Shown: positions 1-64,000 of the stretch, one piece after another
Numbering within the stretch: position 1 is the first letter of the stretch
Layout of the letters: every line of letters begins with the position of its first letter
Source: Convolutriloba macropyga
Lineage: Eukaryota
DNA length: 64,000 nt
Direction of reading: 5' to 3'
Assembly (NCBI RefSeq): GCF_964194025.1
Contig: NC_134480.1
Span: 8,866,001 to 8,930,000, forward strand
Made by a program: the position numbers and the translations under genes
The notes under the pieces: model-generated
The model's input: only the letters and a program-made list of their open reading frames with translations
Told to the model about the DNA's origin: nothing
Database searches by the model: none

Positions 1-3000
1 CAACTTCACAAAAAGTTCCGAATAAAACTTTCAACACAAAACGATCTTGCGAGAAGTGCAAACAAGAACACAGCATTGCCACTTGCCCTGAGTATTAGTT
101 GTGCTCACCAGGTGATCGATACAAACTTGTCAGCCAAAGCAATTTGTTTACAAATTGCTTGAGCAACAAACACCACAAACAATCGTGCCCATCGCAAAAA
201 CGATGTCAGGTTTGCAGTGGATTCCACCACACAATTCTTCATGATCCTGCCAATCAAATCAAACGCCCTACAGCAGCCTTTTCTACTGAAGTTGTTTCTG
301 GTAGCAATCCAACAGCTTCTTCTAGTAGTAACGATTCAAGTCAAAATCCAAATACATCTTCTCAACAGAGAAGTCGAACAAACAAAGCCCCCAACAGCCG
401 TTATGGCCAAACTTTCAACAACCAACGCCATCAAAACGTGCAATGACGTAATTTAAACGGCAATGCAATTAACCAATCGTTCAGCATTAACCAGTGCTCA
501 GAAACACCGAAAAATTGGTATGAGCAATTGCAGCTTATTCCGGTTTCATTCCTCAAGGGGGATAAAGCATTCGATACCTACGCCCTCATAGATCCCGGTA
601 GCCAATTCAGCTTTGTATTGGACGCCATAGCTGAATTTCTTGAGCTTCCCTGTGAAACTCAACAGTCAGTACCACTGCAATTTCTCAATACAGAGAACAG
701 CATGTCCCTCTCAAAAATTGTTGAGCCAGTCACAATAACTCCATATAAATCAACTGAAATATCGTTTGAACTCTCTCGAACGTTCAGCACCCCGTCCCTG
801 AACGTCGCAGCTGCAAAAATTTTTGAACTTAATCAAATTTGTGATGCCTTCAACAGTTTGCGCCACATACATTTCCCAAATATTGCCGATGGCAAAATCG
901 GCGCCCTCCTCGGTTTTAATGCATTCGCATTCACCTACCCTACACATGTTATACCTGGCAATCAAAGTCAACCGTTTGGTGTGAAAATTAAACTTGTTTG
1001 GACCCTCGCCAGTGAATATGAGAACCGTATCTCAGCAAACACTCAGCAGCCCGCAAGCCAGCAGTAGAAGAAATTTATTTTCCATGTGTCAAGAAACAGA
1101 ACAGATGAACCTGGACTTGACGAACTTGTTCAACAGTTCTGGAGTACTGAAGCAGATGGCATTCAGAAGGACCGTGAACAACTTTACACAAAACAAGAAT
1201 TGCAGTTTCTTGATATTTTGAAGAACTCTATCAATCACAATGGTGAGAGATATGAAATCAAAATGTCCTGGAAATCAGAAATAAAGTTGGAAAACAACTT
1301 CTATTCTGCACTGAACCAAGTCAAAAGCCTCAACACACGCCTTCAGCGTAAACCTTTGTTGCAAGAAAAATACAATAAGATTCTCTAGACAGACTTTGAG
1401 AAGAACTATGTCAAACCGGTGGAAATGCAAGATACTCAACCAGACAGAATTTGGTACCTGCCACACCATCCTGTGGAAAATATCAACAAGCCAGGAAAAA
1501 TCCGCCGAGTTGCAAATGCCGCTTCAAAATTCCGCGGACAATCACTTAATTCAAACCTTCTTACAGGACCCGATCTCCTTAATAACCTTTTAGGTGTCCT
1601 GATGAGATTTCGAGAACATCCCGTTGCAGTCCTTGCGGACATCGAAGGCATGTTTATGCAAATCGCCATCCAACAGATTGATCAATCTGCTCTTCGATTT
1701 CTCTGGTTAGCAGACAATCAGATACAACAATACCAATTTACCAGACTCAAATTTGGAGCAAATTGCTCGCCTTCGTGCGCAATATACGTTCTTAACCATT
1801 GTGCCAAAGAGAACATTCAACATTTCCCAGAGGCCCTCAAAGCCGTCAGAAAGCACTTTTACATGGATGACTACATCCAATCACATTCAACAGGAAAAGA
1901 CGCTTGTAAGGCAGTTCTTGAAACAAAACATTGTCTAAAAACAGGTGGGTTTCGACTCACAAAATTTGTTTCAAACAGCTCTATAGTCCTAAACCAAATC
2001 CCTCCAGAAGACAAAGACAACCAGACAGATATTGTTGAGTTCTTGGTGTTATATAGAATCTCGAGAAAGACTGCTTTCTTATGAAACCTCTCACTTATTT
2101 CCCAAAAGATGCCTTAGCGTACACTCAACGTAAGATCTTTAGTCTTGTCTCCTCGATCTTCGACCCAATAGGGATAATGTCGCCATCAACGATCCGTTTC
2201 AAAAAAGTTCTTCAAAAACTGCGGAAACTTGGGAAAAAATGGGATGAACAAATTGCCCCTCAAGTAGTTAAACCACTTCAAAAGAATCTGGACTTATACT
2301 TTTCTTCACCAGAAGTGACATTGAACAGAACTCTCAATAAGAGTTGCCATTCACCAGAAAGTGAAAATGAAATTAATGTATGTGTCGACGCCTCAGCTGT
2401 AGCAGTTGCAGCCGTTGCATACTTGAAAACAGTTCCTAACTCAGCCACTGATGTTGAAACTTGTTACTTAATAGACAAATGCAAAGTTGCTCCAATTAAA
2501 CAAATCAGCATACCCAAATTAGAGTTGGGAGCCGCAGTTATCGGAGTGCGCATCCTTTCAACCATCATGAAAGAGTCATCGTTTCACATTACTCGTTCTA
2601 CACTCTGGACATATAGTCAAGTAGTACTTGACTGGTTATCCACAACCAAGAAAAAACCTGTTTTTGTTGCAAATCGCCTCAAAGAACTCCTTGCATCAAC
2701 TGATGCTTACCAATGGAAACACGTTACCACCAAAGAAAATCCAGCTGACCACGGGACCCGTGGTCTCAATCCAGACGAAATACCAACCAAGTGGCTAGCA
2801 GCGCCAGCAATTTTTTCCACAAGACAGCTCAGTGCTCCTGAAAACTCTCCAAAGCATGTGTTAGCAACGCATGAAATTTCACGCAATTTGTCGGAGCAAA
2901 TAATAGACCCGACACTGTTCTCAACTTGGAACAAATTGCTCCTGACTTTAGCAACAGTCTTCAATTTGGTCTTTCGGATTAGAAAACAAAGGCCTAAAGA

Positions 3001-4368
3001 TCAGCAGTATATAACAGAAGACGTCATTCTTGCAAGAAATCGGCTGCTCAAAATGTCGCAGCAAAATTTCTTCTCAACAATCCAAGCCCTGAAATGTGGT
3101 TCCAGGATACTTTCAAAGAGCAAAATCCGTTCGCTCAACCCAATATTGGACAACAATGAAATGCTTCGGTCATGCGGAAGATTGCAATTTGCGCCAAATA
3201 ACCTCGAAGTCGAGAAATTTCCGATTATACTTCACGCAAGAGACAAGATAGCAAGACTCTATATAGAGCATGCACACAACATTTGCGTTCACCAAGAAAC
3301 AGAGCCAGTGAAAGCTTTTGTGCAGCAAGGATACCACATCATTGGCCTCAGGAAAACACTTTTGAGTATAAAGTACCGATGTTTTCTCTGCAGACGATTT
3401 GCCGCTCAAAACATTCAACCTGTCATGGCTCCCCTTCCTGCCGTTTTCCGATAGACTCTACTCAGTATCCTTTCGCGAACAGCGGAATCGACTTTTTTGG
3501 ACCCTTTTATATAGAAGATGCCAAAGGACAGATTGAGAAACAATACGGCCTCATCTTCACCTGCCTGGTTACTAGGTGTGTCCATCTAGAAGCTTGTCCC
3601 GATCTCAACACTGACACTTTTCTAAACGCTTATCGACGTTTTGTAAGCTGCAGATGTCAGCCAACAACAATGCTCAGTGACAATGGCAAGACATTTATTG
3701 GTGCATCTGAGGAACTAAAAAGATCTGTGAAACGTCTCGACAACGACAAAATCTACAAAGCAATGGCAGCAACGAACACAACCTGGAAGTTCAATCCTCC
3801 CTATGGACCTCATTTTGGCGGTATTTGGTAGCGCTTGATCCAGACCGCGAAACGCACTCTATTGATCATTCTAGGCTCCAGAAGATTGTCGCTTGATGTG
3901 TTCAGGACAATTCTGGTCCAGACCGAAGCTATATTGAACTCCAGACCACTAACAATTGTCGCTGACCTTCCGGAAAATGAAATGCCTCTCACGCCAAACC
4001 GTTTTCTGATCAATAGACCGTTCAATTCTCTCCCACCAGGAAAGTTCGTCAGCCAAGAACCCGCCAGTTTCAAGTCTTGGAAGAATGTGCAGCAAATGGT
4101 CAACCATTTCTGGAAACGACTTGTCAAGGAGTATCTTCCGACACTGTTAAAGAGGTCCAAATGGAGCGATAGTGGCCAAACACCACTGAGAGTCAACGAC
4201 ATTGTTTGGATTCTGAAAGATATGACTCCTCGTGGAATTTGGCCCCTTGGACGTGTTCTCGAAGTCTACCGTGGACGAGATGGACAACACCGTGTGGTGA
4301 AGGTGAAAACGGCTTACGGCACGTACGTTTGCCCGGTCTCCGCGCTCGCACGCGTTTTGGCTGATTAG
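1..4368 (+). pseudogene. Disrupted gag-pol polyprotein of the first BEL/Pao element
   Basis: ORFs 99-446, 528-1067, 1086-1388, 1419-2084, 2081-3454, 3283-3831 and 3835-4368 are consecutive pieces of one polyprotein. Confidence 0.9.
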
Positions 4369-4487
4369 CCCGTTTTTTCTTGACTTTTTTCCGAAACGGT
4401 TCTCTAGGCAACTTGAGTTACACCCTCTTTGACGATCTGGTCAACCGTCTGTGATGAGTTAGTTGGCCTCCTCTTTCCCCAGGAGCA

Positions 4488-4727
4488 TGTCGTGCAACAA
4501 TCAAGTCAGAAGTGAAACTCGAAAAAACATTGACTTTGTCCTTATCGCAACCAAAACGAGTTGGTTGTTCCCGCAACTTAAAACTGAAAAAAACTTAACA
4601 AACTTTCTAGAACAATGTAATTGAATCCTTATCTATATTCTCTTACAACGACAAATTCTTACGCTCCGCAGTTTCGCCTCTTGAAACCAAAACTTCAGCA
4701 ATACTGTCACGTGCGGTGCCAGCTACA
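4488..4727 (+). repeat. Putative 3' LTR of the first BEL/Pao element
   Basis: Purine tract AGGAGCA followed by TGT at 4488, 120 nt after the pol stop. Candidate ACA end near 4727. There is no partner LTR in the window to confirm it. Confidence 0.4.
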
Positions 4728-7442
4728 TTCAAAACATTGAAATCTTTGAACGAATTTGCTCATTTGGATCAAAATTTATCCGAAACTCGGCTTATTTTCG
4801 TTATGTTCGCAGGTCATGTTGCTACGGTGTTCATCTTAAATTGCATAGACAAAAATTGAATAACGCTTCAAAGCTTATTAAAAAAACAATTGCCATCACA
4901 ACAGAAAACTGTCATCATAACTCATAATTATACAAGCACGTGCTTCATTGTCATGTTTCATTGACACGTCTGGTTGTTGCTTATAAGCCACAAACATACA
5001 ACGGTTCAAACCCAACTTATTTGCATCGACCTTTAAAAATCGAACGGGAAACGTTGTAGAGCGTGTTTACAATGACAATGTAATTTTTGAAGAAAATGGA
5101 CGAAATCGACACTCTTTCACACTTTTTCAACTCAAGAATTGTTACATTGAAGACGCATCCTTAACATACAGAAGAGGAAACCAGTTAACAAGAACAGAAA
5201 ACTTAGTATTAATTTCAATCCGATAAGTCTAAATGTCAGCATTAACAAAAACATGATTAAAAGAGCTGAAATTTTTATTTTTCAAGCTAGGCTTTTTTGT
5301 GTAGTCTAAGAAAAGTGAAGCCTTCATTGGAATCCTTTTCAATTTCATCAGGCTTTCGGGTCATTTTCAAAGTTCAGACCAATATTTTTTAATAGAAATG
5401 CCTTCGCGCAATGGGTTGATAAGAGACCCGAAAACGATTGTTGGGAACCGCAAGCTGTTCCCGTCTTTTCGTTTTCCAAACCTTCATACAATTCCCTTTT
5501 CACAGACGTCGAAAAATCAATGTTGGGTAACCACTTTTATCTATCTCAATAAGAAAATTTCTTTCAAGAGCATTTGTGAAAAACTGAAACAAAAAGGAAA
5601 TTTAAGAAAGGTAATGAGAGAACAGAAAAAAAATAGAAAATAGCAAAAAAGATAGAATACTATTGGGCTGTGAATATATTTATAGTATTTGAAGCCCTAA
5701 AAACGCAGATTTCCAAAGACAAAACAATTTTTGCTAAGAAAACATCTCCGCCTAAAACAATGATGACCAAACTTTTCAGTGCACCCTATAAAAGATTCGG
5801 TATTCTAAGTTTTTAAACTTCTCCTGCGTTTTTTTTTTCATTTCTTTATCAATATAAATTACTGGTCGATTTATTTAAAATGTCTCAAACGAAATGGACG
5901 GCGGATGTACAGGAAAATTTTCATGATATAATGTGAGAATTCATTCAAATCTTTGAAGATCGAAATTGAAGTTACCGTATTTGTATGCCAGTTAGAGACA
6001 GGAAAAAAACGCAAAGGTTTCGAAGTCGGAATCGAAAAATACATAGAGGAGACCCGGAGCCAAGAAAAACCAGTCTAAATGACAATATTGTTTCGTAGTA
6101 TCGAGTTAAGTAGTGTTGGTCTTATTGAAGATTTTATCGAAAATAATTTTTGGATGTTTTAACTAAGATAACTTTAGATTTTACCCAGTTTTTACATTTT
6201 TTTCAAAAAATTAGCTCTGTTAGTGTCCCGTGCTTTATTGAATAAAGTTTGCTGGAACACTTTTGATATTCACCTCATTAGTTAATTGAATTAGATAGTA
6301 ACTCAGGACTTGTCCTGTTATGTTTATTAATTTTGAGTTAGTTTTTAAGCTTTCATTAGTTTTACAGCGACCTCAGAAAAATTTAAATCAAAATCTGTTC
6401 GTTTGATTACGGAAGTCGGAATCGAAGCTTTTGTTAACACACACGCGTCCTTACATATAGACAACCACTTCAAAGATCAAAAATCTCGCAGTTTTACAAT
6501 CTTGGGTCGTGCGCTATGAAATAGGGCAATTTGGATTGTAAATATTCCATAGCCAAATAAACTATGCACGCCATTTCCTTTCTATTCTTGAGTTTGTGAC
6601 AATTAGTCACATCCAACGTGATCAAAATGATTCGTAACGTCTAACTCTATTAAGACAGCTGACAGCAGTTGTCTTTCGGTTGCTACTATTGCAGATTCTT
6701 GATTAGCAATGATATTTGGTTAGGATGCCGTATTTCTTCAGACTGATTCTACCACACATGAAATGTTGGTCCATACAAACATAGATTTCTGTTTGGCAGA
6801 ATTTAGACTTCAAAACTGAAAAGATTGAAAAACAGAACTACCTATTTTTCATCTCAAATAATTCGCTATCGCAGTAAATGTCAACATCTATTTTCAGCTG
6901 CAGTTTACGTTTACTGATCGAGTCAAGCAGTACCTTCATTTGGAAAAAAAAAGATAGGTCGTTCGGGTTGTAATTGGTTCGAATAAATCTACTTTACAAT
7001 ATTCATTATTTACATAATTTACATCACATTTCTATCACACACAGAGACAACAAACACACACGCATTACTGCATGGCGGATGGAGGAGGAGAATTAAGGCA
7101 CAATAAGATGACAAAATAGTAGCGAGAGAGGCAAGAGGAGGAAATTAAACTAGCAAGTAGAGGTAAAAGGGGGTACTTTTGATGGTAAATCCAGTCTATT
7201 CTGTCTACAGAGAACAAAAGAAACAACAAACTCACTAAGGCAACAAAAAGGTAAAGCGATCGAAGGCCGTGCTAGGCCGTTGCGGGCGTGGGAGGGGGAG
7301 TATATAATTCAGTGTTGTGTTTGTTAGTATGAATTTTCTAGTAATTGTTCTGGTTGGTAAGCAAGGGGCTGGAAATAGGTACCATAAAGAACCTTCACAG
7401 CGGTGAGAAAGTGTGGGAAGGGAAAGGAGGTACGTGAGAGGC

Positions 7443-7463
7443 GGGGGGGGGGGGGGGGGGGGG
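7443..7463 (+). repeat. Poly-G run (21 nt) closing a purine-rich tract
   Basis: Direct reading of the sequence. Confidence 0.9.
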
Positions 7464-8399
7464 TGCGTTTTCTAGTAGGAGTAAAATGTTTTTGGTCTTT
7501 ATGAAGAGTATACGAATTGATATTCGTGAATGGCGGCTTAGAAAGGCTTTAGAACAATCAATAATTTGCACAATTGTAGCGGAACAATATTTTTCAGTCA
7601 AAACGAAGAGTGAAAAAGAAAACGAAATTCACATCATAAACATGATTTACAAAAATAGGAAAAAGAACAATTGTAAGACTAGATTTAGCTTTGCTATTCG
7701 AGCGGTAAGCTATAAAATTGCGTATTTCATACAAACGTAACTGCAAACAAACAATTCAGAAATAAAAGAGAAACCAAAATAAACAAATCAATGCCATTAA
7801 ACTGGAAGAATATTCTATTACTAAGTAGATAATGCAAATCAATCTTGATTATTATCACTATTTTAATTCATTTTAAATGAAAATTGTAGTAAAACAAACT
7901 TCTGAGCAGATAAAAGATAGAAAAATAGATCAATAACTCCATCTGAAAAGACAATCTAATTAAAAACATCAATGAAGAAACTGAAATCAAAGTCAATTAA
8001 TGAGAAATCTTCCCTCGAATTTTTCGTATGTGTTTGTTTAGCTTAACACTAGCAAATAAACAAGTTTTGAAGTACTTTTTTTTCGAATTTTCAAGATTTG
8101 CAGCCCGCAGATTGCTCAATTTCTAGACTTCATTCATCCAGTTGTCCAGCTTTGAGCTAGACAAATTTTTTTTGGCAAATTAACATTTTTCCACAAACAG
8201 AAATTCCGGTCCCCATTTTCTACATATAAAAGTCGAAGGAAACAGAAGCTTAGACCTCTCATAGGAATGGTTTCCTTTTCCCAATGTAGTATTGTGTAAG
8301 TTAGGTGTAATGAATATATTCACCTCTTATTGGTTACAGGAACCAACAGCTAATGAAAACGTTTTTTTCCTTTGTCCGGGAAAAGGAAACATTGCCCCG

Positions 8400-8584
8400 C
8401 CCGGGTTGACAATTATCATACAAGGGTCTTAGTTACCATACAAGAATAGCTATGATACGTCATATGTTTATTTTTTGCAAGATCTTTGTATGGTTACCAG
8501 ATCATACATAACCCTGTAATCTTATCAAGTCATATATTATGACCTTATAAGATCACCAGAATTCTGTATGATCGCCAACACGGG
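8400..8584. mobile_element. MITE with CCCGGGTTG-type terminal inverted repeats
   Basis: Left end CCCGGGTTGACAATTATCATAC and right end GTATGATCGCCAACACGGG followed by TA. Internal CATACAAG/ATCATA motifs are shared with the element at 46448-47934. Confidence 0.7.
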
Positions 8585-8594
8585 TATACTACGT

Positions 8595-8897
8595 TTATTG
8601 AGAGTTTTGCGAATGTTTCGAAAGCGCGTTGATGAAGTGTGGCAGAAGAGAGACTTTCTCCCTCACGTCCGCAGGCAGACGACTGTTGAAACTGTACTTA
8701 ACCGTTGTTGTCGAGGAGCGATGCGGGTGACCCAGGGACCCCGAGGGCTGGGATGATAGCGATGACGTCATCGAGAAGTGGGAGGAGTTTGGTTCGATGA
8801 CAATTTGAGTGGCGTCGCGGAAGCTCACAATTGTTCCCAGTTGATCGTCTTGCGAGACGTGGCCCAGAAAAGAGCCAGATTCACTGATGACTTCGAT
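8595..8897 (-). CDS. PLK4: PLK4 last coding exon (polo-box 3)
   Basis: Acceptor ttttag ends at 8898, phase 0. Encodes IEVISESGSFLGHVSQDDQLGTIVSFRDATQIVI...KYSFNSRLPADVREKVSLLPHFI, which resembles PLK4 PB3 (G-x-x-x-Q...V-x-F-x-D-G-S-Q-L...LP-x-x-I-K-x-K-L). TAA stop at 8595-8597. Confidence 0.88.
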   Translation of the reverse strand: MEVISESGSFLGHVSQDDQLGTIVSFRDATQIVIEPNSSHFSMTSSLSSQPSGSLGHPHRSSTTTVKYSFNSRLPADVREKVSLLPHFINALSKHSQNSQ

Positions 8898-9572
8898 CTA
8901 AAACCAATTAATGACTCATTCTTTGAAGGATTCGAATTTTATATTAGCTTAAAACGAATAGATGCTATATAAACTTATAATTACAGATCAACGATAACAA
9001 GCGCTCGCTTCGTGAAATCCGCTTTTGTTTCAAATGTCACCCAATGATGTTGCAAATTTAGGTTACTTGACTCTAATTTCACCGAGAAAATCTGGTATTA
9101 ATCGAGAACTGCGTGGTGATTCGAGATAGCCAGAATTTCAAAGTGACTTTAGCAGAGTCACGTAACCTCGATTGAACGCATTTCGCAACTTCAAAAAAGA
9201 TGGCAGTTTTAATATCTGGTACTGTATAGGGAAATCTGGCAATCTAGAGTCTGGAACTGCAGAGATCTGGACTTTAAAACTTGCAGTGCGTGTTTTAACT
9301 TAACATGCGCTGCACGCGCTTCATAAGCTGATATTTATATGCTTTAAGTAAGGGAAAAGCAATGTTTTTCAAAATCAATGTTTGCTTTGAAATGGTATGT
9401 TTCCGTTTTAGCCGTGAAATACTTTATACGGTTTTTGTCTCTTAAGTGATGGGCTGAACGTTTGCTTTAAATTGATTGATTTAAAAGTTCGCTTTGAAAT
9501 TATTGACCTGAACAATAGCTTTTCGCTGTAAATTTTCGCTGTAGCAATAAATTTTCACTGATTAGAACTCAC

Positions 9573-12461
9573 TTCAACTGGTCCTGGATTGACACCTGGG
9601 TTTGATTGGACAACTGATGATGCTGAAGATGCTGCACGTTGAGGAGCAGGATGGGCAGATGATGACCTCTGTTGCTTCTGCTGTTCCTGATGACGATGAA
9701 CTTGACCTCTCTTCTGACCTGATGAATAAATCTGTTGCTGAGGCTGTGGGGGCTGCTTAGCCGGAGTTGCTTGACCAGCGCTGACTAAAGGCGATGATGC
9801 AGCCAGGTGATTTGATTGAATGGGTGACATATTAATACCTATTGTTGATGACAGTCTTTCATTCACAGATTGGCGATCTGTATCACACGTTGTTGACAGG
9901 GAATTATTGGACCCGTTTAGGAACCCATTTTGCCCACCGCGATCGGAACTTCCATTTTTTGAAGTCAAAGAAACTAAGGCTGTTGATGACAAACTTATAG
10001 GGCCGAAACTAGCGGTTGAGAATTCGCCTCCCGTCATTGTAATCTGACTTTGGGCGTTTGAGCTGGGAGTCGAGCTTGGACTAATTGAAGACATTCGTTT
10101 GCCGACTGTTATCGGAAACAGCGATTCGTGATAATCGGTTGATAAAGTTTCCTCTAAATCTTTGATCCCCTTTTCCACTTTCTCGCAATAGCTAAACGCC
10201 TTTGAAGCGTGAACAAACAATTCCTTCACATTTGTATCATGATACGAATAAATTTGCTCCGAATTGTCAAAAACGTGGTTCTCTCCTAAGGAATCGACAA
10301 CTTTGATTCCATCTTTACTTTTCCTAACTTTAGCGTTACTGCTTCTATACACTGCTTCGCAATCGTGGTTCGGGGCGTTGTCCATTAACATAAATTTCCC
10401 CGAACTGTTATACAGGGTTACCTTCGGGGTATTCGATCTGATTATTTGGACGAATCTTGCCGCGTACTGGTACCGCTTCCAGTGTTTGGCTGGCAAATTG
10501 TGGTACGTAAACGCTTTGCTGTTATCACATGCGAGATTGTTTTTATTCGATTTGACCGAAGGTTCAACTAGGCTAATTTTCATGCCATCAGACGAAATGC
10601 TCAGAGCTGTCAAAACTTTCTCTTTTTTCGACGTCGTTTTGGAGAACTCCAACAAAACAGTGCAATCTTCTAAAATTGATATGGTCGCATTTTTTGTAAC
10701 CTGTTTTATAGGTTTTAACCTGCTTGAATCTAAAGGCGGGGTTAGCATACACAACGAAGTTTCGGTTTTGCTTTCTTTGTCTCGATCTCGTGACTTTTGG
10801 CTACTTGATATCGGCGCGGTTGGAGGAAGTCTGGAACAACTACTTTCTGAGAACTGTTCTGAGTTCTGTCGAGAACTACCGCGTGAAAAACTTCGATCAT
10901 TGCCAGATTTTGAGCTCTTTTGACCTCCGTTCACAGCCGAGCTGCGTTTCTTAGAGGGACACTCGACCGAGTTGGTGCGTGATTTGACAACGTTCTCAGA
11001 CTTCTCCGAGACCATGGAATTTTCCATCGAGCGACTGCGATGGTACTGGCGATTACGCAACATATCGTCATCATTTGTGTGAACAATTCCTGAGCCATTA
11101 GATGGATGTTTTGGCGGCAAGTCTTCGGTAGAATTTGAGGTATGTTTTGAGATCATAGGAGCTTCCGGGTAAATTGATGAACTTCTCTGAGACGAATTTT
11201 TGAAATTCGCACTAGAGTCCACGGTTCCGTTTCTGCCCATTGTATAATTCCCGCTATCATTCGACATGTCCTGCGATTTACTCGTAGGTATCGCATTGAC
11301 TGTCATAAGCTGTGATTGCTTCATAAACGGATGATCCAAAATCTCGAACAGTTTCAATCTTTGGGCAGGATTTTTCTTCAAAAGCGAGTGAATCAAATCT
11401 TGAGCATTGGCTGATAAATGATGCGGAATTTCGAACTGGGCATTCACAACTTTTGTCAAGGTAGATTTGATATTTTCAGTATCGAAAGGTGGTCGACCAA
11501 CTAGAAACGTGTAAAGCATGGAACCTAAACTCCAAACGTCAGTTTCAAAACTGTGCGCGTTTCTAGACGCGATTTCAGGTGAAATGAAATTAGGCGTACC
11601 GCACATTGTGAAATGTTGTTGTTTGACATCCGTCATTCTAGTAGCGAGACCGAAGTCCGATATTTTTATATGATCTGAATGGGTTAGTAACAAGTTAGCT
11701 AAGCTCAAATCCCGATGTATAATTCCATGCGAATGAAGGTACACCACGCCTTCTATAACTTCTCGAAACAATTTCTGAGCTTCAAATTCTGTGAAAATTT
11801 TTTGGTTCGCACGCATGTAAGTATACAATTCTCCCTTAGCGCATAGCTCCATAACCATGTACACGTAATGTTTGTCTTCAAAATAGGTGTATAGCTCAAC
11901 AATTGACGGGTGCTTAAGTTGACAATGAATTTCGGCTTCATTCTTCACCCGTCCAGCCATATTTGCAGATTTCATCAACTTTTTATCAATCATTTTGATT
12001 GCAACGTATTGTCCAGTTTTATTCGACAGCGCTCTATAAACGCAAGCAAAGCCGCCTTTACCCAGCAAGTCTAACACCTCATAATTCCCAATTTTCTCAT
12101 CATTGCTTTTGGGTTCCCGACTTCTGTGCTCTTTGGAACTTCCACGCGAGGACGGGCGACCTTGACCGTCAACCGAGGACCCGTTATTCATCGTATGGTT
12201 CTGCTTTGATTGCAGTTCACAGCTCCCGTCGTATTGGGGTTGCATAATGTGAGGTTGTTGGTAATGATTCGGGTTATAGGGTGCAAGTGGTCCGTTAGAA
12301 ACCGGCGGAGGGAATAAGTAATTATTTGTGTTGGTTGAAGTGAATGATGTCTCAATGCTTCCATTGGAATTGCTGTCACTGCTGACGTTACAAGGTCTGT
12401 TCCTTCCAAGGTTATTGTTGTTAGTGTTGCTGTTGTTAGAGACAGCAATAGAGCCTAGCAT
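9573..12461 (-). CDS. PLK4: PLK4/SAK main coding exon (kinase domain, DSG degron, cryptic polo boxes 1-2)
   Basis: Kinase motifs [47 protein letters not shown] degron. Cryptic polo box signatures [51 protein letters not shown]. First ATG at 12461 with an in-frame TGA at 12471-12473. Donor GAA|GTGAGT at 9572, phase 0, joins the exon at 8897. Confidence 0.95.
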
Positions 12462-12899
12462 CACCACATTTCAACAAATGTCACGTCATCTGAGAATCTA
12501 AAAACAGGCAAATTAACTCGATATAACCAAGTCTTGCATGACAGGTAAGATGTGATCATTCGTGCTTAATCGGCCTACTGAGACGGCAATAAGATATTAT
12601 CAATGACAAAGTTGGCACAAAGGGTAGCTAGGTGACGGCAGGGGTACAGCCGATGTCCCGCAAAGAACAAATACCCCTAACCCCTCAAAACAAGGTTACA
12701 GTGCTGATGGAGTGCCCATTCCTGATTGAGTGCCCATTCCTGAAGTGGCCCAGTTCGAAATGCCCTGAAACTGCGTAGACTTGCTAGTGCATGTAATGAG
12801 CGACATCACATAGAAGATTTACCGATACCAGACACGAAGACGACAGTTCATAACGTCCTAAACGCCTTATAATTCGGCACTTAAAAGTTGTCTGATACC

Positions 12900-14330
12900 A
12901 ACAACACAACTAAACTTGACCATAAAGCAAAAGACCTATGCAAAACCAATGCCCACGCAATTGTGCTCAGTACATCAGGTCTTGAAATCAGTATTAATTT
13001 TCCTCAATTCTGTATCGACTCAACACTCGAAGGAAGGAATAAAGAAAGCTGCTGTATTCGAAGACATGCAGATCTATAGACTATCCAAGAACAAGTTGTA
13101 AAGAATGTTGGTAGTGAAGTGTTGGACGTGAGAAAACACTTCTGATGAGAAAATCAATCGCCTGTTCATAATATTCGATTTCAAGAACAAGTTTCCAAAC
13201 ATGTAATAGAACGAAATCCTGAGCAATAAATAGTTTGCAATAATGTCCCGGGAGAGACCAAAGGCGCAACACATCACAGAAAGGTTAGAAATTGTTTCCA
13301 CCAAAACTCGACTACTCTGGAAAAATTTTGGTGGTCACGACTCAAACAGCTTTTATGTGGGAGACTTTTCTCATGGAAGGCAGATAATGCACTCGTCAAG
13401 CATCTTTCTATTCATACCAGGAAAATTCCACAACTGCTTCAACAGAAAGCAGCAGAGCTTTATCTCTGATTCACGTTGACTTTGAGTTGAGATACACAAT
13501 AGAAGAGAAAACAAAATTTTGACAGTAGTTCTAAGCTCATTTTTCAGACAACTACTCATAATTATACTTTTTTCAAAAATATTTAAGACTAGTTTTAATG
13601 AAAACAATAGCGAGCTCGATTTGAACAGATTTCTCAAGATGTCATGAAACAGTGGTAATTCAAAACTGTTCTCCCCAGTCTACTCAAACTCAGATCTACT
13701 GTTCTGGCGAAACCGCCTGCAGCACTTTCTAAAATGAATTCAACATAAGCAAAAAACGATTGCTTGTTGGCCCAGCATCCAACGGACGTTGAAGATATGG
13801 TAGAAAAACTAAGGATTGTTAGTTGAAATGGCATATGCGGGGAAAAACTAAACATCTTATAAATGGGTTCCACGTGGACTGTAGTTGTAAGGCAGAGGTA
13901 AACTTATAGTAATTATTGACGCCAGTTCAGGCTGGATCAAGCTTTGAATACGCTGGTTAGCGTTTCAGAAAAATCTAAAACTCACGTTAGTTAAACGTAC
14001 ACAAGAATTGGAGTACAAAAAGTTTGACGACGGTCTCAAATTTTTAACATTTATTGGTTCAAGAAAGGTTTAGAATCTCGTCAGTGGCAGCATTTTGAAA
14101 AAGTCCTAAGATATTTTCGGAAGTTGTGTTCAAATAGGAAAATTTTTACTTGAAAAGGAAGCTTATTCCTTCCGGAGCAACGACATAGATATACTATATT
14201 GTCGTCTCGTAGCTGCGGTATCTCGTCCAACAAGATCCAGGACGTAATCAGGGCATCCTTCAGACTCATTAACATAACAAGAACAATAAAATTTTGAATA
14301 AAATGCACTGCCTGATTGGCAACCAATAAA
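12900..14330 (-). mobile_element. Highly decayed non-LTR retrotransposon relic, possibly CRE-like
   Basis: Weak RT-like echoes only: LKLVLNIFEKSI (cf. LKLDFxNAFNSI), SLLLCIS (cf. PLLFCL), MLDECII (cf. YLDDG). Boundaries are vague. Confidence 0.25.
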
Positions 14331-14399
14331 GTTGTTTTAGGCAGGCCGACGTTGTGCTAGGCGCAGAGTGAAAAACCAAGCGGGCTGCAGAGTTCATAA

Positions 14400-16100
14400 T
14401 TCGATGGAGCGTTCACAGTAGAACAATTAGCAAGGCATAAAATACGACGTTGCAATAAGACGCGACATGACCAAACACCAGATTAATCCTATCAATATTT
14501 TCGATTCGATTTGTTTTCTTATTGAATCAATATTACAAAGGAAATACTAATAGGAGCTCGAATAAAGCGAATCAACTCTCCGACTAAAATTAAGTAAAGA
14601 GTAAAGATAACAACCACTCAATAATTAGGCAGAATTATTAAGCCATATAATTTAAATTTCCTACATTCATATATTCAGTTTTGACTCGAATCAGCTTTCA
14701 TCCAGTCATGGTAAACCATTCCAAACAATCAATCATGAGAGTTACAAATTTCAACTGATTAAGGCTTGAGTCAAAAACAAAGTATAGTACAACATCGTCT
14801 GAATAAAAATAGTAGTCCAACATCGGTTCTTTCAACTTATCTTCACATGGCACAAATAGTATAAGTAGAATACCTCAGACTGATCTTAGTGGCACAGCAA
14901 TTAAAATTATCAGCTGATTGGAAAAACCCTAAAAAAACTTCCAGAGCTTTTAGAATGATAACTTTCAAGAAATTGTAGTACAACGGATTACACACAAAAA
15001 CTTTCGATAAAACTCAAGCTTAAAAAGTATGTTCATTTATTACAAAGCAGAAGAAAGATCTAAACAAGAAACATTATACAAATCGACTCATCCAAAAAAA
15101 TAGCTTGTTGAAAACTTTGAGCGTGGCTAATTCAGTGGATTATGGAAGACGATAGGCACTGACACCTGTTGATAATTTTATTTGACTAAAGAAGCGAACA
15201 AGTTTGCTCATGAACAGCACACGTTCAAGAATTTTCCAGATTTCCCTTAAATTTGACATAGGACAACAGTTTGACAAAGCTTCAGGGTCAAAATGAGACT
15301 TTTTAATGATTAGCCTCACAATGCATTTTCGTTCCTTCAGAAAATAGCTTGTTTGAATCGGCAGATTACCAACTTTATTAAAATACTGTTTCAAAGACTC
15401 CCACCAAAGTTTTGGTCAAATTCTCAAGGAATGGGCAATTCTTTCAATGTTAAGACAGCAAAGCCAACTAAAACTTCTATGTACAAAATGATCTTTAAAA
15501 TTATTGCAAACAGATTTTTCCAGAAATGCTGTTATCTTTTCTAATCGAAGTATTTAATTTAAGATTCAAGGAAAAATTTCTTGTTTTCATTAGGATTTTT
15601 GCCATAACCATCCGAATTTTTGTGATGACATGTGACCAATTTTTTCATTTTTGTTCAATTTTCTGTAAAAAAAACCGGGTAATTTTGATCCCAAACAGAC
15701 TTTGGTATTTATGGGTGATTTAAGTTCACATAATCAGAATCGTTTTTTAAAAAAATCTGGTCCAACTTTTTTCAACATCATCCATTTCAGTGCCACAAAC
15801 AAGATAGTTTTCAAATTTGACTGCACCAAACTTTTTCCACTTCCTCAATGATAACTTTTTGTTGGTTTACAATTTCGAACCTGCAGAATATCCCAGCCCA
15901 AAACCGCATGATCCTGACCATAAAAGGCTATCTAGCGTTGTGTTACTCAAACGTCCCTGAATCCCATGATCAAGAATACCACATGATAAAGGAGACCACC
16001 AGATCTCTGGTTCGTATCAAGCAATAACTGTTGCAAATCAAACTTCTCTAGAAATGATGTCCTATACCGCATGGTAGCTTTTGTAAACATTGAGATGTTT
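14400..16100 (-). mobile_element. Decayed APE-type LINE (CR1/L2 group) ORF2 relic
   Basis: ORF 15140-15394 KKSHFDPEALSNCCPMSNLREIWKILERV...SAYR matches the RT N-terminal NYRPISNL..SKILER..QSAYR pattern. YSDD at about 14793-14804. Confidence 0.7.
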
Positions 16101-18239
16101 ATATAACCAACTAACAGCAGTCATTCAAAAATGTCTTCTCGTGTACCATTTTTCCGCAAAATTAGTTCAAGAAAAATGTAATTCAGCGGTGACAACTTCT
16201 TTTGATATACTTCTAGGTGTAAAATTTTAATTTGGAAAAAAATCGTAAAAATATCTTGAGAGAGAAATTTAGATCACGCAAAACTTCAAGGGCGTCACTC
16301 GAAAAGTCAAAACGGTCGAGCAAACATTGTGCATTAAGAAGACACGTTTACAACAACTGATTCAAACTTCGTTCGAGAGCAATGAACAAACTTCGTTATA
16401 GAGCCATTAAAAAGCATTTGAAACAATGCAAACTTCAAATAAATGACAAATATTGCCTCATCAGCGTTCTTATGTTCACGAAATACAGCTCATCCGGAAA
16501 AAAACTAAATATATACTGAATTAAATGATCTATGAAATACTGTGCACGCTGAAAATGATTATGCATTCAAATGCGCAATATAGCCCCGACAAATCACTCC
16601 ATCACACAGTGCAAGTTAACGTTAATAACTACGAAACATCTTGGTCAAAATTCGATTCCAAGTATATCAAAATGACAAATTGAGCGAGCGAGTGATTATT
16701 GTTCGCATTTTGGGATCTGTTTAGCCCCTTCCCGGGTACGAATATTTAAAAAAAAACATATCAAGTGAAATGTCAGATATATAGTACACTTTATATCAGA
16801 CATTAGGGGTGCAAATTAGCTAGAATACTACTAATATCTTACTGATATTTTATACCTTTTATTTTAACTTACTAACTGCAATTGCTAGCCCTATATCTTT
16901 TTAGGGTACACAAATATTTTTAGGGTACGCAATTAGCGTAATAATGCTAAACGGCGCATCAGTTTGATCACACAGGCTTCGCCAAATTTAAATTTTGTTC
17001 ACGGGCAAAGGTAAACAGACCCATATTTAGAGACAGAAAACCTCTTGATAGCCCAAACTCAATTCCAAGAATCAAGTCATGATTACTGCAGTTTGATCGC
17101 TGGTAAACGTTGAATATCTCGGTTTAACAGAAACTGCCAACTATAACGTGCAAACAAAGTTAGACTAGCTCAAATTAGACTTCGAGTGAGTGACGTTGAA
17201 TTAACAGCAGTATAGGCAAACATAAACAGATTGCATGTTTTAATGGTTAGTTCAATTATAGAGTCTAACTAAAAGGGTAATTTTGAGGGTTAGACTTAAG
17301 AACGATACTATGATAGGTGGTTGTACGAGTCACCAAGGTTCAACTAACAACCGGGTTGAATGGACAGGATTTCAAAAGCTGGGTTCATAAAAAAGGCTCA
17401 TTAAGAGCAGCCAGGGTTTTGCCGTCACAATTTAAAAGTTCCTTGCCAAATTTAAATGACAGCATTCCTCAGCAACTGTCAAAGTATTCTAAAATGTAAC
17501 TATTTTTTCACTGACATATGCGAACATTTTTATCCATTATTCCTCAACTCAGAATTACTCCGGCTTTTAAATTGTAAACAACGGTCATCTTTTCGAAAAT
17601 CAAAATGATTACAAAACCCTGTTTGACGAAGCATCAGTAAACTACTTTGAAAGGATTGAGAACATAAAACTAATAAATTTACTTTTTATAACAACATCTA
17701 CTTGGTTCCTTAGTTCGCAATTTTGATCCAAGACACATTAAACGCTTTCTGAAGCCGCAACATTCATTGAAGCATTTAGATACGCGAAGAGCTGAATTAT
17801 ATTCATGGTTAGCATCAAAATTAGATTGTAATACAAAAAAATGAAATGTTTTCTACCGAATCAAAAAGATTGATCTGTCAGGTCTTGTTACCAATGATAA
17901 CTTTTTTAACGTTTTTATTACAAAAACGTCCATGTTATTTTTACTCACAATTTCTTGAACTGTATCACTTTTTCAATCAAAACTCGAAAATTGCTCGGCT
18001 GGTTACATGACATTTTCTCAATTGCCTTAAATGCCCAAGGTCAAAGTAGAGTTATTGGGTAGAAATTTGGGCAACTTTTGGGTATTTTGTCTTGCTGGGT
18101 TATTTTGGCATTGGTAAATTGTCTTGACACAAACCATCAAAATTTGGTTAAATAATCGAACGGGGTTATTCATTTTAACAAAACCCGATCATCTTATCTA
18201 TCATTACCGCAATATGCGTTGTGCTTAGTAGGAATGAAA

Positions 18240-18489
18240 TCATTCTGCAACTTTGCTATTATCGTTGTTGTTGTTTATCTTCTCTTTGATCTCGTTGCTT
18301 CCCTGCTGGATCGCTGGGTACTGGGAGAGTGATCCGGATGTCAGGTACATGACGGACTTGGGGTGGACAATCTCGAATGAGACGACTCGTCCACTGCTGT
18401 GTTGGGTCATGTAGTTGCCACTTGGGATATAGGCCAAAACCTCCTGCAGTCGTTGAAGGGTTTCCATCACAACTCGGATGTCCTCCAGT
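18240..18489 (-). CDS. ITM2/BRICHOS-family protein, exon 5 (C-terminal region)
   Basis: Acceptor tttatag ends at 18490. Phase 2 matches the donor at 22025 (CA|A = Gln). TGA stop at 18240-18242. Confidence 0.75.
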
Positions 18490-20159
18490 CTATAAAGCAC
18501 AAGTATATAATACCTTTTTATAGTATTAAAGGTAGCCGGTAGATTGTCAAAAAGTAGCCTTAAGACATTGTAGACGTTCAAAACGACAAACCCAAAGGGA
18601 TGGAAGAGGCGATGGACTGAAGGGGGGTGGTTCCAAACTGAAAGTTGAAAGACGTTAACTATAAGTTTGAAGTTCATCTAAACTCAAAATTTCTCAAAGA
18701 TTCATCAACATTAATCAAAATTTCAGAAAGAAAGCTAGTACCAAGCATGCGGTAAAAAATTATCAATCCAAAATTGGTGTAACACTCATTTTTCAATTTT
18801 TGAACTTCACAGCAATTGACTTAACCCTCCGGATTATAAGACGAACCCTAATAAATCACTGCGGATTACTAGAAGAATTATCAGACGAAAAGTCACATAC
18901 GAAAGACTAGAAGGAATAAGCTCTAACATCCACGAACTTCATCTGAGAGCAACTAAGAATAGCAGGTACAAACAAAAAACGCCTCAAGACGCGTGACATA
19001 AAACCCAAAAACATAACTGACTAACGTCGTTCTAGAACGACTAGCGGGAGATCGAATCTATTATAGCCTGCTTAAGTCGGTGGAGGGTGGAGTAACTAAA
19101 TTAACAAAGGGCGGCTGCTTCAAATGACGTCATTGGGGGAACCACTATAACCACTAATAAAAAACTTAAACCACTTTATGCCGCTTTTAGTAGTCAGTTG
19201 CCACCAGTTTGAGCTCAGCTGCTGCCACTAATGAATGAGAGAGAACTTCAGCTCACGCAAAACGAAAAAATCACGGGCGTAAAAGTCACTCGAAGAGTCA
19301 AAACGGTCAAGCAAAAGTTTTTCATATAGAATATAGCTTCGTAGACCTGCAGTCTCAAAAAGATTAAAAAAAAAACAGACCAAAAAATACATTTCTTTCT
19401 CATAAAATGAAGAGATGTTTTACTTTGATCAAGAATATGTATAACTTATTGCTGCTTCTGTTCGCTGCTCTTAAATAACATTCAATTGGAGTGACACACT
19501 AAACCTTATCTGTTCGAATTAAAAGTCAATTTCAGAGTGAGGAAGTCATTTTTAAGAGTGAGGTAAGTCACGTGTGACCAAAAACTTAGTTAAGCAAAAA
19601 AACACGCTCAACTAAGCATAAAAAAATGACGCCACGCACGCAATTCAACTAAAATTGGATGAACCAATAGACAAAATTCAACTAAAACTGGATGAACCAA
19701 TAGACAAAAGGTAGATTTTACGCCACTGACCTCATATGGTCGTAACAAAAATCTTGAAAAAAAACAGCCAATAGAATACCGGAAACGAGTCGTGTAACAA
19801 AACTTTTATCTAGTCCTACTATCTAAACTTATGTATACGTACCCGTTAGATAGGTTGGCGGGACTTACATGCAATCAAAAACTCTCAGAATGACCTTTTC
19901 ACATTAATTATTACCATCAGTTCTTAATAACTATACATTATAAACTAAGCTACCTTTAAAGTACATTGCTCGAAAACAAGTCAACGTTCTGAAACAGAAG
20001 TCTTGTTCAAAAACCAAATCGAAAAGTTGGTTATAAAAAACCAGTAGAATACCAATACTCCTTTTCCAGTCATAAAAACCGTGAGCAGTCCCAGATATCG
20101 CCGTGCGGCTATTAAAAACAATGCAATATGGTTATAAACAACCAGTTTTAGCAGCGAAT

Positions 20160-20460
20160 GAGGGTACGCGTGGACGAGAGGTAGAGGAATTAGGTAGATT
20201 GGGGGTTAGGTAGTTGGAGGCGGGTAGATCGGTGGAGGAGGTAGGAAAGAGGTGTGAGTAGGTATGTGGGGAGGGGATAGGCTGGCGTTGGGGAGGTATG
20301 TGGGATAAGGTTGGTGTGGAATGTGAGCAGGTAGTAGATAGGTGTTTAGGGTCGGTGGTTAGGTAGGTGTGGAAAGGGGTGTTAGATAGAAGGTGGAGGC
20401 GGTAGGCATGGGTGGTTTTGATAGGTAGGTGATTGCTCTTTAGTGTAGATCGATAGGAGG
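20160..20460 (+). repeat. G/purine-rich degenerate AGGTAG-like low-complexity tract (intronic)
   Basis: Plus strand is very C-poor with recurring GGTAGG, GTAGA and GGGG units. Confidence 0.75.
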
Positions 20461-22025
20461 CAGACTTAAATGGCAACATAGCCGGCAGATTGCCGCAAAA
20501 TAACCGCCGTTGATGCGCTTGATGCATATCGAGATTGAAACAGGAAAAAAAAGAGATAAGTTGGCCGAACTTTTTTTCTGTTTTTAGTGTAAAAAAGTGT
20601 TCTAATTTAGCGTTGTTTCAGTTGGATTCTAAAACTACACTTGATTCAGCTTCTAAACTGAAAGCTAATAAACTTAATAGCAATGTTAGCTGTCAAACAC
20701 TCTAATGAACTTTGATAACCTAATTCTCAATGACATGATGAGCTTTATTGTTTCATCCCGTGTTTTTTAAATTTGATCTTTTGATTTTGACAGTATTTTC
20801 CACATTGAGTAATTGAATGAGTGAAAGAATTTAAAATCCATTTAATTGAAACTGTGAGTGAAGTAAGTCAGAATTCAGACGTGAAAATCGTGACTTATGT
20901 AAAACGAAAAATGTGATCAAAAGGTAAAGCGAATTAAAAAACATAGCAGGACAAGTCCTGACGTACAATTCAAAGAATTCTCATTGACTACACCAAAAAT
21001 TAGACCTAGAACGGACTTTGAGTGAATTGGGAAAACTATTTCTAAAAAAATGAGAACGAAAATTTTTCTTTTAAAAAAATCATGAAATCAATGTCAAAAT
21101 GCCGCATGTGAACAAAAAGCCAATAGCGATATATTGAAATTTGGTTCAAACAAAAAACTAGGCCTAGAATGAACGATGACTGAATTGGGATAACCATTTA
21201 GAAAAAATCCAATCCAAAAAATCGAAAACAGTAAAAATCAAAGCGAAATTGCCGCATGTGAACAAAAAAAACCACTAGCGAGAAAGCTAATTTTTGTTCC
21301 AACGCCGTTTTCTCACTCTACTTTAAAATTAGAGTGAAAAAAATCACACCGAAAAACCACTCACTTTTTCGCTCGATTTCCTGTTTCTGCGGGACCAAAA
21401 TCACTACTCCCATTTGACTTCAAAAATCATGAAAATGTGTGAACAGATCTTAAAAAACACAGCGCCCAAATACAATTCAAAATTCTTTGAATTGTAAAAT
21501 AGGAGAGCGCCTAAATAATAGCCGCTGAGAGGCTGACTGCGGCTATTAATCATAAACTCTCTAAATGGCCTTTCTAAATGAAATATTACGAGCACTTCCT
21601 AATTGCTATTTACTATACATTACAAAATAAGCTACTGATCAATCAACTCTCGTTGTGATAACAAATGCATAACGTATCGATGAGATATTTTACTAGTAAC
21701 TCCCGGTGAATGGTACGAAAATCAGAAATAGTGCCGAAACTCTGCTTTGGGACTAAATAACTTTTTCTGCCCATCTTTTCTCGCCCATGTTCCTATATGA
21801 AAAAAATCGAAGAAGTAGTTGAACCCGCGATAAAGAGGTTCAAGGTTTACATCCTGTAATCGCAATAATATTTGATTCAAAAAATTACCACAAGGTTGTC
21901 ATCGCTCTCTCGAAGTTGTTCAACAACTCGGCTTGGCCTCGGACTTTGATAACTTCTCGGTGGCGACATTATTTATATCACAAGTCAAGTTCAAAATGAG
22001 ATAAACGTGTGGCTGCAATACTCAC

Positions 22026-22276
22026 TGTCGCATATCGACATTCTTGTTGGCCGAGTAATAGAAAGCCTCAGCCTTTGCCACTTTGCTGATATCTGGATCA
22101 TTGTCCGGGTTGATAGCGGCCACTGAGAACTTGTACGTGTCGGATCCACAGAGGTCACGAATAGAGGGATCCAGATACATGCCAGGTGGCAGAAGGTCAC
22201 CAGCTGTCAGGAAGTAGACTTCGTTCACGTGGTCCACTAGAATTTCAGCCTTGTCCTGAAGGTTCTCCAAGAAGGT
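22026..22276 (-). CDS. ITM2/BRICHOS-family protein, exon 4 (BRICHOS C-half)
   Basis: Acceptor tcttcag ends at 22277 (phase 0), donor GTGAGT at 22025. Contains LDPSIRDLCGSDTYKF (cf. ITM2B LGFFIYRLCHDKETYKL). Confidence 0.85.
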
Positions 22277-22526
22277 CTGAAGATAAATTTAACTCGATGC
22301 ACTCGAGAAATGGCATAAAAAAAGTATACTCACAAAAAATGTCTTCTTGCCAAATTCCAGTCAGTTTGATTGCAATTGCCGCTCGGTAAAAAGAAATATT
22401 CAACCTGAATAATACGGAGATTCTAATCAATTAACTTTCGTAGAGGTTCCTCGTTCTTATGCAATCCGGTTTTCCATCTTTTTTATATAATTTTAGTCGT
22501 GTTGTGGACGAAAACAGTTCCCAAAC

Positions 22527-22848
22527 CTCAACATCCTTATATGAAGGCAGTCCGAAGTCATATCGCGATCCAATGAAACAATAATCCTTCCCATCCAGGA
22601 AGTCCTCGAACTTCAATGCCGACATGTCAGATGCAAGATCTGTCACAATTTTGTAGTTGAACTCGCCCTCCGATTCCAGTTCCCATGACACACCATCCTT
22701 CAGTCGGATCCATTCGTCAGTTTTCGGGAGCTCACTCCTGGTCAGATGTCGGCTTTCACCGTAGAGGAAATCGTGTTGTGCTTTTCGGTTGAAGGACTCA
22801 ACTGAATATTCAACTTTGCACCAACCGGTTCGGTGACGTCCACCATAC
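22527..22848 (-). CDS. ITM2/BRICHOS-family protein, exon 3 (linker and BRICHOS N-half)
   Basis: Acceptor tttttcag ends at 22849 (phase 2), donor GAG|GTTTGG at 22526. Contains GWCKVEY (cf. ITM2 CGIKY) and IVTDLASDMSALK...DYCFI (cf. IVHDFNKKLTAY...CYVI). Confidence 0.85.
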
Positions 22849-23961
22849 CTGAAAAACACTCGGACGCATAGATACCTTAAAACTTCATGCAGGTTTGTCA
22901 AGTCGCGGCTTCGAGTATTTTGACTAAAATACGAAGAATTATTTTTCCGCACGAAACGAAATTTTTTTCATTACTGCGTTTGAGTGAACTAATGTTCGTT
23001 TTTTTTTAATCTGTTGGTGGTTCCTATAGCCCAATAAAAGGAGAGACTATCCAGCACAAATTATATATCAATTAATAAAGTAGTAGGAATATCAATTATT
23101 GAGGTTTATAATCTACAATACAATTTTCAATATCCCGACTTTGAAATGTTTCAACTCTCTGGCTAGGTATATTGGAACTTCTAGCATAAGTTATAAAGCG
23201 ACAATTATTCCAAGATTCTGCATTAAGAAACGTTACTTGTCGAAGCCACTTCGAAACTCAGGCTAACATTTCGAGTTACCCATTTCCATTTTACCTTCTG
23301 GCTATGTATATAGAAAGGTCTGGCATTTTAACATCCTTCTGGGACTGCATTTTCGAATTTGCAAAATAGTTCTTTTTTCATGTTAATTTTCATTAAACAG
23401 GAGCACAACTTTTTCCAACAAAAGTGCATAAAGCTAACACCGCATTCTCGTTCAGAATATTAGAAGTCACCTCAAAAAAATCCTAGACGCACAGAAAGCC
23501 ATAAGGAAAAATTAACCAAACATTGATAGCACTTTTCTGGACTTGACTTAAAACTTAGCAATACAGTTCATAAAATACAAAAAATTCTGGTAAATGTTTC
23601 CCCCAATATATAGTATTTTTGTTTTTATAACCACGCGTTAACAAACTACAGCGCTTTCTGCACTAAAGTATTTTGCATAGCATGATAAGTGGGACTATTG
23701 CAATTAATACATGCCAAATTACCATTGTAAAGATTATATCATGTCAACAAATTATTTCAAGACAGCTGAGGAAGAAACAGTTCCCTATTGTTTCACTGAA
23801 AAAAAGTACCAAAAAAACAAATGCCATTCCAAAGTTTATGAAGAGTAGAACAAAAGTATTTTCAATTTCCAGACAAATACATTTCATTCAGCAGAGGATG
23901 GAAACTAGTGCAATAGTTCACTCAATCCTGTTACACCAGCTGGCCCCTGACATCAAAAATG

Positions 23962-24086
23962 AAAAAAAAAACCGCCGACTAACGTCGGGCGAAATAGTGG
24001 ACATATAACTCATACGCCCCCAGGGATTTGAACCATTGAACTCCCGCTCCCTGGCCAGAAGCACTGCCCACTCGGCGATCAAGCCC
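23962..24086 (-). ncRNA. tRNA-derived SINE-like or Pol III small RNA unit
   Basis: A-box-like TCGCCGAGTGG, B-box GGTTCAAATCC, then a GC hairpin (CCGAC-GTTA-GTCGG) and a T10 terminator. The acceptor stem does not pair, so it is not a functional tRNA. Confidence 0.55.
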
Positions 24087-26279
24087 TTCTTATATCTATG
24101 CTGCAATCGATTTATTTCAGCAACATGCTTTACTTCGGAGTGAGAGCAATAGAGCAATTTTCTAGAAGAAAACGCAAAATGGTCAAGCGAAAAATTTGCA
24201 TTAAAAAGACCAACACGTTTACAATAATTGCTATGAACTCCGTTTTTATTTTCTTTACAACTCATTCTCTTTATGTGGCTGGTTATCCAGGGTTTTTCCG
24301 CGCTTGCTTTTTCGTGTTATTATTTTAGTCTATGGACAAATTAAAACAACGAGGTAAAAACAACCACTGGTCGCAAGAAAATAGTACAAAAAATGGTTGC
24401 CGTAAGCTCCGATCAGAGACCTCTTGGGTCTGGTGTGGTCTGATCAGAGACAGCTATGGTCTCACGAAGGTCTGATCAGAGGTCAGTTCGGTCAGGTATG
24501 GTCTGATCCATAACTGAGCATAGTCTGGTGCTAAAATTCCTGCAATTAATATCTTCAGAACCATTTTATTCTCTTTCAAAACTATCCAGTAACCCAATTT
24601 CAAGCCTGAAAATGCTTCACTGGCCCAAGAAGATTGATGAACCGGGAAAACGGTAATTTCCAGAAAAACAATTTTTATGTTGTTTATTTTAATGTTTATG
24701 TTAAAATTCTACTGTCCCTGCCAACAATGCAGAAACCTATTAAAAAACCCTAGAGGTTCCCTGCCCCTGGGGCTAAAAAGCCCAAAAAAGAATACATTTT
24801 TTCAAAAAATTGCGAACATTATTATTTTTAAAGTAATTATATCTTGAAAAAAAAAACTTTTATCAATTTGAAAAAAACGCCAATTCAAGAAAAACAAAAA
24901 AACTCCAAAAATGGCGCAAAAACTTGAAACATTGCACCATTTTGGGCTCAAAACATAAAAATAACATTTGAACCTTGAATTGAGGTCTTGCCAGTAGCTT
25001 CACCACTATGAGCACTTAAAGGACTACTAAAGCCAGCTTTGATCCTCTTATGGAAAAACGATAACAGTTGCACCACTGTGAGCTCGATCACTCCTAAAAG
25101 TGAAAATTTAAGCTTGAAATAAGGTCTTTGCAGCAGCTGCACCACTCAAGAAGTACTAAAGCCAGCTTTGGGCCTCTAATGAAACTTACTGCCCACTAGG
25201 CTTTACCTGTTCATCTCGTTTTGAAAGATCAAAGTCATTGAAAAATGTGTAAATACATCTTCCATAAAAGATAGAGCCCCAATACAATCCAATGCTTGGA
25301 TTGTAAAAACCAAGAGCTCCTCAATATGGCTCCGCTCAATTTACACCTATAAGAATGTTGACAATAAAATTTAAAAATAAAGCAAGAGAAAGCCAATAAC
25401 GACCGCAGCTATCTTTGTGGCCACTAATGTAAAATTCGATAAAACCACTAAAAATATAATCCTTAGCCAAAAAACTCACATATTACTATAAAAATTGAAG
25501 AAGGAACTGCTAAAAACGGCTAAAAAAGAGTCTTAAACGGCAAAATCACAAATAGCTCAAAACGGCACTATAAAGTCTAGTATTTACATCAAGTGGTCAA
25601 AAAGGCTTTTAATTTTGTTTTAAATCAGCCGAATAGTTCTTCGCACGCAAACTTAAGAGTTAAAGCTCAAAAATGCTCTCGATTTGCAACAAAATGCACA
25701 CTGCTTTTCTTGCTCTCTGCGACAGAAAATCAGTACCTTTCTTTCTACTCTTCAATCTTCGTCGGTAATATGACTTTTTTCACACGTTTCGATTCCTGTT
25801 TCAAATACACACCAACAAAACTACCGCTAAAAAAACGTTTCACCGATACTCCTCGGATCATTGAAAAACCGGGAGAATGCCAACAACAACTCCGCTCAGC
25901 TAACGCCGATTTTAATTAAACAATTGCATTTAAAACACCATCAGGAACCAAGGCTAAAACTATTGCTGGAGAAGAATTAATTAATCAAGTTGAATTTAAA
26001 TTTTTCAAGGTCTGGGTCGTAAAAATACATCCCCTTTAGCGTCGCGAACCGGTGTACAAGTCGATAACAAGTTCCGGTGAACAGCACACAGATTTCCTCT
26101 AAGATGACTGCATTAGATTAGGAAATAATGCCAAATAGACCGACAAAAACATGGAAAAACGATAGGAATAAAATAATTTCTAGGGTACACAAAATTTCTA
26201 TAAATCTTTGTTAGCGAGGAACTAAAATTAAAACCCCATAAAGGGAGCGGTGAATAGATAAACGAATAAGAATACGTAC

Positions 26280-26411
26280 AGCTTTGAGATGTAGCTGCTG
26301 ATGAGGAAACTCAGAACAGCCACCATGCAGATGAGGACAAACATACAGAACAGGAACCATCCTGACCTCCAAATGGACTTCGGCTTCCTGACAGATCGCA
26401 ACTTTAAATCC
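26280..26411 (-). CDS. ITM2/BRICHOS-family protein, exon 2 (signal-anchor transmembrane helix)
   Basis: Acceptor ttttag ends at 26412, donor CT|GTACGT at 26279, both phase 2. Basic RSVRKPK is followed by hydrophobic WFLFCMFVLICMVAVLSFLISSYI, indicating type II topology. Confidence 0.85.
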
Positions 26412-26917
26412 CTAAAATTAAGATTGCCATTCATCAGCATCATATTTGTAACTGCCATTTCGAAAATCCTATCCTATTTGTATACAATTGAGTGTTAAAA
26501 TTTAGAACCTCTTATAATAACTGCTTAACTCCTCGCATTACACGGATCACGTACGCGAAATTATCAGAACTCAACATGTACAAAATCAGATCAACTATTC
26601 GCAAATCTGTCCGATCACCATTATTGGAGTGTTTGGAAAAACTTTATTGGGAAAACTATAGCAGGCAATGATGCGCGATATAGTTCAATATTACGCAGAC
26701 CTCCATGTTGCGAACTTTGAAAATGCCAAGTTATGTTCTACAAATCTTTGAGCCATCTGCCACCATAGTTTTCTAATATGTGATTTTGATTGGACAAACC
26801 GCATCCAAAAACAGCGAGTCTCTTGTTCTAGCCCCCCCCCCACGCAATTATTGCCCCCATTACGGTATATTTATACACCACTTAACTGGGTGCACAATAA
26901 AAAAACCAAAAAGTCAC

Positions 26918-27054
26918 CTTGGTTCAACTTCAACAGATTCATCGCACTCGAAAGATGGATTATCAATATGCTCGACCTCATCAGCGGCACCAAAGTTGCC
27001 ATCAAGGTCTTTGGCTTCTTTATACTGAGTAGAAATGAAAATAGGTACAACCAT
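26918..27054 (-). CDS. ITM2/BRICHOS-family protein, first coding exon
   Basis: ATG at 27054, 6 nt after acceptor ccctttcag (ends 27061). MVVPIFISTQYKEAKDLD resembles ITM2B MVKVTFNSALAQKEAKKD. Donor AG|GTGACT at 26917. The five exons sum to 1092 nt (363 aa plus stop). Confidence 0.8.
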
Positions 27055-27343
27055 GTCTATCTGAAAGGGGGAAAATGATACAAAATTCCTCACTAGCTTT
27101 GTTCAGAAAAAAATGTTTAAAAAATTCAAATCATAGAATATGGTGAAACTGGTAAAGAGGGGGTGGGAGGGGGTTTTTCCCATTATAGCCCACCTCCTCC
27201 ATTACGGTATACTAAACAAAACCAATCAAAAACATCGATCGCAGATGGTTGTTATCAATTGCTTTCAATTTAGATTTAAAAAAATTGATCACTTATGGCA
27301 GATTAAGAATTGAAAATGCTTTCGAAGTTGGGAAATTTTCGCG

Positions 27344-30125
27344 AGACAAGATAAAGCGCTTCGCGAGACAAACATATTTGCAATTAGAACACCCGCTGGA
27401 ATCGAATTGTCAGTTTTTGTCAAAGAAATGCTCTCTTAGGGGCAAAGCCATCCAGTCAACGACAAATTCAATGAGATTCGTTTTCTGGTGGATCTGGACA
27501 AGCTTAACCGATCCCCGCGCAATTTCCTGTTGAAAACTGTGCAAAATCGAGTCTTCAACCAAGTGGTATCCCAAAAACGTAAGAGAGAACTACAGACCGC
27601 AGCCTGGTCAACGTAACCGAACACCTCAAGGAGAACAAACTTTTAACTGTGCCGTTTGTCAAAAGGAATGGTTTTTTCGTAACGAAGAAAAGCTATGGAC
27701 AAAATCTCCTGGATGTACGTAATTTTTTGCAGTTTAAAGAATGGAACGTGAGGACGATAATATAACTGTTGAAAAAAAATAAAAAAGCACTTTGTCAGGA
27801 AGCAGACTCGAAATTACAGCACTTATTCGACTATATGGTTAAGCAAACACTCTTTAAGAAAAAAAAATAGATAACCCCACTGAAACCGGTTCCGTCGATT
27901 CATTCCTGGGAGTAGACACCACAACCTACACAAATTTCTTACGCTACTTTTATTGAAGTTACCTGGAGTAAACATTGAAACATCCAAAATTGATGCACAA
28001 AGAAATTGAGCGAATTGTGCTTGATGACGACAAAAAACTAGTCTCATTAGATGTAGAAAGTATATACATAAATGTGCCTTTGCCTTTAACGAAGCGATAG
28101 ATATATTCTAAGGTGCCTCTATTCAAGTGACCACGCTCCAGATATATGAAATATCAACAAAAAACTTCTGTAAAAATTGGTTGGGACGAATGTACTTTTC
28201 AAATGCAACAATAAATGTAACTGCAAATTAGACGGCTTAGCAATGGACGAAATTTTGGTGGCCATATTTCCAAACACTTGGACGAAATCGTTCAGAAATA
28301 GAACGATGGAATAGATTTAAAAGAGGATTGTCAATTCAAAACTTTCTTACGAACGTTTTCGAACTCTGAGTTCATCGCCAGGTTATAAACAATACAAAAA
28401 TCTAAAAAGAAAAGCCAGAAAATAAAATGCAAATCAGTAAAATCAACCATTCAAGGAAATTTAAAACGAACTTTTACATATCTACAATCGTATCTACAAA
28501 CCATTTATATCTGAGTAAAAAAAACATTTTTGACTTGATGTAAGAGATGCATATCGACATGTTTTTTGTTAGAAACCTACATATATTGCTTTAAACTTAC
28601 TTTGGTTTTGTTCAAATTTAAAAATGAAATTTTCGTTTCTTAGCGTGTCTTTCAAGTTGGATTTTTTATCTCAAAACTAAGATTTCAGTGTATATTCTCG
28701 TGTTCGGTATTCTTGTTCGACAAGATAAAGCGCTTCGTGAGACAAACAAATTTGCAATTAGAACACCCGATGGAATCGAATTGTCCGTTTTTGTCAAAGA
28801 AATGCTCTCTTAGGGGCAAAGCCATCCAGTCAACGACAAATTCAATGAGATTCGTTTTCTGGTGGATGTGGAGAAGCTTGTCCGATTCCCGCGCAATTTC
28901 CTGTTGAAAACTGTGCAAAACCGAGTCGTCAACCAAGTGGTATGCCAAAAACGTAAGAGAGAACTACAGACCGCAGCCTGGTCAACGTAACCGAACACCT
29001 CAAGGAGAACAAACTTTTAACTGTGCCGTTTGTCAAAAGGCATGGTTTTTTTCGCAACGAAGAAAAGCTATCGACAAAATCTCCTGGATGTACTTCATTC
29101 TTTGCAGTTTAAAGAATGAAACGTGAGGACGATAATATAACTGTTGAAAAAAAATAAAACGCACTTTGTCAGGAAGCAGACTCGAAATAACAGCACAACT
29201 TGCTCCACTATATGGTTAAGCAAACATTCTTTAAGACAAAAAAAGATACCCCACTGAAACCGGTTCCGTCGATTCATTCCTGGGAGTAGACACCACAACC
29301 TACACAAATTTCTTACGCTACTTTTATTGAAGTTACCTTGAGTAAACGTTGAAACATCCAAAATTGGTGCACAAAGAAATTGAGCGCATTGTGCTTGATG
29401 ACGACAAAAAGATAGTCTCGTTAGATGTAGAAAGTATATACATAATTGTGCCTTTGCCTTTATTGAAGTGATAGATATAGTCTAAGTAGCCACTATTCAA
29501 GTGACCACGCTCCAGATATATGAAATATCAACATAAAACTTTTGTTAAAATTGGTTGAGACGAATGTACTTTTCAAATGCAACAATAATTGTAACTGCAA
29601 ATTAGACGGCTTATCAATGGACAAAATTTTGGTGGCCATATTTGCAAACATTTGGATGAAATCGTTAATGAGTAGACCGATGGAATAGGTTTAAAAGAGG
29701 ATTGCCACATCAAAAGTTTCTTACAAACGTTTTCGAACTCTGAGTTCATCGTCAGGTTATAAACAATACAAAATGCTAAAATAAAAAGCCAGAAAATAAA
29801 ATGCCAATCAGTAAAATCAACCATTCAAGAAAATTTAAAACGAAATTTTACATATCTACAATCGTATCTAAAAAACATTTACATCTGAGTAAAAATACAT
29901 TTTCGACTTGATGTAAGAGATGCATATCAACAAGTTTTTTGTTAAAAAACCGACATATATTGCTTTAAACTTACTTTGGTTTTGTTCAATTGTCAAAGTG
30001 AAATTTTCGTTTCTTAACGTGTCTTTCAAGTTGGAAAAATGAAATTTTCGTTTCTTAACGTGTCTTTCAAGTTGGATTTTTATCTCCAAACTTAGCTTTT
30101 AGTGTCAATTCTCGTGTTTGGTATT
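27344..30125. repeat. Tandem duplication (period 1374 bp) of a plus-strand PLE RT fragment fused to a minus-strand pLTR
   Basis: GACAAGATAAAGCGCTTCG at about 27344 and about 28718. Near-identical ORFs 27436-27624 and 28810-28998. PLE RT echoes (LDVESIYxNVP, DGLAM) on the plus strand. Confidence 0.9.
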
Positions 30126-32677
30126 CGTTGCGCGTGTCAATGGCTGGTTTCAATGTTCTTACATAGAGCAACTCTGGTGTCATTAACTTAGATTGTTGGC
30201 TGCATTGGTCTAATATCTTACACTGGAAAGCTGTTTCATCACCGTTGCAATCTTTTGCATGTACTCCCATCGGTGAGTCCACCCTGGCATGCTCTGCTTG
30301 TTGGTAATATGTCGGCATGTCTGCCCTACAGAGATGGATTTGCACCCATTACAAGTGAGTTCATAAACCACGTGGGATTTGAGATCCTCATCAAAGCTAG
30401 ATTTGAGGCAAGGTAAACAGCTCTTAAGTTTCCGAGTGGTGAAAATCGTCTGTACAGAATGAATTTCTTTCAAATTCTTTAAAAATTCATTAGAGATGTT
30501 GCCTCTGTACTGTAATACAAGTTGTTGTTTCTCAGTATTTTCCTGTTGTTTTACGGCTACACCCGCGTTAGATTTATGTCCTTTTCTTTTTTTTTTCATT
30601 CGCAGCTGCTAATTGTATCCTTGATGATTTTCCCTACGCAATGCCTAGGATATTGACTACGTTCCCAAATTTCTTCATTTTTTGTCAATGACTCATGGAA
30701 CGCTTCGCAATTGCTGGTGGCTCGGAACAGGCGGTGTATTGTTCCCTGTATTATGCTTTTCTTATGTTGTAGGGGTGCACAGCTACGATAGTTCAGAATT
30801 GTTCTAGTATCTGATGGTTTTCGATACAATGTGCAAAAAATGTTCCCCTCCGGTTGTACGTTAATTGAAATTTCCAGAAATGGCAAACTGTTTTTATCAT
30901 CTGTTGTTTCTAATGTAAATTGGAGATTTATTGACCGCATCTAACAGCTCTTTTATGTCGCCTCTAACTGTTCTCACAATATCGTCGACATATCTTAGAA
31001 AAACTTTAGTTTCGGACGAATGGTTAATGTCAGTCTGATCATTTTCACGACAGAATGTGCACATCCATAACTGGTTTTCCATGCTATCATATTCTGTGTT
31101 ACTGATTTGCTGACATTTTGCGTGGAACCATCCATTACAAACTTCACACTCAACACCCCGGGAACGTGCTGTCATACGGTGTTCGCAATTGCGACAAGTG
31201 CTAGATTGTGTGGTGGTTTTACATTTAGGTGTCTGTAATTTTAGTTGTAGCTCCCACGATTTCATCCAAAGGTTTGCCAAAATCACCACCAAGGACGCAC
31301 CCATTGCCAAACCGTCTTTCTGACAGTACCAACTTTCATTGCATTTGAAATGGACGTTGGTGACGGCTAATTCAAACAGACGTTTCATTGTTGTTCTAGG
31401 TATGTCTGCTTTATCGTCCCTATTATGAAGCGATCGCAGGGCACTGTTAACAGCTTCCTTTACGGGAACGTTGGTGTATAAACTTTTTACATCCAATGAT
31501 AGGATTTGTTCGTCTTTTTCAAGGTTTATTTGCTCCAGAGTCTTTCGTGCGTCATTGGTGTTAGTTTTTATGTTTGCTCCTTCAATCTTTTGGAAAAAGG
31601 GTGTTAGAAACTTGTTAAGTTTATGGTAACAACTTCCCGGGATAGAGAGAACAGGTCTCAGAGGGGTTTCTTTTTTGTGTACTTTCGGTAATCGATACAA
31701 CCTTGCCGGTTGCGCACCAGTGGACCTTAAAGCTTCGTAAACCATAACCGGTATCTTTCCTTTTTTTCCTCATCTCCAAAAGTTCTTTGTTTAGTTCTTT
31801 TTCGTTTTTCACTACGATATTATTACAACTCTTTTCAAGTTTTGGAACTGTTCGCCATATAAAAACTCTTTCCAGTTTTTCTTCGTACGTGCTCTTTTTG
31901 ATAACACAAAACCCTACCCCTTGTCAAAAGGAACAGCAATCAGGTCGTTGTCAAGCAGATATTTTTGCACTTTTGCTAATGCTCTATCTAAAGGTGTTTC
32001 TCTGATGTTTTTTGAGTACCATTTTGCTGCCGACTCAATTTCGAACAGTTTTTCACCTCGTACATTGTTCTCACACAGATTTCTTATCAAACTGTCTATG
32101 TCCGCCAAGAAATGCAACTCTTCAACCTTGTCCCTTATTGGATGCTTTGGACCAAAAACGAGCAAGTCCCTGACGAGTCCCGGCAAAATGATATTATTTA
32201 GAACCACTACAGTCTTCTCATTAGATGCTCTTAGCGGCTTGTCTTGCCTTTCAGAAAGTTTGGCAACTTTTCCCTGCAGTCTTCGTTCAGAATTAACTAC
32301 ATGTTGCCAACTGCGTTGCGCAAAACGAAAATTACGGAGGGCAATAGGTGGTTATCTAATTTGTTAAGGAGAATTTTTCGACCAGCAGCTTGCTTTTGGT
32401 CACATTTACGATGCGTGTCAGCTGCTGTGGAAATTTCCGACCTTAGTAATTTTAGTTGAAAACTATGCACCATTTGATCCGAAAAAACATCTGTTTCCGG
32501 AACGCAAAATTTCAAAAAATTCGGTATTATATTGGTGGTAAGGCAATTTTTAAGAAAATTTATTCTGCATCTGCTACTTTCATATTTACACACATTGTTT
32601 TCATAGTCCAAGTATGGCTTCCAACAGTCTCTTTTTAGCAAAATTTTTCTCAACAAACATCTTGGCAGTTTAACCAT
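30067..32677 (-). pseudogene. PLE ORF2: RT with in-frame PHD finger, thumb, GIY-YIG endonuclease (frameshifted)
   Basis: LPKVHK..PLRPV, SLDVKSLYTNVP, GLAMGASL, PHD, RYVDD, LPFLEI, YRKPS, VVYELTCNGCKSISVGQTCRHI, ELLYVRTLKPAID. Split over ORFs 32297-32731, 31914-32207, 30897-31745, 30596-30940, 30210-30599 and 30067-30345. Confidence 0.92.
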
Positions 32678-32731
32678 AGTTGAAGGTTTGTAAAAGACCT
32701 CCGGTGAGCGAACACCAAGAGATGCTATCAC

Positions 32732-33329
32732 TTACCACTGAGAATTCGCTTTTTCTTTGCCTCTCGTTGATTTTTGCTAAGTTTCCTTTTCCCCCTGTTC
32801 TTTTTAAGCAGTTTCCGTAGATTAGATTGATATTTCAACACTAACCCCAGTAATTTAAACTCAATGTCGGGGTCCTAATGTAGTTGGAAGTATCTGCTGA
32901 TGATGTTCGTGTTCTTTTGCTTCCGTCCTGACACCAAATGCTTCGTTGACTGGATCACTAAAATTCCTAACAGCTGTTTTAAAATGTTTTTACCGCCATA
33001 CTTTTGACAGCAAACCATCGCCTTGTTTCTATCCGAATGACGTTGTAAAAAGGCAACCAACTTCTCTACATCACACGGCCTGTTGTCATCTGTTCGTTAG
33101 TGAGGGTGATGGAGTTCTTCAAGGCGTCGTACCAAATCACGAAATCACTGCGGTCTTTCAGTTGACCCTTGTGCCAGACCTTTCTTATGTTGTTTTCGGC
33201 GTTTCTGGAGTTTGGGTTGAACGAAAGACCCGGAATGGCGGTCACCGGCGGGAGTAACAATTTTGGATGTTTGCTGTTTTTAGGTTTTAATGCATGGAAA
33301 AATGAACTTGCCGCCAGAATATGCACCAT
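32732..33329 (-). pseudogene. PLE-associated upstream ORF1 (about 198 codons), SGNH-like pattern with basic tail
   Basis: ATG at 33329. ORFs 33066-33329 and 32875-33060 join across a frameshift and continue past an internal TAG to TAA at 32732. Lies between the 5' pLTR and ORF2. Confidence 0.6.
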
Positions 33330-33437
33330 TCTTCAATCTGTAATTGTTCCATGTTGATCTAGCTGAAATGACATAGAAAACTCAACTTGCCCCTTCCTGG
33401 GCTTTGGCTTGTTAAATTGACAGATTTGATCAAGATT

Positions 33438-33803
33438 TGAAAGAGGATTGTCAATTCAAAACTTTCCTAGGAACGTTATCAAACTCTGAGTTCATTGTCA
33501 GGTTATAAACAATACAAAATGCTAAAATGAAAAGCCAGAAAATAAAATGCAAATCACTAAAATCAATCAGTAAAGTAAATTTAAAAGGAATTTTTACAAA
33601 TCTGCAATCGTATCTACAAAACATTTACATCTGAGTAAAAATACATTTTCGACTTGATGTAGCAGATGCAGATCGACATATTTTTTGCTAAAAAAACCTA
33701 CATATATTGCTTTAAACTTACTTTGGTTTTGGTCAATTGTAAAGTTGAAATTTTCGTTTCTTAACATGTCTTTCAAATTGGATTTTTATCCCCAAACTAA
33801 GCT
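33438..33803 (-). repeat. 5' pseudo-LTR of the PLE (other copies at about 28316-28715 and 29692-30100)
   Basis: Shared strings AAGAGGATTG, CTCTGAGTTCAT, CAGGTTATAAACAATACAAAA and GCTTTAAACTTACTTTGGTTTTG occur in all three copies. Confidence 0.88.
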
Positions 33804-33804
33804 G

Positions 33805-36800
33805 TCATCCGATGGAAGAAAGTTGTATTCCTGAACCAGGTGAAGTGCCAGAATATAGGCAACCAAGAAAACAAAACAATGGGGATCTTGTAAGGTTCTG
33901 CAGTCACTGCAACAAATTACCCAAAACTGAACTCACGTTAGTGGGAAGGAATAAGCGTGATGCTACCTCTACAATTCTAAACTTTCGTAGATATGCCGCA
34001 TTGCAACATTAGAAAAAAATTAGTTCAGGGGACTGTGTATAGGTTTTTCTGTTGCACGACAAATTGTAAATGTTTTGAAAAAGCTTAATGCAAATCAAGA
34101 ATGTTTGAAAAATCAGAAACTTGAAATTCGACTGCATATTGTACACAAAACCATGGAAACACTCGTGGTAGGGAAACGAAAAGCCTCAAACACAAAGAAA
34201 AAGAGATAAACAATTGTCAAAAAATAGTTGAGAACAAAACACCACTTATATTTTGCCTTACAGATGCAGTTAAGTGTGATACAGAAAAAAAACCAGAGAA
34301 GTTATCTTAGTTTAAATTTAATTTTTAAACTAAGATAACTTCTCTGGTTTTTGAAACTCGACTGCATATTTTACACAAAACTATGGAAACACTCGTGGTA
34401 GGGAAACAAAAAGCCTCAAACACAAAGAAAAAAAGATAAGCGATTGTCAAAAAATAGTTGAGAACAAAACACCACTTATATTTTGCATTACAGATGCAGT
34501 TAAGTGTGATACAGAAAAAAAACCAGAGAAGTTATCTTAGTTTAAATTTAATATCTGAATAGTAAAATGAAAACATGCTTGCGTTCGCTTAAGTCGAGTT
34601 TCGACAATAACCTGAAATCTCACTTAGTTTATGAATTTCGTATAGTTCATGTGAATCCACCTATGTCGGCGAAACCTGCCGTCACGTTATCACGAGGGTA
34701 ATTGAAAATCAGGGAAATGACTCACCGGTGGGGCAGCACGTTAGCGACTGCTGTGGTTCGTCAAAGTTGTTAAATGGCGAATCATTGAACTCTGCAGCGA
34801 CATTAGAAAATTGATCTCATCGGAAGCATTGTACATAAAGCAACAAAAACCGAAATTGAACACGCGGGACAAACATCGTGGGCGGTAGATGACGCTCAAT
34901 TATTAGTCTGACATGTTAATTGGCTTGTTCAAAAGGTTTTAACGAACACTATATGCAAACAAGCATAAATCACACAACTGTCAACAAACAAAACCTAAAA
35001 TCTCAGAAAAGAATGAAAATAAACGACATTTTTCGAAAATTGAAAATCTAAGATTTCTGAAAGTTCAAAAAAACGATGTAAACAAGTCATCAATTTCCAG
35101 AACCTAAAACTTTAATTTTGTAATGATTGTTGAGATAGTTACATTTTGGTTTAAACAATCTTTGAGTAAAATTGATATCCTGAAAAGGCTAGTTTTGGCA
35201 AAAACGTTCGTTTTAAATTTGGAATTGGACTATCTGTTCTTCAATTTATTTTAAAATCAAATGGGTTATTATTCTCTAAATCGACAAAACAGTGAGCACC
35301 CACTATGAAAGATGACAGCAGCGTTTTTAAATTTCCCACAACCACTTTCTGTATTTTGAACTTAGAGCAATATGCTATACTCTAGGAGCCTTTTGGAACG
35401 ATTGAAATATAACTATGCTGATTGGATGTCTAGCCTTCCTTCCGTGTACAGCACCACATGTATTATCACTCTTAGTTACAAGTTTGATACCTTGTAAGCC
35501 GTTAGAGGGAAGGAACTTTGCTCAATATGTTGATAATATTGTGTTTACCACAAAGTCAAAAGATAAAGATTTGCTCAAAAAATTTAACGCATTGCAGATT
35601 ACAAAAAACTTACAAATTACATTAGAAAGTCAAGCTGATAACGGCGAACTGGCTCCTCTTGATTTGAACATATGTGAAGGCAAGGAAAAATATTTTCATG
35701 CAAATGATACGATAAGCGTGATGCTACCTCTACAATTCTAAACTTTCGTAGATATGCCGCATTGCAACATAAGACAAAAATTAGTACAAGGGACTGTGTA
35801 TAGGTTTTTCCGTTGCACGACAAATTGTAAATGTTTTGACAAAGCACTTAATGCAAATCAAGAATGTTTGAAAAAACAGAAACTTGAAATTCGACTGCAA
35901 ATTGTACACAAAACTATGGAAACACTCGTGGTAGGGAAACAAAAGGCCTCAAACTTAAAGAAAAATGATAAACAATTGTCAAAAAATATTTGAGAACAAA
36001 ACCCCAATATTATTTTGCATTACAGATGCAACTTAAGTGTGATACCGAAAGAAAAACCACAGAAGTTATCTTGGTTTAAATTTAATTTTCTGAATAGTAA
36101 AATGAAAACTTGCTTGCGTTCGCTTAAGTCGAGTTTCGATAAAAACCTGAAATCGCACTTAGTTTATGAAATTTCTTGTAGTTCATGTGAATCCACCTAT
36201 GTCGGCGAAACCTGCCGTCACGTTATCACGAGGGTAACAGAAAATCAGAGAGATGACTCACCGGTGGGGCAGCACAATAGCGACTGCTGTGGTTCGTCAG
36301 GGTTGTTAATTGGCGAATCATTGAACTCTGCAGCGAAATTAGAAAATTGATCTCATTGGAAGCATTGTACATAAAGCAACGAAAACCGGAATTAAACACG
36401 CGCCACAAATATCGTGGGCGGTAGATTACGCTCAATTATTAGTCTGACATGTGAGTTGGCTTGTTCAAAAGTTTTAAACAAACAATATATGCAAAAAAGA
36501 AAAAATCACACAACTGTCAGAAAACAGTCCCTAAAATCTCAGAAAAGAGGGAAAATAAACGACAATTTTCGAAAATTGAAAATCTAAGATATTTGAAAAT
36601 TCAAAAAAACGACGTCAACATGTGGTCAATTTCCAGAACCTAAAAAACTTAATTTTTGTATTGATTGTTGACATAGTTACATTTTGGTTTAAAATAATCT
36701 TAGAGTAAAATTGATATCCTGAAAAGGCTAGTTTTAGCAAAAACATTCGTTTTAAATTTGGAATTGGACTATGTGTTCTTCAATTCATTTTAAAATCAAA

Positions 36801-39800
36801 TGGGTTATCATTCTTTAAATCAACAAAACAGTGAGCATCCACTATGAAAGATGACGGCAATGTTTTTAAATTTTCCGCGACCACTTACTGTATTTTGAAA
36901 TTAGAGCAATATGCTATGCTCTAGGAGCCACGTGGAACGATTGAAATATAACTAAGCTGATTGGATGTCTAGCCTTCCTTCCGTGTACAGCACCACATGT
37001 ATTATCACTCTTAGTTCAAAAAATTGAGCTGCGTTGTAGTACGAAACTCATCCCCCCAAATATATGTTTTTAGCGTATCTTTTGTCTTTTCGTTCATACT
37101 TGATCGTCTGATCTGCTTAAAGAACATTTTATGTATTGTCTTTAATCAAAGTCAGATACTGATTGGGTTTTCAATAGGAGTTAGACTCTAGTCCAGAATA
37201 AGATGAGTCATCATATCGATCGGGCATAGGATCAATTATTTTGACGAATAGTGCACCTACTTACGATCTTATTTTAATAAAATAGAAATCCAATATGGGG
37301 ATATACAATACGCGAAAATAAATCCAAAAACTGGCTAAAATTTTAAAAGTGATCGTTGGGCATCAAAGTAGGGATAAAATGTGCGTATAAAAGTAACGAA
37401 TTTGAAGACTGACCTACTAATTGTGCTACTGCAATTGTCAACTTAATGCAGAAATATAAAAAGCTACAACTAGAAAAATAGATCACAAGTTTTTCATTCC
37501 TTAACATTTATCAACATACACGAGGCTTTTGAAAACTGCTTAAAAATCTGCCGGAACTGCAACATTAGAAAAGAATTAATACAAGGGACTGTGCATAGGT
37601 TTTTCCGTTGCACGACAAATTCGAAATGCTTTGACAAAGCACTTCATACAAATCAGGAATGTTTGAAAAATCAGAAACTTGAAATTCGACTGCAAATTGC
37701 ACACAAATCTAGGGAAACACTCGTTGTAGGGAAACAGAAGGAATCAAACACCAAGAAAAAAGTTACACCATTTTCAAAAAAACGTTGAGATCAAAACCCC
37801 ACTTTTATATTGCATTACAGATGCAACTTAAGTGTGAGACTGAAAGAAAAGCTACAGAAGTTATCTTGGTTTAATTTTAATTTTCTGACAAGTAAAATGA
37901 AAACTTGCTTGCGTTCGCTTATGTCGAGTTTCAACAAAAACCAGAAATCTCACTTAGTTTATGAAATTTCTTGCAGTTCATGTGAATCCACCTATGTCGG
38001 CGAAACTTGCCGTCACGTTATCACGAGGGAAACAGAAAATCAGAGAAATTGATCACAGGTCGGGCAGCACTTTAGCGACTGCTGTGGTTCGTCAAAGTTG
38101 TTAGTTGGCAAATCTTTGAACTCCGCAGTGGCCTTAGAAAACGGATCTCATTGGAAGCATTGTACATAAGGCAACGAAAACGAAATTAAACACGCGCGAC
38201 AAACATCGTGGGCGGTAGATGACGCTCAATTATTAGTCTGACATGTTAATTGGCTTGTTCAAAAGGTTTTAACGAACACTATATGCAAAAAAGCATAAAT
38301 CACACAACTGTCAATAAACAAAACCTAAAATCTCAGAAAAGAATGAAAATAAACGACATTTTTCGAAAATTGAAAATCTAAGATTTCTGAAAGTTCAAAA
38401 AAACGATGTAAGCAAGTGATCAATTTCCAGAACCCAAAATATTTGATTTTAGTAATGATTATTGACATAGTTACATTTTGGTTTAAAACAATCTTAGAGT
38501 AAAATTGATAACCTGAAAAGCCTAGTTTTAGCAAAAACGTTCGTTTTAAATTTGGAACTAGACTATCTGTTCTTCAATTTATTTTAAAATCAAGTGGGTT
38601 ATCATCCTCTAAATCGACAACACAGTGAGCCCCACTATGAAAGATGACAGCAGCGTTTTTAAATTTCCCGCAACCACTTATTGTATTTTGAACTTAGAGC
38701 AATATGCTATACTCTAGGAGCCACGTGGAACGATTGAAATATAACTAAGCTGATAGGATGTCTAGCCTTCCTCCCGTGTACAGCACACCATATATTATCA
38801 CATTTAGTTCAAAAAATTGAGCTGCGTTGTAGTAGGAAACTCATCTCCCCAAATATATGTTTTAGCCTATCTTTTGTCTTTCCGTTCATACTTGCTTGTC
38901 TGATCTGCTTAAAGAACATTTCATGGATTGTTTTTAATCAAAGTCAGATACTGATTGGGTTGTCAATACGAGTTAGACTCCAGTCTAGAATAATTCGAGT
39001 CATCATATTGATCGGGCATAGGATCAATGATTTTGACGAATAGTGCACCTACTTAAGATCTTATTTTATTAAAATAGAAATCATAAGGGATATACAATAC
39101 GCGAAAATAAATCCAAACATTAGCTCAGATGTTAAAAGTGATCGTTGGGTTTCAAAGTAGGGGTAAAAGATACGTATAAAAGTAAAGAACTTGAAGACTG
39201 ACCTACTAAGTGTGCTACTGCAATTGTCAACTTAATACAGAAATATGAAAAGCTACAAATAGAAAAATAGATCACAAGTTTTTCATTCATTAACATTTAT
39301 CAACATACACGAGGCTTTTGAAACTGTCTAAAAATCTGCCGGATCTGCAACATTAGAAAAGAACTAATACAAGGGACTGTGCATAGGTTTTTCCTTTGCA
39401 CGACAAATTCGAAATGCTTTGACAAAGCACTTCATACAAATCAGGAATGTTTGAAAAATCAGAAACTTGAAATTCGACTGCAAATTGTACACAAATCTAT
39501 GGAAGCACTCGTTGTAGGGAAACAGAAAGTCTCAAACCCCAAGAAAAAAGTTACATCATTGTCAAAAAAACGTTGAGAACAGAACCCCACTTTTATATTG
39601 CATTACAGATGCAACTTAAGTGTGAGACTGAAAGAAAAACTACAGAAGTTTACTTGGTTTAAACTTAATTTTCTGACTAGTAAAATGAAAACTTGCTTGC
39701 GTTCGTTTAAGTCGAGTTTGGATAAAAACCTGAAATGGCACTTAGTTTATGAAATTTCTTGTAGTTCAAGTGAACCCACTTATGTCGGCGAAAATTGCCG

Positions 39801-42800
39801 TCACGTTATCACGAGGGTAACAGAAAATCAGAGAAATGATTCACCGGTCGGGCAGCACGTTAGCGACTGCTGTGGGTCGTCAAAGTTGTTGTTTGGCGAA
39901 TCATTGAAGTCTGCAGCGACATTAGAAAATTGATCGCATTGGAAGCATTGTACATAAGGCAACGAAAACCGAAATTAAACACGCGCGACAAATATCGTGG
40001 GCGGTAGATGACGCTCAATTATTAGTCTGACATGTGAGTTGGCTTGTTCAAAAGTTTTTAACAAACAATATATGCAAAAAAAAGTCACACAACTGTCAGA
40101 AATTAAAACCTAAAATCTCAGAAAAGAAGGCAAATAAACGACAATTTTCGAAAATTGAAAATCTAAGATTTTTTGGAAGTTCAAAAAACTATGTAAACAA
40201 GTGATCAATTTCCAGAACCCATAATATTTAATTTTTGTAGTGGTTGTTGACATAGTTACATCTTGTTTTAAAACAATCTTAGAGTAAAATTGATAACCTG
40301 AAAAGGCTAGTTTTAGCAAAAACGTTCGTTTTAAATTTGGAATTGGACAATCTGTTCTTCAATTTATTTTAAAATCAAATGGGTTATCATCCTCTAAATC
40401 GACAAAACAGTGAGCCCCACTATGAAAGATGACACCAGCTTTTTTAAATTTCCCGCAACCACTTATTGTATTTTGAACTTAGAGCAATATGCTATACTCT
40501 AGGAGCCACGTGGAACGATTGAAATATAACTAAGCTGATTGGATGTCTAGCATTCCTTCCGTGTACAGCACCACATGTATTATCACTCTTAGTTCAAAAA
40601 ATTGAGCTGTGTTGTAGTACCAAACTCATCTCCCCAAATATATGTTTTAGCGTATCTTTTGTCTTTTTGTTCAAACTTGATTGTCTGATCTGCTTAAAGA
40701 ACATTTCATGGATTGTCTTTAATCAAAGTCAGATACTGATTGGGTGTTCAATACGAGTTAGACTCCAGTCCAGGATAAGGTGAGTCATCATATTGATCGG
40801 GCATAGGATCAATGATTTTGACGAATAGTGCACCTACTTAAGATCTTATTTTATTAAAATAGAAATCATAAGGGATATACAATACGCGAAAATAAATCCA
40901 AACATTAGCTCAGATGTTAAAAGTGATCGTTGGGTTTCAAAGTAGGGGTAAAAGATACGTATAAAAGTAAAGAACTTGAAGACTGACCTACTAAGTGTGC
41001 TACTGCAATTGTCAACTTAATACAGAAATATGAAAAGCTACAAATAGAAAAATAGATCACAAGTTTTTCATTCATTAACATTTATCAACATACACGAGGC
41101 TTTTGAAACTGTCTAAAAATCTGCCGGATCTGCAACATTAGAAAAGAACTAATACAAGGGACTGTGCATAGGTTTTTCCTTTGCACGACAAATTCGAAAT
41201 GCTTTGACAAAGCACTTCATACAAATCAGGAATGTTTGAAAAATCAGAAACTTGAAATTCGACTGCAAATTGTACACAAATCTATGGAAGCACTCGTTGT
41301 AGGGAAACAGAAAGTCTCAAACCCCAAGAAAAAAGTTACATCATTGTCAAAAAAACGTTGAGAACAGAACCCCACTTTTATATTGCATTACAGATGCAAC
41401 TTAAGTGTGAGACTGAAAGAAAAACTACAGAAGTTTACTTGGTTTAAACTTAATTTTCTGACTAGTGAAATGAAAACTTGCTTGCGTTCGTTTAAGTCGA
41501 GTTTGGATAAAAAACTGAAATGGCACTTAGTTTATGAAATTTCTTGTAGTTCAACTGAACCCACTTATGTCGGCGAAAATTGCCGTCACGTTATCACGAG
41601 GGTAACAGAAAATCAGAGAAATGATTCACCGGTCGGGCAGCACGTTAGCGACTGCTGTGGGTCGTCAAAGTTGTTGTTTGGCGAATCATTGAAGTCTGCA
41701 GCGACATTAGAAAATTGATCGCATTGGAAGCATTGTACATAAGGCAACGAAAACCGAAATTAAACACGCGCGACAAATATCGTGGGCGGTAGATGACGCT
41801 CAATTATTAGTCTGACATGTGAGTTGGCTTGTTCAAAAGTTTTTAACAAACAATATATGCAAAAAAAAGTCACACAACTGTCAGAAATTAAAACCTAAAA
41901 TCTCAGAAAAGAAGGCAAATAAACGACAATTTTCGAAAATTGAAAATCTAAGATTTTTTGGAAGTTCAAAAAACTATGTAAACAAGTGATCAATTTCCAG
42001 AACCCATAATATTTAATTTTTGTAGTGGTTGTTGACATAGTTACATCTTGTTTTAAAACAATCTTAGAGTAAAATTGATAACCTGAAAAGGCTAGTTTTA
42101 GCAAAAACGTTCGTTTTAAATTTGGAATTGGACAATCTGTTCTTCAATTTATTTTAAAATCAAATGGGTTATCATCCTCTAAATCGACAAAACAGTGAGC
42201 CCCACTATGAAAGATGACACCAGCTTTTTTAAATTTCCCGCAACCACTTATTGTATTTTGAACTTAGAGCAATATGCTATACTCTAGGAGCCACGTGGAA
42301 CGATTGAAATATAACTAAGCTGATTGGATGTCTAGCATTCCTTCCGTGTACAGCACCACATGTATTATCACTCTTAGTTCAAAAAATTGAGTTGCGTTGT
42401 AGTACCAAACTCATCTCCCCAAATATATGTTTTAGCGTATCTTTTGTCTTTTTGTTCAAACTTGATTGTCTGATCTGCTTAAAGAACATTTCATGGATTG
42501 TCTTTAATCAAAGTCAGATACTGATTGGGTGTTCAATACGAGTTAGACTCCAGTCCAGGATAAGGTGAGTCATCATATTGATCGGGCATAGGATCAATGA
42601 TTTTGACGAATAGTGCACCTACTTAAGATCTTTTTTTAATAAAATAGAAATCATAAGGGATATACAATACGCGAAAATAAATCCAAACATTGGCTCAGAT
42701 TTTAAAAGTGATCGTTGGGTTTCAAAGTAAGGGTAAAAGGTACGTATAAAAGTAACGAACTTGAAGACTGACCTACTATGTGTGCTACTGCAATTGTCAA

Positions 42801-42916
42801 CTTAATACAGAAATATAAAAGCTACAAATAGAAAAATGGATCACAAGTTTTTCATTCATTAACATTTATCAACATACAGGAGGCTTTTGAAAACTGTCTA
42901 AAAAACTGCCGGATCT
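33805..42916 (+). repeat. Five-unit tandem array (about 1.79 kb) of decayed PLE 3' halves (thumb, GIY-YIG, downstream region)
   Basis: Recurrent HLVYEISCSSCESTYVGETCRHVITR at about 34620, 36160, 37950, 39740 and 41525. ORF offsets 37591 to 39379 (1788) and 39379 to 41164 (1785). Confidence 0.93.
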
Positions 42917-42919
42917 GGG

Positions 42920-45400
42920 TTCGCTGCTTACATCGTTGAATATTTTGCAGAGATCTCTGTGAAAATATTTGATGAATGATCCAGCAGCTCTCTGGAGCTC
43001 AAAAGCTATGGACCGGAACATTTAGCCTTTTTCAGCAACTTCTCTATGTTTTGCTTTTAGTTCTTTAGACTGTTCGGCTGCTGTGACCGTATTGACAACC
43101 TATGCACTCCGAAGGTTAGCAAGGCAAGCCAGTTCACTACCGTAATATCACTCAAAATCTGCTTATTTTTCTTGCATCCTTCAAATGGAAAGCCCAACGG
43201 CACTCTTGTTGTCTATTCTGTAGAGATGACTCGGTGCTAGCTTTAAGGCAATGCAAAAAGAATTCAGGGTCTGCTTAATCGAATGGCTAAAGTTAGAGTG
43301 GCGAGGGCATCTCCGTTCTTGACTGGGACACGAATGACCCTGCCAATAGTCTGACTTCATCCCTTCGAAACATACGCAGTTGTGATGTTCACAGACGTTG
43401 GCTCCCAGGCGCAAACCCCTTGGATCTCTTAGTTGTTGATTCGACAGATTCAGATTCCGTTCTCTACCATTTTTCTCAGCTAGAATTGAAACTGCAGTCA
43501 ACAACTTGCTCACCAAAGTAGTTAACAGGAGTCCTGTGAGTGCCCACTGCTGGAGGTAAAGAAGCGCGAGAACAGCAAGCATTTGTGCTGATGAGACACC
43601 AATTCAACCAAATGAGGAGAGCAAGATTGATTTCGTCAGTGGCCGGGAGGGCAGACCAACTGTTGGCAAAACTCATTATACTTTTGAAGACATCGTGATT
43701 GTTGGTGATTAGCGGTTCTGAGAAACCAGGCGAGGGAAAATTCTTATCCCATCGCTTTAGGTGCTTTTCCAAGAGCTTCTCAGAGCTGCTTGTACTAAAT
43801 GGGTGAAACATGTTGTCAGCTCAAAACAACCAGAGAACCAGCTCACATGTAGCCCTTTTCAATTTTTGCTGAAAGTTTTTAACGCATTGTTCAACATAAC
43901 TGATATTGTTATGGGTATTAAATCAACACAGGGGGACAGTGATCTTATTAACTCTGTTCTTCTGACTTCTGACTAGTTTATTTGTTTTGTAATTGTTGAT
44001 TCGATATTTTCAGGTTTTTCTTGTTGTATTTACTTTCTGTAACCACTGAGAATTTAACTTGCCTTGGAAGCTATTAAAACGTTTGACTCCAATGGACAAA
44101 ATTTGAATATGAGATCACCAGTGAGTTTCTCGTAAACTCGCTTCGACCAATTTGTTTGATGTTTAGTCTCAGGTGCCTCCTTAAACTGTGTCTTCTCATA
44201 CGAGCTCTCTAAACCAGAATATAATGCTCGGTCCAGTGAGCGCCCGCTGAGGAAGCTTAAAAAAAGGAAACAGCAATTTTTGCGCGAATAAGACACCAAG
44301 TCAACCCCTTGAAGAGAGCAAGACTGACTAGAGAAACTGATTGTTAGCAACATATACATTTTTTACCCCGCTTAAATCTAATTTTGAAATACCATCGTAT
44401 TTCTCTTGTAAATCTAGATCCAAGAAAAACTGACCTGTTATAAAAAATTAGAGCAATTTCGGCGTACTGCAACAATTTCGGAAGAGAGAAAAACCAAAGA
44501 GCGCATCCAGTTTATAAAGAATTTCTGTAAAATTTTCCAGATTTTCGGGTTATTCTGAGAGCAGAGAAAGCCACATGTTGTTTCGAATTGGGGCTTATAA
44601 AATTACAAGATCCTCGTTGGTTGTAACTTTTATTCCGGGCCATAATTTTGCACATTAATTAAGTATGTTAACTTAGTGGTTCTTTGAGACTGAGTCGGTT
44701 CTCCCAAGAAACTCAAATCACATTTTCCAAAGTCAGGACTCAAGCCGAGTTCCCTCTCAAAACATAAAAATTTGTCGTACATTTTTTAGTAAAATTCTGT
44801 AGTAATCTGCAAGATTGCCATCGTCCAAGTAATATGTGTTGAGTTTTGATTTCATTTGATTGACGAAAATTTGTATTGTCTGGACAAATGTCGGTGGAAA
44901 AGGGAGGTGCTTCCTTGTCCCCCTGTTGACTCTTTTCTCACGACGACATAATATTACCTCCATAATATAGGCAATTCGGTTGACTATAGGCGGTGTGTGT
45001 ATAGATTTAAAAAATGGTCTAGACTTTGCGTAGACGTTTAGGCACAGGAGTTGATGAAGTTTCTTTAAAATCTAGTTTAAGTGAAACATCAGTTTTGAGG
45101 AAAGTGATGCCAGCATATGTTTGGGAAAAAATGAGCGTTTGAAGACATCGTGCTTGTTTGTGATAAACGGTTCTGAGAAACCAGGAGAGGGAACAAATTT
45201 ATTCGACCGCTTTGGGTTCCTATCCAAATTGCTTGTGTTTTATGTGTCATATTGGTCGCAAAAACTCAAGCGAACGCCGGCTGATATGTTGCCCTATTCA
45301 AGCTTTGCTGAAATCATTTTAGCGCGTTGTTCAATATCATTGATATTGTTATTGGTGTTGTATTAACACCGGAGGATGATGACCTTTTTAGCTCTATTCC
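42920..45400 (-). mobile_element. CRE-like (RLE) non-LTR retrotransposon relic, internally rearranged
   Basis: YYLDDGNLAD in ORF 44757-44963. QQLRDPRGLRLGANVCEHHNCVC...HSC...RHS...HLYRIDNK zinc/RLE region in ORF 43181-43582. Segment at about 43680-43960 is repeated at about 45137-45400. Confidence 0.75.
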
Positions 45401-46447
45401 TCTTATTAATGAGTGAGCTCAAGCTAGCCGTTTTATTTCCAGTACTTTTGGAGTGGCTTAGAAAATAAAAAATAGACGCAAAGAACATGATACATAAGAG
45501 CGTTGGATGATTCAATTATTTTCTCATCAATTATGTCCGAGAAACAATTCGTCAATTGAAAAATTGTAACCCTAGAAACGCGCTTTAGAAGACTTAACAA
45601 TCTTATCAATGCTCAAGAAATTATCTAATTGATCGCATCACCGACAAGTTTCACATATATACATTTTCAACACTTAAACTATTCACGTTGTTCAGAAACG
45701 TTTTGAGTTAAACCAACGGAGATAATAGATGCCAGATAGCAAGATACTTAAAAAAACAATCACAATGTATCCAATTCAAGAGTCCTGAATGTTTCGGACT
45801 GTTTTCAGCGTTGCATATCTTATTAAGTTTTTAAGTAATTAATTGTAAAATGAAATAATGGAAAGGAGAAGGTCTCGAAAAACAGCTAATTTAACTGAAC
45901 TTATAAAATAAAAGTTAAAAATGAGGAAAGCGTACAGAAAACATGAAGCAATAAACGAGCTCAACCGACGCCAACTGATGGCCAGGTTATCCTGGAGTCT
46001 AACTTCAAAGCGAATCCTTCTGAGTCACAGCTCATCTTTTAGCCCAATTCTTCAGTGATGTCGGCACATATCATATCATATCACCAGTAAAGTTTGTGAA
46101 ACATCAACCCTGTTCTTTAAAACGGAAATTAGTTGTGGGTTTTCCCCTTTACTGCTTCCGCCACTCAAAAATTTTTTCCTCATTAGGATATACTTCTCAT
46201 CATGTTCGAGGGATATACGTTATATGACCACTAAGCTGGGTGGGGCATATATGGTACGAGTGGGGCCCAAACTCTAAACCCGTCAACGATAAACCAGAGG
46301 CTTAGGATAACGCACCGTCTATCGGCTGGGGCAATATGGAATAGCAACATTTCATAAGACAGAAAAACAACATATGTCTGTGTTAATAAGTTGAATCAAA
46401 TGCTACACAAATTTAATTTGTGACCAGAATTTTACAGTTGCTGGAAG

Positions 46448-47934
46448 CCCGGGTTGCCCATCATACATTTTTCCTTAATTCCTTACAAGATCATATATGA
46501 TCCCCGGTAATCATACAAGGTCATATAGGATTTGTATGGTTCCCCTTAATCATAAAACTTCATACAAAAAATCAATATAGTTTTAAACCACTCTAATCGT
46601 AACAGCTATAACGCTCAATCGGTAAAAATCGGTACACATCAGAGTAACCCAACAATTAGTTCTCCAAATTCATTTTTCCTTGTAATAATACGAGGTCATA
46701 TTTGATTTGTATGATTCCTTGGTAGTCATACGAGGATCATACAAAAATATAACCTACTCTCAAAACGGCCTCAATCGCTATGTTCCAGGTTGCTCATACA
46801 GAAAAAATCAATCAAATATAAAGCGTGGAAATTGTTTTTATTCTTAGTAAACATACTAGGTCATATAAGATTTGTAGGATTTCTTAGTACTTATACAAGG
46901 ATCATACAAAAATTTTCCAATGATGCCTCGGATTTTAAAGACTGGTAGTGGGTTTCAGAAGCAACACATAAGGCCATATAAAGCACTTTTTAAAAAGCCA
47001 AAATTGAATAAATAAATTCTTTGTGGTCATAATTCGTCATATATGGTTTATATGAATTCTTGGTAGTCATACAAGGATCGTAAGGATTTTAAAAAAAGTT
47101 ATTTAAAAAGAAACTTTTGGCTTGTTGAAGTTCTTCGTTACGCAAACATAAACATGAACAATCACAGTTTAAAGAAATCAACATCACCAGTAAAAAAAAG
47201 ATTCTTTGCAATAGGACTATTTAATTTTTAGTAGAATTGAGGCGTTTGATCACGATTAAACTGAATATTGGATTGATAATTATTTGTTTGGCTTCCAGTA
47301 AGAACGAGACTGCTCACAAACTAAAATTTCTTTTATGAACCTTGTATGAAACCCAGGAAATCCTTAGTGATCCTTGTACGAAATCAGGAAAATCATATAT
47401 GATCCCTATAAGAAATCGAGGAAAAGGAAGTTTTTCCTAGCACGACGATGGATGAAAACCTAGCTGATCTTGCATAGCTTTCTCTAGTAATACAAGGACT
47501 AACAACTACTTCCTCGTCGTACGGGAACCTTTGTGATATCCTTGATTTCTCACAAGGATTATATATGATTTCTTCAATTTCATACAAGGATCATATATGA
47601 TTTCCTGGGTTTCATACAAGAATCATGTGTTTTCTGGCTCTGATACTTCTACATAAATAGTTTTTCAGCCTTTTTTGAGATAATGTGAGATGTTTTTTGT
47701 AATTTAAATCCTTGATTTCCCATAAGGATCATTAATGGTTTTCTCGATTTCATGCAAGGATCATATATGGTTTCCCGGATTTCATGCAAGGATCATATAT
47801 GATTTCCTTGGTTCCATGCAAGGATCATATATGATTTCCTTGGTTCCATGCAAGGATTGTACTAGGAAATACTTTTTGATTTTTATGACATCAGATATGA
47901 TCCCTGTATGGAAACAAGGATGCGACGACCCGGG
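46448..47934. mobile_element. Non-autonomous foldback/MITE-type element with CCCGGG termini and internal repeats of about 31 bp
   Basis: Starts CCCGGGTTG and ends CGACCCGGG. Many (C)ATACAAGGATCATATATGATTTCC-type subrepeats, in tandem at 47750-47857. Confidence 0.7.
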
Positions 47935-48589
47935 AGGGAATTCACGACCGCAATTTGTAGCCCGCAGTGGGATTTACTAATCTCTGATTGAATTCAAGTT
48001 TTCGGTGGTTTTAAGAATTATTAGTTTTATTTAGGCTTGAAAAATTAACAGATTAACGTCCTGTGCAATGCTGACACACATAAAACGGAGCTTTCTTTGT
48101 TTCGCAATGGTAATCTGGTGTGTTCTGATGTGTTGTCCTGATCAACGCTTTTACTGCTCTTCAGAAATTTCTCTTTGCTCAGTTGGTTAAGACATGCAAT
48201 TCCTGGTATCATGACACCTGCGTATTACTATATGAAGATGAAGTAGTGGTTAGATGCATCTTGAAACTGCTTATAGATATGCAATACCTGGAGGGAGATA
48301 GTTGTTAGGGGTCTTTCCCATTATAGCGCCCCCCCAACAAAAATATAGCCTCCATAATTATGTATTTACAATGGTCGGGGTATGAAACATGATCAGGGGA
48401 TAATAGGTATTCGGAAAAATAAAGTGGGTGGGCTAGATTGGGGAAAGACCCGGATTTAGAGCAAAACGGGCTCAGAGCCGAATGAGAAAAAAATGAATAT
48501 AACAGCCATATGCCTAAATTTGCTTGGCAAATGATCCGATTGCGTTTGCTACTTTCCAAATTGTGATTCGCGGAGCAAGAAAACCGTAT

Positions 48590-48713
48590 CGGGAACTGTT
48601 AGTATCTTTTGTGGTTTGTCAAGATATAGCAAAAACTTAGTGATAATGACGCGCTTCATTATCACTAAATTTTTGCTATGTCATGACAACCCAAAAGATA
48701 CTAACCGTTCCCG
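48590..48713. repeat. Long imperfect palindrome (arms of about 60 bp)
   Basis: CGGGAACTGTTAGTATCTTTTG...TTAGTGATAATGA is mirrored by TCATTATCACTAA...CAAAAGATACTAACCGTTCCCG. Confidence 0.9.
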
Positions 48714-50452
48714 CTAAGCTATATTTTCCTTTTCAATTTTTTCGGGTGTTTGACTTAGTACCTATCAAAATCCCTCTGCAAAGATGGCTAATTTTGGTTT
48801 TGAACTGAAATTTTTAAACTTGGTCAGTTCCTATCGCTCGTTTATTTGCCAGAGTGTTTTTTCTTAGATGATCACTTTCAGATTCCGCAGAAATGACAAG
48901 CAGAGTGACTAAATGAAGCGCTTTCGGACAGTTGCTCTTCATCGCTTTTATTCAAGATGTTTCTCAAGCCACGGAGTCCTCTTATCGCTATCTGTTTGCT
49001 GTTTGCTTGTTGCTTTCATCTTTCGAAAAATTACAAAAAGATTTCGATTATAAGATTCACAATTAAACTGTTTAAAATTTGAACACCTTAAGCGTTTACA
49101 ATTGCAAATTAATTACCTCTAACCGTAAAGACACTAATGAACTGCTTGTGGTCCAATTTATTGAAAAATTAGATCTCAGCATATCTTGCAATCAGTCATG
49201 GAATAATCATCTTCATACTAAAAGTCTGTCTGCGAGAAAATTGTTCCGTTTTTTTAAAGATAAATACATCATGGTCCTGCAACTAACAAAACCTTCTCTA
49301 ATAGCATTTATACACTCAAAACATATACTTATTTACGGCTTTAAAAATTGATTCCTTTCATTTGCATTCCAACAAAAACGCGAATTTTTTAATAAGCCTT
49401 ATTTAAATTGATTCGGAGGACGAAAGAAGAACAGTGATCGATAAGAACCAAAAAGACTCTTTTTATCTACTTGTCTATAATGTGGTTTTCCTCAATAAAG
49501 CCGTAAATTGACTGAACTAAGTTTACAAACTTTAAAAATGCGAGAGATGTTTCAGAGGATCGAGTTTCCAAGGAGTATCACTCGTGTAACCCTGTCCAGA
49601 GTTCTCTGGTGAAAAGTTCTTATTACAGCGTGTATCCGGAAACTATTGATTATCTAGGGTTCGTGAGTTGGATGCGCTCCACTTGTCCTCTCCATAGCCC
49701 CTCTCCATGGCCCCTCCAGATGGTTTGCGAGAATTCACCACGTACAAAAGAGACTATTCACATTCTACGCGAGCGAACATCTCTCAAACACTGGCCAACA
49801 GTTTAAGAAATATGATCTTGCGATATAATTTCATAAGACTAATGATGGTAAGAGCGAAAAATATTTCAGATTCAGGACGCTTCAGTTGTAACATAGCTCT
49901 ACCTTTAAAAAAAACTGTCAGAAAACGAAAAGTTGTTGTCTGAGCTGCAATGTCTGCTCAATGAATTGACATAACGCTTCTTCTTTTGTTTTGATGGAAA
50001 TTTTGAACCTTGTAGTTCTTTTGTCTTTTCTTTTTTTCCCTTTTTTTAAGACTTTAGGGCGTTTTATATCAATGTTATATGTCAAGTGAGAACCAAAACT
50101 GAGGTACCCTGCAATTCAGTATTACCACTCACGGACAGATTCAGCTTTTTGATTCTCTGCCATCGTTTTACGTCGATTTTTGTGGATATGGAATATTCGA
50201 CAAAAATATATTTGATTAACGTTTCCGCAATGACATCGATTTTGCAATCACCATGAAAAATTTTCAAACTATATTCACCTTTCCATCCACAGCTAATCAA
50301 AGATGCGTTTTCGGAACCACGTGACTAGCAAATACAAAACCAGGTGACTAGCAGGATAAATGGAATTTGAAAATTACGAAACGGTGGAAGTTGTTAATTT
50401 GTTCTTAATTAGCTGAAACATTATTTGAAAACTACGTGTTACGACCTTTTAT

Positions 50453-50935
50453 NNNNNNNNNNNNNNNNNNNNNNNNNNNNNNNNNNNNNNNNNNNNNNNN
50501 NNNNNNNNNNNNNNNNNNNNNNNNNNNNNNNNNNNNNNNNNNNNNNNNNNNNNNNNNNNNNNNNNNNNNNNNNNNNNNNNNNNNNNNNNNNNNNNNNNNN
50601 NNNNNNNNNNNNNNNNNNNNNNNNNNNNNNNNNNNNNNNNNNNNNNNNNNNNNNNNNNNNNNNNNNNNNNNNNNNNNNNNNNNNNNNNNNNNNNNNNNNN
50701 NNNNNNNNNNNNNNNNNNNNNNNNNNNNNNNNNNNNNNNNNNNNNNNNNNNNNNNNNNNNNNNNNNNNNNNNNNNNNNNNNNNNNNNNNNNNNNNNNNNN
50801 NNNNNNNNNNNNNNNNNNNNNNNNNNNNNNNNNNNNNNNNNNNNNNNNNNNNNNNNNNNNNNNNNNNNNNNNNNNNNNNNNNNNNNNNNNNNNNNNNNNN
50901 NNNNNNNNNNNNNNNNNNNNNNNNNNNNNNNNNNN
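50453..50935. other. Assembly gap
   Basis: Run of N. Confidence 1.
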
Positions 50936-51733
50936 TATATTTTATCTCACCCCACACCCTCATTTTCCACCCCCCCCCCCCACCTACACTTTCGTCCTCC
51001 AAAACCATTCATTACCTGAATTCCATTCCCCCAACCTATTTCCATTGAAGCTATTTATTTAATTTGATTTTATTGAAAAAGTCAGAAGTGGTTGACATTC
51101 ACTTTCAATATTATTTATAGTAAGGGATTTACCGTTTTTAACCACAACTTGTGTGCCAATGGCGCGAATTATGATGTATTTATAGAGCTTGATCTGCTAG
51201 CATGGTTGCGACTTTCAGAAATACAAATATTAATGAAAAGTTGTCTTGTTATGCAAGACTTAGGCCGAAGAGCATGAATATTTTTGGCGTATCCTAGGGT
51301 CTAAAAAGGACCATTGGTAAACATGCTCGACTCAAACTGGGGAAGTCTTGATTTTATAGGGGGGAACTTAGGCATTTGACACTTAGCACATTTAAACTCT
51401 GGTTTGATAACTTCACAAGTTTTAATCAAAAACATCACAATCACAAAAGATCCAACTGATTTTTAATCTGGCTCTAGAAGTGAAGACTGATTTGAGAGTT
51501 CTCCTGAGAAGGAAGCCTAGTCACGACAGATGGGCTAGCCTTACTTGCAGAATTGAAAGTCTTCATTTCGAAAGCTGGACTTTAATAGGCGTCTAGTTAT
51601 CGTTGGATCAAAATAGTATCTTTCCGCATTATTTCTGAAAGGAGTAGGTCCAACTCTAGGTGAAATTTAAAAGCACCACTAACACATACATTGACTTAGG
51701 ATTAGTTGCAAGGCCTGGTATGCCCTTGCTACA
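50936..51733 (+). repeat. 5' LTR of the second BEL/Pao element (end uncertain)
   Basis: The first 315 nt or so match the 3' LTR. Candidate end TACA at 51733 complements the TGTA start of the 3' LTR. Confidence 0.6.
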
Positions 51734-52156
51734 TTAAGGTTTATAGGAACGTGAAGTTATCCCCCCACCAGTGTCAGTAGACACACACACATTAGTCAAA
51801 AGTTAGCCACCACAGGTTAGGGTTCTTTCTATCGCGCTCGAAAAACAAATAGGCAACCGGACAAAAAGTTATAATTGTCTACGTTTGTAAGAATTTCACT
51901 GATTAGTGAAAAGGTTTAACTCTATACAACTTAATAACGAAGCTTCATCAAACTTCACTGATTAGTGATTGCGACAAGCAAAAACATAGCAAACAAACAT
52001 TTGGCGAAAAACATTAGCTAAGCACAGTAAGCAACAGCCTCATTTAAATTATAGGTTTAACATAACAAAAGACAGAATAGGGCTGTTAGAAGAAAACATA
52101 GTGCAGTAACAGTGCAGTATAAACTTTGTAAAAGAAAAACTTCTAAAACAGTCAAT

Positions 52157-55100
52157 ATGCCAAACAAGTCCAAAGCATCATCAGCAGCAAAGAACAGCCT
52201 AAAGCAACAACTTCAGATGAAAGTGATAGAGTGGAACGCAGTAAAAGACCTCTTCGAAGAACAAAGCAATAGTAACGAAGGTCTAAGCATACTACGTCAA
52301 ATTTGCGAAGTCTTGAGGTCTCTAAAAAAGCAGTTAGACAGAAGTTGTAGTGAACTCTTGAAGCTACAGCTGACAAGTGAAGAGTTGACAACACTTGCTA
52401 ATGAATCTGCCGAAAGAAACATAACCATGCTGAAATGCAAACAGAGAGCAAAGCACACAGAACAGATGCAAGTGACACTGAATCTGTTTTTAACACATCA
52501 GCAGAGCCTTCACCTAATCTATTGAGAAAACAGAACCCTTTACGCAATAGAGCAATGAAACATCATTTCGCAAGCCGCAACAATCAGGAAAGTAACAACT
52601 CTGACTCGTCCGACTCCGAAGATCCTGATAATTCTCAGCCCGTTCTGAACATTGAACAGAGAGGAAGAAACCGGTAATTTCTCACGGGGGCACTGAGAAC
52701 AGATGAACGATCGAGAGAAGAGAACAATGTTCAAGGGCAGAGCCGACATGAGAGTGAAGACAGCAGAGCAGGGCATTTGCAACAACAATGTTCTTTTCAC
52801 AACAATAACCAGGCTGCTCCAACCATGAGCCATAGGTACACACCGCAAACCAATCAACTACCAGTGAACAATTTCAGCGGACCTGATGGACACAATAACA
52901 ACGGCTATAACAACAACCTATACAATGGCTTTCCGAGTTTCCCACCAGACTGGATGCAACACCAAGAACTGATGATACAGAACACATTGAGTTTGCCTAA
53001 GATTTCAATTGACAATTTCACTGGTGATCCTCTAAAATGGCATCAGTGGTTCAGTTTCTTCAAAGCAACCATTCACAACAACAGTGGCCTCTCAGACGCC
53101 CAAAAACTGACATACCTCCAAAACTCAGTAACTCATAAAGCAAGAGATTCCATAAGTGGATACTCCTACAATGGGGATTACTACGATGAAGCCATAGCTG
53201 AATTGACCAGATAGTTTGGCAAACCACAGCATATTGTCGCTGCATACCTGGATCAATTAGAGAAGTGGCCAAAACCCAGATTAGACGAACCAAACTCTTT
53301 TGTGAGCTTCTCATCTTTCTTGAGGAGACTTGTACAAACCTTCCGACTCCACAACTTTGAAGCTGATCTGAAGTCTTCAGCTGTCTTGAGAATGGCCAGA
53401 GACAAATTGAACCCTAACATGATAATCAGATGGAATCAACACACAAGAAGCCAAGGCTTGCTGCAACCTAATCTTACCCATTTTGCTGATTGTGTTGACT
53501 CATACGCAGAGGCGTGCGAAGACATCTCCCCACAACGGAACCAGAGAACCAGAGTGAACAATTTTTCTAGGAGGGGGCCTTCAGATGTTTCATGGCAACT
53601 CTGCTCACAAAACCTTGGTCGTTGTCCCGAATACTTTGAAAAGTCAGTTTATGACCGACAGGGTTGTTTGAGGAGGTTCAATCTCTGCCCTAACTGTCTA
53701 AGAGCTCACGAAAAGGGTCTCTGCCAATCGAAAACAAGGTGCCTTGTGGACAGATGCAATGGCTTCCATCACTCAACGCTCTATAGGACAGATGCAAGGC
53801 AACAGCAACAAAATGCGCAACCAATTGAGAACTGGAATCAAAACTCACAAAACAATGTCTTCAGAAACCAAACAAACCAAAGCCAGTCAAGCTATGGACG
53901 TAACTTTAATAATGAAAAGCAAAGGCAGCAGATGGGTTCAAATTACAACCAACAGAGTGGAAACCAGAACATGCAAAGTGGATCTAACAGCAGCACTTCA
54001 CACAGGGGCAACTGGAACGAAAGCGGTTTTCACCCTCAGCCGATGAACGCACAGAACAACGTCAGCAGACAGCAGGGTAACAATAAACCTACTGTAGTCC
54101 AACAGCAGGCAATTACACCGCAACAAAACTACACTTGCAGCAACCAACAGGAAACTTCGTGGATCAGACCGCAGATACAATTGCAAGCGATACCAGTAAC
54201 ACTTTTCAACAGAGATCTTAGCATCGAAACCTCCGCCTTGTTGGACAGTGTCAGTGACAACACTCAAATAACACAGAAGGTTGCTGATGCACTTCAAGTT
54301 CAACAACCGAAAGACATAACCCTACCACTAGCTTCACTTCACGGTGAACACTCAGTTAAAACTGCAGATGTCATGATCGGCATAGCAGCTGTTCGGCATA
54401 GTGCAGCAGTTGTTCTGTGATCAGAATCCCTGTGTACGCAACAACAATGGAGAGTTTCGAATGCCAAGAGTTCAAATTGAAATGTTGAATGAGATCTGCA
54501 GAGACCATTCTCACCTAAGATTTCCAGCAATCAGAGACAACCGGATCGGAATTCTGATTGCAGCAGATGCATTCACAGCAACAGTTCCCAGACAGTTCAC
54601 AACAGGACCCACTGGCACCCCATACGGAGTCAACACTCTGCTTGGCTGGACACTGACAGGGCCCATTCCTCAGAGGTACACACAGAAGAGGGTCGGACAG
54701 TCAAACAGCACAAGCATAACACTTTTCAATCATATCAGGAGACGACAACACGATCCAGATGAAGATCATCTCCAACTCTTCTGGACAATTGAAGGAATGA
54801 ACTTCAATCAGTGCTCTTCAAAGGGACAGTCTTCAGATGACAAAGAAGCTCTGTCCATCCTCAATGATACCATAAAACACTTTGGTCACAGATACCAGAT
54901 TGGACTTCCATATGAGAAAGACATCAAACTTCCTAACAACTGCTTCAAGGCAAAAGTTCTGTGGCACGCTCTGCAGCAGAGACTGGAGAGGGACACAAAT
55001 TTCAGAGAACGCCACGAGGAAACCATCAAAAAAGATTTGGATAAAAACTACATCACAACTGCAGACCCCAGTTGCAGACACTCTGTCTGGTACCTTCCCC

Positions 55101-57975
55101 ATCACCCAGTGATCAACAAACAGAAACCAGATAAAATCCGCAGAGTCACAAATGCTGCTTCCAAATATGAGGGTACCTCACTCAATGATGCACTGCTGAC
55201 AGGGACGGATCTATTCTGCAACCTGCATGGCCTTCTTCTCCGCTTCAGACAGTACTCAGTGGCAATCACAGCTGACATTGAGGCAATGTTCATGCAGATT
55301 GGCATCCAACCACAAGCCCAGGACTATCGTTTTCTGTGGACACAGAATGGCATTGAAAATATCTTCAAATACAATCGACTCATTTTTGGAGCCACATGCT
55401 CACCTTCTTGTGCGATTTTTGTTCTGCAGAAGTGTGCAAATGACCACAAACAAGAACATCCAGAGGCCCACACATCAATCATGCAGCAGTTCTACATGGA
55501 TGATTTCATGCAGACCTAACCTTCTGAAGAGGAGGCCCGCAGAAGTGCAGATGAGATCAAAACTGTTTTGCATACAGGAGGATTCAATCTGACAAAGTTC
55601 TTGAGCAACAGACCAGCCGCATTAGATAACTTACTGGAAGAAGACAAGGCGGATATGAAAACCCAAAGAATCCTTGGTCAGACATGGGACCCCAAAACTG
55701 ACAAGTTGATGTTTGCAAAACCGAAGCTTCATTACACAGGACAACAGATGACTCAAAGAAAGGTGCCTTCAATGGCAGCTTCTCTGTTCGATCCAGTCGG
55801 ACTGATTTCACCTTTTGCCATCAGAATAAAATGCATTCTCCAAAGAATCATTAAAGAGGGAAGAAACTGGGATCAACCTGTGTCGGAACGCTACCAACAG
55901 GAACTACAGGAGTGGATGGATGAGTTCGACAGCATGACTTCAATCGAAATTCCTAGATGGTTGATTCCCAGCACCAATGGATCTCATCAACTTCACACGT
56001 TCACTGAAGCCTCAATGAGTGCAATTGTTGCCACAGTTTATGTGAGGACAACCAAAGCCGATGGATCTTCCACATCCCGATATGTGATCAGTAAAACAAT
56101 AGTGGCGCCAATCAAGCAGCTGAGCATTCCAAAACTGGAATTGGAAGCGGCAACACTTGGAGGATAAGTTCAAAACACTTTTGGGCAGACAGCACCGCTA
56201 CACTTGGATGGATCCAATCCAAGCAGAGACAGAAGTTGTATATTGCCAACAGATTGACCAAATTTCACGAGAATTCCAGCCCGGACAATTGGAGACGAAT
56301 TCTGGAAAGATGAATCCCGCTGACCACGGCACACGAGACCTCAACTCATCAGAAATACCAAAGCTCTAACTTCAACCACCGGACTCTCTGAGCACACCTC
56401 AAGACTCCTGGATTTTTGCCGAAGACTGTGATCGCCACATATTCGCTGCACAAGCGACACAACTTCAGACGCCAGCCGTTGTGGTTGAAAAATTTTCAAC
56501 ATGGAGTCGACTACTCAACTCTACTAGAATGGTGTTCCAGGCAATAAAACGCTTCAAGGCAAAAGTCCGAACTAGATGACAAAACGAATCACCTGAGACC
56601 TCCAACAATGACATTTTAGCATCAGATGAGAAAAGGGCAGGGAACTACTTCATTAAAATGTCCCAAAACAATTTCTGCACTGTTGAAGGGAGACGATCTT
56701 GGGAAAGGAGACAAGCTGATGCCCTTCACACCCTTTCTAGATGACGATGGACTCTTGAGGGTAGGAGGAAGACTCAACAAGGCACCTCTAGCCTACAGTG
56801 CGAAATATCCTCTTGTTCTCCATAGCAGGAGCAAAATTGCAAGACTGTTGATTGAAAAGGCGCACCATGACTCTGGCCATCAGGTCGTGACGCATGTGAA
56901 GGCTCACCTGCAACAAACTTTCCTGATGATTGGATTGAGAAAAGTTCTGCGAAGTCTGGGGAAATACTGTTTCATTTGCAGACGATGGAGGGCAGACAAT
57001 GTGAGACCGAAGATGGCCGATCTTCCTGAATTCAGATTTCCAGATGCAAACAAGCAGTACCCCCTCGTCAACACAGGAATGGACATGTTTGGACCATTCT
57101 ACATTGAGCAGAAGAGAGAGGGCACCCAGATGCAATACGTGTGCTTGTTCACATGCCTGGTCACCAGAGCTGTCCACCTAGAAGTATGCCATGACCTCTC
57201 AACCGATTGTCTTCTCATGACCATCCGCAGATTTGTATCTCGACGTGGATACCCTGATCAGATTGTGAGTGACAATGGCAAAAACTTCATTGGAGCCAAC
57301 CAAGCAATGAGGTTTAAGTTCCAGAGAAGCTACAAGCCAGACAACGAGTACATCAGACTGCAATTGGCTCAACAGAACATTCAGTGGACTTTCAACCCTC
57401 CATTGGCACCACACTTCGGAGGAGTCTGGGAGAGGCTGATACAGACCGCGAAGAGGAGTCTACTAATAGTGCTGGGCAGTCAGAAACTAACACTTTCAGT
57501 TTTCCAGACAGTTGTGGCAGAGGCCGAGGCAACTTTGAACTCAGGACCATTAACTCATGTGGGCTGCAGCATCTCAGATGAGGGACCACTTACTCCGAAT
57601 CACTTTCTCATTCGCAGACCTCACATGTGTTTGAAACCTCTTGTGAACAGCAACCAGCGGTTCTCCACTAAGGATTTCAAGTTGACGCAGACACTACTTG
57701 ATCACTACTGGAGCAGGTTGCTGAAGGAATATATTCCTGTGCTCAACAAGAGAACGAAGTGGCAAAGGTCAAATGATGAGCTGGATGAAGGTGACATTGT
57801 GTGGGTGCTCAAGGACTTCACACCCAGAGGCATCTGGCCTCTAGGGAAGATTGTGAAAGCACAAAGAGGTTCAGACGGAATAGCCAGGAGCTTCGACATG
57901 CAGACATCTACAGGAATGGTACAGAGACCAAGTCTTGTATTCTCACAATTGTCAGGTGTGCAGGAGGGTCAATGA
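52157..57975 (+). pseudogene. Disrupted gag-pol polyprotein of the second BEL/Pao element
   Basis: ORFs 52112-52525, 52435-52677, 52777-53214, 53302-54420, 54401-55519, 55568-56167 and 56626-57975 appear in canonical domain order. Confidence 0.9.
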
Positions 57976-57988
57976 AACAAGTTCATTG

Positions 57989-57989
<1 letters not shown>

Positions 57990-58037
<48 letters not shown>

Positions 58038-58038
58038 C
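57990..58038 (+). repeat. (CA)n microsatellite
   Basis: Direct reading of the sequence. Confidence 0.95.
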
Positions 58039-58132
58039 AAACAAAAAACTCAATATCAGAAAGAAAACTTTTTGTGCTTTATTTTTTTGTGTTTACATTT
58101 TCATTTCAAATGTTGCCTTTTCTTGCCGGGAG

Positions 58133-58512
58133 TGTAAAGGAACCAAGTTCCTTTATATTTTATCTCCCCCACGCCCCCATTTCCCTCCCCCCACCTACAC
58201 TTTCGTCCTTCAAAACCCATTCATTACCTGATTTTCATTCCCCCAACCTATTTCCATTGAAGCTATTTATTTAAGTTGATTTTATTGAAGAAGTGAGAAG
58301 TGGTTGACCTTCACTTTCAATATATTTATAGTAGGGCATTTCCCGTTTTCAACCACATTTTGTGTGCCAATGGCGCGAATTATGATGTATTTATAGAGCT
58401 TGATTTGCTACCATGGTTGCGACTTTGAAAAATACAAATATTAATGAAAAGTTGTCTTGGTATGCCAAATATTAATGAAAAGTTGTCAAATATTAATGAA
58501 AAGTTGTCTTGG
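58133..58512 (+). repeat. 3' LTR of the second BEL/Pao element (truncated by gap)
   Basis: PPT-like GCCGGGAG then TGTAAAGG at 58133. Matches the sequence from 50936 onward. Confidence 0.85.
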
Positions 58513-58712
58513 NNNNNNNNNNNNNNNNNNNNNNNNNNNNNNNNNNNNNNNNNNNNNNNNNNNNNNNNNNNNNNNNNNNNNNNNNNNNNNNNNNNNNNNN
58601 NNNNNNNNNNNNNNNNNNNNNNNNNNNNNNNNNNNNNNNNNNNNNNNNNNNNNNNNNNNNNNNNNNNNNNNNNNNNNNNNNNNNNNNNNNNNNNNNNNNN
58701 NNNNNNNNNNNN
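58513..58712. other. Assembly gap
   Basis: Run of N. Confidence 1.
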
Positions 58713-59349
58713 GTTATGTTTTTAAATTCTTGTCGTATATTTCTTTTTTTTTCAAAAATGAGTTAAAAACAAACACAATTCTTTAAGCTGAAGTATAAGC
58801 GTCAAAAGCTGTGCTGATGAGAAAAAGTTTTAATTGATTTAAAGTTTTACCTCACTAAATCTGGTGTTTTCTCCGACAAATAATTATTCATAGATATTAA
58901 AAAAAAACAATATAATTAATTTTGATCAATATTTATGATTTATTAGTGCTTTTATTCTTCTTTTCTGATTTTCTTCATCATATGTATGTACTTCTTGAAA
59001 GATCTCTCACGAAGTCGAAATTTGATCCGCCTTTCTTTTCAACCCAACTTTCTGGACAACCTGAACTGCCTTGATAATAACCTCCGTTTTGGGTTTTTCC
59101 TCATCTCGGCTGAATAACTCTAATTGCATTATTTTGTTCACGTGTTTAACAGGATCCTTCGTGACCACAAAAGCCTTAAAATCTTCTTTTTTGATCTCTC
59201 CTTGATTCGTATGTTTGTAGTTGATTTCAAAAGAGACAGTTTTGCCTTTTCTGTGAACACAATTTTCACAGGAAGACTTTTCCCACCGGCCGAGAACGCC
59301 ACTGTGCCCCACTAACTTCCATTGACCACCATTTTCACCTCTGATTTTA

Positions 59350-60132
59350 CCCGGGTTGATTATGCGGCCCAATTTTGTGTCTCGACTTATAAAAAAAGTT
59401 ATGCTAGACCAAATCTTGATATCAAATGATCACCACAAGTAGGCTTAGTATCACAATATTAGTTAATTTCCGAGATTTAGGTCAACTTAATTTCCAGACC
59501 TCAGACCGAAGACTTTATCAGCAGAGAGGGACTAAACTGTATACTTTTTTATTTGGGCAACAAATGGGTAAAAAGTGAAAAACTTCAGAAATTTAAGTGT
59601 CCACCTTTTTTGAAAATCAAAAGACAAAAATTCTCAAATTTTTGATGCAAAAACTCTACTCAGATCTTTCTTTTTAGATTCTTTTTTATCTACAGAATGC
59701 ACAATATCTCTCGGTACAAAATTGATTAACAAAAAAGCAATACTCGCAGAAATATTTCATCTCTCAAATTGGATTACGTAATAGTATTTTATTCGAGTAA
59801 CATATTCCAAATAATCTATTAATTACCAAAAAACTATGCTAGAGTTTTTTTTGTAAATCTATGCTAGAGGTGAATGTATTAATCAAAGTCTGAAACAGAT
59901 AAGTCGAATTCTCACATTGTGGAATAACGGATAATATTGCTAAAGCTATTGCGAGATCTTGTAAGATCAAAATCTTCTTGTTAGACTCCTACAAGATCCT
60001 ACAAAGTAACCGTCGGAGTTCATCTTAATTAAAACTCAAATGCTCCTAATTGTCTTTTTATGCATTTCTGAACTGTCGATAACAAGTTGTTTAAACCCTT
60101 CTTTGTTTTTTGTTATAAATACTCAACCCGGG
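59350..60132. mobile_element. Putative non-autonomous DNA element with CCCGGGTTGA terminal inverted repeats
   Basis: TA|CCCGGGTTGA at 59350 and TCAACCCGGG ending at 60132. Confidence 0.55.
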
Positions 60133-60699
60133 TGGCGTTTTCTGTGCCAAGTAAACAACAAACGATCCTTTGAATTCTTCAGAGTTGATGTTGCGAATCA
60201 CTAGGTGTAGCTACATCACGTGATCAAGGTGTTTCCTTCTTTTTTCATTTCCTGAATTAATTTCCGTTGAACATCATTTTCACCTCGGATTTTGCCCTGG
60301 TTCATTACCCGTCCAAGTTTTAGACCTTGGGCTTATGAAAGGATTGTGCTTGATTAAAAGTTGTATCAAAAAATGCTCAGCCCCAATATTCTCTGAAAAT
60401 AGTGTCTAGTGACTTTTTTAAATCAAATTCCATGCCACTATTTAGTTGGTGTATATATTATCCCTAATAATTAATAGCATGGTATTATTATTTGCCCTGT
60501 AGAACTTTTTTTTTTTGGGGGGGGGGGACAAACTCAGTCGGTATAGATACCTCAGCACGGTATAGACCCCGCTTTGTAAAAGTTTCACCTGAAATTTGTT
60601 GGTCAAAAATAAATCTTTTCAACTCCATATAATTTGACCACAAGATATCTGAATTTTTGCAGCTATTGTTTGCGAATAAACCATGTCATCAGAGCGCTT

Positions 60700-63390
60700 A
60701 ATAGAAAAGAAGAGCTTTAGCTATGCTGCTGTTCTTGCAGAACGTAAGATCATTGGTTGCAAACAACGATGAAAATTATAGCAACTTTTGAGGCCAACTA
60801 AATAATGCCAACTTTGCTGGCACTATTACTCAAACAACCAACTGCTCTGCAACAAAAAGTTCCAAAATACTGTTACGTGCAACCGACCTAAAAAAGTGGC
60901 GGAGGTGCAGCTCTGCTCGCGAGCAAAGATTTTCAATTAGCAACAACAAAGACCTCTGCAAGCAATGATATACAAGTTTTAACGTCAAAATGCGTTTTCA
61001 AAAAAATTTGTGTTTTGTAGTAACGATTGTGTACAAGGCTCCACAAACGGATAAATTAACATTCAAAAACTTGGGACAAAAACGTGGGACCAAAAAACAA
61101 TCACATTCTATGTGAGGACTTAAATATGGATTTCTTGAAAAATGATTAATTAAATAGAAAATTTTCTGAGGAAAGTCAGCTCTCCAAACTTAAAACCTAA
61201 ACTCAAAAAAAAAACGAACACACAAGAGAAGCGATCAGAAGTAAATTAACTCTAGATGCTTTCTTCTCATTTTTTGAATGTGAAACAGAGGTTCTGAAAA
61301 CAAAAGTGTCAGACCAATATAGAGTTTATTTGAACGTAAGTGACCTTAATGATAATCAAAACAAAAGCATAGGAGAAGATCAACAAGAAAAACAGAGAAA
61401 CTGGAATACTCTCAACAGGTTTACTAACGTTCTGGAGTTAAATGTTGAACTGTTGATAGAACTTAAGTCAACAGCTGATTTCTTTCAGTTATGCAGAGCT
61501 GAGAAAGGAATTCGTAATATCGAGAAGAAAATAAATTAAACTCTGGACCTTATAACTCCAAAAAAAATCATCAAAAACAAAAAAAGACAAAACGGAATTA
61601 CCAACGAAGCTAATAATGCTTGTTCCAAGAAACAGCATCTTTGGAATAATTTTATGCAGTCCAAGTCACAAGAAGTAAAAAAACAACACAACTTACAGAA
61701 CAACAAACAAATACTAATAAGAAACGCCAAAAAGAAATACTACGAAAGATTTTTGATACACAAAATGATTCCAACAGTTTTTATAGGTATCTGAATCAAA
61801 TTTGCCATTCGAATACATAAGAAAATCAGACATCACAGACACAATTGACTACGAAAACACTCATTAAAATCTTTTTCACTATTGGACCTCACTTGCAAAA
61901 TTAAGAAACCATATAATGGGAATACGATTAATCGGGTTGTTGATTCTTTTTCTTTTAAAGCCGGTCAAAAACGACGAAGAAAGGTTCAAAGTAAAGCAAT
62001 TTGTTGGGATGAAGAGTTCCCATTATATGGGTTTAACAAACCATCTTCTGAAAACTATTCATCCTGTCCTTGCTGGATACCTCGCAGAGATTTTCAACAA
62101 AATCATAGATGAATCACAATATCCCAAAAAAACATAAAAGTTTCAAAAGTTGTGCCACTTTTCAAGGATGGAGATCCAATTGAACCTAACAATTACAGAC
62201 CAATTTCTTTAGTACCACTTTGTGGCAAAATTTTTGAAAACTTTTTTAAACAAAAACTGAAGTCGTTTCTGCTGAAAAACAAAATTTTCTCGAGAAATTG
62301 ATTTAGTTTCTTGAATAATAGATCAACTGTCAATGCCAACTGTCCAGAAATGCCAAAAAAACATTCAGAGATTAAGAAAGAAATACGTTCTGGCTGATTT
62401 TACCTTGATTGACCTTTCAAAAGCGTTGATACTGTTGACAACAGCATATTGCTAGACAAATGTTCCAAATTTGTTTTGAGAGGCAAAATCGAAGGTTTAC
62501 TCAAGTCTTATTTTTAAGATCGTAAGCAATAAGTTCGATATAAAGAAGAGTCTTCCTCAACTGAAAAAATGCGAAGATCAGTATTGGGACCACTTCTGTT
62601 TCTAATATACATTAACGATATCGTGGACAAACCAAAGCATAATATTGTTCTGTTATACGCAGATGACGCAAACATATTTGGCAAAATATGAGCAAACTGA
62701 ACATACAATTGATCTGAAATTGGTTTCCAGCTAACAAACTGACATAAAATATTTTAAAAAAAGCTCAACTACTTCTGCTAGGGACCCAATAATTTATCAG
62801 ACAAAAAACTTATTTGGAAATGGGAAGAGGTAGAGGAGAGCGAATTTGTTAGATATTTAGGTTTTAAAATTGACAAAAAACTCACTTTTGAAGAGCACAT
62901 AGAATATGTTCAAATGAATTGTAACCAATAAATTTCGATTTTACATCAAATAAAGAAATATCTGCAAAAAAAATATCTTCTGAAAATTTATAAACAATAC
63001 GTTCAACCACAGTATCAATACGGAGTTTTTAATATATGGCACGGCCATCAAAAAATAATTTCGAAAGACTATATCATCAACAAAACTTCCTAATCAAATT
63101 AATTTTTGGGTTCACAAAACATGAAGAGAGTCGTAGTTGTAGATCTAAAAACAAAAATCCATCAAAGTTTGATCTACACGTTTACAAAATTCTGAAACTT
63201 TTATCAAAAATAATCCGAAGAGAATATCCTAGTGAATCAATAAACTCGTTAATAACTGACAAGGAAATCGATTTTGAAAAATTGCTACACTCTTTTCTGG
63301 ACAAATACATAATCGATTCCTTTTTTTGCAAACTTGTACTGGTAGTACGTTCGATAACAAAGAAAGTGTTTTTTTTTTAAAAAAAAAAAA
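60700..63390 (+). mobile_element. Decayed APE-RT LINE (CR1/L2 group) ORF2
   Basis: GGGAA (60898), VYKAP (61029), LCEDLNMD (about 61107), VSDQ (61306), NYRPISLVPLCGKIFE (62190), DLSKA (62411), SVLGPLLFLIYIND (62578), LYADD (62653), RYLG (62851). A-run at about 63379-63390. Confidence 0.9.
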
Positions 63391-64000
63391 CGTTTTGAAG
63401 TTAAAACACTTATATAGTTTTGTGCGTAAAATGGGCTTATTAATCCCTCATTTTTTTCTGTTCCCCTAGAAGGGTCACAGTATAAGTAACTAAATGAAAT
63501 TCGATCGTATAATCTAATTTTGAATAGCTCTGTAACGGTGCTGAAACAGGCAATTTGCCTCCTAGCATTCGTTCAGTACGACGTTTTCTACTCTATTTTT
63601 GGTTTTAATCATTCGAAGTTTGAATATTTGGTACTGAAAACAAATTTTTTAAATGATTATTATGAACTGAGTTGTTCTCCCGTATTCCAAGGTTTCTAAG
63701 ACCAAAAAGTCATAAAAATGGGATAAAAATTCATCTGAATTGAAACTTATTTTGGGTTGTTCCCATTATATACCCCTTGAAATTATAATTTCTCATTATG
63801 TTTTTTTTATCATGAGTGCTGGGCTATAACATATCTCACATTTAAGCTGGGGGGCTATAATGTGAAAGACCCTCTTTTTCTTAGAGTCACTGACCTATTG
63901 AACTTAAGTTTTATAACAGCAAACAAGCAAAGTTGAAATTCGAGAAGGAAACATCTCCCGCCTTTTTATTGAATGCCTTTCCGTCCAAAATGTTGATTGT

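Follow-up and report, generated by a model that had tools for sequence, protein, structure and literature searches.

A Pygopus-like PHD finger between motifs B and C of the reverse transcriptase in a lineage of Penelope-like elements from Convolutriloba macropyga

A decayed Penelope-like element in the window

The window, a stretch of 64,000 nucleotides from the genome of Convolutriloba macropyga, contains a decayed copy of a PHD-bearing Penelope-like element (PLE) of ~4.1 kb on the minus strand (29687–33807). The copy is 89% identical at the DNA level to an intact relative, L032 (positions 1427–5529, blastn), and matches residues 1–885 of the intact 885-aa ORF in five frame-shifted pieces (tblastn). 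It is interrupted by in-frame stops at 31916, 31814, 31811, 31793 and 31772 and by approximately four frame changes (near 32303–32330, 30930, 30600 and 30297), and it is dead. Its pLTR-like repeats measure ~375 nt, and a third copy of the repeat lies at 28313–28712. The features of the element are as follows.

29687–33807, minus strand: whole decayed element (blastn and tblastn against L032 and its 885-aa ORF)
33437–33807, minus strand: upstream pLTR-like terminal direct repeat (repeat families D1/D7; also matched by L032 5156–5526)
32732–33329, minus strand: remnant of the upstream ORF1 (ORF 33066–33329, minus strand, begins like the 202-aa ORF1 of L032 1904–2512)
32303–32731, minus strand: N-terminal region of the RT/EN polyprotein, residues 1–143 of the intact ORF (tblastn, 84% identity)
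30897–31745, minus strand: open fragment with the RT fingers and palm (RVT_1, residues 22–172) and the PHD insert (PHD, residues 184–232)
31293–31313, minus strand: core of RT motif B, GLAMGAS (translation; alignment with ~104–105 PLE RTs)
31197–31241, minus strand: N-terminal linker of the insert, variable (alignment; dN/dS 0.38–0.71 where measurable; dip in pLDDT to 65)
31050–31196, minus strand: core of the PHD finger, C4HC3, with all eight ligands present (Pfam PF00628 above cut-off)
31005–31049, minus strand: C-terminal linker of the insert (alignment; dN/dS 0.77–1.18 where measurable)
30981–30995, minus strand: RT motif C, RYVDD (translation and alignment)
30581–30928, minus strand: RT motifs D–E and the thumb/HTH_animal region, in a different frame (tblastn, residues 606–721, 81% identity)
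30094–30608, minus strand: linker and remnant of the C-terminal GIY-YIG endonuclease with the CC of the CCHH motif, in two frames (tblastn, residues 713–885)
29687–30025, minus strand: downstream pLTR-like terminal direct repeat (direct-repeat analysis and comparison with L032)

The intact relative encodes a 202-aa ORF1 with a basic tail and an 885-aa ORF comprising the reverse transcriptase (RT) and endonuclease (EN). The latter contains a PFDKG motif and a GIY-YIG domain at residues 791–868 (PF01541, 28.6 bits). Between GIY and YIG lies the Cys-x2-Cys of the CCHH motif (VVYELTCNGCKSIYVGQT...H), which is frame-shifted in the window copy. The 70 residues preceding GIY hold a single cysteine in both the 885-aa ORF and the 869-aa ORF of a second subfamily, and no CX2-5CxxC finger occurs in the RT-EN linker of either. 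The absence of this linker finger separates Penelope/Poseidon from Neptune and Nematis (PMC8557442). Terminal direct repeats, upstream partial copies that cover the 3' part and are truncated at the 5' end, and target-site duplications (TSDs) of variable length (~7–15 bp) are found in the lineage, and the matches listed among 633 homologues at E≤0.001 bear RVT_1, HTH_animal and often GIY-YIG.

Because of the PFDKG motif, the two cysteines between GIY and YIG, the lack of a linker finger and the repeat structure, we assign the element to the Penelope/Poseidon type: an ORF1 followed by an RT whose C-terminus carries a GIY-YIG endonuclease, all set between pLTR-like repeats. It has in common with canonical EN-containing members of this group the DKG motif, the HTH_animal thumb region, the C-terminal GIY-YIG with two cysteines, the missing linker finger, the pLTR-like repeats, the 5'-truncated upstream copies and the variable TSDs. 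However, canonical members carry GLAMGSPPAP...RYMDD, whereas the PHD-bearing lineage has a distinct motif B, G[LV]AMGASLAV.

No hammerhead ribozyme was matched in Rfam between positions 26000 and 37000 of the window (E≤0.1) or in two intact copies (E≤1), searches that could miss minimal variants. A hairpin at 34274–34367 drew weak miRNA-like Rfam matches only.

The insert between motifs B and C

The open fragment encodes 282 aa, with motif B at residues 145–151 and motif C at residues 251–255, and the reading frame between them is free of stops and frame changes. A sequence-only reading of this DNA had placed a complete C4HC3 PHD finger, in frame, inside the RT at 31050–31196. The Pfam PHD profile (PF00628) bears this out: against a cut-off of 24, the whole ORF scores 24.4 bits and a 75-aa excerpt scores 28.7 bits (E 1.4e-6). 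The finger, CRNC...CEVC...CTFC at residues 184–232, follows the pattern C-x2-C-x12-C-x2-C-x4-H-x2-C-x17-C-x2-C, with a tryptophan two residues ahead of the histidine; the spacer between CRNC and CEVC, which had been given as x11, is in fact x12. The RVT_1 match to the same ORF ends where the insert begins, at position 145 of the 205 in the profile, and the third domain proposed in that reading, GIY-YIG, is found in the intact relative.

The insert itself is ~78 aa long, and ~88 aa separate LANLWM from RYVDD. The distance expected for typical PLEs had been put at 15–20 aa, in keeping with the ~15 aa that lie between LANxW and RY[MV]DD in ~80 canonical PLE RTs. If one counts from the opening G of GLAMG as far as the Y of YxDD, the interval is exactly 33 residues in these canonical proteins (~80–86) but 95–121 residues in the PHD-bearing relatives. 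In an alignment of ~104–105 PLE RTs the extra residues form a single block in the loop following the motif-B helix. This loop we take to lie on the outer face of the RT palm.

An AlphaFold2 model of the RT with the PHD finger (residues 330–720 of the intact protein), built on the PLE RT alignment, has a mean pLDDT of 91 and a pTM of 0.84, and in fold comparisons it resembles group II intron RTs, TERT and retron RTs. The palm is intact in the model: the motif-B helix (151–162) and the motif-C hairpin (249–261) are both preserved. Confidence within the finger is high (pLDDT 89–93) and dips to 65 and 72 in the flanking linkers, and the finger is thus predicted to fold as a separate module beside the palm. 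Modeled alone, the insert has a core pLDDT of 87–93 and superimposes on solved PHD fingers with an rmsd of 1.2–2.0 Å. The cross-braced two-zinc PHD fold is predicted for it.

A profile of 17 inserts finds the PHD fingers of Pygo1/2 as its best matches (E 2e-11 to 3e-10), followed by MLL1 PHD3 (1e-7) and then by Alfin-like, BPTF, TAF3 and other histone-tail readers, which are mostly readers of H3K4me. Precomputed Pfam labels of the relatives likewise read PHD_Pygo, and the insert model fits the Pygo PHD with an rmsd of 1.2 Å over 55–57 residues (TM 0.8). By profile and by predicted fold, the finger is best described as Pygopus-like.

Conservation, distribution and mobility

The 17 inserts share only 21–38% identity with the reference outside the window's own subfamily, and their linkers differ in both length and sequence. 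Nevertheless, seven of the eight ligands and both tryptophans are retained at ≥90%: C19, C22, C35, C38, C46, C64, W41 and W62 are invariant, and H43 and C67 nearly so. Several surface positions that are not ligands are also conserved (V, W, R-G and [IL]S). The neutral decay of the Cys/His ligands that would have undermined the original proposal is therefore not seen across subfamilies. Of 27 copies from the window's subfamily, most of them decayed, 16 keep all eight ligands, and the losses in the remaining 11 are ordinary post-insertion decay.

Since synonymous sites are saturated in most comparisons between distant subfamilies, only two pairs gave usable dN/dS values in all partitions. For L031 and L034, dN/dS is 0.13 in the PHD core, 0.06–0.12 in the RT and 0.56–0.99 in the linkers; for L002 and L007, the corresponding values are 0.30, 0.30–0.37 and 0.38–1.18. 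The range for the finger, 0.13–0.30, is comparable to that of the RT. In the distant, saturated pairs the dN of the PHD follows the dN of the C-terminal half of the RT. These values indicate purifying selection on the finger as strong as that on the RT, with linkers that are nearly neutral.

A search of the 1.18-Gb genome with the window ORF returned 4484 first-look candidates, of which 138 were scored, and gave at least 141 matches, all of them copies of PLEs. Full-length matches align uninterrupted across the finger, whereas a canonical PLE query splits at the B–C junction in essentially all scored copies. The finger is found in at least three subfamilies (~89%, 62% and 52% identical to the window protein). 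We thus reject a one-copy accident, because the insert runs through scored copies in at least three subfamilies; every copy scored in this genome has it.

The notion that the insert is an intron, or an artefact of assembly or annotation, and is absent from the protein could draw on the retention of introns known in PLEs (PMC8557442). However, the insert continues the reading frame without a stop in each of the intact copies looked at (approximately a dozen, with further matches listed that have full-length open frames), it encodes a Pfam domain with a confidently predicted fold and a signature of purifying selection at the protein level, and it recurs in independent assemblies and in a marine metagenome. 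We consider this explanation barely credible.

Eleven copies of the subfamily with intact 869-aa ORFs are 99.2–99.6% identical over ~3.9 kb. Each sits in unrelated flanking sequence, the 5' end varies from copy to copy and the 3' end is shared. They are accompanied by upstream 5'-truncated partial copies and by target-site duplications of variable length. Judged from these sequences, this subfamily transposed very recently. Near-identical copies with unrelated flanks and TSDs imply that an RT with a finger in its palm is competent, and the recent transposition of this subfamily makes the finger compatible with reverse transcription.

A maximum-likelihood tree of PLE RTs was calculated after the columns of the insert had been taken out of the alignment. 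A single branch, supported at 100/100, divides it into 86 canonical rows on one side and, on the other, a clade of all 19 rows in which a PHD finger or its remnant is present. No secondary loss of the finger is seen within this clade in the tree, in which branch lengths reach ~1 change per site. Since the 19 finger-bearing rows form a single clade with this support, one old acquisition is the best fit, and the finger was apparently acquired once, long ago. The clade is also present in the acoel Symsagittifera roscoffensis (best identity to that subfamily 57%), and further members come from additional ENA assemblies and from a Tara Oceans contig of the marine metagenome. A feature search of the ESM Atlas returned weak generic RT clusters only.

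Other PLE lineages carry inserts of 25–190 aa at the same B–C loop that are of low complexity and free of domains; five of these form their own clade. A second type of zinc finger at this position was considered for P0099, P0104, P0107, P0109, P0114 and P0117 and was dropped because their inserts contain no Pfam domain. The presence of domain-free inserts at the same loop implies that the B–C loop is generally permissive. These inserts are also the main support for a view in which the finger is a tolerated passenger without a ligand, kept since its misfolding or deletion would harm the palm. Such a passenger would not be expected to conserve surface positions that are not ligands, to match the RT in dN/dS while the adjoining linkers drift, or to persist without visible loss throughout a deep clade with branches of up to ~1 change per site, and we consider it very improbable. 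The finger is real and conserved, and very probably a functional accessory domain. We are highly confident of the anatomy, conservation and activity of the PHD-bearing lineage as described here.

Possible roles of the finger and relation to known systems

To our knowledge, the choice of targets by Penelope-like elements is poorly understood. We propose that this lineage picked up a Pygopus-like PHD zinc finger, apparently once, and that the finger is carried as a folded module of ~50 aa on two variable linkers in a surface loop that joins the motif-B helix to the motif-C beta-hairpin. There it may dock the RT/EN particle onto its substrate while target-primed reverse transcription (TPRT) takes place. 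Our favored candidate for the ligand is the N-terminal tail of histone H3 in the chromatin of the target, and the main alternative would be nucleic acid. We put forward this explanation as a whole, an acquired, selected and RT-compatible finger with an H3-docking step, tentatively and with a confidence that stops just short of the halfway point. That the finger binds H3 we regard as possible but uncertain.

The PHD finger of Pygopus reads H3K4me2/3, with D352 contacting K4me2, and also binds HD1 of BCL9; in Pygo1, V350E and A356E strongly reduce H3K4me binding and W366E abolishes it (PMC2726290). The inserts retain the residues that make up the floor of its K4 pocket and those of the divider (V, small residue, V/I and W). 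The equivalent of V350 is V in ≥90% of inserts, that of A356 is G, S, A or T in 17 of 17, and that of W366 is W in all 17. More variable are the positions equivalent to I357 (V/I/F/A) and Y379 (Y/I/L/F/A). Many members of the PHD clade also share the C-G-x-C start of the Pygopus finger. In the window's subfamily the equivalent of Y341 is serine and the second aromatic wall is missing; many members of the clade have Y or F at loop positions, whereas none in the window's subfamily does. When the PHD segment (83 aa, two Zn) was docked with residues 2–40 of histone H3 from this genome, the score was 0.32, short of the mark of 0.34 (controls 0.00–0.02).

Several differences from Pygopus are evident. 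The acidic EVNDD lip of Pygo, which includes D352, is replaced by a basic loop in which the V is kept (RVTTRSRG, RVTYRGKG, NVTRRGYS). The net charge of the Pygo finger is −6, whereas the cores of the PHD clade range from −1 to +10 (pI 6.1–9.8), with the exception of P0018, the sole acidic, Pygo-like lineage in this comparison. The third and fourth cysteines are spaced CxxC rather than CxxxC, and unlike in Pygo the finger ends in CxC instead of CxxC in many members of the clade. In the profile alignment, the alpha1-beta5 loop, which is the site of BCL9/Legless HD1 binding in Pygo, is 3–4 residues shorter in the inserts.

For an H3 tail that is itself very basic, a basic core is an unfavorable partner, and nucleic acid would suit it. 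The finger may be a nucleic-acid-binding module that grips target DNA or template RNA beside the palm during TPRT, in place of the N-terminal DNA-binding fingers used by other non-LTR elements. Such a role would fit a net charge of up to +10 and a pI of up to 9.8, the conserved basic C2–C3 loop (V-T-x-R-G), the loss of the acidic histone-binding lip of Pygo, and the position of the finger within the polymerase itself. However, when sequence and fold are compared, almost all of the nearest relatives with a solved structure read histone tails, in most cases H3K4me, and the residues of the pocket floor and divider are conserved. In addition, the finger carries almost no net charge in the window's subfamily (−1 to +1) and is acidic in P0018. 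We consider nucleic-acid binding, including the replacement of N-terminal fingers, unlikely.

The finger might also dock a protein other than H3, such as a host factor, ORF1p or a second RT/EN, and serve in assembly, nuclear import or recruitment rather than in the choice of target. PHD fingers, including that of Pygo, bind non-histone partners through their rear face (PMC2726290), and the linkers of the insert are flexible. However, the shortened alpha1-beta5 loop removes 3–4 residues of the region that holds BCL9 HD1 in Pygo, and none of our results points to a partner. This role is improbable.

Returning to H3 docking, a reader of the H3 tail is a reasonable but not secure model for the finger. 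It is not secure because the acidic lip has given way to a basic loop and the Y341 wall is serine in the window's subfamily, and to judge from its composition a basic finger could equally hold DNA or RNA. The sequence-only reading had gone further and proposed a chromatin reader that tethers GIY-YIG-primed reverse transcription to particular nucleosomes. In its full form, in which a histone-tail reader in the palm would direct GIY-YIG-primed reverse transcription toward nucleosomes with a given methylation state, this proposal is rather doubtful. The same doubt attaches to its evolutionary side, in which the finger would have been captured from a Pygopus-like gene of the host and would have converged on the role of the chromodomain in integrases. 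If the palm reader were real, this clade would be the first case of chromatin being read by a retroelement's own reverse transcriptase.

The RT of PLEs is the closest retroelement relative of telomerase. That its B–C loop can accommodate an entire domain while the enzyme stays active is of use both to the understanding of RTs and to their engineering. Independent of the ligand, the PHD clade is a deep one with many copies and recent activity, and it retains a folded domain of the reader type in the palm.

The architecture had been thought to be undescribed, and this holds in part. PHD fingers in PLE RTs are known from the Chlamys elements of Chlamydomonas, five families in which the finger is inserted between RT2a and RT3(A) or in the EN (Craig, Yushenova, Rodriguez, Arkhipova 2021, PMC8557442). 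The same study reports further accessory domains in the RTs of PLEs (PMC8557442). Among the papers searched, none was found to describe a PHD finger between motifs B and C, or one in animal PLEs with a C-terminal EN. Because Chlamys already provides a PHD finger in a PLE RT at another site, the present case is a variant and not the first of its kind.

The Chlamys elements share with the lineage described here an in-frame PHD finger in the catalytic polyprotein of a PLE, including within the RT. However, the insertion sites differ: the finger of Chlamys lies at RT2a–RT3(A) or separates residue H from residue E in the EN, whereas here it lies at RT4(B)–RT5(C). Chlamys elements have an N-terminal EN and occur as five families in green algae, whereas this lineage has a C-terminal EN and is animal, monophyletic and deep, with thousands of copies. 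PHD insertions are thus extended from the algal Chlamys elements to animal PLEs with a C-terminal EN, at a new site. Because both lineages have a PHD finger and have it at different sites, the comparison suggests that PLEs recruit this domain repeatedly.

Outside the PLEs, the chromodomain of chromovirus integrases is a module that tethers retroelements to chromatin. PHD fingers are also known in the ORF1 proteins of CR1-type LINEs (cited in PMC8557442). Both resemble the present case in placing a domain of the reader type on a retroelement protein, with a role in chromatin targeting that has been proposed or is known. However, the PHD finger of CR1 ORF1 and the chromodomain of integrases are terminal appendages, whereas the PHD finger described here interrupts the palm of the polymerase.

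Repeats flanking the element

The decayed Penelope-like element (PLE) copy that carries a PHD finger between RT motifs B and C (29687-33807, minus strand) is bordered by PLE sequence, with array periods in the window of 1374 nt and about 1.5-1.8 kb:

27344-29664, plus strand: tandem arrays, partial copies of other PLE families
33951-41801, plus strand: tandem arrays, partial copies of other PLE families

With such arrays on both sides of the element, this part of the window forms a PLE nest. The flanking PLEs represent more distant families, with 25-63% protein identity to the 885-aa RT/EN ORF of an intact relative when compared piece by piece. A near-perfect hairpin of ~90 nt is located at 34274-34367 and has weak miRNA-like Rfam matches that fall under the gathering scores. 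The hairpin is contained in a 209-nt repeat:

34121-34329: 209-nt repeat
34351-34559: 209-nt repeat
35884-36092: 209-nt repeat

Hammerhead ribozymes are common in PLEs. Searches of this PHD-bearing lineage found none in its pLTR-like repeats, either in the window (26000-37000) or at the loci carrying intact copies of the 869-aa family (L031) and the 885-aa family (L032).

Intact copies and their ORF junctions

The intact 885-aa copy lies directly downstream of a 467-aa ORF encoding a non-LTR (LINE-like) reverse transcriptase (L032 34-1437), which suggests that it inserted into another retroelement.

The two subfamilies differ in how ORF1 adjoins the RT ORF. In the 869-aa family (L031, oriented, about 1350-1505), an upstream ORF with a basic tail shares the reading frame of the RT ORF, and a single TGA, seen in the ~20 copies scored, stands between the two. 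ORF1 of the 885-aa family (L032 1904-2512) lies in a different frame from the RT ORF, with a 4-nt overlap between them. Judging from these reading frames, the former junction could be crossed by readthrough and the latter by frameshifting.

The motif B-C loop in other PLE lineages

Low-complexity inserts of 25-190 aa occur exactly at the motif B-motif C loop in PLE RTs of other assemblies (P0099, P0100-P0104, P0107, P0109, P0114, P0117). The loop inserts of these non-PHD lineages are without any Pfam domain, and five of the lineages group as one clade. Within the PHD clade, one lineage (P0018, residues 334-419) retains an acidic C2-C3 loop (net charge -6) like that of the Pygopus PHD finger, and this lineage may be the closest to the captured ancestor of the finger.

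Follow-up and report, generated by a model that had tools for sequence, protein, structure and literature searches.

The window analyzed here, a 64,000-nt stretch of Convolutriloba macropyga contig NC_134480.1, probably contains a decayed ORF1, the first of two genes in a Penelope-like retrotransposon (PLE); this gene would encode a protein with a divergent SGNH-hydrolase fold and be expressed together with ORF2 from one RNA. The first-pass annotation of this DNA had proposed an extra open reading frame upstream of ORF2, and translation of the minus strand reproduced the frames that it quoted. The ORF1 remnant (minus strand, 32728..33329) is an ATG-started frame, interrupted at three places, that covers an SGNH-like domain and a basic tail. 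Frame C opens at the ATG at 33329 (MVHILAASS...) and is cut short by a stop at 33066, after which frame B resumes ORF1 (..VAFLQRH..YFQLH), reaches a TAG at 32875-32877, and continues beyond it (DPDIEFK...KKKRILSGK) to a TGA-TAG double stop (32730-32725), of which the TGA (32728-32730) ends the gene. At the nucleotide level, the remnant is 90% identical to intact 202-codon copies. Pairwise alignment with an intact copy identified the lesions as a frame-shifting 1-nt deletion at codon 75 (33104..33108, approximate), an in-frame loss of 6 nt at codons 121-123, and the in-frame TAG at codon 154 (32875..32877), which lies immediately 3' of the conserved histidine of block V. The one shift and one stop described previously are both present, but the 6-nt deletion had gone unmentioned. 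The first ATG of ORF2 (MVKLPRC...) is located at 32677. The untranslated gap between the genes is short, as previously described, but in the window it amounts to ∼50 nt (53 nt counted from the last sense codon) rather than 55 nt. Alignment shows that this spacer (32678..32727, minus strand) has the second in-frame stop at its start and that the frame of ORF2 is -1 with respect to that of ORF1.

The remnant is part of a degenerate PLE (29766..33807, minus strand) composed of a 5' pseudo-LTR, ORF1, ORF2, and a 3' pseudo-LTR. These limits follow from a blastn comparison of the window with an intact unit (L066:1923-5951), in which unit positions 5-4029 were covered at 89% identity. Within that unit, positions 1-378 recur at 3709-4029, and the window copy also carries the pseudo-LTR pair, at 33430..33807 (5', inner end approximate) and 29766..30085 (3', start approximate, overlapping the end of ORF2), both on the minus strand. 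The pseudo-LTRs of the intact unit are 300-nt direct repeats that are 100% identical and 3729 nt apart, and the unit is inserted in a LINE. ORF2 persists in the window as several broken frames (30067..32677, minus strand). By translation, Pfam, and comparison with an intact homolog, these encode an N-terminal PLE domain, a reverse transcriptase (RT) into which a PHD finger (about 30981-31315) is inserted, and, at the C terminus, a GIY-YIG endonuclease (about 30210-30420); Pfam identified RVT_1, PHD, and GIY-YIG in the intact homolog.

Canonical endonuclease-bearing PLEs (Penelope/Poseidon, Neptune, and Nematis) are described as having a single ORF (Craig et al. 2021, PMC8557442). The present element resembles them in its pseudo-LTRs, its RT with PLE N-terminal motifs, its C-terminal GIY-YIG endonuclease, its 5'-truncated copies, and its partial-tandem insertion. 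In contrast, its intact copies contain two ORFs, a PHD finger lies within the RT between QKDGLAMG and YVDD, and no hammerhead is detectable by Rfam. A regular-expression search located a decayed hammerhead-like core (CUGAnGA-stem-GAAA) near 33470-33500 in the 5' pseudo-LTR, while Rfam returned no hammerhead ribozyme match at E ≤ 1 in either the window or the intact copy.

ORF1 is a real, selected gene belonging to this PLE. The genome contains at least 40 copies with 81-91% identity, three of which retain an uninterrupted 202-codon frame, and a natural intact ORF1 sits within the 3729-bp pseudo-LTR-bounded unit. ORF2 follows at a fixed spacing (∼55 nt) in 29/30 ORF1 copies; viewed from the other side, ORF1 lies immediately 5' of ORF2 in at least 23 of the 40 top-scoring ORF2 5' ends. 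Pairwise dN/dS was 0.48-0.52 in frame, compared to 0.79 and 0.98 in the shifted frames, and omega was 0.32 when two intact copies were compared. Likewise, the p-distance was 0.12 for ORF1 versus 0.23 for the 5' untranslated region. Homologs with 45-48% identity were retrieved upstream of PLE ORF2s in two other assemblies, and in the homologous element that was read throughout (L032), ORF2 likewise has the N-terminal domain, an inserted PHD, and GIY-YIG. We also considered that ORF1 might be a chance frame, or a fragment of a host gene beside one PLE insertion, and not part of the element. The broken state of the window copy and the single-ORF description of canonical endonuclease-bearing PLEs (PMC8557442) would fit such an origin, but it is refuted by the pseudo-LTR-bounded unit, the linkage to ORF2, and the purifying selection seen in dN/dS. 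Conservation of ORF1 with the same PLE type in other assemblies argues against it as well, and its probability is close to nil. The first-pass annotation had made its proposal of a two-gene PLE hinge on linkage and coding constraint, and both were found. A selected gene in the gag position is carried by a whole PLE lineage, which spans at least three assemblies and was recently active in this genome, and PLEs are evidently able to take up a LINE-like two-gene layout.

The AlphaFold2 model of the ORF1 protein (pLDDT, 86; pTM, 0.81) displays a beta-alpha alternation with Ser8 at the beta1/alpha1 junction. In an exhaustive VIA structure search against 48,161 PDB chains, SGNH/GDSL-fold proteins accounted for 49 of the best 50 rows, with Z values reaching 10.9 and the sole non-SGNH row ranked 35th. 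The top SGNH-fold matches spanned the whole domain (138-162 aligned residues); the best was the C-terminal domain of OatA (Z 10.9; rmsd, 3.0 Å; 138 residues aligned over model positions 1-174). The OSK domain of Oskar (5a4a) matched at Z 7.5. The LINE esterase structure 4c1b was absent from the 50 best rows, and its open, domain-swapped crystal form may lower its scores. Foldseek searches of PDB, AFDB, and Atlas agreed with an SGNH fold, although E-values were only 4e-3 to 5e-2 and TM scores 0.37-0.51. Thus, an SGNH-like fold, as the first-pass annotation had suggested from motif spacing, is supported by a predicted model that matches SGNH/GDSL hydrolases almost exclusively. Residues 1-175 are best modeled as a very divergent SGNH-hydrolase fold (flavodoxin-like alpha/beta/alpha, five parallel strands), for which Z scores of 8-11 are solid but not overwhelming.

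Sequence methods, on the other hand, detected no such relationship. Pfam, applied to intact ORF1, the window pieces, and 83 relatives, identified no SGNH family (cutoff for the relatives, E ≤ 0.1), and nothing relevant to SGNH came from PDB sequence and HMM searches, whether the query was a single sequence or a profile of 34 or 83 sequences. Together with the weak Foldseek statistics, a response-regulator receiver domain at Z 7.3 among the VIA matches, and a faint pointer to a DTW domain in the Atlas feature search (0.83), this would be expected of a generic alpha/beta domain, flavodoxin-like or Rossmann-like, in which the S/G/N/H pattern is coincidental. We regard a domain of this kind, with no SGNH kinship, as quite unlikely. 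The best 50 of 48,161 chains are SGNH folds in 49 cases and cover the full domain, and four conserved positions match blocks I, II, III, and V in order, spacing, and secondary-structure context. A block V His-Pro and a histidine four residues before the block III asparagine are also both present. Since the ORF1 family is missed by standard domain searches, transposable element annotation pipelines will leave it as an "unknown ORF." Pfam otherwise yielded only sub-threshold noise for this family (e.g., KaiA_N and TPR_ZFYVE26), and a DTW-domain identity was rejected, as its ESM Atlas feature score of 0.83 is under the useful range.

Residue conservation was counted over 83 diverse relatives of the ORF1 protein. 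Block I retains Ser8 in 77/83 relatives within the motif G/A-A-S-S-L instead of G-D-S-x-L, and block II retains Gly34 in 76/83. In block III, the oxyanion-hole asparagine may be either Asn71 (68/83) or Asn72 (77/83), and block V has His153 in 80/83 (L-H-P/Q), followed by proline in 41/83. The ILAAS, PG, VIWYDxxxN, and LH motifs, whose spacing had been likened to SGNH blocks I, II, III, and V before any search was run, are indeed the conserved blocks of the family. The VIA alignment paired model residues 1..175 with residues 3..179 of E. coli TAP, in which we take S10, G44, N73, and H157 to be the counterparts of the four ORF1 positions. His67, four residues before Asn71, is found in 79/83 relatives and is a motif-level match to a transposon-specific histidine. 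In ZfL2-1, this histidine (H191) lies four residues before N195 and is hydrogen bonded to S228 of strand 4 (PMC3905857). In ORF1, strand 4 has the sequence A-I-V-Y-C; 77/83 relatives have Tyr107 and 54/83 have Cys108, and no serine is conserved there. Overall, the ORF1 protein has a pI of 10.8 (10.3 for the SGNH domain), and residues 173-202 form a C-terminal tail with 15 K/R in 30 residues.

Whether such a protein would be catalytic is uncertain, because the aspartate of GDS and the acid of DxxH are both absent. Position 7 is alanine in 77/83 relatives, and position 150 (His-3) is K, R, Q, or S with no conserved acid; therefore, the family lacks a classical Ser-His-Asp triad. These losses are also what a non-catalytic SGNH-fold scaffold for the ribonucleoprotein would display, in which Ser and His serve binding or folding and the protein only binds RNA or lipid, as in OSK and insect PAF-AH. 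The OSK match at Z 7.5 and the very basic protein with its arginine/lysine tail point in the same direction, as do the low turnover of ZfL2-1, which is nonetheless an active esterase, and its binding of liposomes independently of the active site (PMC3905857). However, S, G, N, and H are each retained in 82-96% of the 83 relatives (with either Asn71 or Asn72 counted as N). SGNH enzymes that have a Ser-His dyad and no acid are known (e.g., the Streptomyces scabies esterase), which also counts against a pure scaffold. Moreover, OSK and the insect homologs of PAF-AH have been described as lacking catalysis (PMC3905857), whereas the ORF1 family keeps all four SGNH-defining positions. We therefore view the scaffold as a serious candidate, but one with a good deal less than an even chance.

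In the intact element, ORF1 and ORF2 would both be translated from a single RNA driven by the pseudo-LTR. Translation of ORF2 probably starts separately, as it does in LINEs, through reinitiation or internal entry ∼50 nt past the end of ORF1 and with no frameshifting. If the protein acts like the esterase ORF1p of ZfL2-1, its basic SGNH domain may bring the element ribonucleoprotein to membranes or lipids of negative charge and perhaps act as a weak Ser-His esterase, and the basic tail could bind RNA or act as a nuclear localization signal. Programmed ribosomal frameshifting or readthrough would instead yield an ORF1-RT fusion and no separate ORF1 protein. Such an event could be imagined from the ORF2 frame (-1), which opens exactly where ORF1 stops, and from a hairpin (-24.2 kcal/mol; z, -2.7) that is predicted for the intact copy just 3' of that stop; certain PLE types are also drawn with a frameshift and pseudoknot after ORF1 (Fig. 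1 legend, PMC8557442). Nevertheless, the hairpin is not significant in the homologous elements L032 and L072 (z, -0.1 and -0.9). We reject a programmed frameshift as very improbable because the frames overlap by only ∼4 nt, into which a slippery heptamer would not fit, because two consecutive stops end ORF1, and because the ORF2 offset varies by lineage (-1 in that of this genome, +1 in L032 and L072). Separate initiation of ORF2 remains our preferred model. Four sequencing runs, none of them recorded as RNA, contained matching sequence in short, genomic-DNA-like contigs, in which depth increased toward the 3' end and no joint was informative.

There is precedent for a PLE with an esterase ORF1. 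Esterase domains in LINE ORF1p (Kapitonov and Jurka 2003, as cited in PMC8557442) occur in CR1/L2 and RTEX elements and in the sponge PLE Neptune1_Ren (PMC3905857; structure 4c1b), and GDSL ORFs occur in Athena PLEs (PMC5408684). Like the LINE and Neptune1_Ren esterases, ORF1 is a (predicted) SGNH-fold protein at a gag-like location upstream of the RT gene. The ZfL2-1 esterase, which binds acidic liposomes and has weak activity (Schneider et al. 2013, PMC3905857), shares with ORF1 the S, G, N, and H residues, the histidine four residues before the oxyanion asparagine, and a pI of ∼10.8. Both ORF1 and LINE esterase ORF1p include a separate arginine/lysine-rich peptide, which is C-terminal in ORF1 but N-terminal in LINEs. 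Differences are equally apparent: ORF1 has no detectable sequence similarity to LINE esterases, reads GAS for GDS, and has no aspartate at His-3. LINE esterases are domains of ORF1p that generally follow an N-terminal coiled coil, whereas ORF1 is a stand-alone 200-residue protein without a coiled coil whose SGNH domain starts at residue 1. Similarity to Drosophila Oskar OSK extends to the SGNH fold (from the predicted model), a ribonucleoprotein context, and a basic surface.

GDSL esterase ORFs are also known from bdelloid rotifers, in Vesta LTR retrotransposons and Athena PLEs/Terminons, where they have been read as gene sharing from class to class (Rodriguez et al. 2017, PMC5408684). There, as in the ORF1 family, SGNH-type accessory genes are common to LTR retrotransposons and PLEs, and some GDSL ORFs (Athena-L) resemble ORF1 in lacking catalytic residues (PMC5408684). 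However, the Vesta GDSL gene is ORF3, downstream in the env position, the Athena gene is part of giant endonuclease-deficient telomeric Terminons, and both were recognized by HHpred. The ORF1 family, in contrast, supplies the 5' ORF of a PLE that is compact (3.7 kb) and endonuclease-bearing, and 5' ORFs of BEL/Pao and LINE elements from marine-type animal assemblies.

By sequence comparison, ORF1 belongs to a large family of stand-alone ∼200-codon genes (586 clusters at 50% identity in public data) that are 5'-most in several retroelement classes. In the same genome, a young BEL/Pao element carries a family member between gag and its 5' LTR, and others lie 5' of LINE ORFs elsewhere. In the LINE L071, the gene is upstream of a separate RRM+CCHC ORF1; the combination of esterase and RRM/CCHC has reportedly never been seen inside one ORF1p (PMC3905857). 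Support for module exchange, at which the first-pass annotation had only hinted, extends beyond PLEs and LINEs to BEL/Pao. In a tree of 55 family members, the PLE-linked ORF1s (n = 3) form a single clade (support, 86/85), but the backbone is not resolved, and thus the count and direction of transfers among element classes cannot be inferred. We tentatively suggest, at somewhat below even probability, that one Pfam-invisible, SGNH-like gene of ∼200 codons acts as a portable 5' cassette, moved laterally in the genomes of marine invertebrates among major retroelement classes including PLE, LINE, and BEL/Pao, and encoding either a Ser-His esterase or a lipid-binding factor of general use in ribonucleoprotein trafficking. 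If so, this PLE lineage would be obligatorily two-gene, with esterase and PHD modules. These two accessory modules were first described together in CR1-like LINEs.

A 5' gene common to PLE, BEL/Pao, and LINE elements is a clean natural case of gene sharing across replication mechanisms, and sharing among classes that replicate differently implies a function independent of the integration mode of the element. The SGNH-like identity would further tie the ORF1 family to the sole experimentally studied retrotransposon esterase and offers a testable function, namely, membrane or lipid targeting of the ribonucleoprotein. Separately, a PF13472 search of the genome brought up numerous ORFs present in multiple copies, 177, 205, and 228 codons long, at other loci.

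Three-frame translation of the minus strand (33340-32700) placed the start of ORF1, the SGNH-like first gene of the Penelope-like element (PLE), at an ATG at 33329, from which a frame opening MVHILAASS... extends for 87 codons to a premature stop at 33066. A second frame (...VAFLQRH...RYFQLH) continues up to a TAG at 32875-32877, and a last segment, DPDIEFK...REAKKKRILSGK, closes with a TGA-TAG double stop at 32730-32725. The first-pass annotation had described these frames with one shift and one stop, and our translations reproduced its quoted text. Alignment with an intact relative revealed three breaks: a 1-nt deletion at codon 75, a stop at codon 154, and an in-frame loss of 6 nt (codons 121-123) that the annotation had missed. 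About 50 nt past the ORF1 stop lies the first ATG of ORF2 (MVKLPRC..., 32677, minus strand), a PLE reverse transcriptase (RT) gene that is split over several frames. The whole copy spans 29766-33807 (minus strand), with pseudo-LTRs (pLTRs) at both ends and 89% identity to an intact unit by blastn. The feature is a dead copy from a two-gene PLE lineage with recent activity.

The genome (1.18 Gb) contains the 598-nt ORF1 stretch at least 40 times, with identities of 81-91%. An uninterrupted 202-codon ORF1 was present in 3/30 fetched copies (L005, L007, and L010), followed by an intact ORF2 in L005 and L007. The 10-kb stretch around L005 (L066) holds a 3729-bp PLE unit that is inserted into a LINE and delimited by direct repeats of 300 nt with 100% identity. 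Within this unit, ORF1 (L066:2404-3012) precedes ORF2 (ATG 3063 to 5666, 867 aa), in which Pfam detected RVT_1 and GIY-YIG domains, as well as a PHD finger just below the cutoff. The PHD finger falls between the QKDGLAMG and YVDD motifs of the RT (L066:4545-4695; window 30981-31315, minus strand). The proposed linkage of ORF1 to the PLE held: the ORF2 N terminus lies downstream of ORF1 at constant spacing in 29/30 ORF1 copies, and at least 23 of the best 40 ORF2 5' ends have an ORF1 match directly upstream. ORF1 is a genuine PLE gene.

When all pairs among the 30 ORF1 copies were compared by the Nei-Gojobori method, pN/pS in the true frame was 0.52 pooled (median, 0.48), versus 0.79 and 0.98 in the two shifted frames; the ORF2 N terminus gave 0.61-0.68. 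Because copies decay neutrally once inserted, active lineages are under stronger constraint than these values suggest. Omega between the intact copies L005 and L010 was 0.32. ORF1 has diverged about half as much as the adjacent 5' untranslated region (p-distance, 0.12 versus 0.23). Thus, the dN/dS comparison suggested in the first-pass annotation indicates coding constraint on ORF1.

Pfam yielded no family for the intact ORF1 protein, for the pieces from the window, or among 83 diverse relatives, and no PDB chain was matched by a single sequence or by 34- and 83-sequence profiles. Nevertheless, an AlphaFold2 model built from the 34-sequence alignment (mean pLDDT, 86; pTM, 0.81) displays strand/helix alternation over residues 1-175, followed by a C-terminal helix at lower confidence. 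Foldseek ranked GDSL/SGNH hydrolases first in the PDB (probability, 0.9-1.0; E, 4e-3 to 5e-2; TM, 0.37-0.51), and VIA alignment of these candidates gave Z scores of 8-10 over 145-161 residues. When 48,161 representative chains were searched exhaustively with VIA, SGNH-fold proteins filled 49 of the best 50 rows; the top match was the C-terminal domain of OatA (6vjp; Z, 10.9; rmsd, 3.0 Å; 138 residues), and the sole non-SGNH protein, at rank 35, was a receiver domain. Searches of AFDB clusters and the ESM Atlas agreed. Structure prediction therefore clearly assigns residues 1-175 to the SGNH fold, as the first reading had supposed.

Residue counts over the 83 relatives place the conserved columns in the SGNH blocks. 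Block I (G/A-A-S-S-L) comprises position 6 (Gly in 52 and Ala in 23), Ala7 (77/83), Ser8 (77/83), and Leu10 (72/83); block II, Gly34 (76/83); block III (W-H-D-x-I-N-N-S), Trp66 (80/83), His67 (79/83), Asp68 (75/83), Asn71 (68/83), and Asn72 (77/83); and block V (L-H-P/Q), His153 (80/83) and Pro154 (41/83). The earlier assignment of ILAAS, PG, VIWYDxxxN, and LH to blocks I, II, III, and V is therefore right. In the model, Ser8 sits at the strand 1/helix 1 junction, as does the SGNH nucleophile. VIA paired model residues 1-175 with residues 3-179 of Escherichia coli TAP, whose catalytic residues are S10, G44, N73, and H157. The Asp of the GDS motif is missing, with Ala in its place, as is an acid at the position three residues before the His. 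The ORF1 protein has the S-G-N-H signature and lacks the classical triad. It is also very basic (pI, 10.8 for the whole protein and 10.3 for the SGNH domain), and in the basic tail noted from the sequence, Lys or Arg occupies 15 of the last 30 residues of the protein.

The closest characterized comparison is the zebrafish ZfL2-1 ORF1p esterase, with catalytic residues S143, G165, N195, D279, and H282 (Schneider et al., PMC3905857). Two further residues, S228 and H191 (four residues before N195), are conserved only among transposon-encoded esterases (PMC3905857); similarly, His67 lies four residues ahead of Asn71 in the ORF1 family. The ZfL2-1 esterase has a pI of 10.8, equal to that of ORF1, shows weak activity, binds acidic liposomes, and contains an arginine-rich peptide implicated in RNA binding (PMC3905857). 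In contrast, the basic peptide of ORF1 is C-terminal, and there is no coiled coil of the kind that usually lies ahead of LINE esterases. Strand 4 of the ORF1 family, where a counterpart of S228 would be expected, reads A-I-V-Y-C (Tyr107 in 77/83 and Cys108 in 54/83) and shows no conserved Ser. Real catalysis by the ORF1 protein is quite possible, if short of an even chance; by analogy with ZfL2-1, a weak Ser-His esterase activity may accompany a membrane or lipid role. A purely noncatalytic role like that of OSK is only slightly less likely; the Oskar OSK domain aligned to the model with a Z of 7.5 (VIA), whereas the conservation of the S-G-N-H residues speaks against such a role.

The data show that this PLE encodes, in the gag position, a very basic, 202-aa SGNH-fold protein under selection. 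A single pLTR-driven RNA would bear both genes, with reinitiation or internal entry, the routes suggested for LINEs, probably starting ORF2 independently. Frameshifting into ORF2 is disfavored, as ORF1 ends in a double stop, the first ORF2 ATG is ∼50 nt further in a different frame, and the frame offset is -1 here versus +1 in the lineages of L032 and L072 (stretches from other assemblies). A hairpin is predicted between the ORF1 stop and the ORF2 start in this genome's copy (z, -2.7), and not in other lineages. By analogy with ZfL2-1, the SGNH domain may carry the PLE ribonucleoprotein to negatively charged membranes or lipids, while the basic tail could serve in RNA binding or as a nuclear localization signal.

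ORF1 also has relatives outside this genome. A word-indexed search retrieved 62 proteins of ∼200 aa at 35-50% identity, and an exhaustive HMMER search retrieved 586 family representatives at E ≤ 0.001 (271 at E ≤ 1e-10). The PLE arrangement recurs in L032, where an ORF1 45% identical to ours is followed after 46 nt by an ORF2 with a matching N-terminal domain, a PHD insertion in the RT (present in this 45%-diverged lineage too), and GIY-YIG, and in L072 (48% identity; 34 nt; PLE-like N-terminal and RT ORFs). Within this genome, searching with a profile built from the family alignment produced 4110 first-look candidates; nearly all of the 150 scored were intact ORFs of ∼199-212 codons forming a distinct subfamily, 42% identical to the PLE ORF1. 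One lies in a BEL/Pao element at 2418-13340 of a 20-kb reconstruction (L065 joined to L068; G000:C8:19080000-19099999). Its 447-bp LTRs (2418-2864 and 12894-13340) are 100% identical and enclose an intact 212-codon SGNH-like ORF (4165-4803), a tandem-repeat block (about 5491-5843), and gag-pol from 6053, with Pfam matches to DUF1759, Peptidase_A17 (Pao), and DUF5641 and, just below the cutoff, Integrase_H2C2. This is a complete, very young BEL/Pao element with an SGNH-like gene between the 5' LTR and gag.

In other assemblies, ORF1 homologs lie upstream of BEL/Pao gag-pol (L031 and L033) and of a LINE ORF with AP endonuclease and RT (L034). The LINE at L071:690-3336 has three consecutive ORFs: SGNH-like, an ORF1 with RRM and CCHC zinc knuckle, and AP endonuclease. 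At L069:5001-7663, an SGNH-like ORF lies 200 nt upstream of an ORF encoding 621 aa, which contains a SET domain and a DUF1258-like region. Maximum-likelihood analysis of 55 members of the family grouped the three PLE-linked ORF1s in a single clade (support, 86/85) and split the BEL/Pao-linked members over three separate clades. These findings demonstrate gene sharing between retroelement classes, consistent with the earlier hint of module exchange, although the unresolved backbone gives neither the number nor the direction of transfers. Several multicopy ORF families of 177, 205, and 228 codons matched Lipase_GDSL_2 above the Pfam cutoff at many sites in this genome (e.g., C7:30626107-30626466, C10:26880504-26880890, and C5:22452235-22452612); these are probably canonical esterases carried by transposons and not members of the Pfam-invisible ORF1 family.

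Precedents exist both for PLEs with an SGNH accessory gene and for the sharing of SGNH genes across classes: esterases were noted "even in Penelope-like elements" (sponge Repbase entry Neptune1_Ren; Schneider et al., PMC3905857), and in bdelloid rotifers GDSL ORFs occur in Athena PLEs and in Vesta LTR elements, for which gene sharing between retroelement types was proposed (Rodriguez et al., PMC5408684). Canonical endonuclease-bearing PLEs are described as having a single ORF; Craig et al. mention ORF1 only as an optional feature in the Fig. 1 legend, besides an upstream ORF with a zinc knuckle in one Chlamys type, and describe PHD inserts only in Chlamydomonas Chlamys (PMC8557442). Compared with these precedents, the ORF1 family is Pfam invisible, has GAS in place of GDS, and lacks the triad acid and coiled coil; it stands alone as the 5' gene of a compact PLE that bears an endonuclease and has a PHD finger in the RT. 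Members of the family also occur in LINE and BEL/Pao elements, in one case ahead of an ORF1 with RRM and CCHC. In that LINE (L071), the esterase-like and RRM domains occupy separate ORFs; both were reported never to occur within one ORF1p (Schneider et al. 2013, PMC3905857). Among the titles and abstracts listed in a limited search, none pointed to a published description of the BEL/Pao association. The first-pass observation is confirmed and its interpretation supported.

Several further features were observed. Upstream of the BEL/Pao element in L031 (30-3981), a C2H2 zinc-finger ORF is followed by ORFs that by eye resemble family-B DNA polymerase and look like part of a Polinton/Maverick-like or other DNA element. 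The pLTR of the intact copy (L066:2220-2260) contains CUGACGA, a GAACUC/GAGUUC stem, and a GAAA core, typical of hammerhead ribozymes; Rfam models gave no report for this core, which is mutated in the window copy (about 33470-33500, minus strand). A solitary extra pLTR (28313-28712, minus strand), 86-88% identical to that of the unit, is located ∼1 kb past the element's 3' end, which fits the partial-tandem insertions that PLEs typically make. Adjoining the studied element on the opposite strand (34000-40000, plus), a second, diverged PLE family is represented by repeated 3' fragments in a tandem array; its GIY-YIG motif (LVYEISCSSCESTYVGETCRH) recurs at approximately 36015-36350, 37810-38052, and 39598-39933.

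Follow-up and report, generated by a model that had tools for sequence, protein, structure and literature searches.

Organization of the locus

The window analysed here is a stretch of 64,000 nucleotides of the Convolutriloba macropyga genome (NC_134480.1:8866001-8930000), which is largely a transposon graveyard. BEL/Pao-type LTR fragments (Peptidase_A17, RVT_1 with FYMDD, integrase, DUF5641), together with a LINE-like RT fragment with YADD, account for 1-4400, 53300-58000 and 62656. On the minus strand, 9555-12467 is an uninterrupted ORF of 970 amino acids for a PLK4-like kinase (Pkinase 242 bits, Plk4 polo-box 1 and 2); this single-exon PLK4 homologue may represent either a retrogene or a gene without introns.

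The segment 27000-44000 was mapped by blastn onto full-length references of the PLE families designated A (intact 885-aa ORFs, L032 and L033), B (many intact 869-aa ORFs, e.g. L061; 62% to A over RT plus PHD), C (L063; 52% to A over RT plus PHD), and D, for which only degraded copies and no intact ORF were found in this genome. On the plus strand, 27218-28311 is the N-terminal RT part of a family D PLE (motif B at 28225-28290), recognized by translation and by blastn matches of 67-71% to the D copies L064 and L065. Its tandem duplicate, 28719-29685, is a D segment that spans the RT from roughly the DKG region up to motif B and was identified by the same two means. Between the two, 28313-28712 on the minus strand is a duplicated family A 3' end (87% to positions 3133-3531 of L032). 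The whole tandem duplication covers 27218-30087 with a period of about 1.37 kb; it contains the junction between the D RT N-terminal part and the A 3' end, and postdates the nested insertion described below. The motif B that belongs to the D copy under study is KLDGLSMDKILVAIFANIWMKS at 29599-29664.

The minus-strand segment 29687-33234 is a full-length, frameshifted family A PLE, 89% identical to positions 1-3531 of L032, which holds an intact 885-aa family A ORF. Pfam detected RVT_1 and, immediately before RYVDDIV, a PHD of 24.4 bits (cut-off 24), the PHD of this element being located at about 31050-31196. Upstream of the full A copy, a 5'-truncated A copy is located at 33437-33807 on the same strand (86% to 3158-3528 of L032), giving the partial-tandem (pLTR-like) arrangement that is typical of PLEs.

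Family D sequence on the plus strand continues from 33808, first as the fragment described below and then as an array of five head-to-tail units (33951-42904), every one of which codes for a thumb-like region and a GIY-YIG endonuclease. Unit 1 (33951-35477) includes the D thumb, the GIY-YIG endonuclease and the 3' region; unit 2 (35478-37545) is extended at its 5' side to RT motifs C-E, with FAQYVDNIV at 35517-35543; and units 3-5 (37546-42904) are each about 1.79 kb long. The GIY-YIG of the D units reads HLVYEISCSSCESTYVGETCRH (36156-36221 in unit 2), and the endonuclease aligns to residues 756-837 of family B at 43-61%; a Pfam search of the window D ORFs 35415-35738, 35754-35990 and 36015-36347 gave nothing significant. 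Identity reaches 99% between units 4 and 5 and is 84-89% between units 1 and 4. Such graded identity fits unequal crossing-over, namely the birth of a satellite from a PLE tail, rather than repeated insertion. Unit 1 also contains a 230-bp tandem duplication at 34121-34552 (1.9 copies, 96% identity) and a near-perfect palindrome of 65 nt at 34288-34352; the palindrome gave weak miRNA-like Rfam hits, far below threshold.

A PHD remnant at 33808-33952

The first-pass annotation, made from the sequence of the window, had read two plus-strand peptides separated by a 1-nt shift as the remnant of a PHD finger. Both peptides are present, VKCQNIGNQENKTMG at 33840-33884 and DLVRFCSHCNKLPKTELTLVGRN at 33884-33952, in frames offset by one base. 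The proposed alignment to the C-terminus of the minus-strand PHD (HAKCQQ...WMCTFC, 31050-31124) was reproduced without gap over 25 residues, with 9/25 identities and a BLOSUM62 score of 49, as high a score being obtained in 0 of 200,000 shuffles. Among all six-frame 16-mers of the window, the fragment is the top non-self match to the minus-strand PHD peptide. It had also been noticed that the stretch following the peptide recurs in the next array unit; indeed the 16-mer CGTTAGTGGGAAGGAA (33936-33951) reappears with one mismatch as CGTTAGAGGGAAGGAA at 35500-35515, and leads there directly into FAQYVDNIV.

Neither the Pfam search of the window fragment itself nor tblastn of the family B PHD region against it (E<=0.1) produced a hit; the fragment is frameshifted and too short for either. 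As it keeps only three of the eight zinc ligands and has no Pfam hit, its identity as PHD rests on the sister copies elsewhere in the genome. The segment 33808-33950 was compared with the window's own assembly of 1.18 Gb. At least 40 places match at 74-82% nucleotide identity, with E values down to 1e-19, and the better-preserved copies encode motif B, the linker, a complete C4HC3 PHD and then RYVDD. In these D copies, motif B reads QVDGLAMGASLAV.LANIWMKS, the linker ...ESC.PEPGLKKDPSEK, followed by CPDCSRKLVWNSKGVECERCGNWFHAKCQKISNEEYKIMGDIVWFCSHC and then by NKLPKTE.KLERRFFARYVDDIV; the order in the sister copies is motif B, linker, CPDCSRK...VECERCGNWFHAKCQKISNEEYKIMGDIVWFCSHC and RFFARYVDDIV. 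One could suppose that anonymous decayed DNA merely happens to resemble the end of a PHD, given that the identities are just 9/25, a frameshift must be assumed and Pfam is silent on the fragment; the shuffling result and the full PHD encoded in the at least 40 copies make such a coincidence practically negligible.

The Pfam model PF00628 (gathering threshold 24) detected the finger in the D copies L011 (30.4 bits) and L002 (25.4 bits), as well as in the sister families B (26.8 bits) and C (24.0 bits), and in the intact A copy L032 it reached 22.6 bits, just under the threshold. Over 29 D copies, Cys or His is the majority residue at all eight ligand positions, while every single copy is decayed, and a C4HC3 pattern with canonical spacing is found in D as a family and in the intact ORFs of A, B and C. 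Since no intact D ORF was found, the ancestral state of D is read from decayed copies. In the D ancestor the finger was located in the loop that joins RT motif B (RT4) to the catalytic YVDD (RT5).

These matches bear on two further explanations. The fragment might be an exon of a host PHD-finger gene lying beside transposons, as the nearest solved relatives of the finger are host chromatin proteins such as KMT2C, MLL1 and PHF2. The matches, however, are PLE copies with motif B and motif C: every sister copy is flanked, in order and in frame, by these two motifs, and the sequence is repeated at least 40 times, so that a host exon is hardly credible. The fragment might otherwise be a rearranged, inverted or gene-converted piece of the neighbouring family A element, as it adjoins A sequence (33437-33807), and inverted or tandem composites are common among PLEs. 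Against this, blastn of 33808-33950 matches D only (78-81%) and no A, and the window D copy falls within the D clade (100/100), apart from A; together with the target duplication described below, which marks A as inserted into D, this leaves an origin from A very improbable. The fragment thus belongs to a second, diverged PLE family, as the first-pass annotation had claimed. D and A share about 49-54% protein identity in the RT, and their DNA similarity is patchy (64-74%). Over the N-terminal part of the RT, the nearest intact relatives of D are family B (55% identity) and family A (51%).

Decay of the family D copy

The remnant is composed of three pieces. The first, 33808-33839, is the family D linker that follows motif B, with EESCIPEPG at 33815-33841. 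The second, 33840-33935, is the C-terminal half of the D PHD (ligands 6-8, KC...FCSHC) with the spacer to motif C, as indicated by the alignment to the genomic copies and by the ligand tally. The third, 33936-33951, contains the last codons preceding motif C, LVGRN. In a pairwise alignment to the D copy L064, about 101 nt are absent at 33839|33840, which removes PHD ligands 1-5. One G is gone from the run at 33881-33884, the 1-nt shift being read as a lost G because most sister copies have five G in this run. At 33951 homology resumes at the equivalent of 35712, and the first unit therefore is without the 196 nt encoding RT motifs C-E. The frames 1, 2, 1 of the fragment are explained by the losses of 101 nt and of 1 nt. 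The Q that opens the 'QVKCQ' of the first-pass annotation is a frame artefact of the deletion junction 33839|33840 and does not represent a substituted histidine. MAFFT placed the window linker wrongly, and pairwise local alignment assigned it to the motif B-PHD linker, followed by the deletion.

With only the last three ligands (6-8) retained and the conserved Trp before ligand 7 replaced by Arg, the window sequence is a remnant and not a finger. The segment 33808-33952 is a non-functional relic, formed by the linker and the C-terminal PHD half of a long-dead family D PLE.

Insertion of a family A element into the family D copy

The octamer CGATGGAA is present at both 29678-29685, the end of the D RT segment, and 33810-33817, within the D linker, and thus brackets the entire A insertion. 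The D homology ends at 29666-29685 and restarts at about 33808-33811; on the coordinates of the family, the second half of D begins where the first one stops, with no sequence lost between them. The fragment continues a D copy of nearly full length and is not a short 5' stub; that it might be the 5' end of a truncated copy was ruled out by the upstream D-family RT and the target duplication. Family A was inserted in the motif B-PHD linker of D, in the opposite orientation and as a partial tandem, with an 8-bp target duplication. The two elements that had been compared in the first-pass annotation are, accordingly, physically nested, A within D.

The A copy is 89% identical to the intact A ORF and the window D copy only 71-81% identical to its nearest kin, which is consistent with A being the younger of the two. 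The best-supported history of this copy is as follows. A younger family A PLE landed in the D linker, inverted and as a partial tandem, thereby generating the 8-bp target duplication. The D copy was then shortened by about 101 nt in the first half of its PHD, by one G, and by the 196 nt of motifs C-E. The 3' part of D (thumb, endonuclease and 3' region) was amplified into the five-unit array of about 1.79 kb per unit, probably by unequal crossing-over.

Probable single origin and vertical descent of the PHD within RT

An exhaustive phmmer search with the family B ORF against 1.84 billion representative sequences returned 21,140 PLE-like proteins. Among the best 150 of these 21,140, the alignments of full-length relatives are split into two blocks at the position of the insert, and the GxAMG-RYVDD spacing is 27-40 aa in typical PLEs as opposed to 95-112 aa, with 5-9 Cys, in the PHD-bearing proteins. 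PHD-bearing proteins were found in four other public assemblies, ERZ908123 (a Tara Oceans marine metagenome contig), ERZ25878734, ERZ25074608 and ERZ17095083.

Maximum-likelihood trees of the RT were constructed after removal of the insert columns; these trees are unrooted, with outgroups taken from one phmmer list, and for the trees only, broken D copies were translated across their breaks, with X at these positions. All 20 PHD rows, which represent families A-D and the four other assemblies, form one clade, supported by an SH-aLRT of 98 in the 79-row tree and by UFBoot 100 and SH-aLRT 97 in the 42-row tree, where a single change is required in 200 of 200 bootstrap trees. This clade lies within a wider set of PLEs without PHD, with the PHD-less P0017 as its sister (99/99). 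Within it, the window D copy belongs to the D clade as mentioned above, D is the sister of B plus C (99/97), and A lies outside D, B and C. The first-pass annotation had suggested placing both of its families on a PLE RT tree, and A and D are both included in the single PHD clade.

In the earlier-branching PHD PLEs, from other assemblies (P0011, P0012, P0013, P0019, P0022 and P0048), the finger ends with W-x-C-G-C (C-x-C) and not with W-x-C-x2-C, and the linker is longer as well; the geometry of the ligands thus varies inside the one clade.

The PHD has diverged together with the RT. Between A and D, the identity is 43-47% in the PHD and 49-54% in the RT flanks, and between B and D 53% and 51-57%, respectively. 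In nearly all pairs the PHD identity follows that of the RT flanks at a slightly lower level, with no sign of a recent domain swap. The monophyly of the PHD rows on an insert-free tree, combined with this co-divergence, argues that the design predates the split of A and D. The PHD might alternatively have been captured independently by different PLE families, or swapped laterally between them by, for example, template switching. RTs do switch templates, and transposons have gained PHDs repeatedly, including the Chlamys PLEs at two other positions (PMC8557442). The insertion point is nevertheless the same in these families, which share the motif NWFH.KCQ.IS..EY, the tree calls for one change in 100% of the bootstrap replicates, and the PHD identity is never well above the flank identity in between-family pairs; independent capture or swapping is accordingly an improbable account. 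What fits best, on the sequences compared, is one gain of the PHD, by the ancestor of a subclade of C-terminal GIY-YIG PLEs that includes A, B, C, D and their relatives, with transmission by vertical descent thereafter. The earlier proposal of a clade feature, as opposed to a one-off capture, agrees with this result. An age of the design greater than that of the wider radiation represented in the other public assemblies is likewise supported.

The reading of the locus as a whole, which joins a family D relic, the history of this copy (nesting, deletions and array) and a single gain of the PHD followed by vertical descent, is given a probability of about 0.9. The D relic is independent evidence of the clade-ancestral design, and the family with which it was compared sits nested within the same relic. 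What the locus adds is a second, extinct family, the nesting of A in D, the single-origin tree and the co-divergence of PHD and RT.

Predicted fold and possible function of the finger

An AF2 model of the family B RT, PHD and thumb was obtained with a pLDDT of 87.4 (74-94 in the insert). The modelled insert is compact and PHD-like, with two short strands and helices. Searched with Foldseek, the whole model matched RT folds of a generic kind only, namely those of group II intron RT and TERT. The nearest solved PHDs found by phmmer are those of KMT2C, MLL1 PHD3, PHF2, BPTF, Pygo2 and TAF3, with E values from 8e-5 to 8e-3. Most of these fingers recognize H3K4 in its methylated or unmodified form, and in H3K4-reader PHDs the binding cage includes the Trp of the C-x2-C-x-N-W-F-H block.

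From this family resemblance, histone binding by the PLE finger is inferred. In active members its most likely role would be to read the histone H3 tail and thereby hold the RNP of RT and endonuclease at chromatin while target-primed reverse transcription proceeds. That the finger ties the RNP to a particular chromatin state in this process has, by analogy with the known readers, a chance somewhat short of even. Its retention across RTs that now share about 40-50% identity argues that the finger is needed for propagation. More tentative still is the broadest proposal, that the PHD PLEs may constitute an old, monophyletic and undescribed subclade of animal PLEs with C-terminal EN, spread over several (probably marine) host lineages, with an H3K4-type reader in the palm loop that steers target-primed reverse transcription; taken in its entirety, we regard it as possible and rather doubtful. 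If true, it would be the first chromatin reader inside the polymerase core of a retroelement, kept through deep family divergence. The many intact 869-aa and 885-aa ORFs of the sister families make target choice of PLEs by chromatin reading testable.

Comparison with known systems

The elements share several features with canonical PLEs that carry a C-terminal EN, namely Penelope/Poseidon (Arkhipova 2006; PMC8557442). They have one long ORF, in which the RT (DKG, motifs 1-7, thumb) is followed by GIY-YIG. The DKG motif is VPFDKG in the intact A and B ORFs, VPNDKG in the D copy L065, and a decayed VPFVKRHG in the window D copy (29023-29052); Pfam RVT_1 matches families A and B, and PF01541 (GIY-YIG) is matched at 25.6-28.6 bits by the intact ORFs of B and A. 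As in Penelope/Poseidon PLEs, two Cys are located between GIY and YIG (CCHH), and the CX2-5CxxC linker finger is absent. Its absence upstream of GIY-YIG, seen when the ORFs were inspected, suggests the Penelope/Poseidon type, which the elements resemble by the criteria of PMC8557442 (C-terminal GIY-YIG, CCHH and no such linker) as applied to these ORF features. Partial-tandem (pLTR-like), inverted and nested arrangements and many 5'-truncated copies are also in common with this type, and the window contains a truncated A ahead of a full A, a five-unit D array, and A nested inverted in D. The elements differ from canonical PLEs in the interval between motif B and RYVDD, which holds the PHD and is 95-112 aa long instead of 27-40 aa, and in the lack of a hammerhead ribozyme detectable by Rfam. 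None was found at the gathering threshold in the whole window and none at E<=1 in 27000-43000, though decayed or minimal hammerheads could escape the models.

In the literature searched, PHD insertions in PLEs are reported for the Chlamys elements of Chlamydomonas only, where the PHD sits either in the RT, between RT2a and RT3(A), or within the endonuclease (Craig et al. 2021, PMC8557442). In both systems the PHD lies in frame within the PLE polyprotein. The Chlamys elements, however, reside in green-algal hosts and have an N-terminal EN, whereas the elements described here are in an animal genome, have a C-terminal EN, and carry the PHD between RT4(B) and RT5(C). The difference in PHD position, host and EN end points to separate acquisitions.

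With the H3K4-methyl readers, the PLE finger shares the C4HC3 spacing, the W in C-x2-C-x-N-W-F-H, and the W two residues ahead of ligand 7. The other aromatic-cage positions vary by PLE family, being Y/F in B and C, W in D, and T/A in A. The finger differs from these readers in that it is located in the palm loop of a polymerase and not in a chromatin protein.

Chromoviral integrases carry a chromodomain. CR1-like LINEs carry a PHD, as Kapitonov and Jurka (2003) are cited for this in PMC8557442. The PLEs resemble both in that a histone-reader module is coupled to the integration machinery, a link that presumably serves the choice of target. Retrotransposons usually carry their accessory domains at the termini, and the modules of chromoviruses and CR1-like elements are terminal appendages of the integrase or of ORF2; in the PLEs described here, in contrast, the reader module is a folded domain that interrupts the catalytic core of the RT, between motifs B and C.
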